From: a virus
Virus record (IMG/VR): IMGVR_UViG_3300037067_022550
Length of the DNA: 64,000 nt
Strand: one strand, 5' to 3'
In this document: one piece after another, positions 1 through 64,000 of the stretch
How the letters are laid out: each line of letters starts with the position of its first letter
Position numbering within the stretch: position 1 is the first letter of the stretch
Program-made: the position numbers and the translations under genes
The notes under the pieces: model-generated
What the model was told of the DNA's origin: nothing
Seen by the model: only the letters and a program-made list of their open reading frames with translations
Databases searched by the model: none

Positions 1-2
1 TT

Positions 3-584
3 TTTTGTCCTGAACTTAGAGTAATTATTAATACAGCCAAGCCAAATTGTGTTAAAACAAAAATTAGTTGGTTAGAAAATAATAATCGTGTAGAATTTGA
101 TTGCTATTATTTACGTATTTGGGTTGAAAACTTTGGAAGAGCAAGAGCAAAGGATGTTGAAGTATTTTTATCAAAAATTCTTATTAAAAATGGTGAAGGA
201 AAATATGTTGAAGTGGATTCGTTTTCTCCCATGAATTTAAAATGGTCTTATAATAATGAGTCCTGCTTAGACGGAATATCTCCAGGAATTGGAAGGCATT
301 GTGATTTAGCCCATGTTATTGATCCAAAATATAGATCCAATTTGTCGCCTCTTAATGGATTACAAAACCATCCTAAAGATAAAACAATTTTAGAATTAGA
401 TCTTGTTTTTCCTCTCAATACAAATGACCATCTCCTATTTGGTGTAGATTATATGTTGGAGATTAAAATCTCTTCTTCTAATGCAAAAATTGTTTGCAAT
501 AAAATAAAAATTACTCATACTGGAAAATGGAATATTGATAAAGAGAAAATGTTTCCGGAGTGCGTAAGCGTAATGAATGTTTAA
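3..584 (+). CDS. hypothetical protein, 5' end lies outside the window
   Basis: Frame 3 is open from nt 3 and runs into the listed ORF 213..584. No recognisable motif. Confidence 0.4.
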   Translation, partial: FCPELRVIINTAKPNCVKTKISWLENNNRVEFDCYYLRIWVENFGRARAKDVEVFLSKILIKNGEGKYVEVDSFSPMNLKWSYNNESCLDGISPGIGRHCDLAHVIDPKYRSNLSPLNGLQNHPKDKTILELDLVFPLNTNDHLLFGVDYMLEIKISSSNAKIVCNKIKITHTGKWNIDKEKMFPECVSVMNV

Positions 585-800
585 AAAATAAACACATCCA
601 TATCCCAATTAAATTGGAATTAGATCATGTTAATTTATACAACTTTATACTTGACTTTACCTGTAAAAGTTGTATAAATACAAGAAAAAGAAATAATGGC
701 TTCAATTTATCCTATGCTAAAGTCACGGTGATTTCTTGAAGCAAGTCTAATGAGTAAAATATGCTAACTGGATAAACAGCAGAAAAAAAGGAGAAAAGTT

Positions 801-1391
801 ATGCCATCAGGATACACAGCAGAAATAGAAAAAGGAATTAGTTTTGAAAGATTTGCCCTTAATTGTTCAAGAGCTTTTGGTGCTTTAATTTCAATGAGGG
901 ATGATCCTATGGATACTCCCATTCCAGACAAAATAGAACCAAGTGATTATCATTTTAAAGAATGGCAAAGAGCCAGAAAAGATTACGAATTGGCAAAAAA
1001 AATTACTTTAAAAAATGCAAAAGAATTAGCAAAAAATGATTATGAAAATGCAGTAAAATACAACAAGAAAAGCATTGCTGAAAAAAATGCTTTAAAAATT
1101 AAATATGAACAAATGCTTTCTAAAGTAATGAAATGGGTTCCTCCTTCAAAAGATCATGTTGCTTTTAAAGATTTTATGATAGACCAAATAAAAAAGTCAA
1201 TAGATTGGGATTGTGATACTAAATACAATAAAGATCCAGTATTGAAGTCTGCAAAAGAATGGCTTAAAGAAAAAATAGAAAGAAATAAAAATGATATAGA
1301 ATACCATTTTAAAAATCACAAAGAAGAATTAGAAAGATGTGCTAATAGAACAAAATGGATCCAAGATTTAAAAAATTCATTGAATGTTTAA
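801..1391 (+). CDS. hypothetical Lys-rich protein, first gene of the + strand operon
   Basis: Strong SD AAAGGAGAAAAGTT before the ATG. 196 aa with no motif recognised. Confidence 0.5.
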   Translation: MPSGYTAEIEKGISFERFALNCSRAFGALISMRDDPMDTPIPDKIEPSDYHFKEWQRARKDYELAKKITLKNAKELAKNDYENAVKYNKKSIAEKNALKIKYEQMLSKVMKWVPPSKDHVAFKDFMIDQIKKSIDWDCDTKYNKDPVLKSAKEWLKEKIERNKNDIEYHFKNHKEELERCANRTKWIQDLKNSLNV

Positions 1392-1422
1392 TAAATTAAA
1401 ACACAATAAATTGAGATATAAA

Positions 1423-2100
1423 ATGAAACCAACATTTTTGCTTACCAGTGGAGGAACTAAAGTCAAGATTGATATGGTGAGATCAATAACTAATATGTCT
1501 AATGGAACATTTGGCAGTAGAATTGCAGAGCATATTTTATTTTATGGCTATAAATTATCTTTTTTACATGCAAAATATTCAAAAACTCCAGAAAGATTGA
1601 TTGGAGGAGCTGCACTGTCAGAAAATTATGTTCCTTTGGATTTTGTTACATTTGAAGACTATGAAAAGAGTTTAAACGAAGAGCTAAAAAAGAAACCGGA
1701 CATCATTATTCTTGCAGCTGCTGTTTCAGATTATGGTGTTGAAAACTATATTGACGGTAAAATTCGTTCAAATGATGCATTGGTCATTAGATTAAAACCT
1801 TTACCAAAATTAATTAGTCAAGTCAGGGAGAAATGCCCTTCTTCCATTATTTGTGGTTTTAAACTTTTAGTTAATTCCACTGAAAAAGAGCTGAGAGAAG
1901 CTGCTATTGAATCTCTATTAAAAAATAAACTTGATTTAGTTGTTGGGAATGATCTAAGAGACATTAAAGCAGGAAAACACAAATTGTTAATAGTTGAAAA
2001 TAAAAGCGATAGTGTTGTTTCTACTACATATGAAAAATATTTACCAGAAGTAGTACTAGATAAATGCATGGAACATTGGCAATTAGGAGTATTGAGGTGA
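1423..2100 (+). CDS. coaB: phosphopantothenate--cysteine ligase (CoaB domain protein)
   Basis: LLTSGGTKVKIDMVRSITNMSNGTFGSRIAE and ILAAAVSDY match the CoaB nucleotide-binding motifs. Start chosen at MKPTF (nt 1423) rather than the ORF-track start at 1384. Confidence 0.7.
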   Translation: MKPTFLLTSGGTKVKIDMVRSITNMSNGTFGSRIAEHILFYGYKLSFLHAKYSKTPERLIGGAALSENYVPLDFVTFEDYEKSLNEELKKKPDIIILAAAVSDYGVENYIDGKIRSNDALVIRLKPLPKLISQVREKCPSSIICGFKLLVNSTEKELREAAIESLLKNKLDLVVGNDLRDIKAGKHKLLIVENKSDSVVSTTYEKYLPEVVLDKCMEHWQLGVLR

Positions 2101-2750
2101 AAAAAAATTTACTAATTGGTTTTACTGGAAGTGTTGCTTCAATCTTATATGAAAAGATTTGCAAGTCTTTTTATAAAGAATATAATGTTAAGGTTGTAAT
2201 GACAGAATCATCTAGACAATTTGTAAATGATACTGTTTTAAATGATATGGAAATAAAAGTTTTTTCAGATTATGACGAATTTTATGAACCTATTAATTTT
2301 GTTAATTCAACAGAAATGGTATTGAGATTAGATAATAAAAATGGAAGATACTGTAACAAAAATGACCCCATTCTACATATTCAACTTAGAGATTGGGCTG
2401 ACTGTTTACTAATTGCTCCTTGTTCTGCTAATACATTGGCTAAAATTTCCAATGGCATTTGTGATAATTTGCTTACATCAATTGTAAGAGCATGGGATTT
2501 CTCACTTAAAAAACAATTGCCTTGTAATAGTAATAAAAAAATTATTATTGCACCAGCTGCAAATTGTAAAATGTGGTGTCATCCAATTACACAAGAACAT
2601 ATTGATAAAATTGGGAAATGGGGAATTTGTGTTATTGATCCTGTTGAAAAGAAGCTAGCTTGTGGAGAAACTGGAATTGGGGCCATGGCAGACATTAGCA
2701 CAATTGTTCATACTGTTAAACAATATTTTTCTAATGAAACGGAACAATAA
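2097..2750 (+). CDS. coaC: phosphopantothenoylcysteine decarboxylase flavoprotein (CoaC / HFCD family)
   Basis: LLIGFTGSVASI, IAPCSANTLAKISNGICDNLLTS, IIIAPAAN and ACGETGIGAM motifs. AGGAG lies 7 nt before a GTG start at 2097, which overlaps the coaB stop as GTGA. Confidence 0.7.
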   Translation: MKKNLLIGFTGSVASILYEKICKSFYKEYNVKVVMTESSRQFVNDTVLNDMEIKVFSDYDEFYEPINFVNSTEMVLRLDNKNGRYCNKNDPILHIQLRDWADCLLIAPCSANTLAKISNGICDNLLTSIVRAWDFSLKKQLPCNSNKKIIIAPAANCKMWCHPITQEHIDKIGKWGICVIDPVEKKLACGETGIGAMADISTIVHTVKQYFSNETEQ

Positions 2751-2753
2751 AAA

Positions 2754-3785
2754 ATGTCAACAATTAAAATATATGATTGTTCTAATTCTGAAGAGAGACC
2801 CATTCATAGAAAATCAAGTCTTTGCCCTTTTATGAATGATATTTGCAGTGATTTAATGGAATATGTTGCCAAAGAAAAATCAGAACAATTTGAATATGTT
2901 ATAGATCCTGTAGATGCCGATGTTATATTTACTAATGATGTTTATCCCCAAAGCATACTTGATTTAGGAAAACCTACGGTTAAAAGAATGGATGGAGTTT
3001 TTTGGCAAAAAGAATTTCAAGACAGAAATAAAAAATATTTACAAGCTGCATATAACTCTTCTAAAATTATTTTTATTTCTAAATATAGTCAAGAATGTTT
3101 TTATAATTTATACCATTGTTTATATAATTTATACCCATTTTGTGATTTTAAAAGTAAATCCAAGGTAATTCTTAATGATGCTCCAGAAGACATATTTTAT
3201 CCACGTTGGGGTAGATTTTGTCTGCCAAAACCAATACACCAAATTACCTTTGCAGCTTGTGTTTCAAATTGGGAAAGAAAAGAAAAGAGATTTAATGATT
3301 TAATTAAGTTTGCAAAAATATGTTCAAATATAAAAGATATAGACATTTATATTAAATTAATTGGGGAATGTAGCCATAAATTACCTTCAAATGTATGGGC
3401 TAATGGATATTGCGAAAACAGAAAAGATATTGCAGACATATTAAGAGTTTCAGATGCTTTTATAAATTTATCTTTTAAAGATGCTGCCCCAAAAACAGTT
3501 TGTCAAGCGATTAGATGCGGATTGCCAGTACTCTATGCCAATTCAGGTGGAGTTGGAGAAATTGTTGGAGAATATGGAGTGCCAATATTTGATAATGAAA
3601 AAGAATTTCAAGCAGTTTATGAATTAAAAGAAAAAGATATTTATTTGTCATTAAATAGTTTTATAGAAAAAATATATGTTCTTCAAGAATCTTTACTTGT
3701 CAAACAAGATCCTTTTCAAAAAGAATTTATTTCTTACAAAAAAACACTTGACAATTACCTATCTGTTTTTTCAGAAGTGGCTTGA
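2754..3785 (+). CDS. glycosyltransferase (GT4-like C-terminal motif)
   Basis: The C-terminal CGLPVLYANSGGVGEIVGEYGVPIFD resembles the GT-B group-1 donor-binding motif. The rest is not recognised. Confidence 0.4.
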   Translation: MSTIKIYDCSNSEERPIHRKSSLCPFMNDICSDLMEYVAKEKSEQFEYVIDPVDADVIFTNDVYPQSILDLGKPTVKRMDGVFWQKEFQDRNKKYLQAAYNSSKIIFISKYSQECFYNLYHCLYNLYPFCDFKSKSKVILNDAPEDIFYPRWGRFCLPKPIHQITFAACVSNWERKEKRFNDLIKFAKICSNIKDIDIYIKLIGECSHKLPSNVWANGYCENRKDIADILRVSDAFINLSFKDAAPKTVCQAIRCGLPVLYANSGGVGEIVGEYGVPIFDNEKEFQAVYELKEKDIYLSLNSFIEKIYVLQESLLVKQDPFQKEFISYKKTLDNYLSVFSEVA

Positions 3786-3848
3786 TTTTCTTCTTGACTT
3801 TATAATTTATATTGCTATCTTTCTTTTAAAGAAACAAAAAAATAAAGG

Positions 3849-4844
3849 ATGAAAAAAATGAAGTTAGAAGAAATTGGATTTTATACTCTTAACGATAAAC
3901 GTGCAATTAACTTGAGCGATAATTCTCCAATGCAGAGATGCGAAATGCTTTTAACAGGCAATTGCAATTTTTCTTGTCCTTATTGTAGGGGATTTAAGAA
4001 TTTTAGCGAAAAGTGCGGAACAATTTCAAGAAAAACAGCCTTAATGGTTCTTGATATTTGGATTAATGATGGACTAAAAAATGTAAGGTTTTCTGGTGGA
4101 GAACCAACATTATATCCTCACTTATTTGAATTGGTAGAACGCTGCAAAAAAGGCAATGTTTCCCACATTGCAATTTCTAGTAATGGTTCTGCTGATACGG
4201 ATGTATACAAAAAATTAATAGACTTGGGAGTAAATGACTTTTCTATATCATTAGATGCTTGCTGTTCATCCTTTGCTGATAAAATGGCAGGGGTTGATGG
4301 TTACTTCAATAAGGTAACAAATAACATTAGGACGATATCAAAATTAACTTACGTAACTGTTGGTGTTGTTTTAAATGAAGCCAATATTGATGAAGTTATA
4401 AAAATAACAAAATTTGCAGATGAATTGGGGGTTTCTGATATTAGACTTATTTCTTCTGCCCAATACAATAGACTATTGGATCACGTTAAGATTATAGACA
4501 ACGATATATTGGATAGACACCCTATTTTAAAATACAGGATAAACAATGTTAAGAAATATAAAAATGTAAGAGGAATTTCAGAATTGGGTTGTAACCGTTG
4601 CTATATGGTTATAGATGATTCTGTTGTAGCTGGTAACGGAGACGATGCCTGGCATTTCCCTTGTGTAATCAATTTAAGAGAAGGCGGAAAAGCAATAGGC
4701 AGAGTTGGACCAAATATGAGAAAAGAAAGAATAGAATGGTTTAAGACCCATAATTCTTTTAGTGACCGTATATGTAGGACAAACTGCCTGGACGTTTGCC
4801 AAGATTACAATTGCAAATGTATGGAACTAAACAAAAATTTTTAG
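3849..4844 (+). CDS. radical SAM enzyme (MoaA-like core, Cys-rich C-terminal domain)
   Basis: CNFSCPYC (CX3CX2C) and GGEPTLYP motif. Cys-rich C-terminus CNRCYMV...WHFPC. SD AAGGA precedes the start. Confidence 0.65.
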   Translation: MKKMKLEEIGFYTLNDKRAINLSDNSPMQRCEMLLTGNCNFSCPYCRGFKNFSEKCGTISRKTALMVLDIWINDGLKNVRFSGGEPTLYPHLFELVERCKKGNVSHIAISSNGSADTDVYKKLIDLGVNDFSISLDACCSSFADKMAGVDGYFNKVTNNIRTISKLTYVTVGVVLNEANIDEVIKITKFADELGVSDIRLISSAQYNRLLDHVKIIDNDILDRHPILKYRINNVKKYKNVRGISELGCNRCYMVIDDSVVAGNGDDAWHFPCVINLREGGKAIGRVGPNMRKERIEWFKTHNSFSDRICRTNCLDVCQDYNCKCMELNKNF

Positions 4845-4856
4845 TTTGTTAGAAAA

Positions 4857-5657
4857 ATGATATCAATTCTTTTTAGAAATAGCTGGCACCATAATGGGGA
4901 ACTTGAAACAGGAGAAGAATTTGAAGTTTCCAAGAAATATTTTCCTGTTTATGAGTACCGTTCTCAGGTGACAGAAAATTCATTAATTATAGGTAGATAT
5001 TCTGTTTTGCCGTTCTATGAAGAATTAGAAAAAGAACTATCTCTAAAAAAATCACTACTTATAAATTCCTACAAACAGCATAGATATATAGCTGATATAA
5101 CTAATTATTGTGAAGATCTTAATGGTTTTACGCCAAAAACCTATACTCAATGGATGAATATTAAGGAAGGCAAATATATAGTCAAAGGCAAAACAAACAG
5201 CAGAAAATTTAGGTGGGATACGCACATGTATGCTCCCAATAGAGATAGCCTTTTACGGGTCATTAGAAACCTATTTACAGACCAAATGATAGCCGATCAA
5301 GGAGTTGTCGTAAGAGATTATATTCCATTGAAAAAACTAGGAGAAGGAATCAACGGTTTGCCTATTTCAGCAGAATGGCGTTGTTTTTGTTATAAAGATA
5401 AGGTTTTAGCAACAGGTTTTTATTGGAGTAATTTTGAAGAACTTTCGCCTGGAAACTTACCTCAAGAAGGGGTTGACTTCTTAAAAAAAGTTACTGCCAT
5501 TGTATCAAAAAAAGTAAATTTCTATGTGGTTGATGTTGCTCAGAAAGAAAATGGGGAATATATGGTAGTAGAATTGAATTGTGGAATGATGTCGGGATTG
5601 AGTTGTGTAGACCCCAACGAAATGTATGGCAACTTAAAAAAAGCCTTAAACAGTTAA
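4857..5657 (+). CDS. ATP-grasp family enzyme (RimK / glutathione synthetase-like)
   Basis: GKYIVKGKTNSRKF, VVVRDYIP and GEYMVVELNCGMMSG resemble the ATP-grasp motifs KP..GS.G.GV and EvN..PG. Confidence 0.45.
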   Translation: MISILFRNSWHHNGELETGEEFEVSKKYFPVYEYRSQVTENSLIIGRYSVLPFYEELEKELSLKKSLLINSYKQHRYIADITNYCEDLNGFTPKTYTQWMNIKEGKYIVKGKTNSRKFRWDTHMYAPNRDSLLRVIRNLFTDQMIADQGVVVRDYIPLKKLGEGINGLPISAEWRCFCYKDKVLATGFYWSNFEELSPGNLPQEGVDFLKKVTAIVSKKVNFYVVDVAQKENGEYMVVELNCGMMSGLSCVDPNEMYGNLKKALNS

Positions 5658-6431
5658 GTGATTATTTGCATGTACAGAATAATGTTCATCTTCCCACATA
5701 GGAATAGTGTTTGTATAATGAAAACATAATTTCTGTTGCTCTGGGTCTACTAAGTCAAAAGTATAGCAAGGTTTTATATGGTGTAAATGCCACTTTCTTA
5801 TTCCATCATTGGCTAAAGTCATTCCATGCTTAAATAAAGATTTGATATAATTTTTAAAGAATTCTGATGTACAAACTAAACACTCAACGATATGTAATGT
5901 TTTTTTAACTCTTTGGTCTTTCAAAGCCATATTCATCCTACAACGTAAAATCTTAAGCATTCTAAAAGACGGGTCTATTTTGCGTTTGATTTTTTCGTAT
6001 TTTGATTGAGCAATACGTATTTCTTTTTTGTGTTTAAAGCGGTATTGTTTTTCTCTAAATAAAATTTCATCTCTATGTTCCATTCTGTGTTTTTTTCTCT
6101 TTAGACTATTTTTTTCTTTATTTTTTAAATATTGTTGTTTTTTCTTAATTCTACGTTCATATTTATGTTTTAGTTCCCACTGTTTGAGCTTTAATTTCCT
6201 TTGTTCCTTATGCGTTGATATCCATTGGTTGTTTCTTAAATCAATTTTATCTTTATGTTTTAAATAATTTTGTTTATGCCACAAACTAATTTTATCTTTT
6301 TTATCTATTTTGTGTTGCTTATCACAAAATTTGCAATTACATTTCAGCCCATCAGAACGATATTTATCTTTGTAAAAATCATTGACGTTTCTTTCATGGT
6401 GACATTTAGAACATACTTTTGTGTCATTCAT
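5646..6431 (-). CDS. HNH endonuclease with N-terminal Zn finger and basic K/R-rich repeats
   Basis: CSKCHH...CNCKFC Zn finger, then K/R/H-rich repeats. C-terminal WHLHHIKPCY...HANNH is an HNH-like motif. Confidence 0.55.
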   Translation of the reverse strand: MNDTKVCSKCHHERNVNDFYKDKYRSDGLKCNCKFCDKQHKIDKKDKISLWHKQNYLKHKDKIDLRNNQWISTHKEQRKLKLKQWELKHKYERRIKKKQQYLKNKEKNSLKRKKHRMEHRDEILFREKQYRFKHKKEIRIAQSKYEKIKRKIDPSFRMLKILRCRMNMALKDQRVKKTLHIVECLVCTSEFFKNYIKSLFKHGMTLANDGIRKWHLHHIKPCYTFDLVDPEQQKLCFHYTNTIPMWEDEHYSVHANNHLTV

Positions 6432-6766
6432 TTTTCAAATTTCTCCAGTAGTTCCTTTAGGAAAATCTTAAAAGCACCAGAAATGTTGATAGCATGTTTT
6501 TCCCTCAACTTTTCTATCATTGTGTATTCTTCTTTATTTACTCGGAAGTTGAATTGTGTTTGATTTTTAATATATTTTGTTTTCATGTATAGTTATTCTG
6601 CACAAATGCCTTTAAAACCTTTATTTATTTTGTTATTTTTTATCTTGACATTTATAGGTCCTTTGGTAGTTTTTACTTATGTCCTTATTCAATTGATTTG
6701 AAATGTAGATATACTATAGAAAAAAATAGGAATAAAATTTTTGTGTATGGTTGGAAGAAAATAATT

Positions 6767-6973
6767 ATGAATAAAACTACAAATCAAAAAATTATTAATG
6801 CCATTAAAGTTTGGCAAACTAATCCGTTTTTACATCCTTTAACTTGTGGCAATGATAGTAGACATAGAAATCTCGAACCGTTTGACGATAATGGTATTAT
6901 TAAACTTAAATGTATAGATTGTGATTATATTCAAGATTTTATTCCTGAATGTGTATCAGAATTTAAGCACTAA
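6767..6973 (+). CDS. small Zn-ribbon protein
   Basis: CGND...CIDCDY Cys pairs. Start moved to the internal ATG at 6767 with GGAAG upstream (the ORF track used a TTG at 6698). Confidence 0.35.
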   Translation: MNKTTNQKIINAIKVWQTNPFLHPLTCGNDSRHRNLEPFDDNGIIKLKCIDCDYIQDFIPECVSEFKH

Positions 6974-7030
6974 AAAAATACGTCATGCAATGGTTGGTCT
7001 GTTAAATAAATATAAAATTAGGAGAAATCA

Positions 7031-7498
7031 ATGAGCGAGAATAGCTATTATTATGGTTATACAATTATAGGATGTCGCATAGATAACAAAGACATGGAAA
7101 AATTAATTAAAAAAGAGACGAATAAAAACAAAGTACAAAGACGTGGATGTGACCATGAAGTTCCCGAATCAGCACTTTTTTGTTCTTTATGCGGTAAAGC
7201 AAGAATTGTTAATTTTTTCAAAGAATTTACGAAACATGATCTTCTTGAAAAATTTGAAAAGGACGGTTTAAATTACGTTTTAACTACAGATAATTATAAT
7301 TGTTTTGTGACATTTTCTAAAAAATATATTGCTAGTACTGGAGATATTAATTACTATAGTAGTTTTAATATGATTAATATTCCATCAGAAATTGAACTAA
7401 TAGAACTTAAGAAAACACTTAAAAATAAATTAGAACCTTATGGACTTTGGAATGAATCCAATTTCAATATATGGGCTGTTGGACGTTGTTCCTGCTAA
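7031..7498 (+). CDS. hypothetical Cys-containing protein
   Basis: SD TAGGAGAAATCA before the ATG. CDHE...CSLCG motif. Confidence 0.4.
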   Translation: MSENSYYYGYTIIGCRIDNKDMEKLIKKETNKNKVQRRGCDHEVPESALFCSLCGKARIVNFFKEFTKHDLLEKFEKDGLNYVLTTDNYNCFVTFSKKYIASTGDINYYSSFNMINIPSEIELIELKKTLKNKLEPYGLWNESNFNIWAVGRCSC

Positions 7499-7546
7499 AT
7501 AGTTCTTGAAATTAATTATCATTTTCTGCTTTGTTTTTCTTTTTGT

Positions 7547-8056
7547 TTGTATAATAATTTAAAGAAAGGAAAGGTAATTATGAAATTTCAATGGGGATGG
7601 TGTGATTTATGTGATTCTTCATTTGTTTATTGCCCTAAATGCGGCAATAATTGTTGCAGTGGTACATATGGGAAAATTAATGATCAAACATGCGATGTTT
7701 GCGAACTAGCTTATCAATATCAACATTTGGCTATGGAAACAAAAACAGAACCAAGTAAGGAATATGTTGAAAAAAACCCCCCATCAAAAATACCCCATTG
7801 GTTTTATGCAGAATGCAAAACAATTTCAAAAATATTAGATATGCCTAAAGAAGAAAAACTAAAGCATATTAAAGAACACCCAGAAGAACACAAACATTGC
7901 TATAATGAATTAATATGCTGTTGTTTTATAGATGAAAAAGTAGATGATGAATTAATAGAAGCTCATAATAATATTCCGGAATATAATGTTCCAAAAAAAT
8001 ACTTAGAAGAAATAGAACTACTTGATAGGATTTTTTCGAACGGCGAAAAACACTAA
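7547..8056 (+). CDS. hypothetical Cys-rich (Zn-binding) protein
   Basis: SD AAAGGAAAGG upstream. Multiple CxxC pairs (CDLCD, CPKCG, CDVCE). Confidence 0.4.
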   Translation: MYNNLKKGKVIMKFQWGWCDLCDSSFVYCPKCGNNCCSGTYGKINDQTCDVCELAYQYQHLAMETKTEPSKEYVEKNPPSKIPHWFYAECKTISKILDMPKEEKLKHIKEHPEEHKHCYNELICCCFIDEKVDDELIEAHNNIPEYNVPKKYLEEIELLDRIFSNGEKH

Positions 8057-8080
8057 TTAAAATTTAATGAAATAAAATAT

Positions 8081-8386
8081 ATGAAAATAAAGGGAATTTG
8101 GGAAACAAGAAAAGTTTGGATTGATGGCGAATATCTTGATCCAATAAATAGTCAGAAAGTATATAATCATTCTCCAGATGGTCATTGTTGGTCTTATTCT
8201 GGATCTGGTCCATCACAATTAGCTTTATCAATTTTGTTGTATCATTTTCCAAAAGAAAAGGCTATTATATGGTATCAGGAATTTAAGAGAGATGTTATAG
8301 CTAACCTTCCTGCTACTGATTTTGAACTTGATATTGATTTGGATGAATGGATAAAAACAAAACAAAATGAGTCAGTGAAAATTTGA
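8081..8386 (+). CDS. hypothetical protein
   Basis: 101-aa ORF. Preferred over the overlapping low-complexity antisense ORF 8064..8252. Confidence 0.35.
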   Translation: MKIKGIWETRKVWIDGEYLDPINSQKVYNHSPDGHCWSYSGSGPSQLALSILLYHFPKEKAIIWYQEFKRDVIANLPATDFELDIDLDEWIKTKQNESVKI

Positions 8387-8389
8387 TCA

Positions 8390-9121
8390 TTATTTTGGTA
8401 AAGAATGATTATTTAACTTTTTCATTAAAGAACTGCTCAATTTGTTATTTAAATAATCAGTGTAATATTTGTTGGCAGTAACTGGCACTGGTTGTTGACG
8501 AATTTGATTTGGCTTTTTATACCTACCTCTTGTGAACCTATCCCAAGCTTGCATAACAGCCGTAGTTTGACTTGCCGGTGGTATGTCTTTTGCTGGATTT
8601 TTTATTTTATTAGATCTTATTGCTTTTATCCAATATTCGTCATTTTTAGTAATATTGGGAACAGCCGTAGACGGAGTTGATGTTTGAGCTACAGGTTGTT
8701 GCCCCTGGACTTGATTAGAAGGCTGTGGCTGTACTGGAGCTTTATTAGGAAGCTCTTGAGTAGTTGACTGTGGTTCATAAGCGTTAACTTGTTCAACAAA
8801 ACCATTAACAGTTGAATTTATTGTATCTTGTAATTTTTGAATAAGAGAAGCTATGCCTTTATATTCAGGAAAATTTTTCAAGTAACCCATTGCAGCACTA
8901 TTAGACTTATTAATAGTGGTATTGAAATCCCATATTTGTTTTACTAATTTATTTAACCAGTTTTCTAAGTAATCTATTGAAGCAGCAGGCATTTGAAATG
9001 TTTGTGCTGTCTTTAATATTTTTTTGCTGCTATTACCCAAAATAACATTTTTAACAATAGATTCTATTTCTTTATTAGATAAATTTAAAAATATTGAATT
9101 AGCATATGTTGTAATATTCAT
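8390..9121 (-). CDS. hypothetical protein with Q/P-rich linker
   Basis: 243 aa with a central low-complexity PQ-rich segment (QPQPSNQVQGQQPVAQ). Confidence 0.45.
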   Translation of the reverse strand: MNITTYANSIFLNLSNKEIESIVKNVILGNSSKKILKTAQTFQMPAASIDYLENWLNKLVKQIWDFNTTINKSNSAAMGYLKNFPEYKGIASLIQKLQDTINSTVNGFVEQVNAYEPQSTTQELPNKAPVQPQPSNQVQGQQPVAQTSTPSTAVPNITKNDEYWIKAIRSNKIKNPAKDIPPASQTTAVMQAWDRFTRGRYKKPNQIRQQPVPVTANKYYTDYLNNKLSSSLMKKLNNHSLPK

Positions 9122-9196
9122 AATTAAAATCCTTTTTTAAATTATTCACTAAAAAAAATAAAAATCCTGTTAAATAATATCAAAGGATAGGTAGGA

Positions 9197-11914
9197 CTAT
9201 AATCTCCAATAAACAAAACCGTTTTTAATGCACTCTTCTTTATCATAGAGACCTTTTATATCTATAATAATAGGAGGATGAGAAGACATTTCTTTGAGTT
9301 TGTTTAATGGATATTTTTCTTTAAACATGTTGTGCTTAACAGCCACAATAATAGCTTCATAGGGCTTATTTAAACACAAATCATTATAATTTATAAGTGG
9401 GATATTATATTCTTTATATACTCTATTTATATCTGCTTTGGGATCATAAACAAATGGATTGGTATGATATTTTTTTAATTCTTTGTAAATATCCCCAATT
9501 CTTGAATTTCTTATATCACTTATATTTTCCTTAAAAGTAATGCCCATAATAAGAATATTAGCACCATTAATTTTTTTACCTAATTCTATTAATTTTTTAA
9601 TAGTATTTTCTGCTATATATTTTCCCATATTATCATTTGTTCTTCTACCAGACAAAATTACTTCTGGATGATAGCCCAATATTTCTGCTTTATAAGTAAG
9701 ATAATATGGATCAACGCCGATACAATTGTGAGAAATTATTCCAAAATCCGTAACAATAGTTTTTGTTTTTTCAACTTCTATGGAAAAAACTTCTTGCTCA
9801 TTATTTTCAATAAAAACTTCTTTTACTGGAACTAACCATAATCCATCTGAAAATTCATATTTAATAAGTGGATTTCTTCTGCAATTATTTATATGATTAC
9901 CTATCTTTAAATAATTTTTATCACCCAAAAGTGGAGATATTTTAGATAATATTTTCTGACCACCCAGCAAAGTCAAATGATTTACTTTCGGATTAACTTT
10001 ATTAATATAGGTAGAATAGTGTATTCCATTACTAAGCAATATATAGCAGATTTGGTTAAACATAACTTTACTAGAAGAACTAAAAGTCATTACACAACAA
10101 TTAAAATTATCTCTATTATCTTGCTTTAAACTACCGTCACCTCTAAAAATTCCTGACAAAATAGATAAACATAACTTTTTGTTGTATAAAATGAGAGATG
10201 GAATATTTTTTTCATAACAATTACTTCCACATTTAAAAACTTCTTTAATTAAAAATCCCAATATATTAGAAGAAATTTTAACCTGAATGCAATGGTCTTT
10301 CTTATTATGCCAAATTGAATAAGATATTCCTAATTTTTTAGCAATAGATATTACATCATCAATATATTGCCGTTCGTTTTCATTAAAAGTAAATCTAGTT
10401 CTTATAGAGTTATCTTTTGAAATACATCCCTCTGACAAATAATATCCTATAAATCTGGAAAAATATTCATCAATTTCAATAATATTAGAAATTTTATTAA
10501 AAGACGGGCCTTTGCCTGTAACTAAATAAATATTATCTCTAGAAACTGGCATACTTTTGTTTTTTTCTAGTTCTATAAAAACTTTAAGCGGAAGATAATC
10601 CCATTTAAAATAATTGTCTGGTTTTATTGTTTTTGATTTTTTTAATCCAAATATTTTTTTATAATCTATCCACTTCCCACTTTTTAATTTAACTCTTGTT
10701 TTTGAAATGAGACTATCGGGAATAACATTAATTAAATCAATGTTTGTTGATGTTTGTTCTTGTGGTAAATCCTCATTATAAAATAAGGGTATTTTATCGC
10801 CGACAGCAATATTTTTAGCATGTTTAACTATTAACTTTTCGTTTTCAAAAACAAGTAAGGGATGTTTGTCAGTTACAGATATTTTATGGTTTTTTTCGGT
10901 TGTTACAGTAACTATTTTGTCATAGGTAGCTTTTGAGCATCCAGAAATTTTACTAAATAATAATTTTCGCGAATCAACATCAAAAGAAAGAATTTCATCA
11001 GAATTTTCTTTTTCAAATCCATTGACATATTCTTTAATGGTTTGAGTTTTAATGATATTATTTTTTCTAATAGTAATGAGATGATTTTTAGTAAAGCAAT
11101 GGCCTCCTACAAGCCCAGGTTCATATTTGTGGAAATTCCATTTTGTTCCAGCAGCAGCTAAAACATCTTGGGTGTCTATGTTCATCTTGTGAAAAATCAA
11201 AGCTAATTCATTTACAAGAGCAATGTTTAAATCCCTTTGTACGTTTTCTATAACTTTAGCAGCTTCTGCTGTCCTGATATTTGGAGCCATATGTATTTTT
11301 GCTTCAATTACACTACCATATAAATCATAAATAAACTTTGCTGTTTCTTCATCATCTCCAGAAACTATTTTATTTGTATTTTTAACACAATGAACTTTAT
11401 CGCCAGGATTTATTCTTTCTGGAGAATATCCTACATGAAAATCTTTTTTCCAAACATAGTTTTCTTTAGAAAGTAAGGGGACACATATTTCTTCTGTTAC
11501 GCCAGGATAGACGGTAGATTCATAGATCACCAATATTTTCTTTTTTGTTTCAGAATAATTAAAAGTAGAAATAGTTTTTGTAGCAGATATAATTGGGGTT
11601 AAATCTGGTTGTTTATCTTCATGAATGGGAGTAGGAACAGTAACAATAAAGACATCCATATTTCTTAACATAGCAATGTCTTCTAATGAGATATATTTAA
11701 TGTATGATGCTTGTAATTCTTGTATGGAAACATCTTCATTTCTATCATAATTATTTTTTAATTCTTCAATTCTTTCCTTATAATTATCAAAACCATAAAC
11801 ATTATATTTTTTAGAAAACAAAATTGCTAATGGCAACCCTACATACCCAAGTCCCACGATGCAAATATTTTTTGTTCCAGATCCAATCAAAAAATCAGAA
11901 ATATTATAATTCAT
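9197..11914 (-). CDS. UDP-N-acetyl-D-mannosamine / UDP-sugar 6-dehydrogenase (WecC/TviB-like) interrupted by a 458-aa intein
   Basis: N-terminal Rossmann motif GLGYVGLP. N-extein ends ...LVGGH and C-extein begins CIGVDPYYL, restoring the GGHCIGVDPYY active site. Exteins are 272 + 175 aa. Confidence 0.7.
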   Translation of the reverse strand: MNYNISDFLIGSGTKNICIVGLGYVGLPLAILFSKKYNVYGFDNYKERIEELKNNYDRNEDVSIQELQASYIKYISLEDIAMLRNMDVFIVTVPTPIHEDKQPDLTPIISATKTISTFNYSETKKKILVIYESTVYPGVTEEICVPLLSKENYVWKKDFHVGYSPERINPGDKVHCVKNTNKIVSGDDEETAKFIYDLYGSVIEAKIHMAPNIRTAEAAKVIENVQRDLNIALVNELALIFHKMNIDTQDVLAAAGTKWNFHKYEPGLVGGHCFTKNHLITIRKNNIIKTQTIKEYVNGFEKENSDEILSFDVDSRKLLFSKISGCSKATYDKIVTVTTEKNHKISVTDKHPLLVFENEKLIVKHAKNIAVGDKIPLFYNEDLPQEQTSTNIDLINVIPDSLISKTRVKLKSGKWIDYKKIFGLKKSKTIKPDNYFKWDYLPLKVFIELEKNKSMPVSRDNIYLVTGKGPSFNKISNIIEIDEYFSRFIGYYLSEGCISKDNSIRTRFTFNENERQYIDDVISIAKKLGISYSIWHNKKDHCIQVKISSNILGFLIKEVFKCGSNCYEKNIPSLILYNKKLCLSILSGIFRGDGSLKQDNRDNFNCCVMTFSSSSKVMFNQICYILLSNGIHYSTYINKVNPKVNHLTLLGGQKILSKISPLLGDKNYLKIGNHINNCRRNPLIKYEFSDGLWLVPVKEVFIENNEQEVFSIEVEKTKTIVTDFGIISHNCIGVDPYYLTYKAEILGYHPEVILSGRRTNDNMGKYIAENTIKKLIELGKKINGANILIMGITFKENISDIRNSRIGDIYKELKKYHTNPFVYDPKADINRVYKEYNIPLINYNDLCLNKPYEAIIVAVKHNMFKEKYPLNKLKEMSSHPPIIIDIKGLYDKEECIKNGFVYWRL
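9725..11098 (-). mobile_element. intein with LAGLIDADG homing endonuclease domain, inserted at the catalytic Cys of the dehydrogenase
   Basis: Begins with Cys (CFTKNH), ends HN, followed by the +1 Cys. LAGLIDADG-like blocks FIGYYLSEGCISKD and LSGIFRGDGSLKQ. Boundaries computed from codon positions. Confidence 0.7.
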
Positions 11915-12315
11915 TTTTTTAATCTTTCTGTTAATAAATCTCTTTCATGAGCAATATGCCTTCTTTTTGTTAAATCTCTATCGTATTTTTCTCTTTCTTT
12001 TGGAGACAACTTTAAATATAAATTAGCATCAAAATCTAATGATTTGTGAAACTCATTTTTTCTAATCCACAATCTATCCCAAAAAAGAATTAAATTATTA
12101 AAAAAACAATTAAATATTCTATTAAATTTAAAAGACCTAGAGTTCCATCCCACCCACGCATCGCTTTCAGATAAACATTGAGGGCCTCTTGATGAACAAC
12201 TACGGCACATAACGCTACACCATTCCTGATGATCTCCACCAACTCCCCAACCAATACCCAAAAACAATGATCCGCAATGGGGGCAGGGTTTTCTCATGTC
12301 TATAAAATTATTCAT
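11911..12315 (-). CDS. Lar-family restriction-alleviation-like Zn-ribbon protein with a long C-terminal extension
   Basis: KPCPHCGS...CSVMCRSCSSRGP...AWVGWNSRS resembles the Lar (PF14354-like) pattern. Overlaps the topA end and the dehydrogenase start. Confidence 0.4.
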   Translation of the reverse strand: MNNFIDMRKPCPHCGSLFLGIGWGVGGDHQEWCSVMCRSCSSRGPQCLSESDAWVGWNSRSFKFNRIFNCFFNNLILFWDRLWIRKNEFHKSLDFDANLYLKLSPKEREKYDRDLTKRRHIAHERDLLTERLKK

Positions 12316-14299
12316 CTTTTTCAATAAATTTGCACTTTGGGAAAGCAGAACAACCTATAAAAGTGTTCCCGCTTTTTTTGGCAATTCTTTCAACTAGATC
12401 TGCACCACATTCAGGGCATTTTCTGCCGACCTTTTTAAATGTTTTCTTTTCTTTTAAAGAAAAAGAACCGTCTTCATTTTTTTGAAAAACGCTTTTACAT
12501 CCTGGATATTTGTTACAGGAATAAAATATTCCATACATTCCACTAACTTCAACTATGTCACCTTCTCTACAAACAGTGCATTTTTGTCCAACCATCTTTT
12601 GTTCTTTTTTTCCCATGGTATTTTCTTTTGCTCCTTTTATTTCATTTGTTAATACATTATATACATTTTGAACAATATCTAAATATGTTTTTTTACCATC
12701 TGCAATTAATTCTATGTCTTCTTCCAAACCTGCAGTAAATTTAACATCCATAAAAAAATCTTTAAATCTTGGATTGAGATAATCACAAATCTTCATGCCT
12801 AATTCTTGTGCTACAAATCCTCCGTTTTTGCCTTTTTCTTTTGTAACATAACCTTTATCTTGAATGCTTTTAATAATTGTGGCTCTGGTAGAAGGTCTTC
12901 CTATGCCGTCTGCTTCCATTTTTACAATCAAACTTCCATCATTATATCTTTTAGGAGGCTGTGTAGTATGTTTTGTTTTTTTAATATCCTTTAGATTAAG
13001 TTTCTCACCTTCATTAGCATTAGGCAAAATTTCTTCTTCTGTTTTAGAATATTTATAAACTTTAGACCATCCATCAAATCTAATGGTTTGTCCCTTTGCA
13101 ATTAATTCGTGTTTAGAATCTGTTTTAACTTTATAGACAACCGTATCTACTACCATTGGAGACATTTGACAGGCTAAAAACCTATCTCTTATTAATTCAT
13201 ACATTTTTTTATGTTCTGAATCTAATCCGCTTCCTTCATCTTCAATATGAGTTGGACGAATGCACTCGTGAGCTTCTTGAGCAGCTGCTGAAGACTTTTT
13301 AGCGTAGGAATTCGGTTTAGAAGGCAAATATTTAGAATCAAATTTTTCTTTTATAAAACCTATTACAGAATCCAATGCTTCTTGAGAAATAGTATAAGAA
13401 TCTGAACGAATATAACTAACCTTACCTATCTCATAAAGATGTTGAGCTATTTGCATGGTTTTGGTTGCATTGAATCCAAATAAAGAAGAACAAGAAGATT
13501 GCAATGAAACAGTATCAAAAGGTGGTTGAGCTTTCCTTTCTTTTGTTTCTCTTTCTATTTTATCTAATGTAAATGTAGATTTTTTTAGTGCTTCAAAAGA
13601 ATTAGTGGCTAGTTTTTCATCAATAAATCTATTTTCTTTTTCTTTAGTTACTACTTTTGCCCAAAATTCCCCATTATCATTTTGCAAAAGACATTCTACA
13701 TACCAAAAATCAGTTGGGATAAATGCTTTTATCTCTTTTTCTCTTTCACATATAAACTTTAAAGCTATGGATTGCACTCTACCTGCAGAAGTTCCTTTGC
13801 CAACTGAAAACCAGAGTACCGGAGAAACTTTATAACCGATTAGTCTATCTAAAACTTGTCTTGCTTTTTGAGCATCCACAAGATTATTATCATCATTTAT
13901 ATCTCTTCTATTTTTAATGGCAGTTTCAATTGCTTTTTTAGTTATTTCATTAAAAGAAATTCTAAAACACTTTTTCTTGTCTTTTTCACTTAAAAGATCA
14001 TATATATCCTTAGAAATTCTGGAACCTTCTTTATCTGGATCTGATGCTAAATAGATTAATGGGCTTTTGCCAGCATATTCTTTTATTTTCTTTACAACAT
14101 CTTTTTTTCCGCTAATGATTTGGCAAGTAGGAATAAATCCGTTTTTTATATCAATATTTAATCCCTTCTTAGGTATTTCCATTATGTGGCCGACTGAGGC
14201 TATAACATCATAGTCTGTCCCTAAAAAAGATTTTATCTTTCCACATTTATTAGGCGACTCAACTATAACTAGTTTATTACTCATTTTTTTTATCTCCAA
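12308..14299 (-). CDS. topA: DNA topoisomerase I (type IA) with two C-terminal C4 zinc ribbons
   Basis: TOPRIM N-terminus LVIVESPNKCGKIKSFLG. Zn ribbons CTVCREG...CNKYPGCKS and CPECGADL...CSAFPKCKF. Confidence 0.8.
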   Translation of the reverse strand: MEIKKMSNKLVIVESPNKCGKIKSFLGTDYDVIASVGHIMEIPKKGLNIDIKNGFIPTCQIISGKKDVVKKIKEYAGKSPLIYLASDPDKEGSRISKDIYDLLSEKDKKKCFRISFNEITKKAIETAIKNRRDINDDNNLVDAQKARQVLDRLIGYKVSPVLWFSVGKGTSAGRVQSIALKFICEREKEIKAFIPTDFWYVECLLQNDNGEFWAKVVTKEKENRFIDEKLATNSFEALKKSTFTLDKIERETKERKAQPPFDTVSLQSSCSSLFGFNATKTMQIAQHLYEIGKVSYIRSDSYTISQEALDSVIGFIKEKFDSKYLPSKPNSYAKKSSAAAQEAHECIRPTHIEDEGSGLDSEHKKMYELIRDRFLACQMSPMVVDTVVYKVKTDSKHELIAKGQTIRFDGWSKVYKYSKTEEEILPNANEGEKLNLKDIKKTKHTTQPPKRYNDGSLIVKMEADGIGRPSTRATIIKSIQDKGYVTKEKGKNGGFVAQELGMKICDYLNPRFKDFFMDVKFTAGLEEDIELIADGKKTYLDIVQNVYNVLTNEIKGAKENTMGKKEQKMVGQKCTVCREGDIVEVSGMYGIFYSCNKYPGCKSVFQKNEDGSFSLKEKKTFKKVGRKCPECGADLVERIAKKSGNTFIGCSAFPKCKFIEKDE

Positions 14300-14518
14300 T
14301 AATATTAGAATTATTTATATTAATTTTCCATTCTCCAAAAATCATACCGCATTCGCAATATATTTTAAAATATAAAATATTATTAGTATAAGTCTTTAAA
14401 GAACATTCTCTATGTTTAGAACTAAAAGAAAACAAATACCAAAGGCAATGTAGCCACCTTTTAAAACACGCAACAAATATTTCTATTAATAACATAATTA
14501 ATACATTATACCGTTTTT

Positions 14519-15817
14519 TTAATCTTCTTCTAACAATAATTTTCTATATTCATCAATTCTAGAAGCATCAGAGAATGGGACTGTTGGCTTTTTATTATAT
14601 TTTTTAAAAATAGCATCTTTAGCTTTTTTATAAACTTCTTTGTTCTTTATTTTTTCTATATAAACATCATTTTTTACACAATAATCAACAGCCCAATCAA
14701 CAGGAGCATTTTGATGACATGCTATTGCTTCATCCATTTTTTTTAAAAAATCATCTAAATTCAGTTCTTTTTCAGTATTTCCCTCTTGCATCAATATTCC
14801 GGAAGGAGAATTTAATGCTAAATTTAATGCTTCATGTTCAGCATATACATTTTCAAGTTCTTTTCTAATATTAGTTATAATAAATAAAACTTCTGTAGAT
14901 GTGGACTGATTATTAACTAAAGCTGCTATCTTTTCTGGTCTAAAGTTAACAACACTTTGATTAATTTTAGCAATTTGTTCTATGGCTTTAATATTATTAA
15001 TTTCATTAACTTTAGAAACGTCTTGGCTTTGCAAAACATAGTTAAGTGCTATATTTAGAGGGGCATTTTTATTGGTTGCTATAGAACTAATTATGGAAGG
15101 TATTTTATGAAAAAACCCAATTTTATAAAAGTTTTCTAATATTTTTGGAGTTAAATTAGGAATTAAATTTTTTTCACCTATAATTTTTAAAACTGTGTCT
15201 TTAAAATAAGGTGCTATTTTTTGATTATTAAATAAAAGCTCAGAAAAATCTTCAAAAACGTTAAGAGGGCAGTTTTTATTTTCCAATATTTCTTTTATAA
15301 TATCTGTTATTGATTGATTCCTTACAAGTCCTTCAACAGATAAAAAATTTCCTAATAGTTTTTTATTTATATAGTCCCAATATTCTGATAATGCTATCGG
15401 TGGCGTGTTTTGATTTTCTATTATCTTTTTTATAATTAATAGTTTCCATCCTTCTGGCTGTTTTTTAATTCCTGAAAAATAAAAAGCAAGAAATTTCATG
15501 TCGTCAAATAAAGATGGATTTGTTGACAAAGCTTTAAGCATATTATGCAATTCATTGGGATCTGTTGAATGTGTTACAATGTCTTCTATTTCTTTTTTTA
15601 AAATTTCTATTTTACCTCTTTCATATTCATAGCTTTTATTTTCTTTTTCTTCTTGTAGCTTTTGTTGCTTCAAATCTTTAAGGGGATCATTATATTGGGC
15701 TTGAGCATTGATGATAGAAAAATATTTATTAGAGGAGATCACATCATAAAACGAATCAGAAGTTTTAGTTATAGTTAAACTACTACTATTTGATAGTTGT
15801 TCTATTGAATATGCCAT
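14519..15817 (-). CDS. hypothetical protein with degenerate NxNxP (LRV-like) repeats
   Basis: NQNTPPIALSEYW, NKNCPLNVFEDF, NKNAPLNIALNYV and HQNAPVDWAVDY resemble the NPNCPPEIL repeat of 27821..28729 and 58454..59299. Confidence 0.4.
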   Translation of the reverse strand: MAYSIEQLSNSSSLTITKTSDSFYDVISSNKYFSIINAQAQYNDPLKDLKQQKLQEEKENKSYEYERGKIEILKKEIEDIVTHSTDPNELHNMLKALSTNPSLFDDMKFLAFYFSGIKKQPEGWKLLIIKKIIENQNTPPIALSEYWDYINKKLLGNFLSVEGLVRNQSITDIIKEILENKNCPLNVFEDFSELLFNNQKIAPYFKDTVLKIIGEKNLIPNLTPKILENFYKIGFFHKIPSIISSIATNKNAPLNIALNYVLQSQDVSKVNEINNIKAIEQIAKINQSVVNFRPEKIAALVNNQSTSTEVLFIITNIRKELENVYAEHEALNLALNSPSGILMQEGNTEKELNLDDFLKKMDEAIACHQNAPVDWAVDYCVKNDVYIEKIKNKEVYKKAKDAIFKKYNKKPTVPFSDASRIDEYRKLLLEED

Positions 15818-15868
15818 AAATATATTATTATCAATTTTATATATAAAAACCTATATGATAGTGAATTG

Positions 15869-16111
15869 TTAACTATTTTCCCAACATTTATTTTCATAAT
15901 TCCAATGCCTATGATCATAAATCTGTATGTGAAAATAAAATAATTTATACAATTCTATAAATAAACCTATTCCAGCGTGGTCTGCTTTTTGATTAATCAT
16001 AAATTTGCAATTAAAAATAGTAACGTCATCTTGCGGGAACAAATCTATCTGAAATTCAAGGCTCTTGTTTATAGATAAATTAATGTTTTTTAAGAACGTT
16101 TTCGGTTTCAT
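15869..16111 (-). CDS. hypothetical small protein
   Basis: 80-aa ORF only. Confidence 0.25.
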   Translation of the reverse strand: MKPKTFLKNINLSINKSLEFQIDLFPQDDVTIFNCKFMINQKADHAGIGLFIELYKLFYFHIQIYDHRHWNYENKCWENS

Positions 16112-16126
16112 CGTTCTCCATATCTT

Positions 16127-16957
16127 CTAATAATTTTTTATTATTATTTCTTCTGATTTTGAATTTCCTGAACGACTTACTTTGTCATAATCACATTCTA
16201 TTTTAACAATATCATACTTCTTTATTCTATCACAATAGGGATTTTTTTTGCCTTTATGTTGCATTACATTAGACATTAAAAACCTTATTCCATTTGAGTT
16301 TAAACCATCAATATAATCATAGAGTTTTAATTCTAAGCTCTTTGACCAATAGCAATTATATCCAGCATCAGTAATCATATAAGGTGGATCTAAATAAACA
16401 AAAGCCCTTTTATTTTCTATATTAATGTTTTCAAAACTATTATTAATAAATACTAAATTGTTGTTGTTGTAAATTCTCTTATGATAATCATAAAGTTTTT
16501 TTTCAATACTTCTATTGAATATTCTATTGCCCCATGTTTGGTTAAAACTTAAACTTTTGTTAAATCTCATCATGTTGTTTGTGCAAGAACAGCAAAGCAA
16601 AAACAAATCAATAGGATTATTTTCCTTATTAAATCTTTCTCTTAATAGTAAATATTCTGTTTGATTTCTATTAATTTGTTTTTTTTGTATTGCGTCTAAT
16701 ACATCAAGCCAAGTGTTTTTCTGCATAAAAATATAAAATTCTATTAAAGGAAGTATAATGTCATTGGCATAAACTTTGTTTGACAAACAGTAATTAATGA
16801 AAAAACTTCCACCACCACAAAACAAATCATATATTTCATCAATATCAGAAGGAATATATTCAGACAATATAGGTATTAACTTATACTTAGAACCAGTGTA
16901 GTTTAGTGGAGAAGCAAGAACTTTTTTATCAACCCTATCAAATAAATTAGTTTCCAT
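16127..16957 (-). CDS. dam: DNA adenine methyltransferase (Dam-like, alpha class)
   Basis: N-terminal NYTGSKYKLIPIL, motif I LFCGGGSF, and motif IV FVYLDPPY near the C-terminus. Confidence 0.7.
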   Translation of the reverse strand: METNLFDRVDKKVLASPLNYTGSKYKLIPILSEYIPSDIDEIYDLFCGGGSFFINYCLSNKVYANDIILPLIEFYIFMQKNTWLDVLDAIQKKQINRNQTEYLLLRERFNKENNPIDLFLLCCSCTNNMMRFNKSLSFNQTWGNRIFNRSIEKKLYDYHKRIYNNNNLVFINNSFENINIENKRAFVYLDPPYMITDAGYNCYWSKSLELKLYDYIDGLNSNGIRFLMSNVMQHKGKKNPYCDRIKKYDIVKIECDYDKVSRSGNSKSEEIIIKNY

Positions 16958-17130
16958 ATGTATTTTATAACTCCTGTTTCAAGAAAGCTCATATGCTTTA
17001 GTCATAGGTATTTTATTTCTTAACCTATATATTATACAGTTTAAATTCAAAAAAGATAATTTAATGAAAGCCAGAAGGGATTATGTTAAGAACTGTTTTA
17101 AGGGCGTTTCAGACTACTTTAAATGCCAAT

Positions 17131-17790
17131 CTATACATCATTAAACAATGTTTTAGGTTCTTCATTTATGTTTTCAAACACATCATATTGTTTGTAACTC
17201 CAAGAAAATAAAGATGTGAAACTAAACCATATTTCCTGATAATTTAAATTATTTTTTGCAAGAATTTTATCTTTAACTGGAACATCAGAATCTTGTTTAT
17301 AGCACCAATCTAATATTATCCAATTATTATCCGTCTCTCTGCAATAAGTTACATAACAGTGACCTTCTTGTTGACCATTGTTGTCTTGTACTAATCCTGC
17401 ATTAACTCTTACTCTCCACCAGGGAACTCCGTTGGAACACAATAAACTTGCCATAAGTAAAGAACCGTCTTCGCAATCACCTCTTTTTAAATATAGTGTT
17501 TCATTAGGAAATTGCCAAAATTCATTATATCCCCAAGAATCTTGATCATACTCGTATTTGCAATTTTTGACAATATACTGTTGACAAACTAAAGCAAAAT
17601 CATCATTTTTTGGAACATATAAGTTTTCTTTTTTTATTAAATCAATAAGAACATAATCGTTTGTCCAAAACATTTTTCTAACATCAATTGGTATCTTGCC
17701 AGCAAAATTAGGTATTTGCCTACCACCATAAATTATTGGTGTTTTGGGATGCTTGTTATTCCAATATTGTTCAAGTTCTTGTTCGTTCAT
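17131..17790 (-). CDS. transglutaminase-like / papain-fold cysteine peptidase domain protein
   Basis: Candidate Cys-His-Asp triad: GDCEDGSLLMASLL, GHCYVTY, ILDW. Immediately downstream of the fibre gene. Confidence 0.4.
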   Translation of the reverse strand: MNEQELEQYWNNKHPKTPIIYGGRQIPNFAGKIPIDVRKMFWTNDYVLIDLIKKENLYVPKNDDFALVCQQYIVKNCKYEYDQDSWGYNEFWQFPNETLYLKRGDCEDGSLLMASLLCSNGVPWWRVRVNAGLVQDNNGQQEGHCYVTYCRETDNNWIILDWCYKQDSDVPVKDKILAKNNLNYQEIWFSFTSLFSWSYKQYDVFENINEEPKTLFNDV

Positions 17791-17793
17791 GCT

Positions 17794-20700
17794 TTATCTT
17801 CCAATAAAATGTCCTTTAAATCTTGAAGATCCATTGGTTCCCCCACCAGATATTGTGTCAGCAGCATTCTCAAGAACTCTAATAATATACCAGTTTGTTT
17901 GTCCATCGTCATAAAGAACAGCATTAATTCTAGCATCGTGTGCGTTAGCTAATGCTCCAATTCCACCTGACTGTATATTATTGGTTGAAGATGAATTACA
18001 TCTACTTAAATAAATAGTTAAAGCGTGATTGCCTGCAATTGTAATTTCAGCATTAACTTCATACCAACCAGCTATAGGAGGAATAAAAGCATTTTTGACA
18101 TTATCATAACACCCTGAAACAGATCCGTTTTCAATAAAAGGGATTGTTGTTATTTTATTGTTTGGAATTGTCCATCCATTGGTAATATAAGCATCAAAAG
18201 CTGCTAAAGCATTCATTGCCATATTGCTAACAGTATTAATATTATTCTGTAGATTAGTATCAGCCATATGCAAAGCGTTACTAGTAACATTAATATTGCC
18301 CTGCAAATTTGTGTCTGCTGCATGTAAAGCGTTACTAGCAACATTAATATTATTCTGTAGATTTGTGTCTACTGCATGTAAAGCATTACTAGCAATATTA
18401 ACATTTTCCTGTAAATTTGTTTCAGCAGTACCTGCCCTATTTATTTCAATGTTCAAATTAGATTCCGATGCATAATATGAAGGTAATTGACTTCCAAGAA
18501 TATCTGGTTTTGTTATCTGTATGTTTATAGAACCATTTGTTGCACTTACATTACACCATCCAATAAATTGAGAAATATTAGTTCCCGTCGGTTCAACATT
18601 AGTAATGCCCCCTGCAATAAGAGGACTTACATAAAGTTTATCGCCAGCAGTCCAAGATGTGGTATCCATTATATATTCAGCTCTTCCCAATCTAAGGATC
18701 ATACCTCTATTACCAGCAGAAATTCCGCCAATACTTGTAACTATACCAAAGCATGGCATTGTACTTAAAGAATCTGCTTTTGCTCTTTTAACATAATGTG
18801 ATGTGTCACTTATTCCAGAAGTTATATAAATTAATTCGCCTCGTTGTAAAGTATTTGTTTCAGAGTTATATACTGTTAAAACAGAATCTCTGCCTATTCT
18901 AGTTTGATTTCCTTTTGAATCTGTAAAATATGGTCTTTCAAATCCGCTTACAGCATCAATAAAAATTCTAAGGTGACCAGAAGCAGGATTAACTTGTTCA
19001 CCAGTATTTTCAGCTGACATATCAAGAGCCCCACCCAATAGCAATGTTCCGTCAGAATGTGGTGTAATATATATAAAATTGCCAGCATAGCCACTATTAG
19101 TATATCTACGGGGATAATTTGTTAAACTGCTTGATAAAATTGTGTTTATAATAAAAACAGAATCTTTATCATGTGTTGCTGCACCCCAATACACATTTGA
19201 AGGATTACCATCAGATATAGATACCCTATTGTCTTTAAAAGATATGCCACTTTCTCCAGACTTTCCATTAGCTGAATAGCCTAAAAACAAATTGCAATTA
19301 TTTGTTGTTAACAATGATAAAATATTAAAAACCCCTTCATATCCAATTCTTCCTGTAGCTCTATTATTATATGCAATTATAATATTATTCGAATATGAAA
19401 GACCTGCTGTATTAAGCTGAATTCTAGAAATACCACCTTGCACTGTATTTATTCCACGATATGAACTATCATGATTATATGTTATACTAATGTTGTCATT
19501 TTCATCTTTAGAGTTAATAATACTAGAACTATTAAATGATGAAAATTTAATTAATCCGCCAATTGATTCTCCATCTGTACTTTCAAATATTTGAGCATTG
19601 CAAACAGATTCAGAACCATTAGTTGGAATAATATTAAGTTCATTATAAGTGGTTGAATAAATTTCAACATCACCACGTTTTAATATAATCACGCTTTTAT
19701 TTGTAATATCATTGTCATAATCAGAACGCAAATAACAAGAATTAACAGCCATATAAGCATTATCAGCACCAGCATCTGCTATAATTGCAGGAGCATTTGT
19801 TTGAAATACAGTTATAAAAGTCAGTTCAGTTCCATTACTATCTGTATAATTTGTTGTCCAATTTACTGTTCCTTTAATTACAGTTGCCTCAATTGAGTTT
19901 GCATTAATTCCTATATAATTCTTCATCGTAATGTTTTCTGGATAAATTCCTGGACTTACTGTTACTATAAAACGATTAGAGTCTGATGCCACAATAGCAG
20001 CATCATCAATTGCAGCTTGTATGGTTTTATACGGTAAAATTGAACTCTCAAGTAAAGCTGTTGAATCATTTCCACTATCTGAATCAACATAAGCCCTGTT
20101 TGCGTTAATCTTATTAATTGTTGAATCAACATATCCTTTATTAGCTGCCTGATCGTCTGTGGCAGGATTACCCATACCAGATGGCAATATTCCTCCTGTA
20201 ACAGGACTTTTTAAAAGAACTTGATATAAACTTGGAACAGAACTGCCACTACTTCCCCCACCTGTAGATATGGTTCCTCTTCTTATCATAAATCTACGAT
20301 CTAACCAATAGTCTGACTCTTCTCTTAAACTAATATCTCCCCCTTGGAAAATATAGGCAGTACACTTTGGAACATAAGGTTCAAAACCAGGAGGCAAAAC
20401 TGGATCATCACCAGCTAAAGCAGATGCATAATTAGTATATTCTATTTGAGGATAAACCCATTCCATTGCAGGATTACCTTCTTGAGATAAAAATACTCCT
20501 CTATACCAATTACTAACTGTGCAATTAACTATATTTGTGCCATTATCCCATTTATCAATGGGGAGTTGATTAGTAACTGAATAGACCCATGTTGCTGTAT
20601 TTGTATGATAATATGTAACTAAAACAGTTGCAGGGGAAACAAAACCATAATTTGTTAAATTTTTAGACAAATGAACATTTCTTTGAGACATATTTTGATA

Positions 20701-21480
20701 TTCTATACCACCAACTTCTATAATTTGATTTAAATTTGTTCCAATAGCTGCATAATATAAGCCATCAACAACCAAAGAAGGCATTACGGCTGCATGTCCA
20801 GCATCAGTTTTTAATGGAAGATCTCCGGCTGGTATAATAGGTGATACATGCATAATTCTACCAAATCCCGTAATAAATCTACAAATAGCCATATTGTTGC
20901 CCGTATCAGGTCTCGTACCAGTAGTCCATGAAACCACATTTGGATTTGATAAACGCCAATATGCATAATTTATAGCATTATCCACCAGTGTGTTAGAACC
21001 AGCAGCCAGATGATAATAACCGTTTGTGGGATCATATACGTCTCCTTCATTCCAAGAAACATTTAAATCAGCAATTGGAGAAATATTATATGTAAAAACA
21101 GGGATATCTCTTGCTGCTCCTCTTGAACTGGTGTCTTCTATGAATTTATCTAAATAATAACCACCTAATGCACCTATTTGTCTAAATCCTTCACTGCCTA
21201 AAGTTTTAGAAGCTATTATATTACTGTATGTATTAATATTGTTTTGTAAGTTAGTATCAGCAGAAGTGGATCTAACAATTTCGTTATCAATCTTAGCACC
21301 TAAATTAGTTTCAGCGGCAACAGCGCGAATTGATTCAGCTTCAACTTGTTCAATTACATAATTAGTAGTGGCAACATTACCATCTGAGGAACCGTCATGA
21401 ATAACAGTTCCAAAAGATAAATTACCAAACAACAAAACAATAAAAAACAATAATATTATGATGTTATATTTAAGTTTCAT
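17794..21480 (-). CDS. large fibre-like protein with signal peptide, ETNL repeats and a C1q-like C-terminal domain
   Basis: 1228 aa. N-terminal signal/TM MKLKYNIIILLFFIVLLFG. Four 18-aa repeats (NALHAADTNLQNNINVAS). C-terminal FIPPIAGWYEVNAEI fits the C1q GxYxF signature. SD GGGGAGAG upstream. Confidence 0.55.
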   Translation of the reverse strand: MKLKYNIIILLFFIVLLFGNLSFGTVIHDGSSDGNVATTNYVIEQVEAESIRAVAAETNLGAKIDNEIVRSTSADTNLQNNINTYSNIIASKTLGSEGFRQIGALGGYYLDKFIEDTSSRGAARDIPVFTYNISPIADLNVSWNEGDVYDPTNGYYHLAAGSNTLVDNAINYAYWRLSNPNVVSWTTGTRPDTGNNMAICRFITGFGRIMHVSPIIPAGDLPLKTDAGHAAVMPSLVVDGLYYAAIGTNLNQIIEVGGIEYQNMSQRNVHLSKNLTNYGFVSPATVLVTYYHTNTATWVYSVTNQLPIDKWDNGTNIVNCTVSNWYRGVFLSQEGNPAMEWVYPQIEYTNYASALAGDDPVLPPGFEPYVPKCTAYIFQGGDISLREESDYWLDRRFMIRRGTISTGGGSSGSSVPSLYQVLLKSPVTGGILPSGMGNPATDDQAANKGYVDSTINKINANRAYVDSDSGNDSTALLESSILPYKTIQAAIDDAAIVASDSNRFIVTVSPGIYPENITMKNYIGINANSIEATVIKGTVNWTTNYTDSNGTELTFITVFQTNAPAIIADAGADNAYMAVNSCYLRSDYDNDITNKSVIILKRGDVEIYSTTYNELNIIPTNGSESVCNAQIFESTDGESIGGLIKFSSFNSSSIINSKDENDNISITYNHDSSYRGINTVQGGISRIQLNTAGLSYSNNIIIAYNNRATGRIGYEGVFNILSLLTTNNCNLFLGYSANGKSGESGISFKDNRVSISDGNPSNVYWGAATHDKDSVFIINTILSSSLTNYPRRYTNSGYAGNFIYITPHSDGTLLLGGALDMSAENTGEQVNPASGHLRIFIDAVSGFERPYFTDSKGNQTRIGRDSVLTVYNSETNTLQRGELIYITSGISDTSHYVKRAKADSLSTMPCFGIVTSIGGISAGNRGMILRLGRAEYIMDTTSWTAGDKLYVSPLIAGGITNVEPTGTNISQFIGWCNVSATNGSINIQITKPDILGSQLPSYYASESNLNIEINRAGTAETNLQENVNIASNALHAVDTNLQNNINVASNALHAADTNLQGNINVTSNALHMADTNLQNNINTVSNMAMNALAAFDAYITNGWTIPNNKITTIPFIENGSVSGCYDNVKNAFIPPIAGWYEVNAEITIAGNHALTIYLSRCNSSSTNNIQSGGIGALANAHDARINAVLYDDGQTNWYIIRVLENAADTISGGGTNGSSRFKGHFIGR
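18215..18430 (-). repeat. in-frame tandem repeat, 4 copies of a 54-nt unit inside the fibre gene
   Basis: The unit catgtaaagcgttactagcaacattaatatt... recurs with a 54-nt period. It also generates the spurious antisense ORF 18224..18475. Confidence 0.5.
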
Positions 21481-21643
21481 AATTAACTCTCCCCATATTT
21501 TGACTATTCTACTTATTCTAATTAGTTCTTAAATTTTTGTTTATTTTCCTCTATATTCAAAAATATTGTGAAAATAATTAAATTAATGATAAAGGGTTTA
21601 TTGATTAAAATAAGGAACAATAAAGTAAATTGAGGAGAAAAAT

Positions 21644-22396
21644 ATGCCAATTACATACTATTATGATTCCAAATTTAAAAAACCTTATCCAAACTTTGAA
21701 AAGATACAGAAAAGAAAAGTAATTCTTTCTGCAAGCAATGGGGCTGATTTAACAACTTCCGGGCTAAACTATACATTATGGCATCCTTCTGAAAACTGGG
21801 TAGTACATGAAGTTCTAATGCATTTTGGAGCTGCAACAGCTAGGTCTTACTCAGTTAACAAAGTAATCGGTAGAGGCATTATTACTAATTTAAATGACCT
21901 TTTATGGATAAGATGCGATGGATATACTGCACAAAGTATTTATTTGGATCAGGGCTTTTATACTGGAACAACATTGGCTACTCAAATTAAAACAAAATTA
22001 GATGCCGATGCCAATTTTATTGCTGCAGGTGTTGCTCCATTCACAGTATCCTATAGTGCTACAACAGGTAAATTTACTATTGTAACTACTGCTGGAAATA
22101 TTCAATTTATTAATACTAATATAGCTGTAGGAGTTAATAGAAATAGCACTGCTGGAGCTGTTGTTGGATTTGCAGCTGATAGTTCTTTTGCTACTTCAAT
22201 TACTAGTGACACTGCTGTTTTGGGGTTAGGAGATTTAATCCCAATAGATGCAGAAGCAACTAGTACAGATATAAATACAATTGTTAATGTAGATTCTCTT
22301 TCTCCAATTTTTGATGTGGACGGAGCTTTAAATTTAACAATTGGAACAGTTGCTACCACAGTAGATTATAAAATATCTTATGAAGAAGTTTTTTAA
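21644..22396 (+). CDS. hypothetical protein, possibly structural
   Basis: SD GAGGAG upstream. 250 aa, Thr/Ala/Gly-rich and beta-rich in character. Divergent from the fibre gene. Confidence 0.4.
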   Translation: MPITYYYDSKFKKPYPNFEKIQKRKVILSASNGADLTTSGLNYTLWHPSENWVVHEVLMHFGAATARSYSVNKVIGRGIITNLNDLLWIRCDGYTAQSIYLDQGFYTGTTLATQIKTKLDADANFIAAGVAPFTVSYSATTGKFTIVTTAGNIQFINTNIAVGVNRNSTAGAVVGFAADSSFATSITSDTAVLGLGDLIPIDAEATSTDINTIVNVDSLSPIFDVDGALNLTIGTVATTVDYKISYEEVF

Positions 22397-22427
22397 AGCA
22401 TTGTTATAATTTTTAACGCAATACATT

Positions 22428-23090
22428 ATGCCTATTTGTATAAAATGTCAATGGTTTAATAAAGATGCATCAGATTGTCACGCTCCAGGATATGATTCTG
22501 AATTGCGTAGGGTAACTTTAATGCGGAGATGTATATTTGGTGCTATAACAGAAAACTTAGACTTAATTAACGGCAAAGTTTTAGAAGTTGGACATGGCAA
22601 AGTCTTTTTTCTTAGAAAAAGAGTTAATAGAAAAAAATCTTTTTGGTATGGACTGGAGCCAAGATGGGCTGGAGGCGAACCACAAAACAAAATGTTTTAT
22701 GGCACTGTTTCTAAAATGCCTTTTGACAATATTTTTTTTGATTGTGTTGTTTGTAGTCAGAGTATAGAACATTGGCATGAATTTGGAGATACTATAGATT
22801 CTGGTCTAAAAGAAATATATAGAGTATTAAAACCTTCTGGTCTACTCTTTATTGATGTTCCTATTCATTCTCACGGAGCAAAAATATTTATTGTTGGAAA
22901 TATGGATGAAATTAAAAACATTTTTGATAAAGAAAAATGGGAAATAATTAAATTTGAAGAAAGAAGAAAAATTTATGAACCCTTAAAAGAACTTCCTACT
23001 ACAGTTAAACATCGTAAATATGCAATAGAAAATTCAGGACAAATAGTTCCTTCAGAATGGATATTAAATATTATTGTCAAAAAAATATAA
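22428..23090 (+). CDS. class I SAM-dependent methyltransferase
   Basis: Motif I VLEVGHG, motif II FDCVVCSQSIEHWHE, motif III LKPSGLLFIDVP. Confidence 0.45.
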   Translation: MPICIKCQWFNKDASDCHAPGYDSELRRVTLMRRCIFGAITENLDLINGKVLEVGHGKVFFLRKRVNRKKSFWYGLEPRWAGGEPQNKMFYGTVSKMPFDNIFFDCVVCSQSIEHWHEFGDTIDSGLKEIYRVLKPSGLLFIDVPIHSHGAKIFIVGNMDEIKNIFDKEKWEIIKFEERRKIYEPLKELPTTVKHRKYAIENSGQIVPSEWILNIIVKKI

Positions 23091-23858
23091 TTATTTGTTT
23101 AGTAATTTAATTATCAATGATTCAGGAGCACCATAAAGATTTTTTACAGGAGACCCAGCAAGTTTAACATCAACAATTGTTAAATCTACTATATAAACAT
23201 TATCTAAATAAGTTGTTGTAGCCCCATTGTAAACATTAAATCCCATAAAATTAGTTAAATTAGGATTAATAAATCCAAGATTATTAGTAACCAATGTATC
23301 ATTCATAAACAAACTCCATTTTTTAGTAATAAAGTTTTCATGAATACTAATTGTTATCCAACTATTGTTATTAGTTCCCATCCCGATATTTGTTATCGTT
23401 ATCCAATTCAAAGAATTTGTTGGAGAAGGATTAGTTGCAGGACCATTATGTACTGTGAAATAACCATTAGAATTTACATAAAACATTGCGACAACATTAG
23501 TATCAACAACAGGGTTATTAGTTCCATCATAAAAAACCATTCTAAGATCCATCTGAACACCCACAAAATTGTTAGTAACACCTTCAAATCTATTAGATAA
23601 TGTACTATCAACTGGAATCATTGCCATCTTTATACTACCAATTGGGGCAATAGCAGAATTTGATGTAACAATAACATTACTAGAAGAAGCATACCATCCA
23701 TTAGTACCCGTATCCAAGGGAGTTCCGTTGGTATATGATTCAAAATTGTCAGTGAATGGAATATTGGTGTTAACTCCTGAAAAGCCCTGCCCTGTTAAAA
23801 GAATAAAAATAGTTAAAACTATAATAGCTAACCTTCTCATTATTGAATTGCTCCCCAA
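23091..23858 (-). CDS. secreted protein, possible lectin/jelly-roll fold
   Basis: Signal peptide MRRLAIIVLTIFILLTGQGFSG. The FTDNFESYTNGTPLDTGTNGW segment is reminiscent of LamG/ConA-like domains. Confidence 0.4.
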   Translation of the reverse strand: MGSNSIMRRLAIIVLTIFILLTGQGFSGVNTNIPFTDNFESYTNGTPLDTGTNGWYASSSNVIVTSNSAIAPIGSIKMAMIPVDSTLSNRFEGVTNNFVGVQMDLRMVFYDGTNNPVVDTNVVAMFYVNSNGYFTVHNGPATNPSPTNSLNWITITNIGMGTNNNSWITISIHENFITKKWSLFMNDTLVTNNLGFINPNLTNFMGFNVYNGATTTYLDNVYIVDLTIVDVKLAGSPVKNLYGAPESLIIKLLNK

Positions 23859-24364
23859 ATTCCATCAGGACTAAAATGTATCTTGTTTGTTTCTATAGCA
23901 TATCCTATTATTCTTATAATTTCTCCTGAATTTGTTGGAATTGTTTGTCCCCACTCTCCAGATGTAGATGAAACATAAATAGGACTGCCAGGAGATAAAT
24001 TTGTGTTTGTAACAGTTAAATCTCCATTTACTAACATTCCATTAATTGAGCTATTTGTTCCTATAGCTATCCCCAACATCTTAGTGCAATTTCCATTAGT
24101 ATCAATAGTAACAACCCAAGCATTAGTTACCCACTGATATAACTTTTCAGGAATTGTGGTTGTATTACCAATTTTTAGTATTTTTTTAAATGTTCCGTCA
24201 GCTTCTACATTATTTAGAAGAGTATTACTTACTACGACAAAATCATTGGAAACAATTATCTTATCCTTTTCTACTATTGTGCCAGCATAGGCGTTATAAT
24301 AAAAGATAATAGATAATAATCCTATAAACCCAATGGTTAAAATTTTATTTATCTTTTTATACAT
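23840..24364 (-). CDS. secreted hypothetical protein
   Basis: Signal peptide MYKKINKILTIGFIGLLSIIFYYNAYAG. Confidence 0.4.
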   Translation of the reverse strand: MYKKINKILTIGFIGLLSIIFYYNAYAGTIVEKDKIIVSNDFVVVSNTLLNNVEADGTFKKILKIGNTTTIPEKLYQWVTNAWVVTIDTNGNCTKMLGIAIGTNSSINGMLVNGDLTVTNTNLSPGSPIYVSSTSGEWGQTIPTNSGEIIRIIGYAIETNKIHFSPDGIWGAIQ

Positions 24365-24557
24365 ATTTTCTCCTGTTTGTTTTTATAATTATACAATGAT
24401 TTGTTTATTTTAATAATTTTACATTAAAAAATTAATCACAAATATATAATGTATTTCTGCATTTTATTCAATTATCCCTACCTTGAACATTTTTTAAAAT
24501 AAAAGGGTTTTAGCATTTTTTATTGAAAAACTAAATACAATTAGGAAATAATAAATT

Positions 24558-25667
24558 ATGTCACTTCAAACTAGAGCAACAGCATTACAAGGAGAATATG
24601 TTAGGCTTTATTGTAGATTTATTCAGGATGGCATTTTAACAGATCCTTTTGCTGCACCAGAAGTTTATATAACAGATAACGGCTATTATCCGGATTCTGT
24701 TTCTTCATCTGAATCTTCTTCCTATAGCTACTCACTATCAGTTTCATCAGAAAGTTCATCTGAATCTGGAATTTATTATGGACCATTTACTGCACAAAAA
24801 GAACATACAGGACTTTGGTATATAGATTGGTTAGTTCCTGATAGTTTGCCTATTGGTAAATATTTTGATGTATGGAAATTTAAATGGTCAATAGATACAA
24901 GTATTAATAAAACAGAAATATTTGAATTAGTAGTAAATAAAATGGATCAACTTGTTAATTCTGTTAGCCCTGCAGAAACTTTCAATGTTGGGGATAATGT
25001 TTACGGTATGATGAACGATCTATCAAATAATTTCATCTATGAAGCCATGCATATACCTATATATTGGGAACAAGGTTATAAATCTAATGATAAAAAAACA
25101 ATTAACTTTGCCTTTGGTAATTGGAATCACGATCCCAGACCTATAATTAGAGTAAATCAAAAAATTCGTCCAGACGGTTGGCAACCCAATTATAATGGCA
25201 ATATTTATTTTAACCAAAGTTTAGATCCGGAAGATATGGTCTATGCTCAATATAATTTTAAATATTTTAGTAAAGAAGAAATAATGGATTTTCTTAATAT
25301 GGGTTTATATGCCATGAATGCTACACCTCCAGCTAGCCTAACTTATAATAGTATTAATAGTTCTCCTTTTGCTTGGAGATTTGGGATTATTTTATATGCT
25401 GCTATTAAAGCTATTCAAAGATTGGTGTTCGGATTAAATTTCCAAGAAAGAGCTTTAATATTTGCAGAAAAACCAGAAAATGTACAAGCTGCCATTAATA
25501 ACTTTAAGGCACTTTATGCAGATTATAATACTTTGTGGATTGAAGTTAAAAAAGAAGTTAAGACCTTGAAGTTGCCTAGTATCGGACAAATTTCTGTTCC
25601 TGAATATACGTTACCAGGTGGCAGAAGTCGTTGGTTTCGTTATCTTTACAAAAATGGATCTGGTTAA
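24558..25667 (+). CDS. hypothetical protein with Ser-rich low-complexity segment
   Basis: 369 aa. Low-complexity stretch SVSSSESSSYSYSLSVSSESSSESG. Confidence 0.45.
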   Translation: MSLQTRATALQGEYVRLYCRFIQDGILTDPFAAPEVYITDNGYYPDSVSSSESSSYSYSLSVSSESSSESGIYYGPFTAQKEHTGLWYIDWLVPDSLPIGKYFDVWKFKWSIDTSINKTEIFELVVNKMDQLVNSVSPAETFNVGDNVYGMMNDLSNNFIYEAMHIPIYWEQGYKSNDKKTINFAFGNWNHDPRPIIRVNQKIRPDGWQPNYNGNIYFNQSLDPEDMVYAQYNFKYFSKEEIMDFLNMGLYAMNATPPASLTYNSINSSPFAWRFGIILYAAIKAIQRLVFGLNFQERALIFAEKPENVQAAINNFKALYADYNTLWIEVKKEVKTLKLPSIGQISVPEYTLPGGRSRWFRYLYKNGSG

Positions 25668-26794
25668 GATAGTTGATGTTTCTCTTTATATCTTTTTAAT
25701 ATTAATTCTTTGTTTAAATTTAATATTGCATTTTTGTGTTTTAAATACTCTTGTTCATCAAACTTGTATAAAAGTTCTTTTATCGCAAATTTTTTAGTTA
25801 TTTTTAATAATTCTGATGAAGATTTAAAATCAAATATTATCCTAGGTTTTAGTTTTAACGCAGGACATCTAAATCTTACTTCTGCTGTTAATCCAAATTT
25901 TTCATATAATATTGTCTTTAATTTTTTATTTTCTTCTTCGGTAAAAGATTCAGAACACAATTGACATCTTGGAAGAGCATTGTTTAATTTTATTCCGTTT
26001 CTATATCCCCAATCAGTTATCCCATCATCCATAAACCAAATTGCTAAAACAAACTCATTTATATAATCTTCCATATTTTCTGGAACTACCTTTTTTCCGT
26101 TTTTATAAAAAGATTCTTTTAATTCTAAATTTAAACTATGAACTTTACAAACAAGTTGAAAAGTATAAACCCTAGTTCCAGATCTCTTATCATCTCCTAC
26201 GTAATAAGTAAAAGGGTTATTATTCCAAATTTCCTTTAAAAAACTAGCTTTCCACTCTAAATACTCAACTTGTTTTTCAGAATGTTTTTCTCTAAAATTT
26301 CCCCATTTATCTATACAACCATCCCCCAGAAGTGATCCAATAATAACATCCTTGGCTTCTTGAGACAATGGTTTTTCATTAGCAAGTCTTCTTATAAAAG
26401 TAGCTCCTTTTCTCTTAATGCCATAGAAGTCTCTTAAATATGTAATGTGTTCTCTTGGTATATTATATTTTTTTGATATATCATCTAAACTATTTATGGT
26501 TTGGTTATATTCTAATTCAAAAATTTCCTTATTAATAATTGTTGATTGATTTTTTAAAAAGTAATTATAAAAACTAATTAAGTGTTTAGATGTACCTTTT
26601 TTTATTTCTTTTGAAAATCCTCCATTTAATATTTTTTCTTTATATTCTTCAAAAGATATAAATTCTTTTTTTCTATGAGATGGTATTTTTAATCCATGTT
26701 CTTCCTGTTGAATGTGGCATTTATCAATACATTCCACCAATTCTTTTCTTGCCATTTCGTTGCTCACTTTATAAATATTGCTTGTTTTTAACAT
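25664..26794 (-). CDS. free-standing LAGLIDADG homing endonuclease
   Basis: Two LAGLIDADG motifs: IIGSLLGDGCID and LAIWFMDDGITD. Confidence 0.6.
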   Translation of the reverse strand: MLKTSNIYKVSNEMARKELVECIDKCHIQQEEHGLKIPSHRKKEFISFEEYKEKILNGGFSKEIKKGTSKHLISFYNYFLKNQSTIINKEIFELEYNQTINSLDDISKKYNIPREHITYLRDFYGIKRKGATFIRRLANEKPLSQEAKDVIIGSLLGDGCIDKWGNFREKHSEKQVEYLEWKASFLKEIWNNNPFTYYVGDDKRSGTRVYTFQLVCKVHSLNLELKESFYKNGKKVVPENMEDYINEFVLAIWFMDDGITDWGYRNGIKLNNALPRCQLCSESFTEEENKKLKTILYEKFGLTAEVRFRCPALKLKPRIIFDFKSSSELLKITKKFAIKELLYKFDEQEYLKHKNAILNLNKELILKRYKEKHQLS

Positions 26795-26930
26795 TATTTA
26801 TTCTCCTTAATTGTATATCTTATTATATATTACCAGAATTATTATACAACATCCTACAAAAATATACAATTTATTTTACCATATTTTTTATCCAATAGGA
26901 TTCTCCCCTTTAATCCAAGAAACATATTTC

Positions 26931-27815
26931 ATGAACAACATTACAAAAATATTAACACTTATATTTTTATTAATTTCATCAATATTATTTGCAGATTCAT
27001 TTTCTGCTTATATTGAAAATGATGTATATGAAAATAGTGATGGTTTCTATACTCATGGAACACAATTAGAATATACTCATAATATAGATTCAACCAATGT
27101 TTTAGGAATTAAGGGATCACAAGAAATATTTACTCCATCTGACAAAAATAATCCCCTTCCTGAATATGGTGACAGACCTTATGCAGGATGGTTACATGGG
27201 GATGTTTATTTGGAAAGATATTATGATAATCATTGGATAGATCATTATGAATTAAGTCTGGGAGTAGTTGGACCATATTCAGGTGGAGAATTAGCTCAAA
27301 AAACAGTTCATAAATGGTTAGGCAACAAACAACCTCAAGGATGGCAATATCAACTATTAAATGAACCTACTATTCAAATAAATTATGGTAAAATATACTC
27401 TGTTTTTTTAAATGATTATGTTGAATTACGTCCAGAAATGAGATTAAATGCTGGTAATGTTTTAGATGATTTTGAACTTATTCAAACTGTAAGATTTGGT
27501 TATAATATTCCTAAAGATTTTAGTCCTAGAATTTCTATTAAAGGATTATCAAAGAAATATTATTGTTATGGATTTTTAGGAGTAGCTGGGGCTGCAATTG
27601 CTAGGAATTTACTTTTAGATGGGAATACATTTAGGGAAGATGAAGATGTTGTGACTGTAGAACATAGACCAATTGTTTGTGATGGAATAATGGGTATATG
27701 CTTTGGAATAAATTTTATAGAAATAACTGTTACCCATATTGAACAAACAGATGAATTTTATGGTCAGAAGAGAGATGAAAGATATGACAGCTTAAAGGTA
27801 AGGTACATTTGGTAA
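26931..27815 (+). CDS. outer-membrane protein, LpxR/DUF2219-like (putative lipid A deacylase family)
   Basis: Signal peptide MNNITKILTLIFLLISSILFA. Mature N-terminus has YIENDV, and GDRPYAGWLHGD recalls a conserved LpxR-family motif. Start moved from 26811 to the internal ATG at 26931. Confidence 0.35.
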   Translation: MNNITKILTLIFLLISSILFADSFSAYIENDVYENSDGFYTHGTQLEYTHNIDSTNVLGIKGSQEIFTPSDKNNPLPEYGDRPYAGWLHGDVYLERYYDNHWIDHYELSLGVVGPYSGGELAQKTVHKWLGNKQPQGWQYQLLNEPTIQINYGKIYSVFLNDYVELRPEMRLNAGNVLDDFELIQTVRFGYNIPKDFSPRISIKGLSKKYYCYGFLGVAGAAIARNLLLDGNTFREDEDVVTVEHRPIVCDGIMGICFGINFIEITVTHIEQTDEFYGQKRDERYDSLKVRYIW

Positions 27816-27820
27816 ATTAA

Positions 27821-28729
27821 TTATTGATTCCACCAAGAATTTTGTATGGCTTCTTCTTTTTGTTCTTTTTGGCGTTCTTGAACCTCTTTATTAATCTTAT
27901 CTTGTTCTTGTCTTTTTTTAAATTCTTCTCTATCAAATCTAGCTTCTATTTCATATCCCAATTGATAATAATCTTTTAAAAGGGGATAACTTTTTAAAAA
28001 TTTGAGTCTAGCTTGATTGGGAGAATAAGCATCTTTTATAACATTTTCTAATTGTTGAGGAGTTTGTTCTATACCATATTTAATAACAACTATTTTATAG
28101 GGATAGGGCGTTTCTACTTTTTTTTCTGCTATTTTTTTTGATATTTTGTTCCCCTTATTATTTTTAGATAATAGGTGGTGAGATAATTTTACATCTTTGT
28201 GCTTTAAATCATCCATTTTTTTATAAAATAAAGAAATAATAAAATCATCTTTTGATAATATTTTTAGTAATCTTTTTATTCTTTCTACTAATACTTTATT
28301 GGCGGAATTTGTAAACTCATTTTTAAATTCTACAAAACGTTTCCCTAAAAAGTTAATAATAGATTTTTTCACAACATTTATGACTTCTTGGTTTTGTTTT
28401 ATTTCTGGAGGAGCTTCTAAATAAGACAATGCTACTAATGATGGTTCTGAAAGTTCTTTTGGATTAAATAAATTGTGTTCCCATAACCATTTTATTTCTT
28501 TTGGACAATTCCAGTTATCAACAGCTTTCCAAGAGATTTGGTTGCTTTCCCCTTTTCTTAAAACTTCAGCCAGTATTTCAGGGGGGCAGTTAATATTGCC
28601 GGCTGCATACATAGAAATGACATCTTCTTTTCCCCTTCTCAGAACTTCTGCTAAAATTTCAGGAGGACAGTTAGGATCTTGAACCATTTCTGATGTTATT
28701 TTTGATTGTGATGTCTTATACCAGTTCAT
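27821..28729 (-). CDS. MNWYK-leader protein with NPNCPPEIL (LRV/HEAT-like) repeats
   Basis: Starts MNWYKTSQ. Repeats DPNCPPEILAEVLRRGKEDVIS, NINCPPEILAEVLRKGESNQIS and NWNCPKEI. Paralogue of 58454..59299. Confidence 0.55.
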   Translation of the reverse strand: MNWYKTSQSKITSEMVQDPNCPPEILAEVLRRGKEDVISMYAAGNINCPPEILAEVLRKGESNQISWKAVDNWNCPKEIKWLWEHNLFNPKELSEPSLVALSYLEAPPEIKQNQEVINVVKKSIINFLGKRFVEFKNEFTNSANKVLVERIKRLLKILSKDDFIISLFYKKMDDLKHKDVKLSHHLLSKNNKGNKISKKIAEKKVETPYPYKIVVIKYGIEQTPQQLENVIKDAYSPNQARLKFLKSYPLLKDYYQLGYEIEARFDREEFKKRQEQDKINKEVQERQKEQKEEAIQNSWWNQ

Positions 28730-29322
28730 TCATATTTATCCTTAAAAATAGTATCAAATACATCTTTAATTCCGAATTTTTCTTTAATCATTTTATTGAT
28801 ATCTGGATAGCTTCTTATCTTATCTGATTCATTATTATAAACGGCCAATGCTTCTTTTATCATATCCATTCGCAAATAATCAATAAATGTTTTAACACAA
28901 GAAACTCCTCTACCGTTATTTTTTATTTTTTGAATATTGTCTAGTTTATCAATCCAATCTGTTTCTACTAATTTGTCGCTTATCCCTAAATATACCTGAA
29001 TAGACTTATTACCTTTTGCTTTTGCCATGCCTATTCTATGTTTTCCGTCTAAAACATCATAGGAATTATTATCTATTTTTAAAACAATCGGTGGAATATT
29101 TGTTTGTTTGTTTTTAAATTTAGGATCTGCTACCCAGTCAAAAAGATCTAATGATAATTCTGTTAGTTCCCATTGTTTAGACGCATAAGCTATTTCTTTG
29201 GCACTATTAAGATTTATTTCTCCTGACCAATCTTTTAATGAATTATTTAAAATAAAATCAACCATTTCATCGCCTGTTAGAGATTTTGGATAATTTTTTT
29301 GTGATATTTTATACCAGTTCAT
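28726..29322 (-). CDS. MNWYK-leader protein with ParB/Srx-like nuclease domain
   Basis: Starts MNWYKISQ. PPIVLKIDNNSYDVLDGKHRIGMAKAKG matches the ParB/sulfiredoxin DGxHR motif. 4-nt overlap with the downstream gene. Confidence 0.5.
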   Translation of the reverse strand: MNWYKISQKNYPKSLTGDEMVDFILNNSLKDWSGEINLNSAKEIAYASKQWELTELSLDLFDWVADPKFKNKQTNIPPIVLKIDNNSYDVLDGKHRIGMAKAKGNKSIQVYLGISDKLVETDWIDKLDNIQKIKNNGRGVSCVKTFIDYLRMDMIKEALAVYNNESDKIRSYPDINKMIKEKFGIKDVFDTIFKDKYE

Positions 29323-29627
29323 TGCAATACAAGTCCCATATAGTAAGCAGTTCTTTCACATTCTTTTAATATTAAATCTTCGTCACTGCTTCCTAAAAAT
29401 TCAAAAAATTGGAAATTAGGAAGTTGATGTTTTTCTTGTTTAGAACCGCTTTGCCAAAAAGCTTTTAATTTTTCATTCAAATACACATTGCAAAAATAAA
29501 CAAATTTTTGCAACTCATTTTGGTCTTCACTTTCAAAACAAATTCCCCAGGTATGAACTCCGTCTGGATAATGAATATATAGTTTGTCTTTTAATTCTGC
29601 TTTTTTATACCAGTTGGTTTTAAACAT
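29319..29627 (-). CDS. NWYK-leader hypothetical protein
   Basis: Starts MFKTNWYKK. 102 aa. 4-nt overlap with the neighbouring gene. Confidence 0.45.
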   Translation of the reverse strand: MFKTNWYKKAELKDKLYIHYPDGVHTWGICFESEDQNELQKFVYFCNVYLNEKLKAFWQSGSKQEKHQLPNFQFFEFLGSSDEDLILKECERTAYYMGLVLQ

Positions 29628-29629
29628 AT

Positions 29630-30577
29630 TTATTTACCAATAATTTTTTGTTTTAAATTTCTAACAAAATCTTCTTTATTTTCATATCTGTCTATCATTG
29701 TTTTAAGAACATCTTCTGGAACTCCATGAACATTTCTGCCTTTTAGAAAATCGAAATTCCATTTTCCGGTAGAATCTTTTAAATCTTTATGCCAATGAGG
29801 TTCTTCTATTCTTATTTTATAACCGTGACCGATAGCCATTCTAACGTAAGGTTCTGCTTCTATAGCTTGTGTATTAGTATTGGCTATAATTATGGGAGTT
29901 ATACCATTTTCCATTGCTTCAAGACATCTTTCTTGATTCCAATTATGGGCTTCTATTTGTTTTTCTTTATCAAAAACATATTTATCTTGTTGCATAAAAA
30001 ATTCATCTGATTCTAAAACAATACCTGTATTTCCAGCTAATTGTTTGGCTAATGTACTTTTTCCGCCGCCAGGAGGGCATCTCACCAATATCATTAGTTT
30101 TTCTTGTTGGGATATTTTGTGCCAATTGCAACTATGGCTTAAGTTTAATTCTGGTTGATATTTAATTTCTTCTTTTCTTTTCTTTTTTTGTTCAATTAAA
30201 TAATTACACATTCCAATAACTCTTCTTAATGTTTCTTTATCAAACAAAGCCATATGACATAAATTTCTTGGAACATTAAGTTTTCTGGCCAACCAATTAT
30301 AATATTTTTGTTGAGCTTCTTTAGGATTGGATTCGTTTTCTATCATTTCTTTTATTTTATTATGAGCTGCTTTCCTCAATGCTATTGTTTCTAAATCTCC
30401 AGGAACTCCTTGTGGCTTACCATCTTTGAATGCTCCATGAGTAACTTTACAATCTGGATAATTTTGACAACGATAGTAAAATCTGTCATTCCATTTATGA
30501 AGTTTAAGTTTTGAGCCGCATTCAGGGCAATCTAAATCGTGTTCCTTTACTTCTTGTGCAATTTTATACCAGTTCAT
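29630..30577 (-). CDS. MNWYK-leader protein with topoisomerase-type Zn ribbon plus P-loop kinase domain (polynucleotide-kinase-like)
   Basis: Starts MNWYKIAQ. Zn ribbon CPECGSKLKL...CQNYPDCK. Walker A CPPGGGKST. C-terminal HGVPEDVLKTMIDRY resembles PNK-family kinases. Confidence 0.55.
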   Translation of the reverse strand: MNWYKIAQEVKEHDLDCPECGSKLKLHKWNDRFYYRCQNYPDCKVTHGAFKDGKPQGVPGDLETIALRKAAHNKIKEMIENESNPKEAQQKYYNWLARKLNVPRNLCHMALFDKETLRRVIGMCNYLIEQKKKRKEEIKYQPELNLSHSCNWHKISQQEKLMILVRCPPGGGKSTLAKQLAGNTGIVLESDEFFMQQDKYVFDKEKQIEAHNWNQERCLEAMENGITPIIIANTNTQAIEAEPYVRMAIGHGYKIRIEEPHWHKDLKDSTGKWNFDFLKGRNVHGVPEDVLKTMIDRYENKEDFVRNLKQKIIGK

Positions 30578-30837
30578 AATTCCCCCGATAAAGTTCCCAA
30601 AAGGTATTTTGCCCCAATTTCTTTTGCTTTTGAGGCATAATCAAAAGTTGTTGGCATATGACCTCTATATTGACCTTCAAACCAAAAATGAGGAACATAA
30701 TAAACATAAAAATCTTTAAGTGGGTCATTTTTTTTGACACCTTCCTTATAATGTTTTTTTACAGTTACCTTCCACCCCTTGGGCAATTTTACTTTTTCTG
30801 CTTCTGGAAATTCTTGAGACGTTTTATACCAGTTCAT
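30574..30837 (-). CDS. MNWYK-leader small hypothetical protein
   Basis: The ORF track starts at MKRTIM (30852). An AAGGA SD sits 7 nt before the MNWYKTSQ ATG at 30837, so that start is preferred. Confidence 0.45.
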   Translation of the reverse strand: MNWYKTSQEFPEAEKVKLPKGWKVTVKKHYKEGVKKNDPLKDFYVYYVPHFWFEGQYRGHMPTTFDYASKAKEIGAKYLLGTLSGEL

Positions 30838-31048
30838 GATTGTCCTTTTCAAAAATCAATTTTTCTTCACCTATATATAGTTCTTTTTTGAATTTTCTAA
30901 AAATATGTTCTAATATTTCAGCACAACCACTTTTATTAATAGTTGTTATAGGGATGCAATTTCTACAGGTGCTGATAACTTTGCCAACATGTTCTCTACC
31001 AACATTTATTATAATTTTATTTTCGCGTCTTATGTATTTAACGAACAC
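30824..31048 (-). CDS. hypothetical small protein
   Basis: 74-aa ORF with CRNC...C Cys residues. Confidence 0.3.
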   Translation of the reverse strand: MFVKYIRRENKIIINVGREHVGKVISTCRNCIPITTINKSGCAEILEHIFRKFKKELYIGEEKLIFEKDNHELV

Positions 31049-31052
31049 TTTT

Positions 31053-31274
31053 TTAACTCCCTATTAATTCTATTTTCTCGTCACCTAGTTTCAGGCCATC
31101 AAAATTATTAAAAACTGTTATGGGTATTATTATTTTCCCATCCTGTTTAATATTCCCCAAAAAAACATTTATTTCACATCCATTTTTATATCCACATATC
31201 TTTTCCCCTGTATACCTACAACCAAAAGATATAGTTATATCTAGTCCTTTCTTAATTAATGTGAACTTATTCAT
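31053..31274 (-). CDS. hypothetical small protein, first gene of the minus-strand operon
   Basis: 73-aa ORF with CRYTGEKICGYKNGC. Confidence 0.3.
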   Translation of the reverse strand: MNKFTLIKKGLDITISFGCRYTGEKICGYKNGCEINVFLGNIKQDGKIIIPITVFNNFDGLKLGDEKIELIGS

Positions 31275-31411
31275 ATTAATATTTATTCTTATTTTTTAAA
31301 TAAAAAACCTATAAACACAATTTTAAACAAACAATTTTATTTTTTGTAGGATTAGGCAAAAATGTATGGGAATTAATAATTATATTAAAAATCAATATAA
31401 AAGGATAATAT

Positions 31412-32281
31412 ATGGTTACAAATTTAATAACAAACAATTTGGTAAAAGCTTGTCAAGTTTGCGGCCAAGCAGATAGCCTTCTACATAATCTTATTCATTT
31501 TCCAGGTTTGGGCTATGTTCTTATTGCTCTTATAGCTGTTCTTGTTTTTATTTTGATTATAAAAAACGGAGCTGCTGTTAATATAGAAACTATTTTTGGG
31601 AAAATAAAAATTCCTTCACTTAGAAAAAGCAACAATGCTGTAGATATGTGCGAATTATGTAAAATTAATGTTATGTTTTTTATAACAGATTTTATGGAAA
31701 CTTTTTATGCCATAAACAAAGCTGAACAAACAAATTCTAATGAACAAATTAGAGAACTAGATAGCCAATTTGTTATTGAATATAGTTGGATAAACAATTT
31801 ACATTCTAGTGTTGTTAATGAAAAAATAAAATTAAGAAAAAATCTTAATGAATCTGAAATGACTAAAATTTTCATGAAAAACAACCAGATATTAAATTAT
31901 ATTTGGTTAATCAAAGAAAGAGAAATATATGATTTTATGAAAAATGTTATTCTATTAAACACTTTTCTGAACAAAAATGCAACAGAACTGAGATACTTTG
32001 TTCACGAAAGAAGTCAGGTTCTAGCAGCCAGTTTAGAGAGCGGATCAAACTTGTATCCTGATTGGGATGATCCAGAACTTTTATTCAAAAGAAAAGAATA
32101 TATAGATTATATATTAATGGGCAAAATTAAACCAAGAATAGAAGAAGTTTTATTAACTACATTAGAGAAATGTCAAATCATTCAACAAAAACACAGTAGT
32201 GAAATAGAAGTTCTTAAAAACAAAAAAAATAAAATAATAGAAGAACTTAAAAAATCAATGCCACCAAAAAAGAAAGAATAA
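31412..32281 (+). CDS. membrane protein (one TM), hypothetical
   Basis: Hydrophobic segment GLGYVLIALIAVLVFILII. SD AAAAGGA upstream. Confidence 0.45.
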   Translation: MVTNLITNNLVKACQVCGQADSLLHNLIHFPGLGYVLIALIAVLVFILIIKNGAAVNIETIFGKIKIPSLRKSNNAVDMCELCKINVMFFITDFMETFYAINKAEQTNSNEQIRELDSQFVIEYSWINNLHSSVVNEKIKLRKNLNESEMTKIFMKNNQILNYIWLIKEREIYDFMKNVILLNTFLNKNATELRYFVHERSQVLAASLESGSNLYPDWDDPELLFKRKEYIDYILMGKIKPRIEEVLLTTLEKCQIIQQKHSSEIEVLKNKKNKIIEELKKSMPPKKKE

Positions 32282-32282
32282 A

Positions 32283-32945
32283 TTAATTTTTTAATGTTTT
32301 TAATTGGCTCCATTGCCTTAATAAATAAGCATTGTTTTCCTTATTTTTATTAATTATAGCATTTAATTCTTCTTCTGTTTTATTATATTTAGGTTTTAAC
32401 TTCAAAGACATTTTGTATATAATAAAATCTATGTTCCATGGAGCATAATTTGGAGAACCATCAACTCCAACATCCATTCTTTTAACATCATCTCTTTCTT
32501 CTAATCTTTGGTGTGAATGAGCATAACAATTTATACTTCCATAATGAGAAGCTTCCCAAACCAACATCGCACAATGAGTTATAACGAACTGAACATTGTG
32601 TATAGTAGTTATCCACATCCCTTCATGAACGGCAGTAAAATTTTTCAAGCAATCTTGATTCATTTTATCGTGACTGCCTCTAATTAATATCTTTTTGCAT
32701 CTTATTCCACCTATATAATGGTTGTGATTTTTCCATGCAAAGTCGCCAGCAATAATTAGAGTATCTTTGGGAGAACAAGTTTTATTAAACTGATCCAAAA
32801 TAAAGCTATCATGAGCTTCAATATTTTCAAATTCTTTGAATGTTATAGGATTAGTTCTTTTAGCGTGATGTATTATTCCGCCCAATCCTTTCTTGTTCTT
32901 ATCATGACCAAAATGAGGGTCTCCTGTTATCCAAATTTCACTCAT
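32283..32945 (-). CDS. calcineurin-like metallophosphoesterase
   Basis: GDPHFGHD (motif I), IIAGDFAWKNH (GD/GNH motifs) and CYAHSH. Confidence 0.6.
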   Translation of the reverse strand: MSEIWITGDPHFGHDKNKKGLGGIIHHAKRTNPITFKEFENIEAHDSFILDQFNKTCSPKDTLIIAGDFAWKNHNHYIGGIRCKKILIRGSHDKMNQDCLKNFTAVHEGMWITTIHNVQFVITHCAMLVWEASHYGSINCYAHSHQRLEERDDVKRMDVGVDGSPNYAPWNIDFIIYKMSLKLKPKYNKTEEELNAIINKNKENNAYLLRQWSQLKTLKN

Positions 32946-32959
32946 TGTTTAACACCGTT

Positions 32960-34132
32960 TTATTTGTCAATATTATCAATACCAGTATTGTTTTCACAAG
33001 AAGATGGTGGTATTTTAACTGAATATATTGAAGTTGTTGTTCCCCAACCACCAGGAACTGCATACATAAAAACACCGTCTTTATTTTTTTTAGGATATTC
33101 ATATTCAGGATAAACAACTCCATATACCATAACTTCATTAAAAACTCCATATAGAATTCTTTGGCCAACCATTTCTTTCGTTTTAAATTGTTTTTTAGTG
33201 GATTTATTTTCATTAATTTCAACATATTTATTTTTACAATGGTCTTTACAACATTTAAAAGATTCAAATCTGTATTTATTTAATCTATTTTGCCATATAT
33301 ATTTTAATGGATTTTCTTTATAATCTTTATATCCCTTATCAGATCCGTAATCACAATCTGTTTCATCTAAAATATTACCAACGACAACATCATTAATATT
33401 TACCCAAGACCTCATGCTTAAACAAGGAACTACATATCCATTATGAAGTATTCCAATTGAACACATTCCAGCACTACATTTTCCACAATTAGCGTTATCT
33501 GCTATTACTATTTTAATTCCGTTACTAATAGAATTTGAAATTTTTTCAGAAAAGAAATTTAAAGCTTTTGAATTGTTATAAATAGCCGATACATTATCTT
33601 CTTCTTTATACATTGTATATTGAATTTGCCAAGTTAAATTATTTTCTTTAACAAAACCTTCTATTTCGTCATACATAAAAATATTTTGCAAATTAAAATT
33701 ACTAATAATTGTTGACTTTTTTAATAAATCTTTATTAAAAGAAGTTATTAATAATTTTAATTCTTTTTCTGTGTTAACAGACAATCCAATCCAATCATAT
33801 AGCTCTAAAATATTATCAATAATTAAATTTGTATAAGATTTTGAATTTACAATACTCTTTGGATTTATAATGATTTTACATTTAACTTCTTTATCTTTCA
33901 ATATTTCTGTAACAATTTTGTGAGTTTCATAATTAACCAGAAGAGGATCTCCACCAGACATATCTATTTCTTCTGGACTAAATTTTGCAATATTTTTTGC
34001 AATTTGGATTATTTTTTCTGAGTCTACGGGGTAATTCCAAGATTCTTTAGAACCGCAATATTCACATCCGTTATTACATTTACCTGTCATTTCCCAAATA
34101 ATTTCTTTAAGTTTTAAATGACTATTTTGCAT
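32960..34132 (-). CDS. radical SAM enzyme with SPASM-like Cys-rich domain
   Basis: GKCNNGCEYCGS (CX3CX2C) and GGDPLL. Later CGKCSAGMCSIGILHNGYVVPC cluster. Confidence 0.6.
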   Translation of the reverse strand: MQNSHLKLKEIIWEMTGKCNNGCEYCGSKESWNYPVDSEKIIQIAKNIAKFSPEEIDMSGGDPLLVNYETHKIVTEILKDKEVKCKIIINPKSIVNSKSYTNLIIDNILELYDWIGLSVNTEKELKLLITSFNKDLLKKSTIISNFNLQNIFMYDEIEGFVKENNLTWQIQYTMYKEEDNVSAIYNNSKALNFFSEKISNSISNGIKIVIADNANCGKCSAGMCSIGILHNGYVVPCLSMRSWVNINDVVVGNILDETDCDYGSDKGYKDYKENPLKYIWQNRLNKYRFESFKCCKDHCKNKYVEINENKSTKKQFKTKEMVGQRILYGVFNEVMVYGVVYPEYEYPKKNKDGVFMYAVPGGWGTTTSIYSVKIPPSSCENNTGIDNIDK

Positions 34133-34148
34133 TGTTTTTCTCCTTAAA

Positions 34149-34685
34149 TTATGTCCACATAAAACTTCTTATTTTTATTAGTCTTATCATGTTTTCTTCG
34201 TCTTCTTTATTGCATTTTTCTTCCCATTTATCGAAATCTATACATGCCTTTTCCCATCTTTCTTCTGCTTCTTTAGAGTCATGTACAAATTCCATTGTTG
34301 AAGTGGATTCTTCTTTTTGATTTATTGGATTTATAATTTTTTCATCTGTAGGAGTGAATTTAAAGTCTGGAGATTTTACGTCTGGTCCAAGAAGGGGATT
34401 GTGCTTTTCTCTATTTTTTCTTTCTTTCCACCAATTATACATTTCCTGCATTTCTTCCCAAGCATGTTTGTGTTCTGGATCTGAATTCCAATCAACAATT
34501 TCATCAGGTTTTTCTTTTTCAATAAAATTACATAATGATTGGAACATAGCATGAATTAGTATTTCATCTGCATCATGATAGCCTGGATTTAAATATTCCA
34601 GTTTTAAAACATGAAAGCGATTCCATATGCGATAATAAATCCAATTAAAAAAATCAAATTTTCTAAAAAATCTATATATGCTCAT
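34149..34685 (-). CDS. hypothetical protein (acidic, W-rich)
   Basis: 178-aa ORF only. Confidence 0.4.
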   Translation of the reverse strand: MSIYRFFRKFDFFNWIYYRIWNRFHVLKLEYLNPGYHDADEILIHAMFQSLCNFIEKEKPDEIVDWNSDPEHKHAWEEMQEMYNWWKERKNREKHNPLLGPDVKSPDFKFTPTDEKIINPINQKEESTSTMEFVHDSKEAEERWEKACIDFDKWEEKCNKEDEENMIRLIKIRSFMWT

Positions 34686-34766
34686 TTTTTACCTTTAATT
34701 TCCACTATATCTTTGACCTTCAAATGATTAAAAATAAATATTCTTTTCTATCTTTCCTCAATCTTC

Positions 34767-35084
34767 TTAGTTTTCTTTTTTATTCCCCCTATCAACCTTA
34801 TCTAATAATTCTTTTATTTCTTTACAATCTTCTGGCTTTAACAAAGTGCAATCCCAATGTCCATATTTACATTCGTAACCAAAAATATATTTAAGAGCAA
34901 GCCAAATTCTTTCAAACACATTATGGTCTTGACACAATTGAACTTCTGTATATAAATCATTTTCATCTGGATCATATACAAACCTGATAGTATGATCTGA
35001 ACATTCACATTGGCATTCATAATAACTTATTTGCAATTTCTCCATATTTTTATAATCCTTACTTTCCTGTTGAACCAAATCCAC
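34767..35084 (-). CDS. hypothetical Cys-rich protein
   Basis: 105 aa with CQCECSDH...C...C. Overlaps the dut start by 26 nt. Confidence 0.35.
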   Translation of the reverse strand: MDLVQQESKDYKNMEKLQISYYECQCECSDHTIRFVYDPDENDLYTEVQLCQDHNVFERIWLALKYIFGYECKYGHWDCTLLKPEDCKEIKELLDKVDRGNKKEN

Positions 35085-35580
35085 CAGCCCCTCTTTCTGT
35101 TTTATCTAGTTCCCAAACAGAATTAAAACTTGATTGAACAACAGGAGAAATTATTCCTTGAGCTATTCTTTCTCCATCCTTTAAAATAATGGTGTTGGGA
35201 TCATATGGTGTTTTCTTTATCAATCTACGAAACAAACGAACTAATATGTTAGACTTTTTTGCAATATTATCACAAATTATTCCTAATTCTCCTCTATAAT
35301 CGCTATCTAGTGTCCCCGGGGAGTTAGCTATTCTAAGTTTTGTTTTTAAAGACATTCCACTACGAGGTCTAATTTGAAGTTCATAACCTTCTGGAATAGA
35401 AAAGTACAATCCTGTTGGTATTAATTTGGTTTCTCCAGGTTTTATTTCATGAAATCTATCCATGGGTAAATCTTCATAATCAAACCCTGCAACCATTAAA
35501 TCAAATCCTGAAGAAAATTTTGTTTGATATTTTGGAATTTTACTGCTGCCATATTTTGATACTATATTTGTATTAATCAT
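35059..35580 (-). CDS. dut: dUTP diphosphatase (dUTPase)
   Basis: Motifs RPRSGMS, GTLDSDYRGE and C-terminal RGAGGFGSTG. Confidence 0.75.
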   Translation of the reverse strand: MINTNIVSKYGSSKIPKYQTKFSSGFDLMVAGFDYEDLPMDRFHEIKPGETKLIPTGLYFSIPEGYELQIRPRSGMSLKTKLRIANSPGTLDSDYRGELGIICDNIAKKSNILVRLFRRLIKKTPYDPNTIILKDGERIAQGIISPVVQSSFNSVWELDKTERGAGGFGSTGK

Positions 35581-35674
35581 TTATTTTATAACTCCGTATT
35601 TGTTTGTTGATATAAGGCAAAGAAAGCTTCGGAACACTAAAAAGTTCCTATAACTTTCTAGCCTTATTTCTATA

Positions 35675-35905
35675 TTATACCTTATTTTTATTTTTTTTAG
35701 ATATTAATTTGCTCAAACAAGTGTTTTTTTCTTTAAGATCTTTTATATAATTTTCAAGTCCCTTGTTGATGGCCCAATTGATTAAACATTGTTTGTCATT
35801 AACAATATTTTTCTTGGCGTATTCTAACAAGGCATCTTCTTCTTTTTTAGATATTGTGGTTTCCATATCCCAACACTTAACTGCTTTTTCTTTGCCGAAT
35901 TTCAT
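35675..35905 (-). CDS. hypothetical small protein
   Basis: 76-aa ORF only. Confidence 0.3.
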   Translation of the reverse strand: MKFGKEKAVKCWDMETTISKKEEDALLEYAKKNIVNDKQCLINWAINKGLENYIKDLKEKNTCLSKLISKKNKNKV

Positions 35906-35925
35906 GTTTTCTCCTTTTATTTAAT

Positions 35926-36573
35926 TTATTTGAAAATATTCAATTGTGACAACAATCCCATAGCTATCATAAGCTTTCCGTCTATTGGTTTTGTATCCGA
36001 AACCATATTAGCAATCCCTTCTTTTCCCAACCATTCTAACTGTATTCTTTCTTCATCATCACAAGATTGTTTTCCTGGTTCTCCTTCAATCTCTACAAAA
36101 AAATAATGTTGAATTTCATTACTATATCCAGGAGTTGGATATATCAACCCTATTTTTCTAATATTAAAAGCTTCATAACCAGTTTCTTCTTTCAGTTCTC
36201 TTTTTGCTGCATCTATTGCTGATTCTCCTGGATCTATTTTACCAGCTATTGCTTCAAGTAACAGACCTTCTACCGGTTTTCTAAATTGTCTAACACATAA
36301 TATTTTATTGTCTTTTTTTCTTAACGGCAATATAACAACCACTTCTGGAAAATTAACTATTTCCCTAATTGCTTTATTGCCATTATCTAATTCAACTTCG
36401 AGCTTGTCAATCTTTAATAGTTTGCCATCAAATACTCTTTGGGTTGATAATGTTCTTTCCATAAATAATTCTACCTTTCTATGATTTAAGAATTGGATGC
36501 AGTTTAACTTTTCTTGGGTTAAAATACCATTTAATTTGCTATTTTTGCATCTTAGCCCTGCAAGGTTTTCCAA
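35926..36573 (-). CDS. Nudix hydrolase (ADP-ribose pyrophosphatase-like)
   Basis: Nudix box GKIDPGESAIDAAKRELKEETGY. Confidence 0.7.
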   Translation of the reverse strand: MENLAGLRCKNSKLNGILTQEKLNCIQFLNHRKVELFMERTLSTQRVFDGKLLKIDKLEVELDNGNKAIREIVNFPEVVVILPLRKKDNKILCVRQFRKPVEGLLLEAIAGKIDPGESAIDAAKRELKEETGYEAFNIRKIGLIYPTPGYSNEIQHYFFVEIEGEPGKQSCDDEERIQLEWLGKEGIANMVSDTKPIDGKLMIAMGLLSQLNIFK

Positions 36574-37064
36574 ACATCATCACAATAAGCCTTATGCCAG
36601 TAATCGTATGTAGTTTTTTCAAGTTCAAAAAACATAGTATTAGAAATAATATTTTTATAAAATTCTTTAGCTTCCGTTTCTAGTCCAAATAGGCGCAAAC
36701 AGCGAATAATTCTTGTTATACGGAGGAGATTATGATTACCGTTTTTACACCATTCTCTTTGACTGTCTATATTTTCATATTCCCCAATGGCAAAAAATTT
36801 TTCAAAACGATTTTTTGCTAAGCGAAGATTGTCCAAAATTTTAGAATCTTTTTTAGCTTCTTCTGCAATTTCAGGGGTTATGATTGGGTATGTTGAAGCG
36901 TGGCAAGATTCTTCGTGGAGAGGAAAAATTTGTTGTACCTGATCGTGGCAACGTTCCAAAACTTCATCAGAACTATATATAATTTCTTTGAACGTTCTTC
37001 CTCGGTAATCTTTTGTTTTGCCTCTAAGAAAACCAAGAATTTTATTTTTATCAGTAATAATCAT
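36552..37064 (-). CDS. hypothetical protein
   Basis: 170-aa ORF, no confident motif. Confidence 0.4.
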   Translation of the reverse strand: MIITDKNKILGFLRGKTKDYRGRTFKEIIYSSDEVLERCHDQVQQIFPLHEESCHASTYPIITPEIAEEAKKDSKILDNLRLAKNRFEKFFAIGEYENIDSQREWCKNGNHNLLRITRIIRCLRLFGLETEAKEFYKNIISNTMFFELEKTTYDYWHKAYCDDVWKTLQG

Positions 37065-37069
37065 ATTTT

Positions 37070-37315
37070 TTATCCTCTTAATTTAACAAACTCACTTATA
37101 TTATGGCCTTTTTTTCTTCTTTTAATCATTCCTTCAAAATGGACTATAATTTCTGACAATTCACTATCTGTCATCATTTCTCCAAGATTTAATAGAGCTG
37201 GAATAAAACGATCTTCAACCTTAGTAACCGTATGCAAGCAATTAAATCTATCCATACTTTCAATATAACTAACCTGAGTGGTTATACGTATGTCCCTATT
37301 TTTGATTTTTATCAT
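37070..37315 (-). CDS. hypothetical small protein
   Basis: 81-aa ORF only. Confidence 0.3.
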   Translation of the reverse strand: MIKIKNRDIRITTQVSYIESMDRFNCLHTVTKVEDRFIPALLNLGEMMTDSELSEIIVHFEGMIKRRKKGHNISEFVKLRG

Positions 37316-37423
37316 GCTTTATTTCCTTTGATTCTTATATACTGTCATAAACAACTTAAAATGCCAATAATATTTTTAACAAGATTCAATATTAACAACA
37401 ATAACCAACAACCATTATTAAAA

Positions 37424-38506
37424 TTACTTTCTCTTTTCAAATTCATTACCAATAGCCCAATACCAAAATGCAATCTCACTTATAATTATTAAAATTATCA
37501 AAACAAAATAACTCCAAATCGGTGGATTAATTGTTATATAATCAAACTTAGACCAATCTTTAATTTGATAATTTTTTCTAACTTCTTGTTCTATTTTTGG
37601 TATTATGCTTGAATCTATTTTATTGTCAATAAAAATAGTTTCTAGATTTCTTTTTACTATTTCTTTTTCTGTCCAACCAAAACAAAAAGACCAATCCGCC
37701 TTATTATTTTTTTCTCCACCATAGCATATTACTAAATCATTCTTTTTACCTCCAATCCATTTAGCCTGTTGCCATTTGCCCATAGAAGAATCTTTATTCC
37801 CAAAATAAACTATTATAACATTAACTTTTTTTAATGGGCCTAACCTAGAATTCATTCTGTCAAATTCTAATAAATTAATGGGAACATTGCCCAATAAACG
37901 ATCTGACCTCAACCAATCACCATTAGGTGGATATTCATAAACAGCAATATTTTTTGAAACCTTAACAAAAGAAAAAACACTTGGTGCAGCTTTTACTTTA
38001 TTTTTCCATATTCTGACACTAGTAACTGGATAAACAAATTTAGAATTATTATAGGCAACATAAATATTCGGATCTCCAGAATCAAATCCGTCTTTATAGG
38101 GTCTTTCTGTCGTTAAGTTATGAAAATTTTCTGAAATTTCACTAAAAAAATCTTTAGTAATATCATATTCATCTCCAAGAGTTGTTGATGCTTTCCATTC
38201 TTCATCATGAGTTCGGTGATGAGTATCTGTAGATGTAGTAACATTGCCTTCATCATCTGTTTCTGTATGTGTTTCTGTATATTCTTCAATCCATTCAGGA
38301 TAATGCGTGGCTTTTGATATTTGCCCACTTAATGTTTGAACATCTTTACATGTTCCATAAATAACAAGAATGTGCATTACAGCAGAAAAAAACAGTGCTA
38401 TAGCAACCGATCCGAGCCATTCTAACCAGACAACCTTCTTATTGCATACGTATAATACAATCCCTACAATGGCTGGAATTATAGATATTAAATAAAGAAA
38501 TATCAT
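37424..38506 (-). CDS. integral membrane protein, hypothetical
   Basis: Two N-terminal TM segments and a C-terminal TM (INPPIWSYFVLIILIIISEIAFWYWAIG). Confidence 0.45.
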   Translation of the reverse strand: MIFLYLISIIPAIVGIVLYVCNKKVVWLEWLGSVAIALFFSAVMHILVIYGTCKDVQTLSGQISKATHYPEWIEEYTETHTETDDEGNVTTSTDTHHRTHDEEWKASTTLGDEYDITKDFFSEISENFHNLTTERPYKDGFDSGDPNIYVAYNNSKFVYPVTSVRIWKNKVKAAPSVFSFVKVSKNIAVYEYPPNGDWLRSDRLLGNVPINLLEFDRMNSRLGPLKKVNVIIVYFGNKDSSMGKWQQAKWIGGKKNDLVICYGGEKNNKADWSFCFGWTEKEIVKRNLETIFIDNKIDSSIIPKIEQEVRKNYQIKDWSKFDYITINPPIWSYFVLIILIIISEIAFWYWAIGNEFEKRK

Positions 38507-38507
38507 A

Positions 38508-38753
38508 TTAATGTATATAAATATATTTTTTAATTGAAATTAACTTTTGATTTTTAAGTAGGCAATCAATATCACGAAGTGAAATCTCCGGAAACCAACT
38601 AGTTTTCTTATGAGCTAAATCTTTAAATGTTCCTAATTCCATTAATTGAACACTGTCTGGTGTAAAGTAATTACAAAATTCATCATTAAGCAAAGCAATT
38701 TCAGCATCATCTGGAAAATCTTCCATTAATTTTATTAATTGTTTTTTATTCAT
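38508..38753 (-). CDS. hypothetical small protein
   Basis: 81-aa ORF only. Confidence 0.3.
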   Translation of the reverse strand: MNKKQLIKLMEDFPDDAEIALLNDEFCNYFTPDSVQLMELGTFKDLAHKKTSWFPEISLRDIDCLLKNQKLISIKKYIYIH

Positions 38754-38755
38754 TT

Positions 38756-39007
38756 TTAATTTTCAATATTAACTATGCTTAATGTATTCTTAATAAATTT
38801 CCTAAATTCATAATCACTAAGTTTTTCATTATCTACATTTGAAGAAATAGTATTAACAAAATTATCTGATGATATTTTATCAGATTGTTGTAAAAGTTCC
38901 ATCTTTTCTGCTCTATATACGTCTTTACAATAATTACTAAATTCTCCATAATATTTATTATTAACTGTTTCAAGTATTTCAATTAATTTTTCTATAGTTA
39001 ATTTCAT
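38756..39007 (-). CDS. hypothetical small protein
   Basis: 83-aa ORF only. Confidence 0.3.
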   Translation of the reverse strand: MKLTIEKLIEILETVNNKYYGEFSNYCKDVYRAEKMELLQQSDKISSDNFVNTISSNVDNEKLSDYEFRKFIKNTLSIVNIEN

Positions 39008-39044
39008 TTTTTTATACCCTTATTTTAATCCTTATCACATTCAT

Positions 39045-39623
39045 TTAGTTTTTTTCTACTTTTGTTTTGTCTCCAAAAACAACAGTATCATCATCCTTAC
39101 CGGTTTCAAAAGATTTTTCAGTTTCAGTAGATATAATAACAGGAATTTTAACCTCCTTAAAACCCATCATTCCCAACATAAAATTAGATGGAAATCTTTG
39201 CAACATTAAATTATATTCCCTCTGCAAATCAATAAGTTCTTTCTGTCTCATGGTCCAAGCATCCCGAGATGAAACAATAATGTTTTGAAGATTTTTAAAA
39301 GTAGATGTATCAACATTAGGAACACTTTCAGAAATCCATTTCATAATTAATTTGCTATCATCTCCATTACCACTTCTTGATTTTGCATAACCGTCAAATA
39401 TACGGGCAAGAGAATTTATTTGTTCTGTTGAAACTTGAGCAACTTGACAAATTTTCTTCTTGGTATTGTCAAATTCATTCTTATTATCTTCAATTTTAGC
39501 TGTTATAGCAACGGTAATAGTTTTTGCATTATTATACATTCCCACAAAACTAGAACCAACAATAACAGCAATCAGAAATATAATACTTAAAATACCTAAT
39601 ACAACAATTAATCCTTTTGACAT
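39045..39623 (-). CDS. LemA-family membrane protein
   Basis: N-terminal TM, then VGMYNN and C-terminal REYNLMLQRFPSNFMLGMMGF resemble LemA motifs. Confidence 0.45.
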   Translation of the reverse strand: MSKGLIVVLGILSIIFLIAVIVGSSFVGMYNNAKTITVAITAKIEDNKNEFDNTKKKICQVAQVSTEQINSLARIFDGYAKSRSGNGDDSKLIMKWISESVPNVDTSTFKNLQNIIVSSRDAWTMRQKELIDLQREYNLMLQRFPSNFMLGMMGFKEVKIPVIISTETEKSFETGKDDDTVVFGDKTKVEKN

Positions 39624-39641
39624 AACTTTTCTCCTTTAATA

Positions 39642-39836
39642 TTATTTTAGAACAAATTCACCTATTTCTTCGTTAAATATAACACCTATGCATTTAATGT
39701 CAACTTGAGGCAAAATAACGTTTTCTAATGTTTTTATATTAACTCCATGAGAAACGACTCTAAATTTTTTGCCTTCTTTATTTTCCTCCTTTGTAGTTAT
39801 AACAACAATTATTTCTTTTAAGCATTCTTCTTTCAT
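39642..39836 (-). CDS. hypothetical small protein
   Basis: 64-aa ORF only. Confidence 0.25.
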   Translation of the reverse strand: MKEECLKEIIVVITTKEENKEGKKFRVVSHGVNIKTLENVILPQVDIKCIGVIFNEEIGEFVLK

Positions 39837-39840
39837 TTTT

Positions 39841-40074
39841 TCACAACTTTACTTTGTACATTTTTGATGGTGGCGATATTATTACTGTTTTTCCAATATC
39901 GAAAATAACATATCCCAGCCCTATTATAGCCAAAATATGTAAATTATCAAAATTACCATACCCAACTAAGTAGGATAATAAAAATACAGGGACAGTTAAA
40001 CATATTCCTAATATCATCCACATAACTAACAACATCTTATATGTCTCTTTTATATTACATTCTTTTTCTATCAT
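39841..40074 (-). CDS. hypothetical small membrane protein
   Basis: 77 aa with two hydrophobic helices. Confidence 0.3.
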   Translation of the reverse strand: MIEKECNIKETYKMLLVMWMILGICLTVPVFLLSYLVGYGNFDNLHILAIIGLGYVIFDIGKTVIISPPSKMYKVKL

Positions 40075-40099
40075 ATTTATTATCCTAATGAATTATCTT

Positions 40100-41098
40100 T
40101 TAATTTGTTAATTTAACTGCAATTCTAAAAGCTTCTCTTTTAAAGTCTGCTCCTCTTCCAGTCCAAATAGATGCAAACCTTGATGTAGGATTTTTTGTTT
40201 TGGTTTTTGAATATATGCTATAATGATCTGTAAATTCAGTAGCACTATTAAATGCAGCCCAAGCAGAACCTCTAATTCCTGGCAGGGAATTAGATTCAGA
40301 TTCAAATCTAGATAAAATTCCATGCCTAATATTATTGGTTCTAGTGCTTACTTCTTCTTCATCTTTAGCAGGAACAAGTTCTTTAACGTATTCTGTAAGC
40401 CACTCGTCATTGACTTGATATCCTGCAAGTTTATCGTATGCTTGTTGTAATTCGCCATATGTTTTGTCAACAAGTCCTAAAATTTCCTTCGCAGCTTCTA
40501 CTTTGTTATGAACACCTGGCAAATGTTTTATTCTCACAACATTACCACCAGATTGTTCTACTTCAGTATTAGCAGCAGCAAGGGTATTCTCACAAACTAC
40601 ACGTACACCTGTAAAGAACATACGCATAGTACTTTTGCCGTTATGTGAATTAGTTAGCAATAGATATTTTTCAACAATATCATCTGTTTTAAGAATTCTT
40701 ATCTCCCCCGGAATTTTAGCTAACAACCATATCGTTTCGCCTTGCCCAAGAGATCCACAAACTTCATAAATAGCCTTACCTTGACCTACGACGCCATCAA
40801 AGAAGCTAAAGCTGTCAACATTCTGTATGGGAGTATATAGCCGTCCTACGACCCCAATGGCAGCCATAGTGTCCATCCTAACAGTAGCTCTTGTGTCGCA
40901 TATTGGTATAAACTCATTAATTTTGAAATTATCACTAATATCAGGAACACCAGCATAAACAGGAAATGCTTTTACTTCCCAATCTAGTTTAGCTGCCTTA
41001 ATTGCTTCTGCTGCTGTGGCTGGCTTATCAAGTTCCGTACCCATACCGTGCCAAGGTCTTTCCCCATAATAACAAATGCTATTGATATTTGCTGGCAT
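40100..41098 (-). CDS. phage/plasmid-like protein (DUF932 / TIGR03299-like), hypothetical
   Basis: The N-terminus GERPWHGMGTELDKPATAAEAIKAAKLDWEV resembles the conserved DUF932 N-terminus as I remember it. Confidence 0.35.
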   Translation of the reverse strand: MPANINSICYYGERPWHGMGTELDKPATAAEAIKAAKLDWEVKAFPVYAGVPDISDNFKINEFIPICDTRATVRMDTMAAIGVVGRLYTPIQNVDSFSFFDGVVGQGKAIYEVCGSLGQGETIWLLAKIPGEIRILKTDDIVEKYLLLTNSHNGKSTMRMFFTGVRVVCENTLAAANTEVEQSGGNVVRIKHLPGVHNKVEAAKEILGLVDKTYGELQQAYDKLAGYQVNDEWLTEYVKELVPAKDEEEVSTRTNNIRHGILSRFESESNSLPGIRGSAWAAFNSATEFTDHYSIYSKTKTKNPTSRFASIWTGRGADFKREAFRIAVKLTN

Positions 41099-41216
41099 AA
41101 CCGTTCTCCTTTATTTGTTTTTTTTATAATTGAATAATAAGTTTTTTAATTTTTTAGTCAAGTTTTAAATATTTCTTAAAGTGATAAAATTGCCAAGGAT
41201 TATTTTTTCCTTTATT

Positions 41217-41711
41217 TTAAGATTCAGGGTCTAAGTGGCAAGTTACGCACCATACGGCGTCAGGAATGGCGTCTTCAAACCCATGTCTTATTTTACGCAA
41301 AGCCCCATCAGCATCATCAGCCATCCCAAGCCCTTTCTTCATTTCTTCTATAATTTTTTGGTCATTGATTCCAAATTCTTTAACAGCTTTTTCAAGAACT
41401 ATGTCAAAAAAATTCTTTGTTGCTTCTATCATCCAATCGTCATCAAGAAGCTCTTTTATAACAGTATTAATTTTCTCTATGTTATGTTCGTATACCGCCG
41501 TCTTTTCTTTTTTTGGAAGAGATAAAAAATCTTTCTTTTTTAGGTTTTTCATTATTTTGTCATTTTCTTTTTTTTCAGATAACTTCTCGTTGAGCTTGGC
41601 AATTTCTTCTCTGTCATCTATAACAATTCTGCCTGCTTTATCTCTTGATATAAGACAATCACCTACTTTTGTGGATTTTTCTGTTATGTCTTTGGGGTTC
41701 ATTTCTTTCAT
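41217..41711 (-). CDS. hypothetical acidic protein
   Basis: 164-aa ORF only. Confidence 0.4.
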   Translation of the reverse strand: MKEMNPKDITEKSTKVGDCLISRDKAGRIVIDDREEIAKLNEKLSEKKENDKIMKNLKKKDFLSLPKKEKTAVYEHNIEKINTVIKELLDDDWMIEATKNFFDIVLEKAVKEFGINDQKIIEEMKKGLGMADDADGALRKIRHGFEDAIPDAVWCVTCHLDPES

Positions 41712-41768
41712 TTCAATTTCTCATCTGTATTTTCTGGCATATGCAAATTCTTTTTTATTCATGGAATT

Positions 41769-42113
41769 CTATTTTCTAAAAATATATTGGGCTACATAAT
41801 CCCCAGCTAGCAATGGCTTAAAATATTGAACTTTCCAACCGGCCTCTTTATAAAGAGCTATAATGTCTAAATAAAAATATTTAAAAAGAAATGGTTCGGA
41901 CATTTTGTTTTTTGCAAAATAATATTTAGTTAATTTTTTAACTTCGTTTTCATAAACAACAGCTTTATTGTTACGCCAGCTATTTCTAATCAATTTGTTA
42001 AACACTTGAATAACTTTATTGGGTATATCGTCTTTTATTTCGGATGGTTTAATTGGTTTAACTTTATAGTTTTTTTTCATTTTTTTATCTCCTTTGGCTG
42101 TTTTCTGACGCAA
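41769..42113 (-). CDS. small paralogue family protein, copy 4
   Basis: Shares KPIKPSEI..DIP..VI..FN.LI...W and C-terminal GW.V.Y...FIFRK with the next three genes. Confidence 0.45.
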   Translation of the reverse strand: MRQKTAKGDKKMKKNYKVKPIKPSEIKDDIPNKVIQVFNKLIRNSWRNNKAVVYENEVKKLTKYYFAKNKMSEPFLFKYFYLDIIALYKEAGWKVQYFKPLLAGDYVAQYIFRK

Positions 42114-42165
42114 TTCTATTTCTTTTTTAAATCATAATTAGATTTGAAAATTATTCTTTGTTTTC

Positions 42166-42507
42166 TTATGGATGTTTAAAAACAAATCCTTTTATATTAT
42201 ATTCAACTATCCATCCTGCTTGGCTATAAACACTTTTAACACTCAAAATACAATTGAGACTTAGCTCGCTTAATCCCGAAATAACATATTTACAGTTTAT
42301 TGGGAGAATTACAAGTTCAAATTCTTTTAAAATAATTTGAACGGCTTCTTTTGGAGAAATGATGGATTTGTTGCCATCCCAGTTTCTTTTAATTGCTTCA
42401 TTAAATATTTTTATCATTCTAGGTGGAAGTGTAAAATCTCCGTCGCTCTCACAGGGATTAACCAATTGAATCGGCTCAATTGGTTTAATTGGTTTAATTT
42501 TATTCAT
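42166..42507 (-). CDS. small paralogue family protein, copy 3
   Basis: Has KPIKPIEPI...IFNEAIKRNWDGN...AGWIVEY. Confidence 0.45.
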   Translation of the reverse strand: MNKIKPIKPIEPIQLVNPCESDGDFTLPPRMIKIFNEAIKRNWDGNKSIISPKEAVQIILKEFELVILPINCKYVISGLSELSLNCILSVKSVYSQAGWIVEYNIKGFVFKHP

Positions 42508-42513
42508 GAAATT

Positions 42514-42816
42514 CTATTTTCTAAAAATGAATTTGGCTCTAGTATCGCTAGGTGAAGATTCAATATATGTAACGCTCCATCCATTTTTTTGATAAACATC
42601 TATAATTTGTAAATATAAAAATAAACGAAGTGGTGTGTATGTATTATTTTTTGAAGAATAATAACTATCTAATTTTTTAACTTCATCTTCATAAACCTCA
42701 GCCTCATGGTTTTTCCAGTTTTTTATAATCAATTCGTTAACCGCCCGAATAACTTCATCAGGTAAAATATCATCATCTATTTCGGATGGCTTAATCGGTT
42801 GAATTGTATTTTTCAT
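42514..42816 (-). CDS. small paralogue family protein, copy 2
   Basis: Has IQPIKPSEIDDDILPDEVIRAVNELIIKNW...GWSVTY...FIFRK. Confidence 0.45.
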   Translation of the reverse strand: MKNTIQPIKPSEIDDDILPDEVIRAVNELIIKNWKNHEAEVYEDEVKKLDSYYSSKNNTYTPLRLFLYLQIIDVYQKNGWSVTYIESSPSDTRAKFIFRK

Positions 42817-42820
42817 TTTT

Positions 42821-43195
42821 TTAAGACTTAATTTGGTTTATTGCCCCATCTTTTTTAAAAATAAACATAGCAACAAAATCATCACCAATACCAGGTTTTT
42901 CATAGGTTACATCCCATCCTTCTTTCCCATAAATACTTTCTATATTCAAGTAACCACGATCAAAAATTGAGGATCGCGTTAAGTTTCCTTTCGTTTCTTC
43001 TGAAATATCTAAAATCAATTCTATAACATCATTTTGTGTAAATTCAGATTCATTGCCGTCCCATCGTCTTTTAATTAATTCGTTAAATGCCACAATAACT
43101 TCATCTGGAATTTGCAAACCTACTTCATTAGGGCTAATAGGTTTGTTTTTATTATTAATTACTTGGGCAGCAAGTGTTGAAATATATGTTTTCAT
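42821..43195 (-). CDS. small paralogue family protein, copy 1
   Basis: Has NKPISPNEVGLQIPDEVIVAFNELIKRRWDGN...GWDVTY...FIFKK. Confidence 0.45.
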   Translation of the reverse strand: MKTYISTLAAQVINNKNKPISPNEVGLQIPDEVIVAFNELIKRRWDGNESEFTQNDVIELILDISEETKGNLTRSSIFDRGYLNIESIYGKEGWDVTYEKPGIGDDFVAMFIFKKDGAINQIKS

Positions 43196-43204
43196 ATTTT
43201 ATTA

Positions 43205-43627
43205 CTATTTCTTTGAAACTTTTTGATAATTTTCTAATTCTTCTGACAATGTAGCCGGTTTTGTTTTAGATTGATTTTTCATTAAACTATTAAATATGGC
43301 GTTTTCCCTATTTCTTTCTTTTAATAGCAATTCTTCACTTTTATCACCAACTAGATCATTTTTATGGTCTTTCTTAATGGGATTATTTTTAACTTCTTCT
43401 TTAATAATTTTTACATACCATTTCATTAAAGGAAGCCAATTTTGAGGAGTACTTACTTTAATTTTCTTTTTATCTTTTTCTGACTGAACTTCTCCTTGCC
43501 AAGCAAGCTGTAGAATCTCGCACTTATCACATTTTTCACAATAACGAATAAGCGGGTATTTTTCTTTTGTATTTTGTTTTGGGTTGTCAATAAGCAACCA
43601 TTTATGTTTAAAGTGAAATGGATTCAT
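43205..43627 (-). CDS. hypothetical protein
   Basis: Start moved to the internal ATG at 43627, which has a strong SD TAGGAGAAAT. This removes the 56-nt overlap with the upstream gene. Confidence 0.4.
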   Translation of the reverse strand: MNPFHFKHKWLLIDNPKQNTKEKYPLIRYCEKCDKCEILQLAWQGEVQSEKDKKKIKVSTPQNWLPLMKWYVKIIKEEVKNNPIKKDHKNDLVGDKSEELLLKERNRENAIFNSLMKNQSKTKPATLSEELENYQKVSKK

Positions 43628-43634
43628 ATTTCTC

Positions 43635-44390
43635 CTAATAATAATTTTGTTCATAATCTTCTTTCTCAGAAATACTGTCTTTTTGTTCATCTAATTCCTT
43701 TTGAGATTTGACAAACTTACGTATCCCTAATGGATCTGATTTATTACCAGTTAAATAGTAAGCACAGACCATATCCTTCATTCTTACGGTGGGATATTTG
43801 TCTTTTTTACAATAGTTCCACATTTCTCTGAAAACTTCATCGGAAAACAGTACTTTCATTTTTAATCCGTGCGTACGATTTTTTTCTCTATTATAATATG
43901 GAATTTCTTCTTTTTCTACTGATAGAACGAATTTATTATTTTTTAGATATTCAAGCACTCCGTCTATATGATAGTGTTCATTGTCGATGCCACCGCAATA
44001 ATCAAAATACATAACTGTTGGTATTGGGTAAAGATCCTTTATTTTAAAAACCATATGCCCACCGTAATATGGGCACAATATTCTATTAATGTCCAATTTT
44101 TTTTCATTCTTGAATTTGTCAAAAGGAATAATAAATTCATTAAATTTTATTTCAGTAAAATGTTTGACATTAAATTCATCAAATATCTTTTTATCAAAAT
44201 AATAATATGAAAGATTTTTATCAAGTTGGTCTTCAGATTTAAAAGGCATTTTATTACAATGAATTTGATAACTTTGAATCTTATTATTTTGTTTGCTAAC
44301 ATAAATATTAATATTCTTATTACCATCAACTGAATATATGTCTGTTTCGTAAGTAATTACTGTTTTGACACATTTTCTTATTTCAATCAT
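43635..44390 (-). CDS. hypothetical protein
   Basis: 251-aa ORF only. Confidence 0.45.
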   Translation of the reverse strand: MIEIRKCVKTVITYETDIYSVDGNKNINIYVSKQNNKIQSYQIHCNKMPFKSEDQLDKNLSYYYFDKKIFDEFNVKHFTEIKFNEFIIPFDKFKNEKKLDINRILCPYYGGHMVFKIKDLYPIPTVMYFDYCGGIDNEHYHIDGVLEYLKNNKFVLSVEKEEIPYYNREKNRTHGLKMKVLFSDEVFREMWNYCKKDKYPTVRMKDMVCAYYLTGNKSDPLGIRKFVKSQKELDEQKDSISEKEDYEQNYY

Positions 44391-44416
44391 ATCATATTTA
44401 TCCTTTTATATGTCAT

Positions 44417-44641
44417 TTATATTGAAATGGTTTTTCCTTTTGATGGCTGACTAGAAACAATATTAATAATATGTTCCCTAATTTTAGCGTCTAAATGAAA
44501 ATAAACATTTGGATCAACTCTAGTAAAAATATGACTTCTGTTTTTTTTAGCATATTCCAAAATATATCTTCTACACATTGATTTTTTTATCATCGTTTTC
44601 ATTATTTTATCATTCTCATAAATTCTTCTTCTGATATGCAT
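44417..44641 (-). CDS. hypothetical small protein (uncertain)
   Basis: 74-aa ORF overlapping the ligA 3' end. May start at an internal Met. Confidence 0.2.
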   Translation of the reverse strand: MHIRRRIYENDKIMKTMIKKSMCRRYILEYAKKNRSHIFTRVDPNVYFHLDAKIREHIINIVSSQPSKGKTISI

Positions 44642-46584
44642 GTGACTCCAAGGGCAGAAGCCTTATCCATCTTAGAACCGCACTTTTCTCCACAAATAAG
44701 ATAGTTTAATTTGCTTGAAACTGAAGAAGAAAAATTTCCCCCATTTTCTTCAATCATTTCTTGAAATTTGCTTCTTGAACTACTTAATGTTCCAGTAATG
44801 CAAAAGCTTTTACCATTTAGTTTTTTTGACATTGTTTCTTTATCCTTTTTTATTGTTATGTAACTATTCAATAATCTATCTATTTGATCCCTTTGCTTTT
44901 TCCATCCATTGATAAAAGAATTAGCTTTCTTTTCTTTAAATCCATGAATTTTAACTATATCTTCTACTTTTAATTTGTCAATATCTTTAATTGTAGGAGC
45001 TATGGCTGTAATATCTTTACTCATTCTGCCTATCTTGCCTATTCCCAAAGCTTCTATAAAATCTGCTAATGAAAGCTCCTTAACAGAATTAACAGCTTGA
45101 ACAATATTGGCAAAGGCTTTCTTGCCAAAAATCTCATTATACACTGCTGGGCCGTCGGGCTGATATATGTTAGACAGATTGCACAATAAATACATATCTG
45201 CAACATTCCTGAGTGGTATGTAGCCTTCTTTTTCTTCTCCAGATGTTAATTTTTCAATAATTCCTGGACCAATACCAAGAACTCCTATTTTTTTAAACCA
45301 ATGTTCTATGCATCTGTCAACCTGTGCTGGGCAAGCGTCATTATAGCAATGTTTTGTGGTTTCTGTATCATCCCATTCCAATTCTCCTTCACAAGCAGGG
45401 CAAGTATCTGGTATTTCTATTTTTTTCCCCTTGCCCTGTTCTACTACTTCAATTATTTTGGGAATAATATCTCCTGCTTTCTCCAGTACAATTTTGGTGC
45501 CCAAATTGGTAATGCCAAGTCGCGTCATTTCCTTTAAGTTATGGATAGTTGATCTTTGAACTGTTGTACCAGCAATATGAACTGGTTTTAACAATGCTAC
45601 AGGGGTCAAAGAACCTGTGCGACCAATGCTCCATTCTACGCCTTCCAAGATTGTCTCTTTTTTTTCTGTTGGGAATTTTATTGCCCTATTAGCTTTGAGT
45701 CTTTTACCTTCATCTGTTGTACCCATTGACTCTACTAATTCCAGATCATTAATTTTAACAACAATCCCATCAACATCAAAAGGCAAGTCTTCCCTCTTTA
45801 CTTGGTTCATAAATTTATTAATTTCTTTTATGACATCTTCTACTTTCTTGCCTTTACAAACAATCAAACTAGTTTCGTCCCTCAAGGTTTTAAACCCATT
45901 ATATTCAAGAAACTTTGATTTTTCAACTTCTTGTTTAAAGTCTACACCACGAACATCATAGGCTATAAACTCCAATCCTCTGCGTTTTGTTTCTTGTGGA
46001 TCTTTCTGGTTAATAGCTCCTGCAGTAAAATTTCTAGGATTGGCTGGATTCCTTCCGTTGATAAGTTGATTTGCCCAATTTTTATAAAAATCTTGTCTAT
46101 TTTTGAAAACTTCACCCTTAATTTCTACATATCCTTGGCTACTAATTTTTTCTTGAACGTTTTTAATAAAGCGAGCGTTACTTGTATAGTCCAACCCTTC
46201 TACTCCATCTCCACGAGAAACCCCCTGAATAAACTTACCGTCTTGATATTTAAGACAAAAAGAACTTCCGTCAACTTTTAATTCAACAACAAGAATAAGT
46301 TTGTCTAACTTATCACCGAATGTTTTCTCAAACCATTTTGCAAACTCATCTGTGTTTGGATCTTTGTTAAGAGATCCCATAATATATTTGTGTTTAACCC
46401 TAGTACCATAGACAGATTCTTCTATTCCACCAACTTCACTAAAAAAATCATTTGTGGGGTCAAGTTCTTTTAGAGCAGAATATTCCTTGTCATATTCATC
46501 ATCTGTAATAGGAGAAGTTCCATTGGTTTCATACAGTTTGGCACATTTTTTGAGATAATCTATCCTATCTTGAACTGATTTCAT
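44602..46584 (-). CDS. ligA: NAD-dependent DNA ligase
   Basis: Adenylation KxDG motif (ELKVDGSSF). Zn finger CPACEGELEW...C..ACP. C-terminal HhH and BRCT region. 660 aa. Confidence 0.85.
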   Translation of the reverse strand: MKSVQDRIDYLKKCAKLYETNGTSPITDDEYDKEYSALKELDPTNDFFSEVGGIEESVYGTRVKHKYIMGSLNKDPNTDEFAKWFEKTFGDKLDKLILVVELKVDGSSFCLKYQDGKFIQGVSRGDGVEGLDYTSNARFIKNVQEKISSQGYVEIKGEVFKNRQDFYKNWANQLINGRNPANPRNFTAGAINQKDPQETKRRGLEFIAYDVRGVDFKQEVEKSKFLEYNGFKTLRDETSLIVCKGKKVEDVIKEINKFMNQVKREDLPFDVDGIVVKINDLELVESMGTTDEGKRLKANRAIKFPTEKKETILEGVEWSIGRTGSLTPVALLKPVHIAGTTVQRSTIHNLKEMTRLGITNLGTKIVLEKAGDIIPKIIEVVEQGKGKKIEIPDTCPACEGELEWDDTETTKHCYNDACPAQVDRCIEHWFKKIGVLGIGPGIIEKLTSGEEKEGYIPLRNVADMYLLCNLSNIYQPDGPAVYNEIFGKKAFANIVQAVNSVKELSLADFIEALGIGKIGRMSKDITAIAPTIKDIDKLKVEDIVKIHGFKEKKANSFINGWKKQRDQIDRLLNSYITIKKDKETMSKKLNGKSFCITGTLSSSRSKFQEMIEENGGNFSSSVSSKLNYLICGEKCGSKMDKASALGVTCISEEEFMRMIK

Positions 46585-46630
46585 GGTTTTGTTCCTAAAT
46601 GGTTTATGACTTATTCTTTAAAATAATGTA

Positions 46631-47029
46631 TCAGATGTTAGTTGTTTTGTCAATACTATTTTGAAGAATATTGGCGTTTAATAATTCCAACCATTTGTTT
46701 TTTAGTTTAACGGAAATTTCGCGAGTGCCGACAGGTATTGCAATGTCAGAAGAAATAACTTTTGAACTATCCCAGTTTAAGCCAACTTTCACTGACTTCT
46801 CTGACACTTTCCTGCGAAAATCAGATTTACTAGATGAAATTCCCAACTCCAGCATTATCCATGATATATTAACTGGAAATGGGCACACTAAAATAACCAT
46901 GTCGTCTTCGCTTATATCTGCAATAATTGTGTTATCAAAAATCTTATCTCTGTTTTCAATTTCGCTAATCTGTTCGCAAATAAAACCAGACTTTATTTGG
47001 GGATGCCCACTTAATGAAAACTTATTCAT
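46631..47029 (-). CDS. hypothetical protein (possible S4-like RNA-binding C-terminus)
   Basis: FRRKVSEKSVKVGLNWDSSKV weakly resembles S4-type motifs. Confidence 0.3.
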   Translation of the reverse strand: MNKFSLSGHPQIKSGFICEQISEIENRDKIFDNTIIADISEDDMVILVCPFPVNISWIMLELGISSSKSDFRRKVSEKSVKVGLNWDSSKVISSDIAIPVGTREISVKLKNKWLELLNANILQNSIDKTTNI

Positions 47030-47160
47030 ATTTTGACTACATTCTTTAAAGGTTTCCTTACTTATTCTTTAAATACAATGTAGCAGACATTAATAGATTT
47101 GTCAAGTATTAACTTCTATTCTACCACTTTATGCAATTATTTAAATCACAATTATTAGCT

Positions 47161-47412
47161 CTATTTTTTTGTAAATGGATAAAACAAGACTGGTTGATGT
47201 CTTGTTTCTCTATTAGCATTATACATAATGGATTCCTTATGTTCTGATCGCGTGAATAAAACAAAATGTCCATTGTCGTCTTCCACCCAAACCACAGCAG
47301 ATGGACCAATTTCTTTTTGATAAATATTCCAATAATCAAACGCTGCTTTGATGAGTTTTTTTGCAGCTTTTCCAAGGTCGCTTTTCAAATTTATTGATTT
47401 ATTTGTTTGCAT
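47161..47412 (-). CDS. hypothetical small protein
   Basis: 83-aa ORF only. Confidence 0.3.
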   Translation of the reverse strand: MQTNKSINLKSDLGKAAKKLIKAAFDYWNIYQKEIGPSAVVWVEDDNGHFVLFTRSEHKESIMYNANRETRHQPVLFYPFTKK

Positions 47413-47714
47413 TTTTTATCTTTTTTTGAAGGGATTTGCCAATCCATGTGACCAAAGCTACAAAATATCATTCCATTAATCGCATTACAACCACCGTCTG
47501 GATAAATACAATTGGTTAAAAAATTTTTATATTTAACTTCTTCATCCACAAATTGTGGGACTTCAATAATTCTGCGTCTATTGGCAAGATTAAGTTGATA
47601 GTCTACGTGATAACCATTTTTTTCAAAAGATTTAATAGTTTTAAAATCAGAATAAAACTGTTTGTGGCTTGCTTTTGGTCTTTCTCCGTGTTCCCATATT
47701 TCCATGTCTGTCAT
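47391..47714 (-). CDS. hypothetical protein
   Basis: 107-aa ORF only. Confidence 0.3.
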   Translation of the reverse strand: MTDMEIWEHGERPKASHKQFYSDFKTIKSFEKNGYHVDYQLNLANRRRIIEVPQFVDEEVKYKNFLTNCIYPDGGCNAINGMIFCSFGHMDWQIPSKKDKKCKQINQ

Positions 47715-47794
47715 GTTGTTTTACTCCTGCTGCTATTTTAATGGCTATCAGTTCTTTGGTTGAACATGCCCAACAATTTTAGTGATTTTGTAAT

Positions 47795-48610
47795 TTATTT
47801 TCCCAACAACATTTCCTTGGTTATTTCTTTAGGAATCTTTTGGGCAAATTTATTCTTTATTTCAATAAACTTTTCAAACCCAGGATTACCTTCTTTAATC
47901 CAATTTTCAAAAGAAAGATACTCTTTAGGAACATCTTTAAGTTGATCAAATTCTTTATATAAATAATATTCTGATATTTTATGCAATCTTTTATCATAAC
48001 TTGGAATGAAAGGAATTATAAGTTCAACACTAAATGGAACATAATAAGACATATCTCTTGTTAATTCTGCAGTAAAACCGTTCATGCTTGGAACATAATT
48101 AAAATCTTTCAATATTTTATCCCAAATTTTTCCTCTTTTCTCCCAATCTTTATAATTAATTCCATCAAGAGGGTCTGTATTGTTCCAATAACCGAATTTT
48201 TTTATCCATTCTTGTTGAAACCACATTTCATTAATTTTTCTATTATCACAAAATAGCATTCCGTAAAATGTATCTTTATACAAATGAACTGTGGCAGAAC
48301 AGGAATAATCAAAAAGGCTCCTTTCTGGAGAAATTTTTACTTTTTTAGTTTCTTGCAGTAAATATTCGTATGCATAAAAAAAGGGGGATGTATTTTTTTC
48401 ATTATTTTCTATACCACAGCAACAATTGTCTATAAAATTTGATGCAATAGCGGCAGAAAATTTATTGAATTCACTAGTAATATATTTATCAATTTTATGT
48501 CTAAATTCCTGATTTTTTTTATTTATAACTGCTATGTTTTTAGGAACAAACATAAAACCATCATATATTTTTGTACTCATATTTTCACATTTAGTGCAAT
48601 GGTTGATCAA
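47795..48610 (-). CDS. hypothetical protein
   Basis: 271-aa ORF, Cys-rich N-terminus, no motif recognised. Confidence 0.4.
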   Translation of the reverse strand: MINHCTKCENMSTKIYDGFMFVPKNIAVINKKNQEFRHKIDKYITSEFNKFSAAIASNFIDNCCCGIENNEKNTSPFFYAYEYLLQETKKVKISPERSLFDYSCSATVHLYKDTFYGMLFCDNRKINEMWFQQEWIKKFGYWNNTDPLDGINYKDWEKRGKIWDKILKDFNYVPSMNGFTAELTRDMSYYVPFSVELIIPFIPSYDKRLHKISEYYLYKEFDQLKDVPKEYLSFENWIKEGNPGFEKFIEIKNKFAQKIPKEITKEMLLGK

Positions 48611-48649
48611 CTTGTTTATTTTTTAAAAAAAAATATTTCTAATTATCAA

Positions 48650-49024
48650 TTAATTACTTTTTAGTTTATTTAAATCTTCTTCTGCATTTTTTATTTGTTC
48701 CTCTAGTCGTTTCATTTCTTCCTGTTTGCGAATAATTTTATAAGCAATTTCTTTCTTTTCTCTACTTTTTTTAGCTTTTTCAACTCTTTTGCTTTCATCA
48801 ATAAATTCAGTAGCAGAAACTGTCAATTTTACAATTAACGGAATCCCATAATCTGGGTAATTATTGGCCCACCAAGTAACCATAGATCTGGCTCCACCAA
48901 TTTTGGGGTAAATACGTGCCTTATTTATGTTATCAACCCAGCATGTTCCACTACCACCGTATCCCTTTCTCCTAAGCCATTTTCCATCTTTACTTTGAAC
49001 AACATATAATTCTAAATTTTGCAT
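48650..49024 (-). CDS. hypothetical protein with coiled-coil C-terminus
   Basis: 124-aa ORF with C-terminal K/E-rich helix. Confidence 0.35.
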   Translation of the reverse strand: MQNLELYVVQSKDGKWLRRKGYGGSGTCWVDNINKARIYPKIGGARSMVTWWANNYPDYGIPLIVKLTVSATEFIDESKRVEKAKKSREKKEIAYKIIRKQEEMKRLEEQIKNAEEDLNKLKSN

Positions 49025-49106
49025 CAGATTTTTACCATAGTTATCTTGAAAAAATAATCTTTATTTCAGTAAACAAATAACAATCAAAAATATTGGCAAT
49101 TATTTT

Positions 49107-49388
49107 TTATTCATTAATAGATTCAGGAAAATCACATCCTATTTCTTTTAACTTTGACTTTTTCACAAGAAATATCTTTTTTAGTCTCCTATCTTCCTTA
49201 CTAGTAAAAACATTATATTCTTTTTCATCATAAGCAATTCCAGCTGCAGAAAACATTCCATTGTTAATTAAAATAACAGGAATAAGATCTTTTGGAATAT
49301 TTCCCCAATCTGCCTCCGGAACTTCAAGTCCTTCTCTATACAAAAAAGTTTCTTTTTCTTCATTTGGTGGATTTACATAAAAGCCCAT
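49107..49388 (-). CDS. hypothetical small protein
   Basis: 93-aa ORF. Weak N-terminal similarity to the next gene (MGFYVN vs MGYTYG). Confidence 0.3.
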   Translation of the reverse strand: MGFYVNPPNEEKETFLYREGLEVPEADWGNIPKDLIPVILINNGMFSAAGIAYDEKEYNVFTSKEDRRLKKIFLVKKSKLKEIGCDFPESINE

Positions 49389-49400
49389 TTGTTTTTCTCC

Positions 49401-49634
49401 TTATATTATTTGAAGTCTAATCGGTTTTTTTATTAATTCAACCTGATCTTCTCGTAAAACTATACCAAAACATCCAATTCCAGTTTCTTTCATAAATGTT
49501 CCATCTTTACTTTTAGTAAGAATATCATCCGTAAAAAGTTCTATATTTCTGTCCTTTTCAGATAGGCATGGCCAAGGATATTCTCCGTCTTTTTTGACCT
49601 TATAATATTCATTAAGTCCATATGTGTATCCCAT
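49401..49634 (-). CDS. hypothetical small protein
   Basis: Start placed at the MGYTYG internal Met to reduce overlap with the upstream gene. Confidence 0.3.
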   Translation of the reverse strand: MGYTYGLNEYYKVKKDGEYPWPCLSEKDRNIELFTDDILTKSKDGTFMKETGIGCFGIVLREDQVELIKKPIRLQII

Positions 49635-49644
49635 TTGTTTCTCC

Positions 49645-50076
49645 TTATTTTTGTTCTTTATTGCGTGTTGCTTCAAGTATGGGCAAATTAGCTTCTGTTG
49701 GAATATAAACTACTGTTTTTTGTTGCCCAGCTCCAGCTACATCAGTAATCCAAAGATAACGAAGATAAGCTTCATTGTTGTGTAAACTTTCTCCAATAAT
49801 TTTGTTTGCTTTGGCTACTCCTTCTGCTCTCAATACTTCTGCTTTAGCCAAAAGCTCAGAACTTTCCATCTTAGCTTTGGCTTCTGCCACAGCAACTTCC
49901 TTGGCAGATTGAGCATGAGCCAATTGAGCTTGACCCTCAAGGCGTTTTTGGTACACATTCCAACGAGGACAACCCCACATTCCTAAACACGTTATTATTA
50001 GAATAAATATTCCAACATGAATTAATATGGGTGCAACTTTCGGAGTTTCGTTTCTTTCATTCCAATAAATACTCAT
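49645..50076 (-). CDS. SPFH/band-7-like membrane protein (short)
   Basis: N-terminal TM. Ala/Glu-rich helix RLEGQAQLAHAQSAKEVAVAEAKAKMESSELLAKAEVLRAEGVAKA typical of SPFH/YqiK C-terminal regions. Confidence 0.45.
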   Translation of the reverse strand: MSIYWNERNETPKVAPILIHVGIFILIITCLGMWGCPRWNVYQKRLEGQAQLAHAQSAKEVAVAEAKAKMESSELLAKAEVLRAEGVAKANKIIGESLHNNEAYLRYLWITDVAGAGQQKTVVYIPTEANLPILEATRNKEQK

Positions 50077-50095
50077 TTGTTTCTCCTTATTATGT

Positions 50096-51268
50096 TTATT
50101 TTTTTATGATTTCAAGATATAACTGATTAATTGCCTTGTGGTTTACAGTATGAGGAATTTTTGTTGTTTCTTTCAACCTTTTCAATCCTTCCATTTCTTC
50201 TTCAACTATCTTTATTAATGTTTGATAGTCGTATTTTCCTCTCCTAATATCCATCAAGAATTCTCTTTGCTTTCCTTCAAATCTAACAATTGGCTCAGAT
50301 TTTGTCAATATATTTTTTCCAGAATAAAGAAGTCTCATGCAATGCATCATATTTTTACAGTCATAATCAACTACACCTTTTTCTTGAATAATCCATCTTG
50401 CTTCATTTCTATTTTTAACCCAATCCCAATAGTTTTTCCATACTTTGTGAGCTTTTTCAAATTCAGCTTCGCTATATTGTAAAAGACCGACAAATCTATC
50501 TCTTTCGTCGTCAAGCGGAATAGATTCGCAAACCAACATTTGGTCTCCTCTAAAAACCCCCTTGGAAGAATCTCCATAATAATAAAGTCTATAGGTGTTA
50601 GGAATATGTTCCAAAGCAGCAACATGAAATTTAGATAAGTCATATACTTTTGAAAGACGGCAATATTCTATTGGTCTGCATGGAGTGTTCATTATAAATT
50701 TAATCATGTCTAAATCATATATTGTTTCTATATTAGACATATCAGATCTGAACCCGCACTTTCTTGGAGAATAATTTTCCCAAAGAGGCAAAGGAATAAT
50801 GCGACAAAAATCTTCTTTCTTTGGTGGATCTTTTGGACAAGGGTTATTAACTAGTTTATTTTGACCACGACACTTTTCCCACTGAGCATAAGCATATCCG
50901 CTGTGCGTAAAGTAAGCCTTTTGAGAAATAAAAAGATTTCTGTTAGCAATTATCATTTCCATTTCCGGAGTGCATTTCTTAATACATTCTTTTGGTAAAA
51001 ATGCCATTTCTAGAATATTTGGATTCCCATCTTGTATTAGTTTAAAAAACTTTCTAAGTTCATAATATTTAACATCTTGCTTATCATCTGCAACTTCCTC
51101 GGGAGGATCAAACAAAGACATATGCATTTCATTTGGAACCTTAAATACACCCCTAATATCCGTATCAGAAGAATATTCTGGAGTATCAATGGCCAAATTA
51201 TATGCCCTTGATCCTGAAATTGCTTCAAACATAATGTATTTTTGTTCTTTAATGTCTTTAATATTCAC
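50096..51268 (-). CDS. predicted nucleotidyltransferase (pol-beta superfamily, PF10127-like)
   Basis: ISGSRAYNLAIDTPEYSSDTDIRGVF gives the GS...DxD NTase motif. Confidence 0.5.
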   Translation of the reverse strand: MNIKDIKEQKYIMFEAISGSRAYNLAIDTPEYSSDTDIRGVFKVPNEMHMSLFDPPEEVADDKQDVKYYELRKFFKLIQDGNPNILEMAFLPKECIKKCTPEMEMIIANRNLFISQKAYFTHSGYAYAQWEKCRGQNKLVNNPCPKDPPKKEDFCRIIPLPLWENYSPRKCGFRSDMSNIETIYDLDMIKFIMNTPCRPIEYCRLSKVYDLSKFHVAALEHIPNTYRLYYYGDSSKGVFRGDQMLVCESIPLDDERDRFVGLLQYSEAEFEKAHKVWKNYWDWVKNRNEARWIIQEKGVVDYDCKNMMHCMRLLYSGKNILTKSEPIVRFEGKQREFLMDIRRGKYDYQTLIKIVEEEMEGLKRLKETTKIPHTVNHKAINQLYLEIIKK

Positions 51269-51447
51269 AGTTTTTCTCCTATTTGTTAAAAGACTACCAT
51301 ATTATAAAATAATGTCAATAATTTTATTATTATATAGAATATACACATTTTTACAATATTTAATTATAAAAAAATAAAAGAAGAAAGGATATTTAAAAAA
51401 AACTATGAATGATAAAATAGTTAATAAAAAACTAAAAGGAGAAAAAC

Positions 51448-52611
51448 ATGAGTATTTTCACAACTATTTGGAATTTAATTAAGTCTATTTTATGTATTAA
51501 TAGTGGTAATAATAGTAGCAGCAATGGTCCAAAACCTTGGGAAGGCAATCGTAAATTTTTCACTTGCCAATTTCTTTTGAAAGGGCAGTATTCTCCTGAC
51601 GGGTTAGATAATACTATGCAATTTTTTGGAGACAAAATTACAGATGCCATGCGTCAAAAATATCTTGATCAAGTTATTTCATTGGGATTAGATTCCATAT
51701 TTGTCTTTATGCTAAATGGTGGTGGTGGAAATGCAGGAATGGTTTCTTTCTATAAAAACAGGCAAATGATTGGTGGAGAAGTTGATCAAAACGAAATTAA
51801 TTTGAGAAAAACTTGGCTTGCAAAAATGAAGTCAATGGGCATTCAACCAATTTTATGTATGCAATGCTGTGAACACGACATTAACCAAACATGGTCTAGT
51901 TATATTGTAAACCATGCTGATAAGATTTGCTCTGATATTATGCCTGCATTAGAAGAGTATAATCCATTGTGGGTATCTTTCCTTGAAGCAGAAAAGAATG
52001 TTGATGGAGCTGGTTCTCAAAAAGTTGCTGAAGCTATGTGTAAGTATACCATGTCTCCTATTGGAATTCACTCAAGCAAGGTAGAATATATTACAGGAGT
52101 GATGGGAGCTAAAATAGTAGAATTTTTAAAAGACTATAATAATGGAGAAAGAAAGAAAGGCGAACAATTAAATGTGGACGATTTTGTGGCATGGGAACTA
52201 TTCTTGAAAGGCTATGTTAAATCAATAAAAGTTGCTCGTGGTGGATATGATTGGATTGCTTATGAAAGAGGAGAAAATCCAAGTGCTTGGGATAGTATTT
52301 CTCCTGAACAAAATTATGATGATAGCAAAAGAGTAGCCAACAATGTAAGAAGTCCAAAACGCTTTATGATGTTTGAGTATTCTTTAGGAAGAATTAATGA
52401 TAAACATGAACGTCAAGGACTTGCTGTTTCATTTTGTGATACCACCAAAACATTCGGTTGTGGAAGTGGATGCCCTAAAGATCTAGGTGCATTCATGCGT
52501 AATTTATCTGCTGGAATGAATAGTAGTAGATCCGGTAGTAACATTACTCTTACGGGAAATGGTACAACTTGTACTGCCAATCTTTCAACAGGAACGTTTA
52601 CAAAAATATAA
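51448..52611 (+). CDS. hypothetical protein
   Basis: Strong SD AAAAGGAGAAAAAC. 387-aa ORF. Confidence 0.45.
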   Translation: MSIFTTIWNLIKSILCINSGNNSSSNGPKPWEGNRKFFTCQFLLKGQYSPDGLDNTMQFFGDKITDAMRQKYLDQVISLGLDSIFVFMLNGGGGNAGMVSFYKNRQMIGGEVDQNEINLRKTWLAKMKSMGIQPILCMQCCEHDINQTWSSYIVNHADKICSDIMPALEEYNPLWVSFLEAEKNVDGAGSQKVAEAMCKYTMSPIGIHSSKVEYITGVMGAKIVEFLKDYNNGERKKGEQLNVDDFVAWELFLKGYVKSIKVARGGYDWIAYERGENPSAWDSISPEQNYDDSKRVANNVRSPKRFMMFEYSLGRINDKHERQGLAVSFCDTTKTFGCGSGCPKDLGAFMRNLSAGMNSSRSGSNITLTGNGTTCTANLSTGTFTKI

Positions 52612-52877
52612 TATAGTAAAAAAGATGAATTAAGTATGTCTTAAAAAGCTTTGGCTATATATGACGGTTATATAGTTGTATTAATTGTTGTTTTTTATCC
52701 ATTTAATTCTAATTAATATTGCAAATTATTGCTTGTATTTCTATTATGTAGACTTAATAAAATATAAGTGAACACATAAATAATAATATAGTATAAATTT
52801 TAGTGGATCCGTTAGGTTGGCAAAACAATCTAATAAGGACTAAACATAGAATTAAATATAGACAATATTAGGACGGG

Positions 52878-52908
52878 TTGACAAAATCATATAATATTGA
52901 GTATTAAT
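52878..52908 (+). promoter_or_regulatory. candidate sigma-70-type promoter
   Basis: -35 TTGACA at 52878-52883, an 18-nt spacer, then TATTAA at 52902-52907 preceded by TG. Confidence 0.3.
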
Positions 52909-52913
52909 ATACC

Positions 52914-52945
52914 GGGAAACTATTTTCAGGAAATAGTTTTGTCCC
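52914..52945 (+). promoter_or_regulatory. imperfect inverted repeat (stem-loop) in the putative 5' leader of the 52997 gene
   Basis: GGGAAACTATTT-TCAGG-AAATAGTTTTGTCCC forms a 12-bp stem with one 3-nt bulge. No T-run follows, so it is not a + strand terminator. Confidence 0.35.
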
Positions 52946-52996
52946 TAAAAAAATAATTAAAATAAGTTGGTTGATAAATAAAAGGAATAATAAAAA

Positions 52997-53806
52997 ATGA
53001 GTATAACATTAAATTCAGACTATAAAATAGTAGCTCAGAAAGCTATAGAAAAAATAAAATTAGATGTGCTTGAAGCAATTACAAGTAAATTTTCTCCACA
53101 AGCAGTCAAAAAGGGTTGTTCTATTACTGTACCGCTTGTTGGTAATAAAAAAGCTGTTCCATTCTGTCCTGTTCTATTGGATCAATCTTCAGATTCTTTT
53201 ATTCCATTACCTGATATAGAGATTACAAATGATAAGTTAGCAGATTTTGCAGCTGAAGATATGTATGCTGTAGCTAAAAAGGTTATAAACCATGCCTTTA
53301 GTAAAGTTACAGCTGCAAATTATAAAAGAGAGTATATGGTTACTGCTGCATCATTTTCAATATCGGATATTGTAAAATTGATACAGTTAGCAATTACCAG
53401 TGGATTTTCTAAAGGATCAATTGTTCTTAATACCGAAGTTTATGGAGCTTTACTGAATAATAATAATCATATATTACAAGGTAAAAATATATTTAAATTT
53501 ATGAATTTTGATATTATGGGCTATGCTGATTTGCCCAATAATTCTGAAAACCTTGTGGGAATGATTCTTAATCCAGTTGCTATAGCTTGTGCTTCCAGCC
53601 CTGTTTTATCTCCAGAACACTTAAAAACTCAAATGCAGGTGGTAACTAGTACTAATACTGGCATTTCCATGGGATTAATAAAGTTCTATGATAATAATTC
53701 AGGCAAAACATATCAAGGCGTACATCTGATTCATGGATCTATAGCAACCCAATCTGATTCCTTAATTAGGATTGTTACAACGCATATTAAAACAAATCAA
53801 AAATAG
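52997..53806 (+). CDS. hypothetical protein, possibly abundant structural protein
   Basis: 269 aa. Preceded by a 385-bp non-coding region with a promoter-like element and a leader hairpin. Confidence 0.4.
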   Translation: MSITLNSDYKIVAQKAIEKIKLDVLEAITSKFSPQAVKKGCSITVPLVGNKKAVPFCPVLLDQSSDSFIPLPDIEITNDKLADFAAEDMYAVAKKVINHAFSKVTAANYKREYMVTAASFSISDIVKLIQLAITSGFSKGSIVLNTEVYGALLNNNNHILQGKNIFKFMNFDIMGYADLPNNSENLVGMILNPVAIACASSPVLSPEHLKTQMQVVTSTNTGISMGLIKFYDNNSGKTYQGVHLIHGSIATQSDSLIRIVTTHIKTNQK

Positions 53807-53892
53807 ATCAATTTCATCATTATATATTAATAAAAAACCTATGCTTTAATTGTCTATGATTTTTTATTAACAAATACAATTAACTAATAAAA

Positions 53893-54150
53893 CTATTTCT
53901 CTACAATAATATCATAATTTTGTTGATTTTCTTTTATGGTAATATCAAGGTCTTTTATTCCAATTTTTTGAAGTGCAAACATTATCCCAATTGTTAAAAT
54001 AGATGTTAACTTGCCATCTAATTCTTCTTTAGGAATTTGAACAACTACTTTATTATTGTTTATAAAATGAGATGAATAATTATTTTCATTAATTGTTTTT
54101 TGTGCTTTATTAATAATTTTTGATTTTTCTTTTTTTTGTTTTTTTATCAT
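53893..54150 (-). CDS. hypothetical small protein
   Basis: 85-aa ORF only. Confidence 0.3.
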   Translation of the reverse strand: MIKKQKKEKSKIINKAQKTINENNYSSHFINNNKVVVQIPKEELDGKLTSILTIGIMFALQKIGIKDLDITIKENQQNYDIIVEK

Positions 54151-54824
54151 TTTATAATTCCTTTTTTACTTTTTTCTCCCAAATAACCCCCATGATGTCT
54201 AATATGAAAATCTTCCATAGTAAATTTATTAATTCTAGCTGCATTTGTAGCAATTATATCTGCTATAACCAACATTACAACAATTGAAGTTGTAGGTGCT
54301 GTATGTAAGTACCCTGATTCTTTAATAATTCCCATATCAATTGTAATATCTGCTTTTTTACGAATAACACTATCGGGATGAGATGTAATAGCAATAATAT
54401 TACCAATATTTAGTTTTCTAGTAAAATCTACTGTTTCTATTACTTCTCTTGTTTTTCCAGAAGTTGAGAAAACCAATAAAACATCTCCTTCTCTAACAAC
54501 TCCTATATCCCCGTGTGCTGATTCCCCAGGATGAATATAAAAAGAAGGGATGCCTAAAGAAGAAAAAGATGATGATGCTTTTTGAGCTATGTGGCCAGCT
54601 TTACCCATACCTGTTGTAATAACTATTGATTTTTTTCTAGATGCGTTAGCAATAATATTACAAGCTTTGCAAATTGACTTGTTTTCTGCCAATAAATGTT
54701 TAAGATTTAACATAGACCAAATAGTTTCATCAATCATTTGGATTACATTTTCATGTATTTCTTTATCTTCTTCAATAATATTTTCAGCAATACATTTTTT
54801 ATTTTTTAAATTTGTTTTTATCAT
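54147..54824 (-). CDS. SIS-domain sugar phosphate isomerase (GmhA/KpsF-like)
   Basis: SIS motifs VITTGMGKAGHIAQK and VLLVFSTSGKTREV. The track start at 54878 is GTG, and the internal ATG at 54824 avoids overlap with the upstream gene. Confidence 0.55.
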   Translation of the reverse strand: MIKTNLKNKKCIAENIIEEDKEIHENVIQMIDETIWSMLNLKHLLAENKSICKACNIIANASRKKSIVITTGMGKAGHIAQKASSSFSSLGIPSFYIHPGESAHGDIGVVREGDVLLVFSTSGKTREVIETVDFTRKLNIGNIIAITSHPDSVIRKKADITIDMGIIKESGYLHTAPTTSIVVMLVIADIIATNAARINKFTMEDFHIRHHGGYLGEKSKKGIIK

Positions 54825-54828
54825 ATTT

Positions 54829-55371
54829 TTATTCAAATAACATGAGTTTGTTTTTGGGGCATATTTTATCAAACACACTAACTATCTGTGCTCTACCGAA
54901 ATATGTTTTTGGTTGCCAAACATACACTGCTGACAATGCAAACTTTTCCTGTGACTTTTTATATTTACCATTTGGATTTGCAGGTATAAACCAATGCTGA
55001 AAAATAATTCTTTGACTTGCAACCCTAGATAACTCTTTTAACAAATCGTGATTCCATTGAAATTTGCCATTATATGGAGGATCTGATATTACTGTATCAA
55101 ATTCATTGTCTTTAACAAAATCTTTCATATTGGCAGCATCGCACTTTATATCGGCTGTTTCTTCATTTAAATCAACCCTAACATCTCCTAATTTACTTTT
55201 GCCACAACAAACATGAAGAGTCCTTCCTACAAATAAAGTTTGTAGGAAGGACTCTATTGACTGTGGCCATAAAACCTTTTTAACAGTATAGATATGACTA
55301 GTTCCAGCTAAAGGTATATTGCCTTTAGATGCATCTATAGCAGGTTGATTTTTATAAGTAACAGTTGACAT
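54829..55371 (-). CDS. small DNA methyltransferase (motif I followed by DPPY)
   Basis: TLHVCCGKSKLGDVRVDL (SAM-binding motif) then TVISDPPYNGKF. 180 aa, no separate TRD. Confidence 0.45.
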   Translation of the reverse strand: MSTVTYKNQPAIDASKGNIPLAGTSHIYTVKKVLWPQSIESFLQTLFVGRTLHVCCGKSKLGDVRVDLNEETADIKCDAANMKDFVKDNEFDTVISDPPYNGKFQWNHDLLKELSRVASQRIIFQHWFIPANPNGKYKKSQEKFALSAVYVWQPKTYFGRAQIVSVFDKICPKNKLMLFE

Positions 55372-55629
55372 GGGTTAAATCAGAACTCCAGCAATTAGAA
55401 ATTTATTTTAGAATATTTTTCTTGTGCGGAAGAAACAGAACAACCTATTTGTTTAGAAATAGCTTTGTAATTCCTATGACCTATTTTCTTCATATGAATT
55501 AGTTTTCTAACCCTGCTCCTGCTCCAAACAAACTTCTTTGAATATATCTTCATTTTATTTTTCCTTTTGTTTTTATACTTAATTGCATAAAAACATTTAT
55601 ATTATACAAATTAGAAGGAAAAATACAAA

Positions 55630-56040
55630 CTATTTTTTAAATTCGTCTTGTGTTGGGAAGAGTAGATTTGGTCTAGGGTGAAAGACTCCTGGATCAGGAG
55701 ATAATGCAGCAATTGAAAATTTTTTTGATTCACTTATGGAAAGTTTTGAAGTTAATGATTTCATATAACGGTATGCTTCTCCAAGTGAAGAAAATGGGAT
55801 AGGAGCTTCATCAATTTTTGGGCTTGTCCCTTCTATTAATTGAAAATGGCAATTTTTAAAGATGGCCATTGGAGGAAAAACACGATTATCTTTTACAAAC
55901 CAACCGTGAATATCTATTCTTGAGTCGCTTTCTAGTTTTTCTTGTAATCCGAATAATCTTCTTAATTTATGCCAAGGATAAGAAGCGTTTCCTCTAAAAC
56001 CTTTATCTCCGGGCAATATTAGTTTACCTCTATTAATCAT
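55630..56040 (-). CDS. hypothetical protein
   Basis: 136-aa ORF only. Confidence 0.35.
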   Translation of the reverse strand: MINRGKLILPGDKGFRGNASYPWHKLRRLFGLQEKLESDSRIDIHGWFVKDNRVFPPMAIFKNCHFQLIEGTSPKIDEAPIPFSSLGEAYRYMKSLTSKLSISESKKFSIAALSPDPGVFHPRPNLLFPTQDEFKK

Positions 56041-56738
56041 ATGCTGCTTTTGTCCTCTGATTTTGATAAATTTTTTAATAAACTGACTATAATATTTTTT
56101 TCTTCTTCATTTTTTGCATTGTCTAAAGCATTATTAAATACTTGTTTAAATTTCCCTCTGTCAATTAAAATCATTTCTCCAGTGCTTTTCATTTCTCCTA
56201 ACAGTTCTGATCTTAACTTTAAGAGAGATGAAAAACTTTTTGATATTTGAGTTACAACATTTGATTTTATTACTTCTGCATCTATTTTTGATGTTCTTGA
56301 ATCACCAACTATTTTATTTGTCTCAATTAACCTTTCTTTTAGTGCAGCCAACATAATATCAACTTCTTCAAGTGTTGACTGTTTAACGCTAGCAATATTA
56401 TCTATGGTGTTTATATATTCTATTTTACGTAATTGTGATTCTCCTTGATTAATATGAGAATTACAATGGTTTTTGACTACATCAATAGAGAAATTTTCTC
56501 CTTTTTCTATTAAAAATTTTAGAGCATTATCATATTTATCATTTTGATATTGAGGTGTTTTTAAAAATATAGATTCGGCTTCTGTCCTATATTTACTAGA
56601 ACAAAAAGCACAGCTATGTTCGTTAAATATGCCAAGTTCATTGATTTTTATTACACTCCCCATAAGTTCTCTAAATCTTGAAGGGACATGTTTTATTAAA
56701 TCAACTGAATCTATTTTGATTATTTTGTTTTCTTCCAT
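56037..56738 (-). CDS. hypothetical protein
   Basis: 233-aa ORF with 4-nt overlap to the downstream gene. Confidence 0.4.
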   Translation of the reverse strand: MEENKIIKIDSVDLIKHVPSRFRELMGSVIKINELGIFNEHSCAFCSSKYRTEAESIFLKTPQYQNDKYDNALKFLIEKGENFSIDVVKNHCNSHINQGESQLRKIEYINTIDNIASVKQSTLEEVDIMLAALKERLIETNKIVGDSRTSKIDAEVIKSNVVTQISKSFSSLLKLRSELLGEMKSTGEMILIDRGKFKQVFNNALDNAKNEEEKNIIVSLLKNLSKSEDKSSI

Positions 56739-56808
56739 ATATATTATTATACAATAAAAACATCAGATATATTACAATGTTTATAAAACAGTAGACAAAA
56801 AGGTATAG

Positions 56809-57147
56809 TTAATCTAACGGCGTATCCATGTCGGCATAAGGTAGAACAGGAACATTTTTATTTTTTAGGGATTTTTCTCCCATATCTGCTATAATAACAA
56901 ATTCTTCAACCTTATGAAATTCTTCTAATAAAACTTCTGGTTTATAGCTCTTAATAGCATATATTAATGAATCAAAAATATCTAATAATCCATCTTTAAT
57001 TCCAAATTTCCTACTATCACATAAAATTTTACAAGAATTAATTGTATCAATAGCTAAAGTTCTATTGCTATGGTCCACGGAAAGTTCTTTTGCATTATTT
57101 AGAAGGGCAATTAGTTTTTTTGCGGTGTCTGAAGCATTATGTGACAT
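56809..57147 (-). CDS. hypothetical protein
   Basis: 112-aa ORF only. Confidence 0.3.
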   Translation of the reverse strand: MSHNASDTAKKLIALLNNAKELSVDHSNRTLAIDTINSCKILCDSRKFGIKDGLLDIFDSLIYAIKSYKPEVLLEEFHKVEEFVIIADMGEKSLKNKNVPVLPYADMDTPLD

Positions 57148-57148
57148 T

Positions 57149-57598
57149 TTACAACCGATATATATTTGTTACACTATCTAATTCCAATGTAGAAAATTTT
57201 TGAATTTCTTCTTCTGCCTTAATACGTGCTTCTTGTTCATTTGCTGCAGTAATTGAAATGCCAAAATCATCACTACTTGAATATATTCTTCCATGAGTAT
57301 CTTCTATATCAAACCCCCAATGTTGAGATATATCATCTGCAAATTCTTCATTAAAATTTCCACTTTCCATAAAGCTTTTTATCATAATAGGATCATATCC
57401 GTCTAATTGAAGCAATTCTTCTGTTTCTTTTCTACTCATTCCTGCGTGTATATATTGATGAGCATTTTTAATCATTTCGTTTTTCTTACAATTGGCACTC
57501 ATTTTATCAATCGCTTGACGAAGATTAGTAATAAAGATAGAACTTTGCACCTGTGTGGGAGTTGATTTATTCGTGCTATTTATATTTAAACTTTTCAT
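57149..57598 (-). CDS. hypothetical protein
   Basis: 149-aa ORF only. Confidence 0.3.
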   Translation of the reverse strand: MKSLNINSTNKSTPTQVQSSIFITNLRQAIDKMSANCKKNEMIKNAHQYIHAGMSRKETEELLQLDGYDPIMIKSFMESGNFNEEFADDISQHWGFDIEDTHGRIYSSSDDFGISITAANEQEARIKAEEEIQKFSTLELDSVTNIYRL

Positions 57599-57684
57599 AT
57601 ATAATTATTTCTTTATTTGCTAATATTTGTCCTTTATTTTTTATATATTATTCTTTTATCAATATTCAATTACCTACATATTAT

Positions 57685-57912
57685 TCAATTAATTAGTTCA
57701 AAGTCCTTGCTACCACAATTTTTACAACCGTCAGAAAAATATTGTTCATCCAAAACCAATCCGCAGTTAGAGCATTTTATCATTTTGACTGTTGTAAGTT
57801 CAGGATTATTAATAGAATTATCTATTACTGCAATTAGGGATTTACCTATAAATCTGCCGCTAGGTGTTTTATTAAAAACCCCTTGTAATTGTAGTATTCT
57901 TTTAATGTCCAT
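57685..57912 (-). CDS. small Zn-ribbon protein
   Basis: CSNCG...CKNCG. Confidence 0.3.
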   Translation of the reverse strand: MDIKRILQLQGVFNKTPSGRFIGKSLIAVIDNSINNPELTTVKMIKCSNCGLVLDEQYFSDGCKNCGSKDFELIN

Positions 57913-58001
57913 AAGTATTTATTCAATCAAATATTAAATTTTCCTTCATAGGTAATTTTTAAAAACTGATTGAATAATTAAGCATAATAGGAGAAAAACC
58001 A

Positions 58002-58457
58002 ATGGGCAAAAAAAGAAAAATAAATAAAGAAACTAAAACATATAAAGAAAAAATAATTCGCCGTTTAAAAAAGAAATTATTAGCTCTTTGGTCTATGAAA
58101 GTAAAAGAACTCAATGGCAATTGTTGTGAAGTTGACGGATGTTCAACTGGAAATGCTCTTAATAGTCACCACGTAGAAAACTTTGTTGTTAATCCAGAGT
58201 TAAGATACGATCTTAATAATGGGGTTTGTTTGTGTCAAAGTCATCATAAATTTTTAGCCAAATCTGCTCACAAGTCTTTTATATTCATGTATGACTTAAT
58301 GTTGAAAAAACATCCAAAAAGTTTAGAATATCTAATTAATTTTAAGCCAACGGGAGAAGAACTAACTGTTGAAACATTAGAAAAAAAAATAAAGGAAATG
58401 GAATCTATTAAGTTTGTAAAAGAAAATCAAGATGTTAATAAAACAGGTAATGTGTGA
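58002..58457 (+). CDS. HNH endonuclease-like protein
   Basis: CEVDGCSTGNALNSHHVEN...NGVCLCQSHH gives an HNH-type motif. SD ATAGGAGAAAAACC upstream. Confidence 0.5.
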   Translation: MGKKRKINKETKTYKEKIIRRLKKKLLALWSMKVKELNGNCCEVDGCSTGNALNSHHVENFVVNPELRYDLNNGVCLCQSHHKFLAKSAHKSFIFMYDLMLKKHPKSLEYLINFKPTGEELTVETLEKKIKEMESIKFVKENQDVNKTGNV

Positions 58458-59299
58458 AAATAATTAAAATAGCTACAGAAATAACATTAGAAATGGTTAA
58501 AGATCCCAACTGTCCCCCAGAAATATTGACAGAAGTATTATTAAAAAAAGAAAATTATGATGATGAAGATTATGTTTCTCACTATGCGGCTATTAATCCT
58601 AATTGTCCTCCTGAAACATTGGCAAAAGTTTTAAGGAGAGAAAAAAATGATACTGTTTCTCAATGTGCTGTTGGTAATCCAAATTGCCCACCAGAAATAT
58701 TAACTGAAATATTAAAAAGAGGTAAAAATGATGATGTTTCTCTATATACTGCTACAAGTCCAAACTGTCCTCCAGAAACGTTAACAGAAGTATTAAAAAG
58801 AGGAAAAAATGATTTTGTTTCTAGGTATGCAGCCGGAAACCGCAATTGCCCTCCAGAAACATTAATAGAATTATTAAGGATAGGTAAAGATAATGAAGTT
58901 TCCCAACATGCAGCTCGTAATCCAAATTGCCCACCAGAAATGCTAGCTGAAGTATTAAAAAGATTGAAAAACGATAATGTTTCTGCATTTGCTTCTAAAA
59001 ATCCAAATTGCCCACCAGAATATGCTTGGTTGTGGAAAAACAAGATGCATAATCCAACCGACTGGTTTTTAAACTATTTGGATGCTTCTCCAACGGTAAA
59101 AAACGATCCTTATATAACTAAACTAGTTAAAACAGATTTAGTAAAAACATTAAATGATTTTTTTAATGGTAAAACATTACTAATGGGGAAAACATTACTA
59201 ATAGGTAAAGACAAAGATAAAATAAAAAAGTTAGTGGATTACTTTGGTAGCAATGACTTTGTAATTTCACTTTACAAAAATAAAATATTTAATAATTAA
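58454..59299 (+). CDS. NPNCPPExL (LRV/HEAT-like) repeat protein
   Basis: Six ~28-aa repeats NPNCPPE[IT]L[AT]EVLKRGKND.VS..AA. Ends with a WLW segment like 27821..28729. GTG start overlapping the upstream stop as GTGA. Confidence 0.5.
   Translation: MKIIKIATEITLEMVKDPNCPPEILTEVLLKKENYDDEDYVSHYAAINPNCPPETLAKVLRREKNDTVSQCAVGNPNCPPEILTEILKRGKNDDVSLYTATSPNCPPETLTEVLKRGKNDFVSRYAAGNRNCPPETLIELLRIGKDNEVSQHAARNPNCPPEMLAEVLKRLKNDNVSAFASKNPNCPPEYAWLWKNKMHNPTDWFLNYLDASPTVKNDPYITKLVKTDLVKTLNDFFNGKTLLMGKTLLIGKDKDKIKKLVDYFGSNDFVISLYKNKIFNN
58490..59030 (+). repeat. in-frame tandem repeats, about 6 copies of an 81-84-nt unit inside 58454..59299
   Basis: The nucleotide unit aatccaaattgcccaccagaaat... recurs. 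It produces the spurious antisense ORF 58660..59043. Confidence 0.5.
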
Positions 59300-59562
59300 A
59301 CATCATTTTCTTTAGCATTAGGTTGTTCCGCATTAGTTTCTTCCATTATATCTTTTTCAGTATTAGTTAATTCTAATTTAAATTTTTCTATGTCTTCTTC
59401 GGTTATATTTTCTTCAACATATATTAAGGATATTAAATCCTGAACTTCATCCATAAAAGAACTTGATAATCTAATTATTTCCTGTTTATCATTGCAACTA
59501 ATCATGTTTTGCATTATTTTACTAATTCTATAATACCCACGAATCATTAAATCTTTTTCCAT
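59296..59562 (-). CDS. hypothetical small acidic protein
   Basis: 88-aa ORF only. Confidence 0.3.
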   Translation of the reverse strand: MEKDLMIRGYYRISKIMQNMISCNDKQEIIRLSSSFMDEVQDLISLIYVEENITEEDIEKFKLELTNTEKDIMEETNAEQPNAKENDV

Positions 59563-59732
59563 TATTTTTATTCTCCTTGTTTAACATATTTGTTTGTCCA
59601 ATCTTCACAAGCCTTATCTTTTATATTTTTACCTACTATCTTTTTATAAACTATTTCACATATAGATAAAACATCAACTATTTTCCAACATATAAATCTA
59701 GATATTTTCATAAAAATGTTCATATATTTCCC

Positions 59733-60932
59733 TTATCTTACAATAGAAATTTTTCTGATAGCACTGGCAAAAATAGCATCTTTAGAATCTGTTGAACCTG
59801 TTCTTAATTCATAAAGTCCGTCAAATGCACATATATATCTTTCTATATTTTTATTAAGTACCATTTCTTTTTTATTGGAATTTTCTGAAACAATAGACTT
59901 GGGAAGAATATTGTTTATGAAATTCAATATGTCTTTATTGTTGTAATTTGATGGTAGATTCTCGTTTTTAAAATCAATTTCTTTATCTTCTGAAACTGAA
60001 TTCAAAATTCGGGGATCTAAAAGTTTCTGTTTGAATATTTCTTCCCTGATAAATTTGTTTACTGAAAAATTGTTTATTTTATTTAGTGTGCCATATTTAA
60101 ATAATAAATGAGAATAAATAACATGCCATCTTATCTGCTTCAAACACAATATAATAATGCCGTCATAATTAAAGCCGTTATTCATTAGATTTTCGGCAGC
60201 ATTCATTATTTTTGAATAAGAACCGGTATTTAAGGCTGTATAAAATGACCAAACAGGATAATCTTTTGACATTGGAAATGTTAGGTCAGTAACATCTTCT
60301 TGCTTTATATCATTTCCATCAACAGAAATAGAAATTTTATTAATTTCACTATTTAATGCCAATCTATTGTCTCCTACTATTTCAAGTAAAAGATTAGCAT
60401 TTTCTTGAGTAATTTTTTTATCTTGTTTTTTGAATTCTTCAACAATATATTTTATCTTTTCGCTTATTGAAAATTCTGAAATAGGAATTCCAGCATTTGA
60501 AATAGTAGCGTTTTGGTAACAAAATTGTTTAAAATCAATCCACTTTAGTTTTCCAAAACAAGCCTTACCGTTATTTAGAACATTAGTCTTGTCACATACA
60601 ATAAGATAATTGCTATGTGGTAAATTTTTAAAGGCATTAAATAAAAACTCAAGAAATGCGGAGCTATCTATTATTTCTTTTAAAACGATAAACTTTTTGT
60701 CATTGTCTATCCAAGAAGAACAGGTAATTTCAGAATCAACTAAATTAAGCCATTTTTCTTCAGATGATGATTTCTTTTTAAAACTAGGTATATCTATCTC
60801 TTTCCATAAATTTGGAGGAATTTGTTTTATGTTTGGAAAAAAATATTTTTTTATTTTTATTAGCTTTTCAGGATAAAATGACGGATCTCCACATATTAAA
60901 ATAACATTTTTTAATTTACTTTTTTCAGACAT
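59733..60932 (-). CDS. hypothetical protein, possibly clamp-loader delta-like subunit
   Basis: N-terminal NVILICGDPSF resembles the HolA N-terminus (yLlyG.d). Location next to dnaN. Weak call. Confidence 0.3.
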   Translation of the reverse strand: MSEKSKLKNVILICGDPSFYPEKLIKIKKYFFPNIKQIPPNLWKEIDIPSFKKKSSSEEKWLNLVDSEITCSSWIDNDKKFIVLKEIIDSSAFLEFLFNAFKNLPHSNYLIVCDKTNVLNNGKACFGKLKWIDFKQFCYQNATISNAGIPISEFSISEKIKYIVEEFKKQDKKITQENANLLLEIVGDNRLALNSEINKISISVDGNDIKQEDVTDLTFPMSKDYPVWSFYTALNTGSYSKIMNAAENLMNNGFNYDGIIILCLKQIRWHVIYSHLLFKYGTLNKINNFSVNKFIREEIFKQKLLDPRILNSVSEDKEIDFKNENLPSNYNNKDILNFINNILPKSIVSENSNKKEMVLNKNIERYICAFDGLYELRTGSTDSKDAIFASAIRKISIVR

Positions 60933-61238
60933 AATAATTATTATTTCAATTTACTGAACCATTAATTTTCCATGATTTTTGACAACCACCCTTGCCTTGC
61001 TAAAGATGAAAAAGCAGAACTTTTTGCTTTCCAGACTTCGTCTTCTTTTGAATTTTCTCCTCCTACTCCGTCTTTATCCCAAGTATACCATAGTCAGTTA
61101 GAATAAACAGATGCCCTACATCTTCCAAAAGGAGAAAAACTTAATTGCCATTCTTGTAGACAATCTGACCAATGCCACCTTAAAAAATATAATACAATTC
61201 TACGAAATATGGAATACATTTTTTTTGATCCAAAATAA

Positions 61239-62477
61239 TTAATTTGGTGTCATACTTTGCATCAAATAGACAAAATTGGTATCTTTATCAATAGAAGACA
61301 TTTTTATCTTTTTTTCGTCTTTAGAAAATGAAATTTTTATATTATTTCCATTTATCTTTTTACAACCATCTTTAATAAAACTATTTGACATTGCAACAGG
61401 ATTGTTTAAAGAAGATTCGATTTGATTACATCCTACAATAGCTGTTTCTGGATCAGTTCCTCTTCTGGCTGCATCAACCTTTATCTCTGATTTACCAGCA
61501 TTAACATGAAAGATTGATTTTTCAGAATTATATAGACTCAAGAATTCAACAGCTTCTAACAAGTCTGCTTTATCTACAACTATATTTGTTGGCAAATTCA
61601 AATTAAGTATATTAATGAAATTGGGAAACTGTTGTTTAATTTCTTCTGATGCAATACATAATTTTATTTTAAGTCTTTCTGAAGATAGTATAATATGTTC
61701 CTTATTTTCACAATCAATTATTTCAATTTTTTCATCATCTTCAAATGATTTGCAAGATGTTTTTAATAAATTACCGTCAATTAAAAATTTTTGTTCATCA
61801 CAATTAATTTTAACATCATCTTTATTTTCGCCAATAGAGAAAATGGCACATCTTTTGCCGTCTGTACCAGCTAAATAAATATTTTTACCAGAAACAACAA
61901 TTGCTATCCTATCAAGGATGTTGGACAAATCTGTTGGGTCTACTGCAAATATTACTTGTTCTACGGCTTCTTTAAACGCTTTGGCTTTAAGAGAAAAAAT
62001 AACTTTATTGTAGTTATAATCAACTTTAACAAACTCACTAACTGGAAAGGTATCGTTTTTGCCCTTTCTTTTCTCTGATTTGTTATCAATAGCTATTGTT
62101 GTTATTTTGCCGTTAGGCTGAACAATTCCTGCAAAAGAATCTTTACCATAATTTTCATTTTCTTCATAAGAAATCTGAATGGAATATTTATTGGAAAGGG
62201 TATTTAAAACCTTTAAGTAACTACTTGCTTCAACACAAAAGCTGCCTTCTTCTTCTGTAATTATACTTTCATCTTTTGGGACAGAGCATAATATGGATAT
62301 TTTTGGAGACGAAGATTCAAAAGCAATGGAATCTTTATTTGAAGATATTTTTATACAAGAATCAGTTGGCCTAATTTTCTTTCTTTCTTCATCTTGTGAA
62401 TCTTTGGTTAATGCTCCAGATACACTTTTTTCTACTAATGCTGTTAATGTTTTTAACGGTACTGTCATTTTCATCAT
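61239..62477 (-). CDS. dnaN: DNA polymerase III beta subunit (sliding clamp)
   Basis: N-terminal MKMTVPLKTLTALVEK, LAGTDGKRCAI, and C-terminal FVYLMQSMTP resembling the beta-clamp C-terminal motif. 412 aa. Confidence 0.7.
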   Translation of the reverse strand: MMKMTVPLKTLTALVEKSVSGALTKDSQDEERKKIRPTDSCIKISSNKDSIAFESSSPKISILCSVPKDESIITEEEGSFCVEASSYLKVLNTLSNKYSIQISYEENENYGKDSFAGIVQPNGKITTIAIDNKSEKRKGKNDTFPVSEFVKVDYNYNKVIFSLKAKAFKEAVEQVIFAVDPTDLSNILDRIAIVVSGKNIYLAGTDGKRCAIFSIGENKDDVKINCDEQKFLIDGNLLKTSCKSFEDDEKIEIIDCENKEHIILSSERLKIKLCIASEEIKQQFPNFINILNLNLPTNIVVDKADLLEAVEFLSLYNSEKSIFHVNAGKSEIKVDAARRGTDPETAIVGCNQIESSLNNPVAMSNSFIKDGCKKINGNNIKISFSKDEKKIKMSSIDKDTNFVYLMQSMTPN

Positions 62478-62580
62478 ACTATTTTACTCCTTTGTTCTTA
62501 ATTTTTATCAACTACTTTTTAACTACTTTTTAACTATCAATCATTATACAATAAAATATAAAAATGCAAAGTAAATATTT

Positions 62581-63486
62581 TTAATTGAACAAAAGAGGGA
62601 CAATATCTTTGCTGTTGCATTTAATAAGTTCTTGAGCCTTTTTTCTTATTCTTAATAGGGCATTGTCTATAGACTTGGCATTATATCTAATTTCTAATCT
62701 TTTAGACACCCCTTTAGCAACTTCTTTATAAGATTTTTCATTTAAGTATTCCTCTAAAACCACTATTTCAAAACTACTCAATCTACTTTTTATTGATTCA
62801 AATGTTTGATTAAAACTTTCTTTATCTGAAAGTTTTTTGTAAGGTAATGTTTTATTATTATCATCTGCAATTATGTTAGAAAGAGGAGCCATTTCCATTT
62901 CATTGTCATTTTGATTAATTGGAGAATGATCCATGCTAACAGCAGTATTTATTGGAATATTTTTTTTCCTATGTTTGGATGCGTGTAGAATAGTTATAAG
63001 ATGTCTAGTTATACACATTTTGGCAAAATTTAAAAAAGACATTCCTTTATTGGGATTGAATTTTGGTATAGCTTTTTTAAACAATGCTATTAAAGATTCT
63101 TGATACATGTCGTTTTCATCGTAACCTTTAATAAAACTAAATTTTTTAAATACTAAACCCAACAAATATTTGTGTATATAAAAATGTATTTTATTGAAAC
63201 AATCATTATCATTTGGATGTTTTTGCATTTTTAATGCTAATGCATCAAGTTCTTTTCTTACTTCTCGGGGAGTTCCTATTAAAGGATCATTTACTCCCGT
63301 AACATTAAAAATAGAAACATCTTCTTCAACAGAACTTATAGGTAAGATTTCATCTGATATTACAACCTTTATCTTTTTTCTATAATTTCTTTTTTTAAAA
63401 CAGGAACGTTTTTTAAACACTCTTACCTGTTTAATCTTTTTATTACATTTTGTTTTTCTTTTGTTTTTTGATTTAACTAGTGGCAT
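62581..63486 (-). CDS. RNA polymerase sigma factor (sigma-70 family) with K/R-rich N-terminal extension
   Basis: Region 2: DMYQESLIALFKKAIPKFNPNKGMSFLNFAKMCITRHL. Region 4 HTH: SYKEVAKGVSKRLEIRYNAKSIDNALLRIRKKA. SD AAGGGGGA is 4 nt before the ATG. Confidence 0.65.
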   Translation of the reverse strand: MPLVKSKNKRKTKCNKKIKQVRVFKKRSCFKKRNYRKKIKVVISDEILPISSVEEDVSIFNVTGVNDPLIGTPREVRKELDALALKMQKHPNDNDCFNKIHFYIHKYLLGLVFKKFSFIKGYDENDMYQESLIALFKKAIPKFNPNKGMSFLNFAKMCITRHLITILHASKHRKKNIPINTAVSMDHSPINQNDNEMEMAPLSNIIADDNNKTLPYKKLSDKESFNQTFESIKSRLSSFEIVVLEEYLNEKSYKEVAKGVSKRLEIRYNAKSIDNALLRIRKKAQELIKCNSKDIVPLLFN

Positions 63487-63539
63487 CAATCCCCCTTTTA
63501 AAGGATAGACGCCGCACGCTATGTTTCTAATCTAATTTA

Positions 63540-64000
63540 TTATTTCGCATTACTGACATCGTTTTTAAGAAGAATAAGGCAATTAATTAGTGCAGCCTCT
63601 AATATCCATCTTTCATTTAAATTAACGTTTATTTCTTTTTCTATTCTACTCAAAGCACTTGCCGTCTTAATCAAACTATTTCTATTAACCTTTTCTGCAA
63701 TTTCAGCAATGGACTTTCTTTCAACATCCAAAACATCTAATAGAGCTGAATCTTTCCCACAAATTTTACATACAAATATATTTCTTAAAATATATGAAAT
63801 ATCATTTAATATTGTTTTTGCTTCTATTCCAGATTGCAATAAAATATTAACTTTTTCTAATAGCCCAGAAGCATCCTGTGAAACCATTAAATTAACTATT
63901 TCATAAGTAATGGTTTCATCAGGGATACCAAAATATTCATTGGCTTCTTTTTCTCCTATCTTATTGTCTTTTGCCATAGCAATTTGTTCTAAATGATTAA
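63540..64000 (-). CDS. dnaX: DNA polymerase III tau/gamma (DnaX)-like, C-terminal part only, 5' end beyond the window
   Basis: The reading frame stays open upstream of the listed Met to the window edge. ITYEIVNLMVSQDASGLLEKVNILLQSGIEAKTILNDISYILRNI resembles DnaX domain III. Confidence 0.45.
   Translation of the reverse strand, partial: NHLEQIAMAKDNKIGEKEANEYFGIPDETITYEIVNLMVSQDASGLLEKVNILLQSGIEAKTILNDISYILRNIFVCKICGKDSALLDVLDVERKSIAEIAEKVNRNSLIKTASALSRIEKEINVNLNERWILEAALINCLILLKNDVSNAK

Follow-up and report, generated by a model that had tools for sequence, protein, structure and literature searches.

Juxtaposed CoaB–CoaC, glycosyltransferase–radical SAM and ATP-grasp genes in a jumbo-phage accessory array

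Phosphopantothenate-cysteine ligase (PPCS) and phosphopantothenoylcysteine decarboxylase (PPCDC) are known as monofunctional enzymes (human, AtHAL3a, Streptococcus CoaB/CoaC) and from bacterial bifunctional CoaBC (Dfp). The phage CoaB and CoaC described here share the two domains and the catalytic motifs of these enzymes and, as in eukaryotes and streptococci, reside on separate polypeptides. The phage proteins differ from the known ones in that they are phage-encoded, form a phage-specific clade and are arranged in the gene order CoaB then CoaC; phage CoaC also contains two insertions, and most relatives have it joined to an M23-like zinc domain. Cofactor supply by large phages is likewise represented by NAD+ salvage and reconstitution genes (KVP40 NadV/NatV; jumbo-phage NAD systems, PMC11662467), the cofactor there being NAD instead of CoA. 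No mention of phage CoaB/CoaC was found in a literature search.

The other enzymes of the locus also have described relatives. The radical SAM (rSAM) enzymes BlsE, DesII, MoaA and viperin, which are nucleoside-, nucleotide- or nucleotide-sugar-directed, and the twitch/SPASM enzymes SkfB and PqqE are at most 19–20% identical to the phage rSAM, which differs from all of them in its own cysteine pattern. The phage ATP-grasp protein shares Pfam R2K_3/R2K_2 matches and conserved lysines with the R2K clade (Cdc123, R2K.2, R2K.3; Burroughs, Zhang and Aravind 2015, PMC4431377), for which a role in protein modification was predicted and whose presence in jumbo phages was noted earlier (PMC4431377). By fold it is closest to the protein C-terminal ligases LysX/ArgX/RimK.

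Organization of the block

The window (the whole 64,000-nt stretch analysed, from IMG/VR virus record IMGVR_UViG_3300037067_022550) derives from an AT-rich jumbo phage with a source contig of ~264 kb. Positions 801–5657 hold six tightly packed + strand ORFs, and the ORF list and Pfam/PHROG matches bore out the coordinates, gene identities and GTGA overlap reported in the preliminary description:

213..584, + strand: 3' portion of a gene (252 aa) truncated at the start of the window, no Pfam match
801..1391, + strand: phrog_8905, K-rich, 196 aa, annotated "function unknown" (PHROG 3.2e-33, no Pfam match)
1423..2100, + strand: CoaB-type PPCS, monofunctional (PF04127 9.6e-30)
2097..2750, + strand: CoaC-type PPCDC, HFCD flavoprotein (PF02441 4e-34)
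2754..3785, + strand: divergent GT-B/GT4-like protein (GT; PF00534 4.2e-07, PF13692 3.3e-06)
3849..4844, + strand: rSAM enzyme with MoaA/BlsE-like core (Radical_SAM 5.3e-21)
4857..5657, + strand: stand-alone R2K-clade ATP-grasp ligase (R2K3; R2K_3 PF14243 1.4e-21)
5646..6431, − strand: convergent gene for a Cys-rich, endonuclease VII/HNH-like protein of 261 aa, marking the end of the block (weak PHROG endonuclease/endonuclease VII matches)
9197-11914: UDP-glucose dehydrogenase (Ugd)

Gaps along the six-gene run are 31, −4, 3, 63 and 12 nt. The overlap is formed by the CoaC start (GTG, 2097–2099) and the CoaB stop (TGA, 2098–2100), with AGGAG at 2085–2089, 7 nt ahead of the GTG. Alternative starts exist for CoaB (ATG 1384) and CoaC (ATG 2064); because homologues open with MK.L.TSGGT, ATG 1423 is the likely CoaB start. 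GC3 was 0.27 in the rSAM and R2K3 genes and 0.14–0.20 in the other four. Promoter-like and terminator-like matches in the block were not commoner than in shuffled sequence. Close packing of genes in one direction is usual for phage genomes. The 252-aa gene (L001:4970-5728, equivalent to window −175..584) lies on the + strand, and therefore the + strand array extends upstream of the six-gene block; on the source contig it reaches at least 5.7 kb further upstream of position 801 and includes genes for RNA ligase, M23, GIY-YIG, NAPRTase, isochorismatase and the 252-aa protein. The six-gene boundary is in part an artefact of the window start. At the other end, the − strand gene at 5646..6431 probably encodes a homing-type endonuclease and is mobile; the closest relative, L168, carries three paralogous copies, which flank its CoaB-CoaC-ATP-grasp and NAPRTase modules.

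CoaB and CoaC

The best PDB match of CoaB was 2gk4, a stand-alone protein of Streptococcus pneumoniae (5.6e-25), followed by yeast and human PPCS. The PPCS motifs GGT..ID.VR.I.N.S.G, AAAVSDY, GKIRS and GFKLL are kept; S26, G28, G31, A100, S102, D103 and K113 are invariant in the family and N24 nearly so. CoaC matched AtHAL3a at 3e-41 (144 bits) and human PPCDC at 1.4e-37. Its motifs LHIxLR, PAAN..MW and LACGETGIGAMA align with the catalytic motifs of these two enzymes, and, as in eukaryote-type PPC decarboxylases, the catalytic His is present together with the Asn of PAxN..MW and the clamp cysteine of ACGxxGxGAM. Because CoaC and CoaB keep PPCDC and PPCS motifs, plain phosphopantetheine synthesis is the best reading of the pair, contrary to the earlier impression of something other than plain CoA biosynthesis. 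The genes had also been described as a reverse-ordered split coaB-coaC. The order stands, and is standard in the related phage clade, but the split-Dfp framing does not, both proteins being of the monofunctional eukaryote/Streptococcus type. The CoaB clade comprises 913 relatives, of which almost all are encoded on phage-like contigs, and among 185,579 species genomes the CoaB/CoaC clade hardly occurs, with matches to only 2 MAG contigs.

In the proposed reactions, a nucleoside triphosphate would activate 4'-phosphopantothenate on CoaB, which would then join cysteine to it, and the CoaC flavoprotein would oxidatively decarboxylate the cysteine moiety, with re-reduction via the clamp cysteine to give 4'-phosphopantetheine. 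CoaB and CoaC may thereby take the place of the host's one CoaBC protein and keep CoA available while infection proceeds, a logic that would be the same as that of the adjacent NAD-salvage genes (NAPRTase, nicotinamidase-like). NAPRTase and isochorismatase adjoin CoaB-CoaC in both the window phage and L168, and NAMPT and NUDIX adjoin CoaB in L185. Among called genes with Pfam matches at ~1–35.6 kb and 44.6–56 kb of the window, no further CoA-pathway genes were seen. To our knowledge, no defence system acts by depleting CoA.

In most related phages an M23-like zinc domain is fused to CoaC; the window phage encodes it in a gene of its own, which lies 4.4 kb upstream of the six genes. Plain CoA synthesis leaves this near-universal domain on phage CoaC unexplained.

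CoaB and CoaC could instead add and decarboxylate cysteine on some other carboxylate (peptide, protein or cell-wall peptide) in conjunction with the M23-like domain, as would fit the CoaC-M23 fusion or adjacency at 18 of 19 IMG/VR loci, plus LR756501, ERZ1426840 and L210, and the presence of PF01551 in 10 of 27 long CoaC representatives. The HFCD enzymes EpiD and MrsD, which act on peptidyl-cysteine, are among the weaker PDB matches of CoaC, and neither phage protein reaches any NCBIfam equivalog cut-off (129.5 against 217.2 for CoaB, 111.2 against 261.4 for CoaC). However, the EpiD and MrsD matches score only ~50 and ~41 bits, far below that to AtHAL3a, and CoaC keeps the clamp cysteine with which PPCDC reduces the ene-thiol and which EpiD lacks. 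The M23-like domain, moreover, retains its three zinc ligands but neither of the catalytic histidines. The RiPP pathway and precursor peptide hinted at previously yielded no candidate: the gaps are too small, and neither of the two nearby small ORFs ends in Cys. A role outside CoA synthesis is thus unlikely in our judgement.

Distribution of the units

IMG/VR was scanned with short peptide patterns and viewed at ±10 kb; the rSAM and R2K3 counts each refer to 80 loci among the matches listed. CoaC, with its M23-like zinc domain, lay directly downstream of CoaB at 18 of 19 CoaB loci. GT, rSAM, R2K3 and Ugd were found within 10 kb of CoaB at none of the 19, and no other neighbour family was shared by over 3 of 23 loci. 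An rSAM gene was present within 10 kb at 14 of 17 GT loci, while a GT was near 8 of the 80 rSAM loci among the matches listed; GT is an optional accessory and rSAM the core of this conserved pair. CoaB, CoaC or R2K3 occurred within 10 kb of none of the 17 GT loci and near none of the 80 listed rSAM loci; similarly, CoaB, CoaC or GT was near none of the 80 R2K3 loci among the matches listed. We consider it fairly probable that the block is a set of juxtaposed, separately inherited units in a jumbo-phage accessory array, probably co-transcribed, and not one pathway. Neither the phage CoaB/CoaC-M23 module nor the rSAM-GT module appears to have been described before.

Individual relatives were consistent with this for the most part. 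The closest, L168/L169 (CoaB 65%, CoaC 66%, R2K3 78% and Topo 78–80% identical), lacks GT-rSAM: in L168, CoaB, CoaC and R2K3 are contiguous, with R2K3 directly after CoaC. In the 485-kb huge phage LR745208 the four families lie at three places (R2K3 at 104 kb, CoaB at 245 kb), and rSAM and GT, at 147–149 kb, are the only ones still adjacent. In the 735-kb phage LR756501, CoaC(-M23), CoaB, rSAM and GT all fall within 10 kb, CoaB and rSAM being ~0.9 kb apart; the proteins are 31–52% identical to those of the window, and order and strands differ. LR756501 is the remaining counter-example to separate modules.

The preliminary description had read the block as an operon whose enzymes serve one pathway. 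Six packed + strand genes are indeed present; the five enzymes as a single pathway are not borne out, since CoaB-CoaC, GT-rSAM and ATP-grasp travel apart. In such a pathway CoaB/CoaC would supply a cysteamine- or phosphopantetheine-bearing intermediate, from which rSAM, GT and ATP-grasp would make a new thiol cofactor, a glycoconjugate or a DNA/RNA mark. Bacillithiol and mycothiol synthesis use the logic of a GT4 plus a cysteine ligase, which finds an echo here in a weak BshA match (E 0.0013), and the five genes are packed on one strand without a terminator signal. Against it are the lack of cross-module linkage at all the loci counted above, the missing GT-rSAM between CoaC and R2K3 in L168, the dispersal of all four families in LR745208 and the true-PPCDC motifs of CoaC. 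One integrated pathway is therefore improbable; we do not call it unsupported, because the very divergent LR756501 has CoaC-CoaB, rSAM and GT together in a span of 10 kb. This clustering, and R2K3 directly after CoaC in L168, indicate that some units may be functionally linked.

The GT-rSAM pair, the ATP-grasp ligase and phrog_8905

Both Pfam matches of the GT are marginal (PF00534, Glycos_transf_1, 30.1 bits against a cut-off of 26.4; PF13692). KRMDG is invariant in its alignment (A5), and D243/A244/K247 occupy the site of EX7E in GT4 enzymes. The CX3CX2C cysteines of the rSAM (C39/C43/C46) are invariant across 35 homologues, as are ten Arg; further conserved cysteines form CX2CX17C plus CX3CX3C in the C-terminal part. 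Its best folds were BlsE, DesII, MoaA and viperin, with the peptide maturases SkfB and PqqE alongside. The profile search proposed for recognising housekeeping families assigned neither the rSAM nor the ATP-grasp to one: every NCBIfam equivalog cut-off was missed by a wide margin (for the rSAM, MoaA 86 against 284 bits, viperin 44 against 180). The rSAM represents a family that is widespread in phages, uncharacterised and found mainly on phage contigs, with RtcB, Rnl-type ligases, mini-GGDEF and a CYTH-like protein as recurrent neighbours. Going by these folds and neighbours, the substrate of the GT4-like protein and rSAM would most likely be a nucleotide, nucleotide-sugar or RNA-linked. It is doubtful that Ugd and a BlsE-like rSAM convert nucleotide-glucuronate by decarboxylation to a pentose that the GT transfers to DNA, virion protein or cell surface: BlsE leads SkfB, PqqE and MoaA only narrowly as a fold match, Ugd was near 0 of 80 rSAM loci among the matches listed and 0 of 17 GT loci, an Ugd remnant persists in L168 although rSAM and GT are absent there, and most listed rSAM loci have RNA ligases or mini-GGDEF nearby instead of a GT.

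The nearest folds of the ATP-grasp protein were LysX/ArgX, RimK and GshB. The R2K.3 motif is described as ExGD (PMC4431377), whereas the family of the phage protein keeps the classical ExN (E239, N241). The predicted activity is that of a carboxylate-amine ligase acting on proteins or peptides. No GNAT, R2K.2 or ARG partner was found, and the enzyme, a stand-alone ligase, probably couples an amino acid to the carboxylate of a protein or peptide.

Cultured phages of Pseudomonas, Bacillus, Sinorhizobium, Caulobacter and Streptomyces carry homologues of the first gene, phrog_8905, at 30–41% identity. This gene is independent of the others, which it does not consistently accompany, and would be unrelated to the other units of the block; in L168 a 54%-identical homologue lies ~4 kb downstream of the ATP-grasp gene, not upstream of CoaB.

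Gene content and packing of the 801-5657 block

The AT-rich window (~29% GC) is identical to part of ENA k141_727378, a phage-like metagenomic contig of 74.8 kb, and its proteins recur on a 263,965-bp JGI contig. The six ORFs of the block were found as the preliminary description had placed them, with Pfam matches for five and none for the first:

801-1391, + strand, phrog_8905 of unknown function; no Pfam match
CoaB (likely start ATG 1423), + strand, Pfam DFP/CoaB, 9.6e-30
CoaC, + strand, Pfam Flavoprotein, 4e-34
Glycosyltransferase (GT), + strand, Pfam Glycos_transf_1, 4.2e-07, marginally over threshold
Radical SAM protein, + strand, Pfam Radical_SAM, 5.3e-21
ATP-grasp protein, + strand, Pfam R2K_3, 1.4e-21

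The CoaB stop and the CoaC GTG start were confirmed to overlap as GTGA at 2097-2100, with AGGAG 7 nt upstream, and the intergenic gaps within the block range from –4 to 63 nt, all on the same strand. Scans for consensus (sigma-70) promoters and for terminators returned counts equal to the shuffled-sequence expectation and therefore carry no information on transcript structure. Co-transcription of the six genes is plausible; tight co-directional packing in jumbo phages is no sign of a shared pathway. The sequence CTTGACTTTA, present upstream of 801 and of 3849, was considered as a shared promoter motif and dropped (7 matches in the window, 8.8 expected by chance). The + strand array is longer than the six genes and continues at least 5.7 kb upstream on the source contig (L001), where the following + strand genes were found:

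RNA ligase
M23 peptidase-like
GIY-YIG endonuclease
NAPRTase
73-aa ORF
Isochorismatase-family
252-aa gene of unknown function, with its 3' end at window 213-584

Linkage of the components in other phages

Loci were collected around homologues of each component, and the other components were scored within 10 kb. All 913 CoaB relatives were stand-alone (~206–300 aa). CoaC followed immediately or almost immediately downstream in 18 of 19 IMG/VR CoaB loci; GT, radical SAM and ATP-grasp genes were found within 10 kb in 0/19, and every further neighbour family was confined to at most 3 of 23 loci. For the radical SAM protein (3188 relatives, typical identity 55–65%), a single-protein scan of IMG/VR gave nothing and loci were obtained by a profile-derived scan: GT lay within 10 kb in 8 of the 80 IMG/VR loci listed, and CoaB, CoaC and ATP-grasp in 0/80. 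Around GT, the radical SAM gene was within 10 kb, often directly adjacent, in 14 of 17 IMG/VR loci, and CoaB, CoaC and ATP-grasp in 0/17. ATP-grasp relatives (389, many on large phage-like contigs of up to 358 kb) had CoaB, CoaC, GT or phrog_8905 within 10 kb in 0/80 of the IMG/VR loci listed, and any partner found by neighbour clustering was limited to 12 of 84 loci or fewer.

The closest relative phage (L168/L169), which is the nearest relative with genomic context (identity to the window 65% for CoaB, 66% for CoaC, 78% for ATP-grasp and 78–80% for topoisomerase), carries CoaB-CoaC-ATP-grasp contiguously and has neither GT nor radical SAM there; its phrog_8905 homologue is found 4 kb downstream, with NAPRTase-isochorismatase on the opposite side. 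The huge phage LR745208 (485 kb) has all four families in three places, with ATP-grasp at ~104 kb, radical SAM and GT adjacent at 147–149 kb, and CoaB at ~245 kb, and in a 213-kb phage ~59 kb separate CoaB-CoaC from the radical SAM gene. From these counts and genomes, the block is, as far as gene neighbourhoods indicate, a mosaic of [phrog_8905] [CoaB-CoaC] [GT-radical SAM] [ATP-grasp].

Counter-evidence comes from LR756501 (735 kb), in which a CoaC-M23 fusion, CoaB and radical SAM occur together and GT lies 5 kb away. The grouping persists there even though the proteins are only 31–52% identical to those of the window and gene order and orientation differ. With cross-module proximity in two of the four informative genomes, a link between modules may exist, but it is not the rule. 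The preliminary description had taken the five enzymes for one pathway distinct from CoA synthesis. Its gene identities hold, as does the view that the radical SAM and ATP-grasp proteins are not housekeeping enzymes (no curated radical SAM family threshold was reached), but the single pathway is not supported: the conserved co-occurrence expected of a single biosynthetic gene cluster was absent (cross-module linkage 0/19, 0/80, 0/17 and 0/80), with LR756501 and, in L168, the adjacency of CoaC and R2K3 as the only exceptions.

We regard it as very improbable that the co-localisation in the window phage and in the divergent LR756501 is functional. In such a scheme, 4'-phosphopantetheine or an acyl group capped with cysteamine would come from CoaB and CoaC, and the MoaA/BlsE-like radical SAM and GT-B proteins, possibly with the ATP-grasp enzyme, would turn it into a glycosylated thiol cofactor of a new kind or link it to RNA or DNA ends; the latter would suit the RNA ligases, RtcB and CYTH proteins that recur as neighbours. 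If true, this would be a phage-made CoA-derived modification without known precedent. The block contains no categorically new kind of system, and every function in it is inferred; two phage modules are apparently undescribed, namely CoaB/CoaC with an M23-like domain and radical SAM with variable partners.

GC3 is 0.268 for the radical SAM gene and 0.270 for ATP-grasp, against ~0.14–0.20 for phrog_8905, CoaB, CoaC and GT, a contrast (3849-5657 versus 801-3785) that may reflect different histories inside the block. At the block's end lies a 261-aa Cys-rich endonuclease VII/HNH-like gene (5646-6431, – strand), and three paralogues of it flank modules in L168 (4607-5338, 9153-9860 and 12128-12898). 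The paralogues and the GC3 difference are compatible with shuffling, and the positions of the paralogues fit shuffling driven by homing endonucleases.

CoaB-CoaC and the M23-like domain

PPCS enzymes are defined by an N-terminal GGT..ID.VR.I.N.S.G motif (phosphate/acyl-cytidylate), AAAV(S/A)D(Y/F) and the lysine of K-I-x-S/K. The window CoaB (104.2 bits against PF04127, gathering score 22) has TSGGTKVKIDMVRSITNMSNGTFG, LAAAVSDY and GKIRS at positions that are (nearly) invariant in 41 homologues and align to PDB PPCS entries; its nucleotide and acyl-phosphate motifs are kept. Its best structural match was 2gk4, a stand-alone family member from Streptococcus pneumoniae (5.6e-25), followed by yeast and human PPCS. 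In PPCDC enzymes, the corresponding residues are a catalytic His (AtHAL3a His90), the Asn of PXMNXXMW and the clamp ACGD.G.GAM with its reducing Cys (AtHAL3a Cys175), which lets the enzyme complete the reaction to the saturated cysteamine. The window CoaC (118 bits against PF02441, gathering score 22.7), aligned to 1e20/1mvl/1qzu by pairwise HMMER, reads LHIQLRDWAD, APAANCKMW and LACGETGIGAMAD against LHIELRRWAD, APAMNTLMW and LACGDYGNGAMAE. By this alignment the window protein keeps its catalytic His within LHIQLR, has Asn at its place in PAxN..MW, and retains the clamp LACGETGIGAMA together with its cysteine. Eukaryote-type PPC decarboxylases are by far its nearest comparators, well ahead of peptide-cysteine decarboxylases and actinobacterial CoaBC:

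Comparators of the window CoaC (bit score; E-value)
AtHAL3a: 144.6 bits; 3e-41
Human PPCDC: 132.6 bits; 1.4e-37
EpiD: ~50 bits; 2.2e-12
MrsD: ~41 bits; 1.1e-09
Actinobacterial CoaBC: 42 bits; 5.8e-10

Both proteins scored below the NCBIfam equivalog cut-offs, as expected of a divergent viral clade (CoaB: TIGR02114 coaB_strep, 129.5 versus 217.2 bits, and NF005231, 133.1 versus 265; CoaC: TIGR02113 coaC_strep, 111.2 versus 261.4 bits, and TIGR00521 coaBC_dfp, 123.3 versus 219.7). The term 'reversed split Dfp' used for the pair was a misdescription, since members of this clade normally carry CoaB ahead of CoaC. Nor is a function distinct from plain CoA synthesis supported, with CoaC nearest to PPC decarboxylases, its catalytic motifs kept, and the PPCS motifs retained in CoaB. 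Among cellular genomes (one genome per species, 185,579 species), the CoaB clade was found on two MAG contigs only, one of them with the phage arrangement CoaB-CoaC-M23, and the CoaB-CoaC clade is essentially phage-only. CoaB/CoaC matches in INPHARED records of 'Listeria', 'Staphylococcus' and 'Enterococcus' phages were set aside, being mostly short unannotated fragments of 25–33% identity that look cellular. The literature searched yielded no description of phage CoaB/CoaC and nothing relevant on CoA-depleting defence.

Together, CoaB and CoaC would produce 4'-phosphopantetheine, standing in for the host CoaBC. If the pair is active, exactly one host protein would be replaced, and large phages would be taking over the supply of CoA as well as that of NAD+ and nucleotides. 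In L185, a CoaB locus, CoaB adjoins NAMPT-NUDIX; this and the adjacent NAD-salvage genes suggest a role in cofactor maintenance. NAPRTase and an isochorismatase/nicotinamidase-like gene lie beside modules just upstream of the window (L001:2947-4921) and in L168:10135-12102. These genes, or NAMPT and NUDIX, also lie beside modules in L003:11620-13925, L005:11228-13512 and L185:7630-9765, and the comparison loci L003 and L005 have ATP-grasp and a gene with a PARP domain next to them.

Of the 19 CoaB loci, 17 encode a 345–423-aa CoaC whose C-terminal part is a fused M23-like domain; in one more, CoaC and this domain are split but adjacent. Fused CoaC was also found in LR756501, a 144-kb ENA contig and a MAG contig, and PF01551 was matched by 10 of 27 long CoaC representatives from a 1.84-billion-protein library. 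Examples of fusion or direct succession are the loci L172-L190 (e.g. L189:10687-11724), L167:7474-8583 and L210. In the window phage the domain is free-standing (L001:1512-2063, ~3.1–3.6 kb upstream of window position 1) and 35–43% identical to the fused domains. In the alignment the M23-like domain retains its three zinc-binding residues, two of them (H and D) in HxGVD and one as the second H of HxH, and both LytM-type catalytic histidines are replaced, giving YGE and MLH. The association looks like a conserved Rosetta-stone link without obvious rationale. That the decarboxylase is almost universally joined to a zinc-binding, catalytically altered domain points to an extra activity or a targeting function.

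The GT-radical SAM pair and the ATP-grasp protein

The radical SAM protein has an invariant CX3CX2C (C39/C43/C46; PF04055 75.9 bits, cut-off 29.5), conserved C-terminal cysteines (CX2C..C and CX3CX3C) and ten invariant arginines. Its AF2 model is confident (pLDDT 87), and Foldseek placed BlsE at the top (1.9e-12), followed by SkfB, viperin, DesII, PqqE and MoaA; because these margins are small, the substrate could be a nucleoside or nucleotide-sugar, or a peptide. Profile searches did not support the MoaA, viperin and SPASM classes named in the preliminary description, and no curated family threshold was reached. TIGR02666 (MoaA) scored 86.3 versus 284 bits over residues 35-205 only, the PDB MoaA profile covers the N-terminal core only, and the C-terminal cysteines are CX2CX13C in MoaA but CX2CX17C in the window protein. 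Viperin NF038283 scored 44.3 bits, below the family cut-off of 180. SPASM PF13186 gave no match, and the Cys pattern differs from the SPASM seven-Cys motif. PADLOC returned no defence-system match except the generic radical SAM core against pVip (1e-14, residues 34-184 only).

A RiPP-like pathway, also touched on earlier, was not supported: no RRE was detected for the radical SAM protein, and no precursor was found among ORFs in or beside the intergenic gaps. The 3786-3848 gap is 63 nt long, and its only ORF, 58 aa of low-complexity sequence (3676-3852) without Cys, overlaps the 3' end of GT; ORF 560-739 was rejected on its C-terminus, which is not Cys.

GT4 retaining glycosyltransferases carry an EX7E motif. 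The window GT passes the GT4 Pfam gathering scores marginally (30.1 versus 26.4 bits and 27.8 versus 27), and its C-terminal Rossmann domain lacks EX7E, reading (R/K)DAAPKTVCQA with D243 invariant and Q for the second Glu (alignment A5 of GT homologues). It is a divergent GT-B protein in which the EX7E position reads D...Q.

Elsewhere, RtcB and Rnl-type RNA ligases make up 13 of 133 close neighbours of the radical SAM gene, a 140-aa mini-GGDEF protein (PF00990, 4.5e-11) occurs near it in 18 loci, and in other phages a novel ~90-aa domain (FDWxTWRxGS..CRPK..AVMF..WTHLT) accompanies it, free or fused to either end. In GT-containing loci the neighbours include a CYTH-like protein and a ligase resembling Rnl1. 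Partner loci (~90-aa domain, mini-GGDEF, CYTH-like, Rnl1-like) include L127:10995-11671, L106:8669-9094, L125:10001-11245, L167:10023-11489 and L204:823-1317. None of these partners is present in the window, where the mini-GGDEF and 90-aa domains gave nothing below E 0.2. The literature searched held nothing relevant on a phage radical SAM protein with RNA ligase. With low confidence, we suggest that the radical SAM protein carries out a radical reaction on a nucleotide, a nucleotide-sugar or RNA, and that GT then transfers a glycosyl group. The radical SAM family numbers >3000 proteins at 55–65% identity, strongly conserved and without assigned chemistry; its size, conservation and variable partners (GT, mini-GGDEF, 90-aa domain, CYTH-like, RNA ligases) make it a tractable target in the search for new radical chemistry on nucleotides or RNA.

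The ATP-grasp protein scored 77.9 bits against Pfam R2K_3 (threshold 26.3), with K110 and K117 invariant. The R2K.3 hallmark is ExGD replacing ExN in the last strand (PMC4431377); the window protein has the classical ExN there (E239-L-N241-x-G; alignment A1 of ATP-grasp homologues), and from this its Pfam R2K_3 family may be a distinct subfamily. R2K enzymes were predicted to act in phage-host conflicts by ligating amino acids to proteins (PMC4431377) and noted in jumbo phages (PMC7824862); the amino-acid/protein ligase role predicted here agrees with the former and the jumbo-phage occurrence with the latter.

The window also encodes a UDP-glucose/GDP-mannose dehydrogenase (Ugd; 9197-11914, – strand, 905 aa) with an intein containing a LAGLIDADG domain; in L168 only a C-terminal Ugd fragment was called. 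Since BlsE is the top fold match, cooperation of Ugd with radical SAM/GT is attractive, but co-occurrence does not support it, Ugd being present in 0/97 loci. A second, unrelated radical SAM gene (32960-34132, – strand, 390 aa, weak SPASM match) lies beside the dUTPase region. In L168:3343-4610, the gene calls give RtcB as a pair of neighbouring ORFs of 164 and 240 aa, and it may be split, frameshifted or interrupted.

Follow-up and report, generated by a model that had tools for sequence, protein, structure and literature searches.

A predicted class-1 LAGLIDADG intein at the catalytic cysteine of a TviB/WbpO-like sugar dehydrogenase in a probable jumbo-phage-like genome

A reading frame of 905 codons, found in a 64,000-nucleotide stretch of viral DNA (the window, IMG/VR record IMGVR_UViG_3300037067_022550), very probably encodes the precursor of a TviB/WbpO-like UDP-N-acetylhexosamine 6-dehydrogenase, interrupted between His272 and the catalytic cysteine by a class-1 LAGLIDADG intein, which would splice itself out and would have been gained by this lineage as a mobile insertion. 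Both the intein and its insertion site are of a known kind; the phage context, and the presence or absence of the intein within one lineage, are new. The position of all relevant features is reported in Table 1.

Table 1. Features of the intein-containing dehydrogenase gene and of its upstream neighbours
Feature	Position	Strand	Remarks
Precursor ORF, 905 aa, 104.0 kDa	9197..11914	-	dehydrogenase gene interrupted by intein
N-extein, aa 1-272, C-terminus LVGGH	11099..11914	-	Pfam UDPG_MGDP_dh_N 3.1e-31
Rossmann NAD-binding motif VGLGYVG, N-extein	11837..11857	-	
K-x-x-x-N motif KVIEN, N-extein	11243..11257	-	
N-terminal splice junction LVGGH/CFTKNH, block A	11081..11113	-	
Intein, 458 aa, aa 273-730, 52.7 kDa, pI 9.2, CFTKNH...GIISHN	9725..11098	-	Pfam, NCBIfam, PDB sequence matches, AlphaFold, Foldseek
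Intein Cys1 codon (ORF Cys273)	11096..11098	-	invariant in 19/19 aligned sequences
Block B SVTDKHPLLV, T-x-x-H motif (VTDKHP, intein aa 75-80)	10850..10879	-	His-Pro family-invariant
LAGLIDADG motif 1, FIGYYLSEGC, intein aa 216-225	10424..10453	-	acidic residue Glu; GYY.SEGC family-invariant
LAGLIDADG motif 2, ILSGIFRGDGS, intein aa 313-323	10130..10162	-	acidic residue Asp; G..RG family-invariant
Blocks F and G with C-terminal junction, EVFSIEVEKTKTIV...GIISHN/CIGVDPYY	9701..9793	-	
Intein terminal Asn codon	9725..9727	-	penultimate His also present
+1 Cys codon	9722..9724	-	
C-extein, aa 731-905, 175 aa, start CIGVDPYYL, with stop codon	9197..9724	-	Pfam UDPG_MGDP_dh_C 9.6e-18
Small Cys-rich ORF, upstream gene	11911..12324	-	
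Topoisomerase IA, upstream gene	12308..14299	-	

The start codon of the precursor shares bases with the stop of the upstream small ORF (ATGA). Of the central domain, the N-extein, which also contains the Rossmann NAD-binding domain, covers the first three quarters: in the Pfam analysis, the UDPG_MGDP_dh central domain breaks off at profile position 74 of 94. The C-extein begins with the catalytic Cys, and features the Asp of C-x-x-x-D, the remainder of the central domain and the UDP-binding domain. When the insert is deleted in silico, the central domain becomes unbroken (1-93 of 94), and the three dehydrogenase domains, N-terminal NAD-binding, central and C-terminal UDP-binding, are all present in the spliced sequence (PF03721 8.9e-32, PF00984 1.1e-24, PF03720 2.8e-18), which also scores 362.9 bits with TIGR03026, against a cut-off of 189.8. 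Both catalytic motifs of the UDP-glucose/GDP-mannose dehydrogenase family are found, namely the Cys of GGxC-x-x-x-D and K-x-x-x-N (KVIEN). The alignments of the spliced sequence to S. aureus Cap5O (3ojl, 3.8e-49) and to P. horikoshii 4r16 are gap-free across VGGHC. The GGHCIGVD loop, formed only once the insert is removed, is aligned to VGGHCLAVD of Cap5O; in Cap5O and in other family members, the +1 Cys pairs with the cysteine of GGHC, the catalytic nucleophile of the family. Counted in the 3ojl alignment, the Cys of the catalytic loop of Cap5O is chain residue 269, which corresponds to native Cys258, the catalytic residue. The division of the ORF into 272, 458 and 175 residues, proposed in the earlier note from the sequence alone, was reproduced in all coordinates and sequences; also its placing of the insertion exactly at the catalytic Cys is borne out, and the GGHCIGVDPYY motif, which it expected to be restored by removal of the insert, is found with identical sequence in intein-free relatives.

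According to profile scores, the host enzyme is TviB/WbpO-like and not WecC-like: the spliced sequence reaches 441 bits with the TviB equivalog NF011729 (cut-off 592), but only 175.7 and 180 bits with the WecC equivalogs NF008286 and NF040825 (cut-offs 459 and 750). Of the WecC/TviB type originally suggested, only the TviB side is therefore retained. Since the score is below the TviB cut-off, UDP-GlcNAc, UDP-GalNAc and UDP-ManNAc are candidate substrates, none of which is assigned; relatives are named "UDP-N-acetyl-D-galactosamine dehydrogenase" in their source records.

By sequence and by structural model, the insert is identified as a canonical class-1 intein, whose HINT splicing domain is interrupted by a two-motif LAGLIDADG homing endonuclease. 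Scores are above the cut-offs for the Pfam Intein_splicing model (PF14890, 59-60 bits vs 35.8) and for both NCBIfam terminal models (TIGR01445 intein_Nterm, 31.2-32.6 bits vs 24.5; TIGR01443 intein_Cterm, 16.6 bits vs 15.6). At the 25% G+C of the insert, the chance of 458 stop-free codons is about 2e-20; the other two frames contain 30 and 78 stops. Because of these scores and of the open frame, the insert is far beyond chance. All residues of a class-1 intein are there (Cys1, the T-x-x-H of block B, the C-terminal His-Asn, the +1 Cys), and all family-invariant residues are kept: Cys1, the His-Pro of block B, GYY.SEGC, G..RG, the Ser and Glu of block F, HN/C. In block F a Ser is present where many class-1 inteins carry Asp; this Ser is invariant in the intein family, and appears to be found in the Pab PolII intein as well, within a C-terminal part of the alignment that scores low. 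The AlphaFold model of the intein (pLDDT 83.7, pTM 0.86), when used as a Foldseek query, retrieves as top matches only intein endonucleases, while the HINT part matches the mini-inteins 5o9j, 7oec and 2lcj. A PDB sequence search finds PI-PkoII and the Pab PolII intein. The identification of the insert as a LAGLIDADG intein, made when only the letters were available, is thus confirmed by profiles and by the fold.

That the insert might instead be an accessory domain of the dehydrogenase, specific to its lineage and continuous in homology, is practically untenable: nothing was found in favour of this idea, and it is refuted by the empty-site alleles, reading GGH/CIGVDPYY. The closest homologues precisely lack the insert, the fold is that of intein endonucleases, and the curated cut-offs of the intein and LAGLIDADG models are exceeded. 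Canonical C...HN/C boundaries, moreover, are shared by 110 of the 111 same-site homologues, the remaining one ending in GN.

The two LAGLIDADG blocks already noticed in the insert were located as FIGYYLSEGC and ILSGIFRGDGS, and align to GYYVSEG and GYFIGDG of PI-PkoII. The LAGLIDADG_3 model (PF14528) gives 48.8-51.4 bits, against a cut-off of 22.5; in the Foldseek search, the endonuclease core matches I-DmoI and I-Tsp061I with target TM-scores of 0.65-0.75 (E 1e-6 to 1e-11). The order of secondary structure elements in the AlphaFold model fits the pseudo-dimeric alpha-beta-beta-alpha-beta-beta-alpha fold. For its family, this endonuclease is unusually divergent: the intein agrees with 59 of 73 family-conserved columns (0.81; family mean 0.93, sd 0.046), the third lowest value among 75 members. 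The 14 deviations include, in the endonuclease domain, K395N (Lys 99% conserved), F340S and L288F; K395N, F340S and other substitutions hit positions conserved in more than 90% of the family. Most relatives have about 14 more residues behind LAGLIDADG motif 2, and about 18 more in the N-terminal region. Divergence at conserved columns and missing residues, taken together, indicate that the endonuclease may be decaying.

It is quite possible, if somewhat short of an even chance, that the intein can splice but has an inactive endonuclease, making it a "stuck" element late in the homing cycle, vertically inherited and immobile. The changes at conserved positions cluster in the endonuclease half (F340S, L352Y, F391L, K395N), the hairpin after motif 2 is shortened and less confidently modelled (pLDDT 64-75 at residues 331-350), and the 200-aa mini-intein versions of the same allele, P0064 and P0065, indicate that loss of the endonuclease does occur in the family. 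Both catalytic acids (Glu in SEGC, Asp in RGDG), however, are kept along with the surrounding invariant residues; the domain has its full length and an open frame, and two LAGLIDADG half-domains are modelled in it with confidence; and intein-free targets within the lineage are the condition which maintains an active endonuclease. A more drastic decay, leaving a splicing-incompetent remnant and an effectively inactivated gene, a pseudogene in waiting, is very unlikely. The low rank of the intein at conserved columns, with its 14 deviations, and its deletions relative to most relatives would fit such a remnant, as would the comparison with a near-identical ENA contig, where 5 of the 19 differences fall within 51 bp of the intein, two amino-acid changes being among them. 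Yet most deviations are conservative (Y/F, L/I, R/K, T/S), 458 codons remain open in spite of the low G+C, and no splicing residue (Cys1, T-x-x-H, HN, +1 Cys) and no family-invariant position is altered; the exteins, too, have kept all three domains with the catalytic motifs, their identity to intein-free relatives being 77-78%.

Presence of the intein varies within one phage lineage, as shown by six syntenic relatives (L098, L099, L100, L103, L104, L105), in which the empty site GGH/CIGVDPYY is found. They share with the window a topoisomerase IA, 72-82% identical in amino acids, and other flanking genes; the upstream gene order (11911..14299), kept in the intein-free relatives, was used as a synteny anchor. 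Extein identity to intein-free homologues ranges from 63 to 80%. The uninterrupted allele of the syntenic relatives points to the intein as a mobile insertion, gained by the lineage of the window rather than repeatedly lost by the others. Its acquisition would most plausibly have occurred by endonuclease-driven homing, or by recombination with an intein-bearing allele. A recent transfer is ruled out by the best identity of about 43% and by the G+C content of the intein, similar to that of the surrounding gene (25% vs 26% for the C-extein): as the closest intein is only 40-43% identical, no donor is identified and acquisition was not recent. Sequences from L098, L100 and L103 are candidate empty target sites, that of L100 being CCTGGTTTGGTAGGTGGTCAC/TGTATCGGCGTTGACCCCTATTAT. 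The earlier note is silent on the phage context and on the intein-free sister alleles, which are the more informative part of this case.

The intein allele is far commoner than older catalogues suggest. A GGH/C...[H/G]N/C insertion is found at the same position in 111 of the 120 best homologue protein clusters, and relatives of the intein are present in 174 species genomes from many phyla of Bacteria and Archaea, ranging from 28 to 74% G+C; of 83 inteins compared by BLAST, most can be aligned over their full length with the one described here. Same-site inteins are frequent in Woesearchaeota, Nanoarchaeia and Patescibacteria; among Archaea, the site is used in genomes of Methanosarcinales, Woesearchaeota, Nanoarchaeia and Micrarchaeota. 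The nearest intein, full length and at the identical GGH/C site, is located on a Methanosarcinales MAG contig (L018, protein P0026), with 42-44% identity. The classical copy of Methanocaldococcus jannaschii is that of MJ1054. Across the whole family, similarities of intein and extein are related with a rho of 0.44; for the window protein they show no correlation (rho -0.11). Comparison with intein catalogues shows that UDP-glucose dehydrogenase is already a listed host, as "UDP-GD" or UDP-GlcDH, COG1004 (InBase; Novikova et al. 2016, 10 inteins), its catalogued inteins being from Euryarchaeota only. The earlier description of the site as uncommon, accordingly, does not hold. A literature search combining "intein" and "nucleotide sugar dehydrogenase" returned no paper.

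Among viral sequences, a tblastn search of 50,697 deposited phage records with the whole precursor found no intein-bearing dehydrogenase: intein-free dehydrogenases and one unrelated portal-protein intein were retrieved. In IMG/VR, a single-protein scan gave no close relative, and an alignment-based scan was needed to find two contigs, L002 and L003, carrying an intein-bearing dehydrogenase, the only gene that they have in common with the window. Similarly, when the cellular loci with the intein were checked for mis-binned phage contigs, no other gene in common with the window was found.

Judging from its gene content, the window is probably a jumbo-phage-like genome. The dehydrogenase gene adjoins that of topoisomerase IA, amid auxiliary genes related to the cell envelope: a GT4 glycosyltransferase, LpxR and an arabinose-5-phosphate isomerase. 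The latter two point to a host among Gram-negative bacteria, and not among archaea. It is unlikely that the window derives from a plasmid or from a cell with a small genome (DPANN or CPR-like), in which case the intein would be one more cellular instance. Such an origin might account for the cellular-type genes (topoisomerase IA, NAD-dependent ligase, beta clamp, sigma-70-like protein, CoaB/CoaC), for the lack of capsid, portal and terminase genes, none of which was identified in the window by Pfam or PHROG, and for the many same-site inteins of Woesearchaeota, Nanoarchaeia and Patescibacteria. It is at odds, however, with the results of tRNA and Rfam scans, where no tRNA, rRNA or Rfam family was found over 64 kb, and with the absence of matches to ribosomal-protein families among 34 screened larger ORFs. 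Most large ORFs match neither Pfam nor PHROG, including the largest neighbouring ones (1228, 432, 399, 387 and 369 aa). Matches are present to phrog_2087 and to phrog_1383 ("virion structural protein", 2e-37), the latter with homologues in the jumbo phages XacN1, Xoo-sp13, FLC9 and Lak; free-standing LAGLIDADG and GIY-YIG homing endonuclease genes, RtcB with an RNA ligase, and NAD-salvage genes form a set typical of large phages, and a protein with a phage tail-collar domain is encoded in the syntenic relative L099, together with an ORF of 2119 aa.

For a class-1 intein carried by a phage dehydrogenase, the preferred reading, splicing would follow the standard pathway in four steps, with an N-S acyl shift at Cys1 of the intein, a trans-thioesterification to the +1 Cys, cyclisation of the Asn and a final S-N shift. 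The predicted products are a 51-kDa (51.3) enzyme, with a restored GGHCIGVDPYY loop, and a free 53-kDa (52.7) endonuclease; the predicted junction peptide of the ligated product is ...LVGGHCIGVDPYY.... The +1 Cys would have two successive roles, that of splicing nucleophile and, later, that of thiohemiacetal/thioester nucleophile of the enzyme. Since the two cysteines are one and the same, the active-site loop is incomplete until the intein leaves, and it may soundly be deduced that the enzyme would be active only after splicing.

This double role of a single cysteine, +1 splicing nucleophile and catalytic nucleophile, makes a textbook case. The range of intein-hosting phage proteins is widened to an auxiliary gene for cell-surface sugar synthesis, while the current understanding of inteins is not overturned. 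Alleles with and without intein, in otherwise collinear phage genomes, offer natural target sites for homing tests, and the pair is suited to the study of splicing cost or regulation. A bolder scenario, rather improbable, would have the intein now mobile in the jumbo-phage population, with phages as its vehicle between distant hosts (28-74% G+C, Bacteria and Archaea), and splicing perhaps redox-gated via a Cys1/+1 Cys disulfide; if so, a phage surface-sugar enzyme would be switched on post-translationally, solely where a suitable host provides a reducing cytoplasm.

Compared to known systems, the enzyme shares with TviB, WbpO and Cap5O-type dehydrogenases the three domains, the Rossmann GxGxxG, K-x-x-x-N and the GGHC-x-x-x-D loop, and differs from them in being below the TviB equivalog cut-off and interrupted by an intein. 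UDP-GD inteins (InBase; Novikova et al. 2016) have the same host family, a large size and a LAGLIDADG endonuclease; the present copy, in contrast, belongs to a phage-like genome, interrupts a TviB/WbpO-type enzyme, and is at most about 43% identical to any sampled intein. While UDP-GD inteins are catalogued in Euryarchaeota only, the present scans find the allele widely in Bacteria too.

With PI-PkoII, PI-PfuI and PI-SceI (2cw7, 1dq3, 1vde) the intein shares its overall architecture, a two-fold pseudo-symmetric LAGLIDADG domain inserted into a HINT domain: Foldseek matches them at E-values of 2.5e-23, 2.5e-17 and about 1e-13, respectively, TliVMA is matched too, and the sequence match to PI-PkoII (2.2e-9) includes both LAGLIDADG motifs. 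Identity, however, is 12-16%, and the hosts are DNA polymerase, ribonucleotide reductase and VMA1; TM-scores to solved inteins are 0.4-0.6, because domain orientations differ and the solved proteins have extra domains. The nearest relatives outside the dehydrogenase site are inteins of archaeal DNA polymerase II (DP2) and of Tes (tetraether lipid synthase): NCBIfam models for intein-containing PolII and Tes give 90-91 bits, the alignment with the Pab PolII intein (2lcj) covers block B and, with a low score, blocks F/G, and an exhaustive search reveals proteins of about 1200 aa with a related intein at residues 190-640. Exteins and insertion sites of DP2 and Tes inteins are different, and identity does not exceed 30-33%.

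Finally, phage-borne inteins, described in terminase, portal, ribonucleotide reductase, PhoH and DNA polymerase genes, are likewise self-splicing mobile elements in phage genes, and the occurrence of inteins alongside free-standing homing endonuclease genes has been described for Campylobacter phage IBB_35 and for prophage terminases. Unlike in those cases, the host of the present intein is a metabolic auxiliary gene, not a replication or packaging protein.

The earlier note had divided the 905-aa dehydrogenase reading frame into a 272-aa N-extein, a 458-aa insert with two LAGLIDADG-like blocks and a 175-aa C-extein: coordinates, junction residues and both blocks were all reproduced (see table). 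At the G+C content of the insert (25%) about one stop per 11 codons is expected: the chance probability of 458 open codons is ~2e-20, and the two other frames contain 30 and 78 stops.

Coordinates of the described features (window positions, unless another contig is named)
Feature	Position	Strand	Remarks
Precursor ORF, 905 codons	9197..11914	-	
N-extein	aa 1-272	-	C-terminal end LVGGH
Insert, 458 aa	aa 273-730, nt 9725..11098	-	starts CFTKNH, last residues GIISHN
C-extein	aa 731-905	-	first residues CIGVDPYYL
LAGLIDADG block 1	10424..10453	-	FIGYYLSEGC
LAGLIDADG block 2	10130..10162	-	ILSGIFRGDGS
Substitution cluster vs L001	4787-4793		3 within 7 bp
Substitution cluster vs L001	10766-10816		inside intein; 5 within 51 bp; K367E and E381K
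Substitution cluster vs L001	12094-12256		in small ORF 11911..12324; 10 within 163 bp
Substitution vs L001	16306		
CoaB-like (DFP) ORF	1384..2100	+	
CoaC-like (Flavoprotein) ORF	2064..2750	+	
GT4 glycosyltransferase	2754-3785	+	
Small Cys-rich ORF	7547-8056	+	repeated C-x-x-C
Small Cys-rich ORF	11911..12324	-	repeated C-x-x-C
Transglutaminase-like cysteine protease	17131..17790		
1228-aa ORF	17794-21480	-	
LAGLIDADG_2 homing endonuclease	25664-26794	-	free-standing; 376 aa; Pfam PF03161, 1.2e-32
LpxR lipid-A deacylase homologue	26811-27815	+	6e-66
Arabinose-5-phosphate isomerase-like gene	54147-54878	-	phrog_5670, 4e-36
GIY-YIG/NUMOD homing endonuclease	L101 6298-6987		~3 kb upstream of window position 1
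ClpX, 764 aa	L002 6498-8792	+	

Both profile scores and predicted fold identify the insert as an intein with a LAGLIDADG endonuclease, as had been proposed. Scores (in bits) exceed the curated cut-offs of Pfam Intein_splicing (59; cut-off 35.8) and LAGLIDADG_3 (48.8; 22.5), and of NCBIfam intein_Nterm (31.2; 24.5) and intein_Cterm (16.6; 15.6); partial 90-bit matches are found to models of intein-containing DNA polymerase II large subunit and Tes. Among solved structures, PI-PkoII gives a sequence match (2.2e-9) in which both LAGLIDADG motifs align, and the Pab PolII mini-intein can be aligned in block B and, with a low score, in blocks F/G. The AlphaFold model, obtained from a 19-sequence alignment, is a confident prediction (pLDDT 83.7, pTM 0.86): its best Foldseek PDB matches are all intein homing endonucleases, PI-PkoII first (E 2.5e-23), followed by TliVMA, PI-PfuI, PhoVMA and PI-SceI, while I-DmoI and I-Tsp061I cover its endonuclease core and the TFIIB and PolII mini-inteins its HINT part. 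The class-1 hallmarks are complete (Cys1, block-B T-x-x-H in VTDKHP, penultimate His, terminal Asn, +1 Cys); the architecture is standard, as is the expected chemistry. Block F features a Ser at the position of an Asp in many inteins: since this Ser is invariant across the aligned same-site family, and is suggested also for the Pab PolII intein by a weak C-terminal stretch of the alignment, it is regarded as a family trait, not decay.

The spliced 447-aa sequence matches three UDPG_MGDP_dh domains, the central one becoming continuous once the insert is removed (profile positions 1-93 of 94), and scores 362.9 bits with TIGR03026 (cut-off 189.8). The exteins contain the Rossmann motif, K-x-x-x-N and the C-x-x-x-D aspartate. 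S. aureus Cap5O (3ojl; 3.8e-49) and P. horikoshii 4r16 both align without gaps across VGGHC, which places the insert directly before the catalytic Cys; its removal restores GGHCIGVDPYY. The +1 Cys is identified as the catalytic one because it aligns with the GGHC cysteine of Cap5O; this is residue 269 when the tagged chain is counted by hand, and corresponds to native Cys258, the catalytic nucleophile. Of the proposed WecC/TviB type, only the second half is favored: the TviB equivalog scores 441 bits, still below its cut-off of 592, and the WecC models only 176-180. On these profiles the most fitting name is TviB/WbpO-like UDP-N-acetylhexosamine 6-dehydrogenase, no particular substrate being implied.

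According to established intein chemistry, splicing would start with an N-S acyl shift at Cys1, followed by transfer of the thioester onto the +1 Cys; cyclisation of Asn730 would free the intein, and an S-N shift would produce a native peptide bond, the ligated junction reading …LVGGHCIGVDPYY…. Products of 51.3 and 52.7 kDa are predicted from the 104.0-kDa precursor. The unspliced precursor should be inactive, because 458 residues separate the catalytic Cys from the GGH turn. Once free, the endonuclease would cleave alleles that lack the intein in co-infection, and repair would then copy the intein in.

A lineage-specific domain with continuous homology, the alternative raised in the earlier note, is contradicted by the closest homologues, which read across the site uninterrupted. 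When the spliced extein alone was used as query, these were intein-free (proteins P0121, P0122 and P0123: 78%, 77% and 63% identical); the best intein-bearing ones, of Hydrogenothermaceae type, share only 58-60% extein identity. Gene order on the contigs with an intein-free gene follows that of the window: in L098, L099 and L103 a 432-aa ORF, a small ORF, topoisomerase IA, a second small ORF and the dehydrogenase follow in this order, while the short contigs L100 and L104 contain part of it. Topoisomerase IA shares 72-82% aa identity with that of the window across the syntenic set, and the small ORF between it and the dehydrogenase (11911..12324) is conserved at 56-62% aa identity; the stop codon of this ORF and the start codon of the dehydrogenase overlap (ATGA). 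A homologue of the 243-aa ORF is also present on L098 and L105, a transglutaminase-like gene is common to L099 and L103, and further shared genes are Dam (L103), a 250-aa ORF and a methyltransferase (both L099). L103, L104 and L105, at 76-80% identity, were contributed by a JGI metagenome scan. All six relatives read …KWNFHKYEPGLV(G/S)GH directly followed by CI(G/S)VDPYYLT…; at the DNA level, GGTGGTCAC is joined to TGTATCGGCGTTGAC in L100, while in the window GGAGGCCAT and TGTATCGGCGTTGAT are separated by the 1374-nt intein. Six collinear empty-site genomes therefore make the intein a presence/absence polymorphism within one phage lineage, with only the window and its near-identical twin seen to carry it.

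For the window protein, extein and intein similarity ranks are uncorrelated (Spearman -0.11, p 0.37); over all family pairs the two similarities correlate (0.44). The nearest inteins (42-43% identity), P0024 and P0026 from a Methanosarcinales MAG, reside in exteins only 46-48% identical. This pattern fits horizontal acquisition of the intein by a previously empty phage allele. The acquisition would not be recent, since no donor closer than 42-43% is sampled and the intein matches the C-extein in G+C (25% and 26%). Every family-invariant residue is kept, and the intein is likely able to splice. It agrees with the family at 59 of 73 conserved columns (0.81; family mean 0.93, sd 0.046), the third lowest value of 75 members: L288F, F340S, L352Y, F391L and K395N fall in the endonuclease half, and ~14 residues present in most relatives are absent after LAGLIDADG motif 2, where confidence of the model dips. 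The endonuclease has roughly even odds of being active, and may be drifting. The near-identical ENA contig L001 differs by 19 substitutions in 21.9 kb, clustered in what look like short tracts of recombination or strain mosaicism, not the scatter expected of single mutations.

The window (29% G+C) is probably derived from a jumbo phage of a Gram-negative host. It encodes topoisomerase IA, NAD-dependent DNA ligase, beta clamp, a sigma-70-like protein and Dam methylase, together with CoaB, CoaC, a GT4 glycosyltransferase, two radical-SAM proteins, R2K ATP-grasp, LpxR, DUF932 and an RlaP-like nucleotidyltransferase. PHROG matches include phrog_1383 'virion structural protein' (2e-37), with homologues in jumbo phages XacN1, Xoo-sp13, FLC9 and Lak and in a 595-kb uncultured phage, as well as phrog_2087, phosphoesterase, Nudix hydrolase and arabinose-5-phosphate isomerase. 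Most large ORFs, among them that of 1228 aa, adjoined by the transglutaminase-like gene, have no Pfam or PHROG match; scans found no tRNA genes or Rfam families in the window, and no ribosomal proteins among the ORFs screened. With no capsid, portal or terminase gene seen in the window, the phage assignment stops short of proof and is given as probable. In a jumbo phage, auxiliary genes for envelope modification would be those of the dehydrogenase, the glycosyltransferase, LpxR and the KdsD-like protein; together they suggest that the phage remodels LPS or capsule in a Gram-negative host. The CoaB-like and CoaC-like genes are separate, overlapping ORFs, in an order that is the reverse of the domain order in fused bacterial CoaBC. 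Two small Cys-rich ORFs flank the intein region. The probable jumbo-phage setting and the empty-site alleles in syntenic relatives are additions to the picture of the earlier note.

Other mobile elements are present. The LAGLIDADG_2 gene, placed between an unannotated 369-aa ORF and LpxR, is a second, independent selfish endonuclease of the window genome. The 99.9% identical ENA contig ERZ27247363:k141_727378 (L101) reaches upstream of the window, adding a GIY-YIG endonuclease, adjacent to NAD-salvage genes (NAPRTase, isochorismatase family), and, further upstream, RtcB, RNA ligase and Peptidase_M23, a set typical of large lytic phages. L002 (IMGVR_UViG_3300037424_002587), where a 920-aa ORF contains a same-site dehydrogenase intein, also encodes a ClpX whose Walker A loop looks interrupted by another intein, near a TnpB/IS605 gene: the insert, from AQPLYS to GFVVTHN, lies between GPTGSGK and TLLCQ, starts with Ala, not Cys/Ser, and matches LAGLIDADG_3 weakly.

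The site had been described as uncommon, which did not hold. A search of 5.8 billion proteins found more than 100 clusters (90% identity) of dehydrogenases, 860-950 aa long, that contain intein and LAGLIDADG domains. Among the 120 best matches, 111 have GGH before Cys at the N junction and [H/G]N before Cys at the C junction (110 HN, 1 GN), and most of the inteins compared by BLAST align end to end with that of the window (30-41% identity). A junction-specific scan that covered a single genome of each species detected relatives in 174 species, with genomes of 28 to 74% G+C, among them archaea (Methanosarcinales, Woesearchaeota, Nanoarchaeia, Micrarchaeota), Omnitrophota, Chloroflexota, Planctomycetota, Aquificales, Patescibacteria, Gemmatimonadota, Oscillatoria and Desulfonema magnum, the latter on a complete chromosome. 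An exhaustive search with the intein only gave 60 representatives (50% clusters; E ≤ 1e-30), mostly ~900-aa dehydrogenases, with some ~1200-aa proteins carrying a related intein elsewhere. Proteins P0064 and P0065 (631 aa) contain 200-aa mini-inteins at the same site, lacking the endonuclease domain, so that all stages of the homing cycle, with and without an endonuclease, are represented in the family; locus L110, where the match is longer than in intein-free relatives, may be another such case. A 2010 review, with reference to InBase, names UDP-glucose dehydrogenase among the intein hosts, and Novikova et al. 2016 give it 10 inteins, in Euryarchaeota only. Given these listings and the same-site counts, the site is probably a known one, and it is common in metagenomic data: the host, and probably the site, were already catalogued, and the much wider distribution of the allele is an addition.

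Follow-up and report, generated by a model that had tools for sequence, protein, structure and literature searches.

The window (the whole stretch of 64,000 nucleotides analysed here, from an IMG/VR virus record) contains an lpxR gene on the plus strand (26931..27815), which starts with ATG and encodes a precursor of 294 aa with a mature barrel of approximately 273 aa. This gene is the lone plus-strand gene amid replication-type genes, nucleotide-metabolism genes and genes of unknown function, and its GC content (0.293) equals that of the 64-kb window (0.293). A divergent intergenic region of 136 bp (26795..26930) separates it from a LAGLIDADG gene and is presumed to be the promoter region. 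The single, weak sigma-70-like match upstream of lpxR (26843..26870) is not regarded as evidence for a promoter, as the promoter scan around the gene returned three promoter-like sites versus 13.4 expected from shuffled sequences, i.e. fewer than the shuffles. The terminator scan gave one candidate 'terminator', which is located inside coding sequence. A longer open reading frame starting with TTG at 26811 is unlikely, since the 93%-identical homologue P0001 has the ATG as its start and a signal peptide has to lie at the very N-terminus.

The 294-aa product matches the Pfam family LpxR (PF09982, formerly named DUF2219) well above the cutoff of 26 bits, with a score of 223.7 bits (E 3.7e-66) which chance cannot account for, and the alignment is full-length, spanning profile positions 11–322 of 323. 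The first-pass annotation had placed the gene in the LpxR/DUF2219 family, with the lack of such a profile match set beforehand as a refutation, and its assignment holds. The NCBIfam search with the product found no matching model, and an exact look-up of the 294-aa protein found no record. The likeness to LpxR which had been noticed in GDRPYAGWLHGD (residues 80–91) is borne out, as its aligned counterpart in the solved LpxR is KGDRAFSAFLHTG and the region contains R82, P83, Y84 and A85, all invariant among 119 homologues, and D81, present in at least 90% of them.

Residues 1–21 (26931..26993, plus strand) constitute a predicted Sec-type signal peptide with the cleavage site LFA/DS. As read from the sequence, the N-terminus MNNITKILTLIFLLISSILFA, which is followed by DSFSAYIENDV, combines a charged n-region with a hydrophobic core; position −1 is occupied by a small residue, and there is no lipobox. 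The cut-site context preceding D-S/K-x-S-x-Y-x-E-N-D is found throughout a clade of compact LpxR homologues (see below), and in the AlphaFold model a strand at residues 23–30 comes after a helix at residues 2–18. The earlier description of a secreted 294-aa protein is in line with this open reading frame and its predicted signal peptide, and the claim that Asn-Asp occupies mature positions 9 and 10 agrees with the predicted cleavage after A21, by which N30 and D31 become these very residues. The C-terminal strand (27795..27812, plus strand), reading …LKVRYIW, ends with an aromatic residue and is a putative outer-membrane protein beta-signal, such an aromatic end (F, W or Y) being shared by 46 of the 49 compact sequences. 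The aromatic beta-signal at the C-terminus of outer-membrane proteins is recognised by BAM.

The AlphaFold model (pLDDT 90.1) is a 12-stranded barrel with a helix at residues 119–130. LpxR from Salmonella (PDB 3FID) is the sole strong PDB match both by sequence (E 8e-13) and by fold (Foldseek E 2.3e-27, TM 0.80), the fold matches after it being generic barrels with TM of 0.5 or below, while the fold search of BFVD gave generic barrels only and no LpxR-like viral structure. Characterised LpxR is likewise a 12-stranded barrel (PMC7383365), the active-site helix of which is located in extracellular loop 3 (PMC6260217). An outer-membrane barrel, and not a soluble protein, had been proposed for this gene, and the confident model with 3FID as its closest structure upholds the proposal; a diderm host, also suggested earlier, is a logical consequence of an outer-membrane enzyme acting on lipid A.

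Asparagine, aspartate, serine/threonine, glutamine and histidine residues are needed for LpxR activity, as shown by mutagenesis (PMC3486919), and the Ca2+ coordination by N9–D10, the role of K67 and the mechanism of LpxR have been described (PMC6260217). Residue conservation was assessed in 60 sequences, comprising 49 compact and 11 long homologues which are otherwise just 30–50% identical, and the register relative to 3FID was checked through the 3FID N-terminus. All the essential positions of LpxR (N9, D10, S/T34, Q118 and H122) are kept in the phage protein as N30, D31, T41, Q123 and H127. The codons of N30–D31 (27018..27023, plus strand) correspond to the Ca2+ ligands N9–D10, invariant in all 60 sequences; the codon of T41 (27051..27053, plus strand) aligns with T34 of 3FID, where threonine or serine occurs in 60 of 60; and Q123…H127 in the loop-3 helix (27297..27311, plus strand), equally invariant in 60 of 60, align in 3FID with Q118 and the catalytic base H122. 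K72 (27144..27146, plus strand) is aligned with K67, the Kdo/phosphate contact of LpxR, lysine being present at this position in 34 of the 49 compact sequences and in none of the 11 long bacterial forms, while R68 and D11 of LpxR are not conserved in the alignment. In the MAFFT alignment, the row of E. coli LpxR placed its second 'ND' on the END motif of the family, which is wrong, since 3FID has N20-A21 at that site; the true N9–D10 is thus the first ND motif.

These residues bear on whether the protein may be a catalytically dead barrel serving as a porin, a receptor decoy or a structural outer-membrane protein. Outer-membrane barrels that are not enzymes do occur in phages, BFVD contains many generic phage barrels, phage 434 has a porin adjoining its LpxR, and signalling effects persist in catalytically dead LpxR of Yersinia (PMC3486919). 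However, five essential residues are invariant across the 60 otherwise divergent sequences, the loop-3 helix bearing H127 is confidently modelled, and the dN/dS of lpxR is 0.10 as compared with a 93%-identical relative (L001), so that a dead barrel is hardly credible. Judged from its sequence, the gene is under purifying selection and is maintained. The protein is very probably a phage-borne LpxR enzyme, and it is likely that the reaction it performs is specifically 3'-O-deacylation.

The window looks like part of a large phage of virulent type, AT-rich and derived from landfill leachate. Many of its ORFs have a match in PHROG, in several cases to a family without known function, or have no match at all, and many of the families are PHROG-only. 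When 24 kb of the window were compared by megablast with 50,697 phage records, nothing matched, and a neighbour of 1227 aa has only a 12% match at best, to an Acinetobacter phage. Besides topoisomerase IA, NAD-dependent ligase, a sigma factor and a sliding clamp, the window encodes enzymes of envelope-sugar metabolism, namely a SIS-domain isomerase (phrog_5670, arabinose-5-phosphate isomerase), a UDP-glucose dehydrogenase and a GT4 glycosyltransferase. It shares seven genes with the relative L006 and two with the IMG/VR viral contig L010. The window might alternatively be cellular or another mobile element carrying an ordinary bacterial lpxR, as no gene for a capsid, portal or terminase protein was recognised in the 64 kb, the topoisomerase, ligase, sigma factor and clamp occur in cells too, and one member of the LpxR clade is deposited under a Verrucomicrobiota MAG. 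This is very improbable in view of the matches to PHROG families, the free-standing LAGLIDADG gene, the intein, the HNH genes, the lack of any tRNA in the 64-kb window and the genes in common with an IMG/VR viral contig; furthermore, the 'Verrucomicrobiota' contig is itself phage-like (PolA, RecA, GP88 and dozens of tiny ORFs), and no member of the clade was found among 185,579 bacterial species genomes. The claim that the gene is phage-encoded is upheld by the same features.

Approximately 45 compact homologues (about 275–315 aa), out of roughly 3,900 homologues in total, cluster apart from the longer bacterial LpxRs. All 13 of the distinct genomic contexts of this clade that are at least 6.7 kb long look phage-like, with hallmarks such as a portal gene in L003, L017 and L033, a terminase gene in L017 and a tape measure gene in L011, while the contexts of P0125 and P0127 are too short for interpretation. 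An IMG/VR scan with the single protein found nothing, the clade alignment being needed to find members. The GC content of the contigs carrying compact members ranges from 28% to 56%, anoxic landfill leachate is the source of the closest relatives (the longest contig listed for the P0001 cluster measures 108 kb), and some members are located on Mu-like, probably temperate phages such as L017.

In several of these relatives, LpxR is encoded in a module containing holin genes, which points to a role in lysis. In L017, the LpxR gene overlaps the end of a PF23987 holin gene by 4 bp, and the PF23987 gene is itself preceded by a phrog_3427 holin. Homologous two-TM and small TM proteins are encoded before LpxR in L011/L024, L025/L032, L028, L023 and L029, and a homologue of the small TM protein of L028 adjoins LpxR in the unrelated L008. 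A related Mu-like prophage, integrated in a contig of 206 kb (L036), has an intact patatin phospholipase in the place of LpxR within the module. The holin adjacency, together with the patatin replacement, suggests a weakening of the outer membrane at release. The holin-linked loci belong mostly to related phages, and common descent partly accounts for the shared gene order. No holin neighbours of LpxR were found in the AT-rich relatives L006, L010 and L016.

Two further neighbours of LpxR in relatives were considered as lysis proteins. A protein of about 100 aa encoded downstream of LpxR was rejected as a spanin, being an HNH endonuclease with a signal-like N-terminus. A protein of about 300 aa encoded upstream was rejected as a proven endolysin, as it is a TIM barrel with weak GH5/GH84 similarity (TM 0.43–0.56), and the PDB profile search with its family gave no match. 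With this neighbour only weakly glycosidase-like, a full lysis cassette is at most putative.

By analogy with the biochemistry of LpxR, the precursor would be produced while the phage infects a diderm host, exported by Sec and cut after A21, and the mature protein would be inserted in the outer membrane by BAM via the C-terminal aromatic signal. A Ca2+ ion held by N30, D31 and T41 would polarise the ester carbonyl, and a water molecule activated by H127 with the help of Q123 would cleave the 3'-acyloxyacyl group off the Kdo-lipid A of the outer leaflet. In the least certain step, for which the neighbourhoods in relatives are the guide, an under-acylated LPS leaflet may be weaker late in infection, which would help the outer membrane to break and progeny to be released. 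Deacylation alone does not rupture the membrane, since bacteria such as Helicobacter and Yersinia survive although LpxR deacylates their lipid A; the LpxR of Salmonella is latent in vivo. The biological role inferred for LpxR is that the phage probably remodels or weakens the outer membrane of its host. A role in progeny release itself is proposed tentatively, with a chance somewhat short of even; taken as one claim leaning to enzyme identity, a phage LpxR enzyme which performs 3'-O-deacylation and acts in release is slightly favoured. In the window, lpxR is not near any lysis gene, which counts against the release role: the search of the 64 kb brought up neither a holin nor an endolysin or spanin, and the neighbours of lpxR include no such TM proteins.

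The stand-alone position of lpxR, away from lysis genes and among replication-type genes, would also fit a role in exclusion, in which LpxR alters the packing of LPS on the infected cell and its debris and thereby reduces the adsorption of competitors or of the phage's own progeny. The envelope-sugar genes of the window agree with such a general programme of LPS remodelling, and receptor-destroying precedents are known in the Llp lipoprotein of T5 and in conversion genes modifying the O-antigen. However, the receptors of phages on LPS are normally sugars, whereas the acyl chains cut by LpxR lie buried in the membrane, and exclusion leaves unexplained both the holin adjacency and the patatin swap in relatives; it is therefore considered unlikely. 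Receptor masking through the removal of buried acyl chains would be mechanistically indirect, and immune evasion is the least likely of the three roles suggested in the first-pass annotation (exclusion, evasion and receptor masking), given that the closest relatives originate in anoxic leachate of a landfill.

A further explanation is that of a lysogenic-conversion or host-fitness gene by which a prophage would change lipid A to the benefit of the bacterium, for instance as a protection against innate immunity, grazers or membrane stress. Lambdoid prophages of E. coli are the documented setting of phage-borne LpxR, and Mu-like, probably temperate phages are seen in the clade as well (L017, and the integrated L036 with its patatin). 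As no integrase or repressor occurs among the scanned ORFs of the window, which has a virulent-type look, as animal immunity is irrelevant in the anoxic landfill leachate of its relatives, and as the identity to lambdoid LpxR is just 27%, a conversion gene is quite improbable here.

The preferred reading, that of an enzyme acting at release, can be extended to the compact clade as a whole. This clade may be phage-specific and provide an enzymatic outer-membrane breaker at lysis in a variety of tailed phages infecting environmental diderms, those of PVC type among them, interchangeable with patatin-like phospholipases and constituting a third route beside spanins and disruptin peptides, which in the present phage would be part of a wider LPS-remodelling set; this generalisation is possible, and rather doubtful. 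If these phages do use lipid-ester hydrolases to weaken the outer membrane, this would go some way to explaining the exit from diderm cells by phages without recognisable spanins. On the same condition, small, self-inserting enzymes that under-acylate LPS would become available, with a possible use in making detoxified LPS and vesicle vaccines.

Among known systems, PagL is a 3-O lipid A deacylase which forms an 8-stranded outer-membrane barrel with a Ser-His-Glu triad, and its deacylation promotes vesiculation in Salmonella. The phage protein resembles it as an outer-membrane barrel predicted to remove an acyl chain of lipid A, whereas fold and mechanism differ. Identity with PagL was rejected, as Pfam gave only LpxR and the model has 12 strands; PagL is also absent among the 50 best fold matches listed for the model.

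Spanins (Rz/Rz1) and disruptin-type peptides likewise target the outer membrane, and LpxR in relatives follows holins, in the usual place of spanins. In contrast to spanins, to which it has no relation in sequence or structure, LpxR is an enzyme that resides within the outer membrane and not a periplasm-spanning fusion complex, and in the window it is encoded outside any lysis cassette.

The LpxR of lambdoid prophages (Escherichia phage 434, EHEC/EPEC prophages, phrog_2309) is, as here, a phage-borne single accessory gene in its own orientation. It belongs to a different branch, with 27% identity, and phrog_2309 is a remote match to the present protein (E 7.8e-12). In phage 434, a temperate phage of 47 kb from an enteric pathogen, LpxR is located beside the antiterminator Q, whereas the phage with the present gene is large, AT-rich and derived from landfill leachate, with no antiterminator Q, nin or lysogeny genes seen among the scanned ORFs of the window. 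For more than 98% of PasD hits, the distance from lambdoid LpxR to prophage sRNA genes does not exceed 10 kb (PMC13192938). LpxR of EHEC has a link to virulence regulation through the Ler regulon and is connected with damped TLR4 signalling. Any LpxR homologue is found in only 2 of the 50,697 deposited phage records.

The bacterial LpxRs (Salmonella Typhimurium 3FID, Yersinia, E. coli O157 and Helicobacter) are Ca2+-dependent outer-membrane lipid A 3'-O-deacylases, with which the phage protein shares the 12-stranded barrel, the active-site helix in loop 3, the same essential residues together with K67, the mature N-D at positions 9–10, the motif GDRxxxxxxLH, the signal peptide and the C-terminal aromatic residue. 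When the structures are aligned, it is no more than about 22% identical to 3FID. The mature protein is shorter: unlike Salmonella LpxR, it has no segment of about 14 residues between N-D and Y-T; unlike most bacterial homologues, it also has no insertion of about 20 residues after strand 2, and its gene is located on a phage and not on a chromosome. Phage LpxR is already known as a kind, while this clade and its setting are new: a large, apparently virulent landfill-leachate phage; a compact branch occurring only on phage-like contigs in all contexts examined and keeping all the catalytic residues; and one subclade with LpxR right after holin genes and a patatin lipase as its substitute in a related prophage.

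The window gene lpxR (26931..27815, plus strand; ATG start) encodes a 294-aa protein which the first-pass annotation, pointing to the stretch GDRPYAGWLHGD (residues 80–91), had likened to the LpxR family of outer-membrane lipid A 3'-O-deacylases. This likeness is borne out by the PF09982 profile, the match to 3FID and the barrel model, and membership of the LpxR family, in a phage setting, is well supported. The profile search proposed in that annotation gives a strong Pfam match to PF09982 (LpxR, formerly DUF2219) over almost the full profile (score 223.7 bits, cutoff 26; E 3.7e-66), and Salmonella LpxR (3FID) is the only significant solved relative in a sequence search (E 8e-13). The AlphaFold model, built on 119 homologues (pLDDT 90.1, pTM 0.85), contains 12 strands and a helix at residues 119–130; the predicted 12-stranded barrel has 3FID as its nearest fold (Foldseek top match, E 2.3e-27, TM 0.80), all other Foldseek matches being generic barrels with a TM of 0.5 or below. 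Residues R82, P83, Y84 and A85 are invariant among the 119 homologues, and D81 is present in at least 90% of them. PagL, another lipid A deacylase, is excluded, as Pfam reported LpxR alone and the model has 12 strands.

Residues N9, D10, S34, Q118 and H122 are required according to mutagenesis of Yersinia LpxR, in agreement with work on the Salmonella enzyme (PMC3486919). LpxR requires Ca2+, which N9, D10 and T34 coordinate; the water molecule for hydrolysis is activated by H122, a residue of the helix in loop 3, and Kdo is bound by K67 and R68 (PMC6260217). In the alignment, the window equivalents of N9, D10, S/T34, Q118, H122 and K67 are N30, D31, T41, Q123, H127 and K72, respectively. The N, D, S/T, Q and H residues are invariant across 49 compact homologues (short forms like the window protein, grouping apart from the longer bacterial LpxRs) and 11 long ones. 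An aromatic residue ends 46 of these 49 compact sequences and all 11 long ones. As judged from these conserved residues, the window enzyme probably catalyzes 3'-O-deacylation of Kdo-lipid A. The MAFFT placement of the E. coli row at the N-terminus was wrong; the register was settled by 3FID, which reads SLAISVA-N9-D10 and then N20-A21.

The N-terminus, MNNITKILTLIFLLISSILFA followed after the cut by DSFSAYIENDV, is read as a Sec signal peptide, and its cut-site pattern (A before the cut, D-S/K-x-S-x-Y-x-E-N-D after it) is repeated among the aligned relatives. The model places a helix at residues 2–18 and strand 1 from residue 23. Predicted cleavage after A21 would put N30-D31 at mature positions 9–10, where the first-pass annotation had located the Asn-Asp pair. 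Translation probably does not start further upstream, at TTG 26811, since a 93%-identical homologue begins at ATG.

A word-indexed search retrieved one close relative and then eight proteins of 273–314 aa (41–50% identity), below which scores fall to bacterial LpxRs of about 330–350 aa with at most 35% identity. With an exhaustive search the family grew to 3,894 members at E ≤0.001, and among the best 150 of these about 45 clusters are compact forms of 275–310 aa, which match in a single full-length stretch, whereas long forms match in two. The compact forms cluster together in a neighbour-joining tree without support values, and the long forms closest to them there bear the labels Verrucomicrobiales and Lentisphaerae. 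Of the clade contexts open to examination, 13 distinct ones span at least 6.7 kb, and all 13 look phage-like. They include PolA, RecA and GP88 (L002, deposited in a Verrucomicrobiota MAG), an SPP1-type portal (L003), Thy1, an intein-bearing peptidase, MazG and a CCA-adding enzyme (L006), NAMPT, NMNAT-Nudix and a clamp loader (L010), a tape measure protein (L011, with L024 identical), and a terminase, Mu-type portal and Mu-like protease (L017), while L001, L008, L016, L018, L025 (equal to L032 in the shared region) and L028 carry many small ORFs without known function. When 185,579 genomes representing bacterial and archaeal species were scanned with two peptide patterns, no clade member emerged, only relatives at about 30% identity; as the result depends on those two patterns, this absence is not proof. 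The compact clade is found here on phage-like contigs only. The contigs carrying it range in GC from 0.28 to 0.56, and gene GC follows contig GC in the seven loci with both measured. Two other proteins recur near LpxR: a DUF3228 protein in AT-rich phage contigs (L006 10914..11504, directly downstream; L016 4919..5653, about 2.7 kb upstream), which L020 854..1444 resembles by eye, and a papain-like peptidase (phrog_16701) in the otherwise unrelated L033 (3172..4104, directly upstream) and L008 (2667..3386, one gene downstream).

lpxR is under maintenance and fits the genome of the window: against the 93%-identical copy on L001, dS is 0.41, dN 0.041 and dN/dS 0.10, and its GC of 0.293 equals that of the window (27–33% GC), with a GC3 of 0.125 that is lower still than its neighbours'. 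The window looks like a large phage, a call based on gene content and relatives and not on a virion module, as no capsid, portal, terminase or lysis gene was found within the 64 kb. It encodes a topoisomerase IA, an NAD-dependent ligase, a sliding-clamp homologue and a sigma factor, together with a dUTPase, a Nudix hydrolase, an RlaP-like nucleotidyltransferase, methylases, two radical-SAM proteins, split CoaB/CoaC, a DUF932 protein, an HNH endonuclease and a free-standing LAGLIDADG endonuclease; no tRNA was found in the 64 kb. PHROG families of unknown function account for several ORFs and phrog_1383 ('virion structural protein') for one, and many match nothing. Seven ORFs have homologues on L006 (41–72% identity), and for two there is a homologue on L010, a viral contig of IMG/VR; L006 and L010 each carry LpxR too, at a differing position. 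The separate CoaB-like DFP (1384..2750, +) and CoaC-like Flavoprotein (4857..5657, +) genes, near an R2K ATP-grasp protein, are unusual metabolic genes for a phage. A 1227-aa ORF (17794..21480, −), possibly for a virion protein, has no Pfam or PHROG match; the one similarity found is with a hypothetical protein from Acinetobacter phage phiAC-1 (31% across 150 residues).

lpxR stands alone on the plus strand, convergent with a gene of no recognised family and divergent from the LAGLIDADG homing endonuclease gene directly upstream (25664..26794, −). No other gene differs as much between the window and L001 as this endonuclease gene (67% aa identity, compared with 92–98% for its upstream neighbours), and the DNA alignment breaks off within it; the endonuclease may assist the transfer of the neighbouring lpxR from phage to phage. 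Two overlapping ORFs at 23091..24364 (−; 255 and 174 aa, signal-peptide-like N-termini) and a 369-aa protein with a Ser-rich stretch (24558..25667, +) have no family match, are 96–98% conserved in L001, and with LpxR would form a small cluster of putatively exported proteins. On the other side, five successive, otherwise dissimilar minus-strand ORFs (27821..28729, 28726..29322, 29319..29627, 29630..30577 and 30574..30852) open with the motif (M)NWYK(T/I/K)(S/A)Q, which could be a targeting or packaging tag or a recombination scar; that at 29630..30577 combines a DUF3268 zinc finger with an AAA_33 kinase. Tandem NPNCPPE(I/T)L(A/T)EVL(R/K) repeats are shared by the paralogues 27821..28729 (−) and 58454..59299 (+), one of which has 2–3 copies and the other about 7; the plus-strand paralogue weakly matches phrog_32365.

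Contig L001 derives from IMG 3300035208, a 2017 sample of leachate well LW1 at a Southern Ontario landfill (bioRxiv 10.1101/2024.05.30.596742), and L021, whose LpxR is 96% identical to the window's over the N-terminal 118 residues present, from the same well in 2016 (PMC9723747). Near-identical copies of window 21644..28414 were assembled from LW1 in both years, and the lineage of this phage therefore survived in the well for a year or more. The main text of the landfill megaphage and auxiliary-gene paper (bioRxiv 10.1101/2024.05.30.596742) makes no mention of LpxR, lipid A or LPS. The lpxR of EHEC is a member of the Ler regulon, and it damps signalling through TLR4; a comparable benefit to the host by immune evasion is unlikely in leachate, and conversion of the host to its own advantage is an improbable role for the window enzyme.

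Gene neighbours in the relatives point, tentatively, to a role in weakening the host outer membrane for progeny release. In L017, the LpxR gene begins within the last 4 bp of a Phage_holin_10 gene (Pfam, 46.5 bits against a cutoff of 27), upstream of which lies a 2-TM protein matching holin phrog_3427 (E 3.8e-9). The GC-rich loci L011/L024, L025/L032, L028, L023 and L029 repeat the order ~300-aa protein, 2-TM protein and LpxR, where the 2-TM protein shows weak homology with the holin of L017 (E 1e-4). Only L011/L024 and L028 have a small TM protein between the latter two, and a homologue of the L028 version directly follows LpxR in the otherwise unrelated L008. The ~300-aa family has no Pfam, PHROG or PDB sequence match; its model, a TIM barrel behind an N-terminal helix (pLDDT 90.7), weakly resembles GH5 and GH84 glycosidases (TM 0.43–0.56), and it is a possible endolysin. 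A homologue of this family is encoded on L036, a 206 kb Kiritimatiellaeota MAG contig (JAPLSY010000088.1), by a Mu-like prophage in which the module lacks LpxR and has in its place a patatin-like phospholipase (8684..9568) with intact GGGxxG, GxSxG and DGG motifs. Two distinct lipid-ester hydrolases in one module beside holins would be expected if their job were outer-membrane damage at release. Directly downstream of LpxR, a conserved ~100-aa protein with a signal-peptide-like N-terminus and an HNH motif (L011 2981..3313, L025 6802..7098, L028 7616..7963, L023 2722..3018) may be an exported nuclease.

It counts against release that no lysis gene was detected near the window lpxR or anywhere in the 64 kb, and that LpxR has no holin neighbours in the AT-rich relatives L006, L010 and L016. 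Several window genes are envelope- or LPS-related, namely lpxR, a SIS-domain isomerase (54147..54878, −; phrog_5670, arabinose-5-phosphate isomerase, first Kdo step), a GT4 glycosyltransferase (2754..3785, +) and a UDP-glucose/GDP-mannose dehydrogenase (9197..11914, −) split by an intein with a LAGLIDADG domain. The envelope-sugar genes fit a wider LPS-remodelling programme and were likewise counted against release; that LpxR serves exclusion or prevents readsorption is considered unlikely. Several bacteria live with LpxR-modified lipid A, and deacylation for release would therefore weaken the membrane, not rupture it. A possible enzymatic outer-membrane step in lysis is a lead worth following.

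Phage carriage of LpxR in itself is already known. In phage 434, an annotated 'outer membrane beta-barrel lipid A deacylase' adjoins antiterminator Q, but this form is only 27% identical to the window protein, and in pathogenic E. coli prophage sRNA genes are located less than 10 kb from LpxR (PMC13192938). Any homologue was found in just 2 of 50,697 deposited phage records, and the PHROGs entry for the family, phrog_2309, is labelled 'unknown function'. The window LpxR represents a known enzyme family in a new setting.
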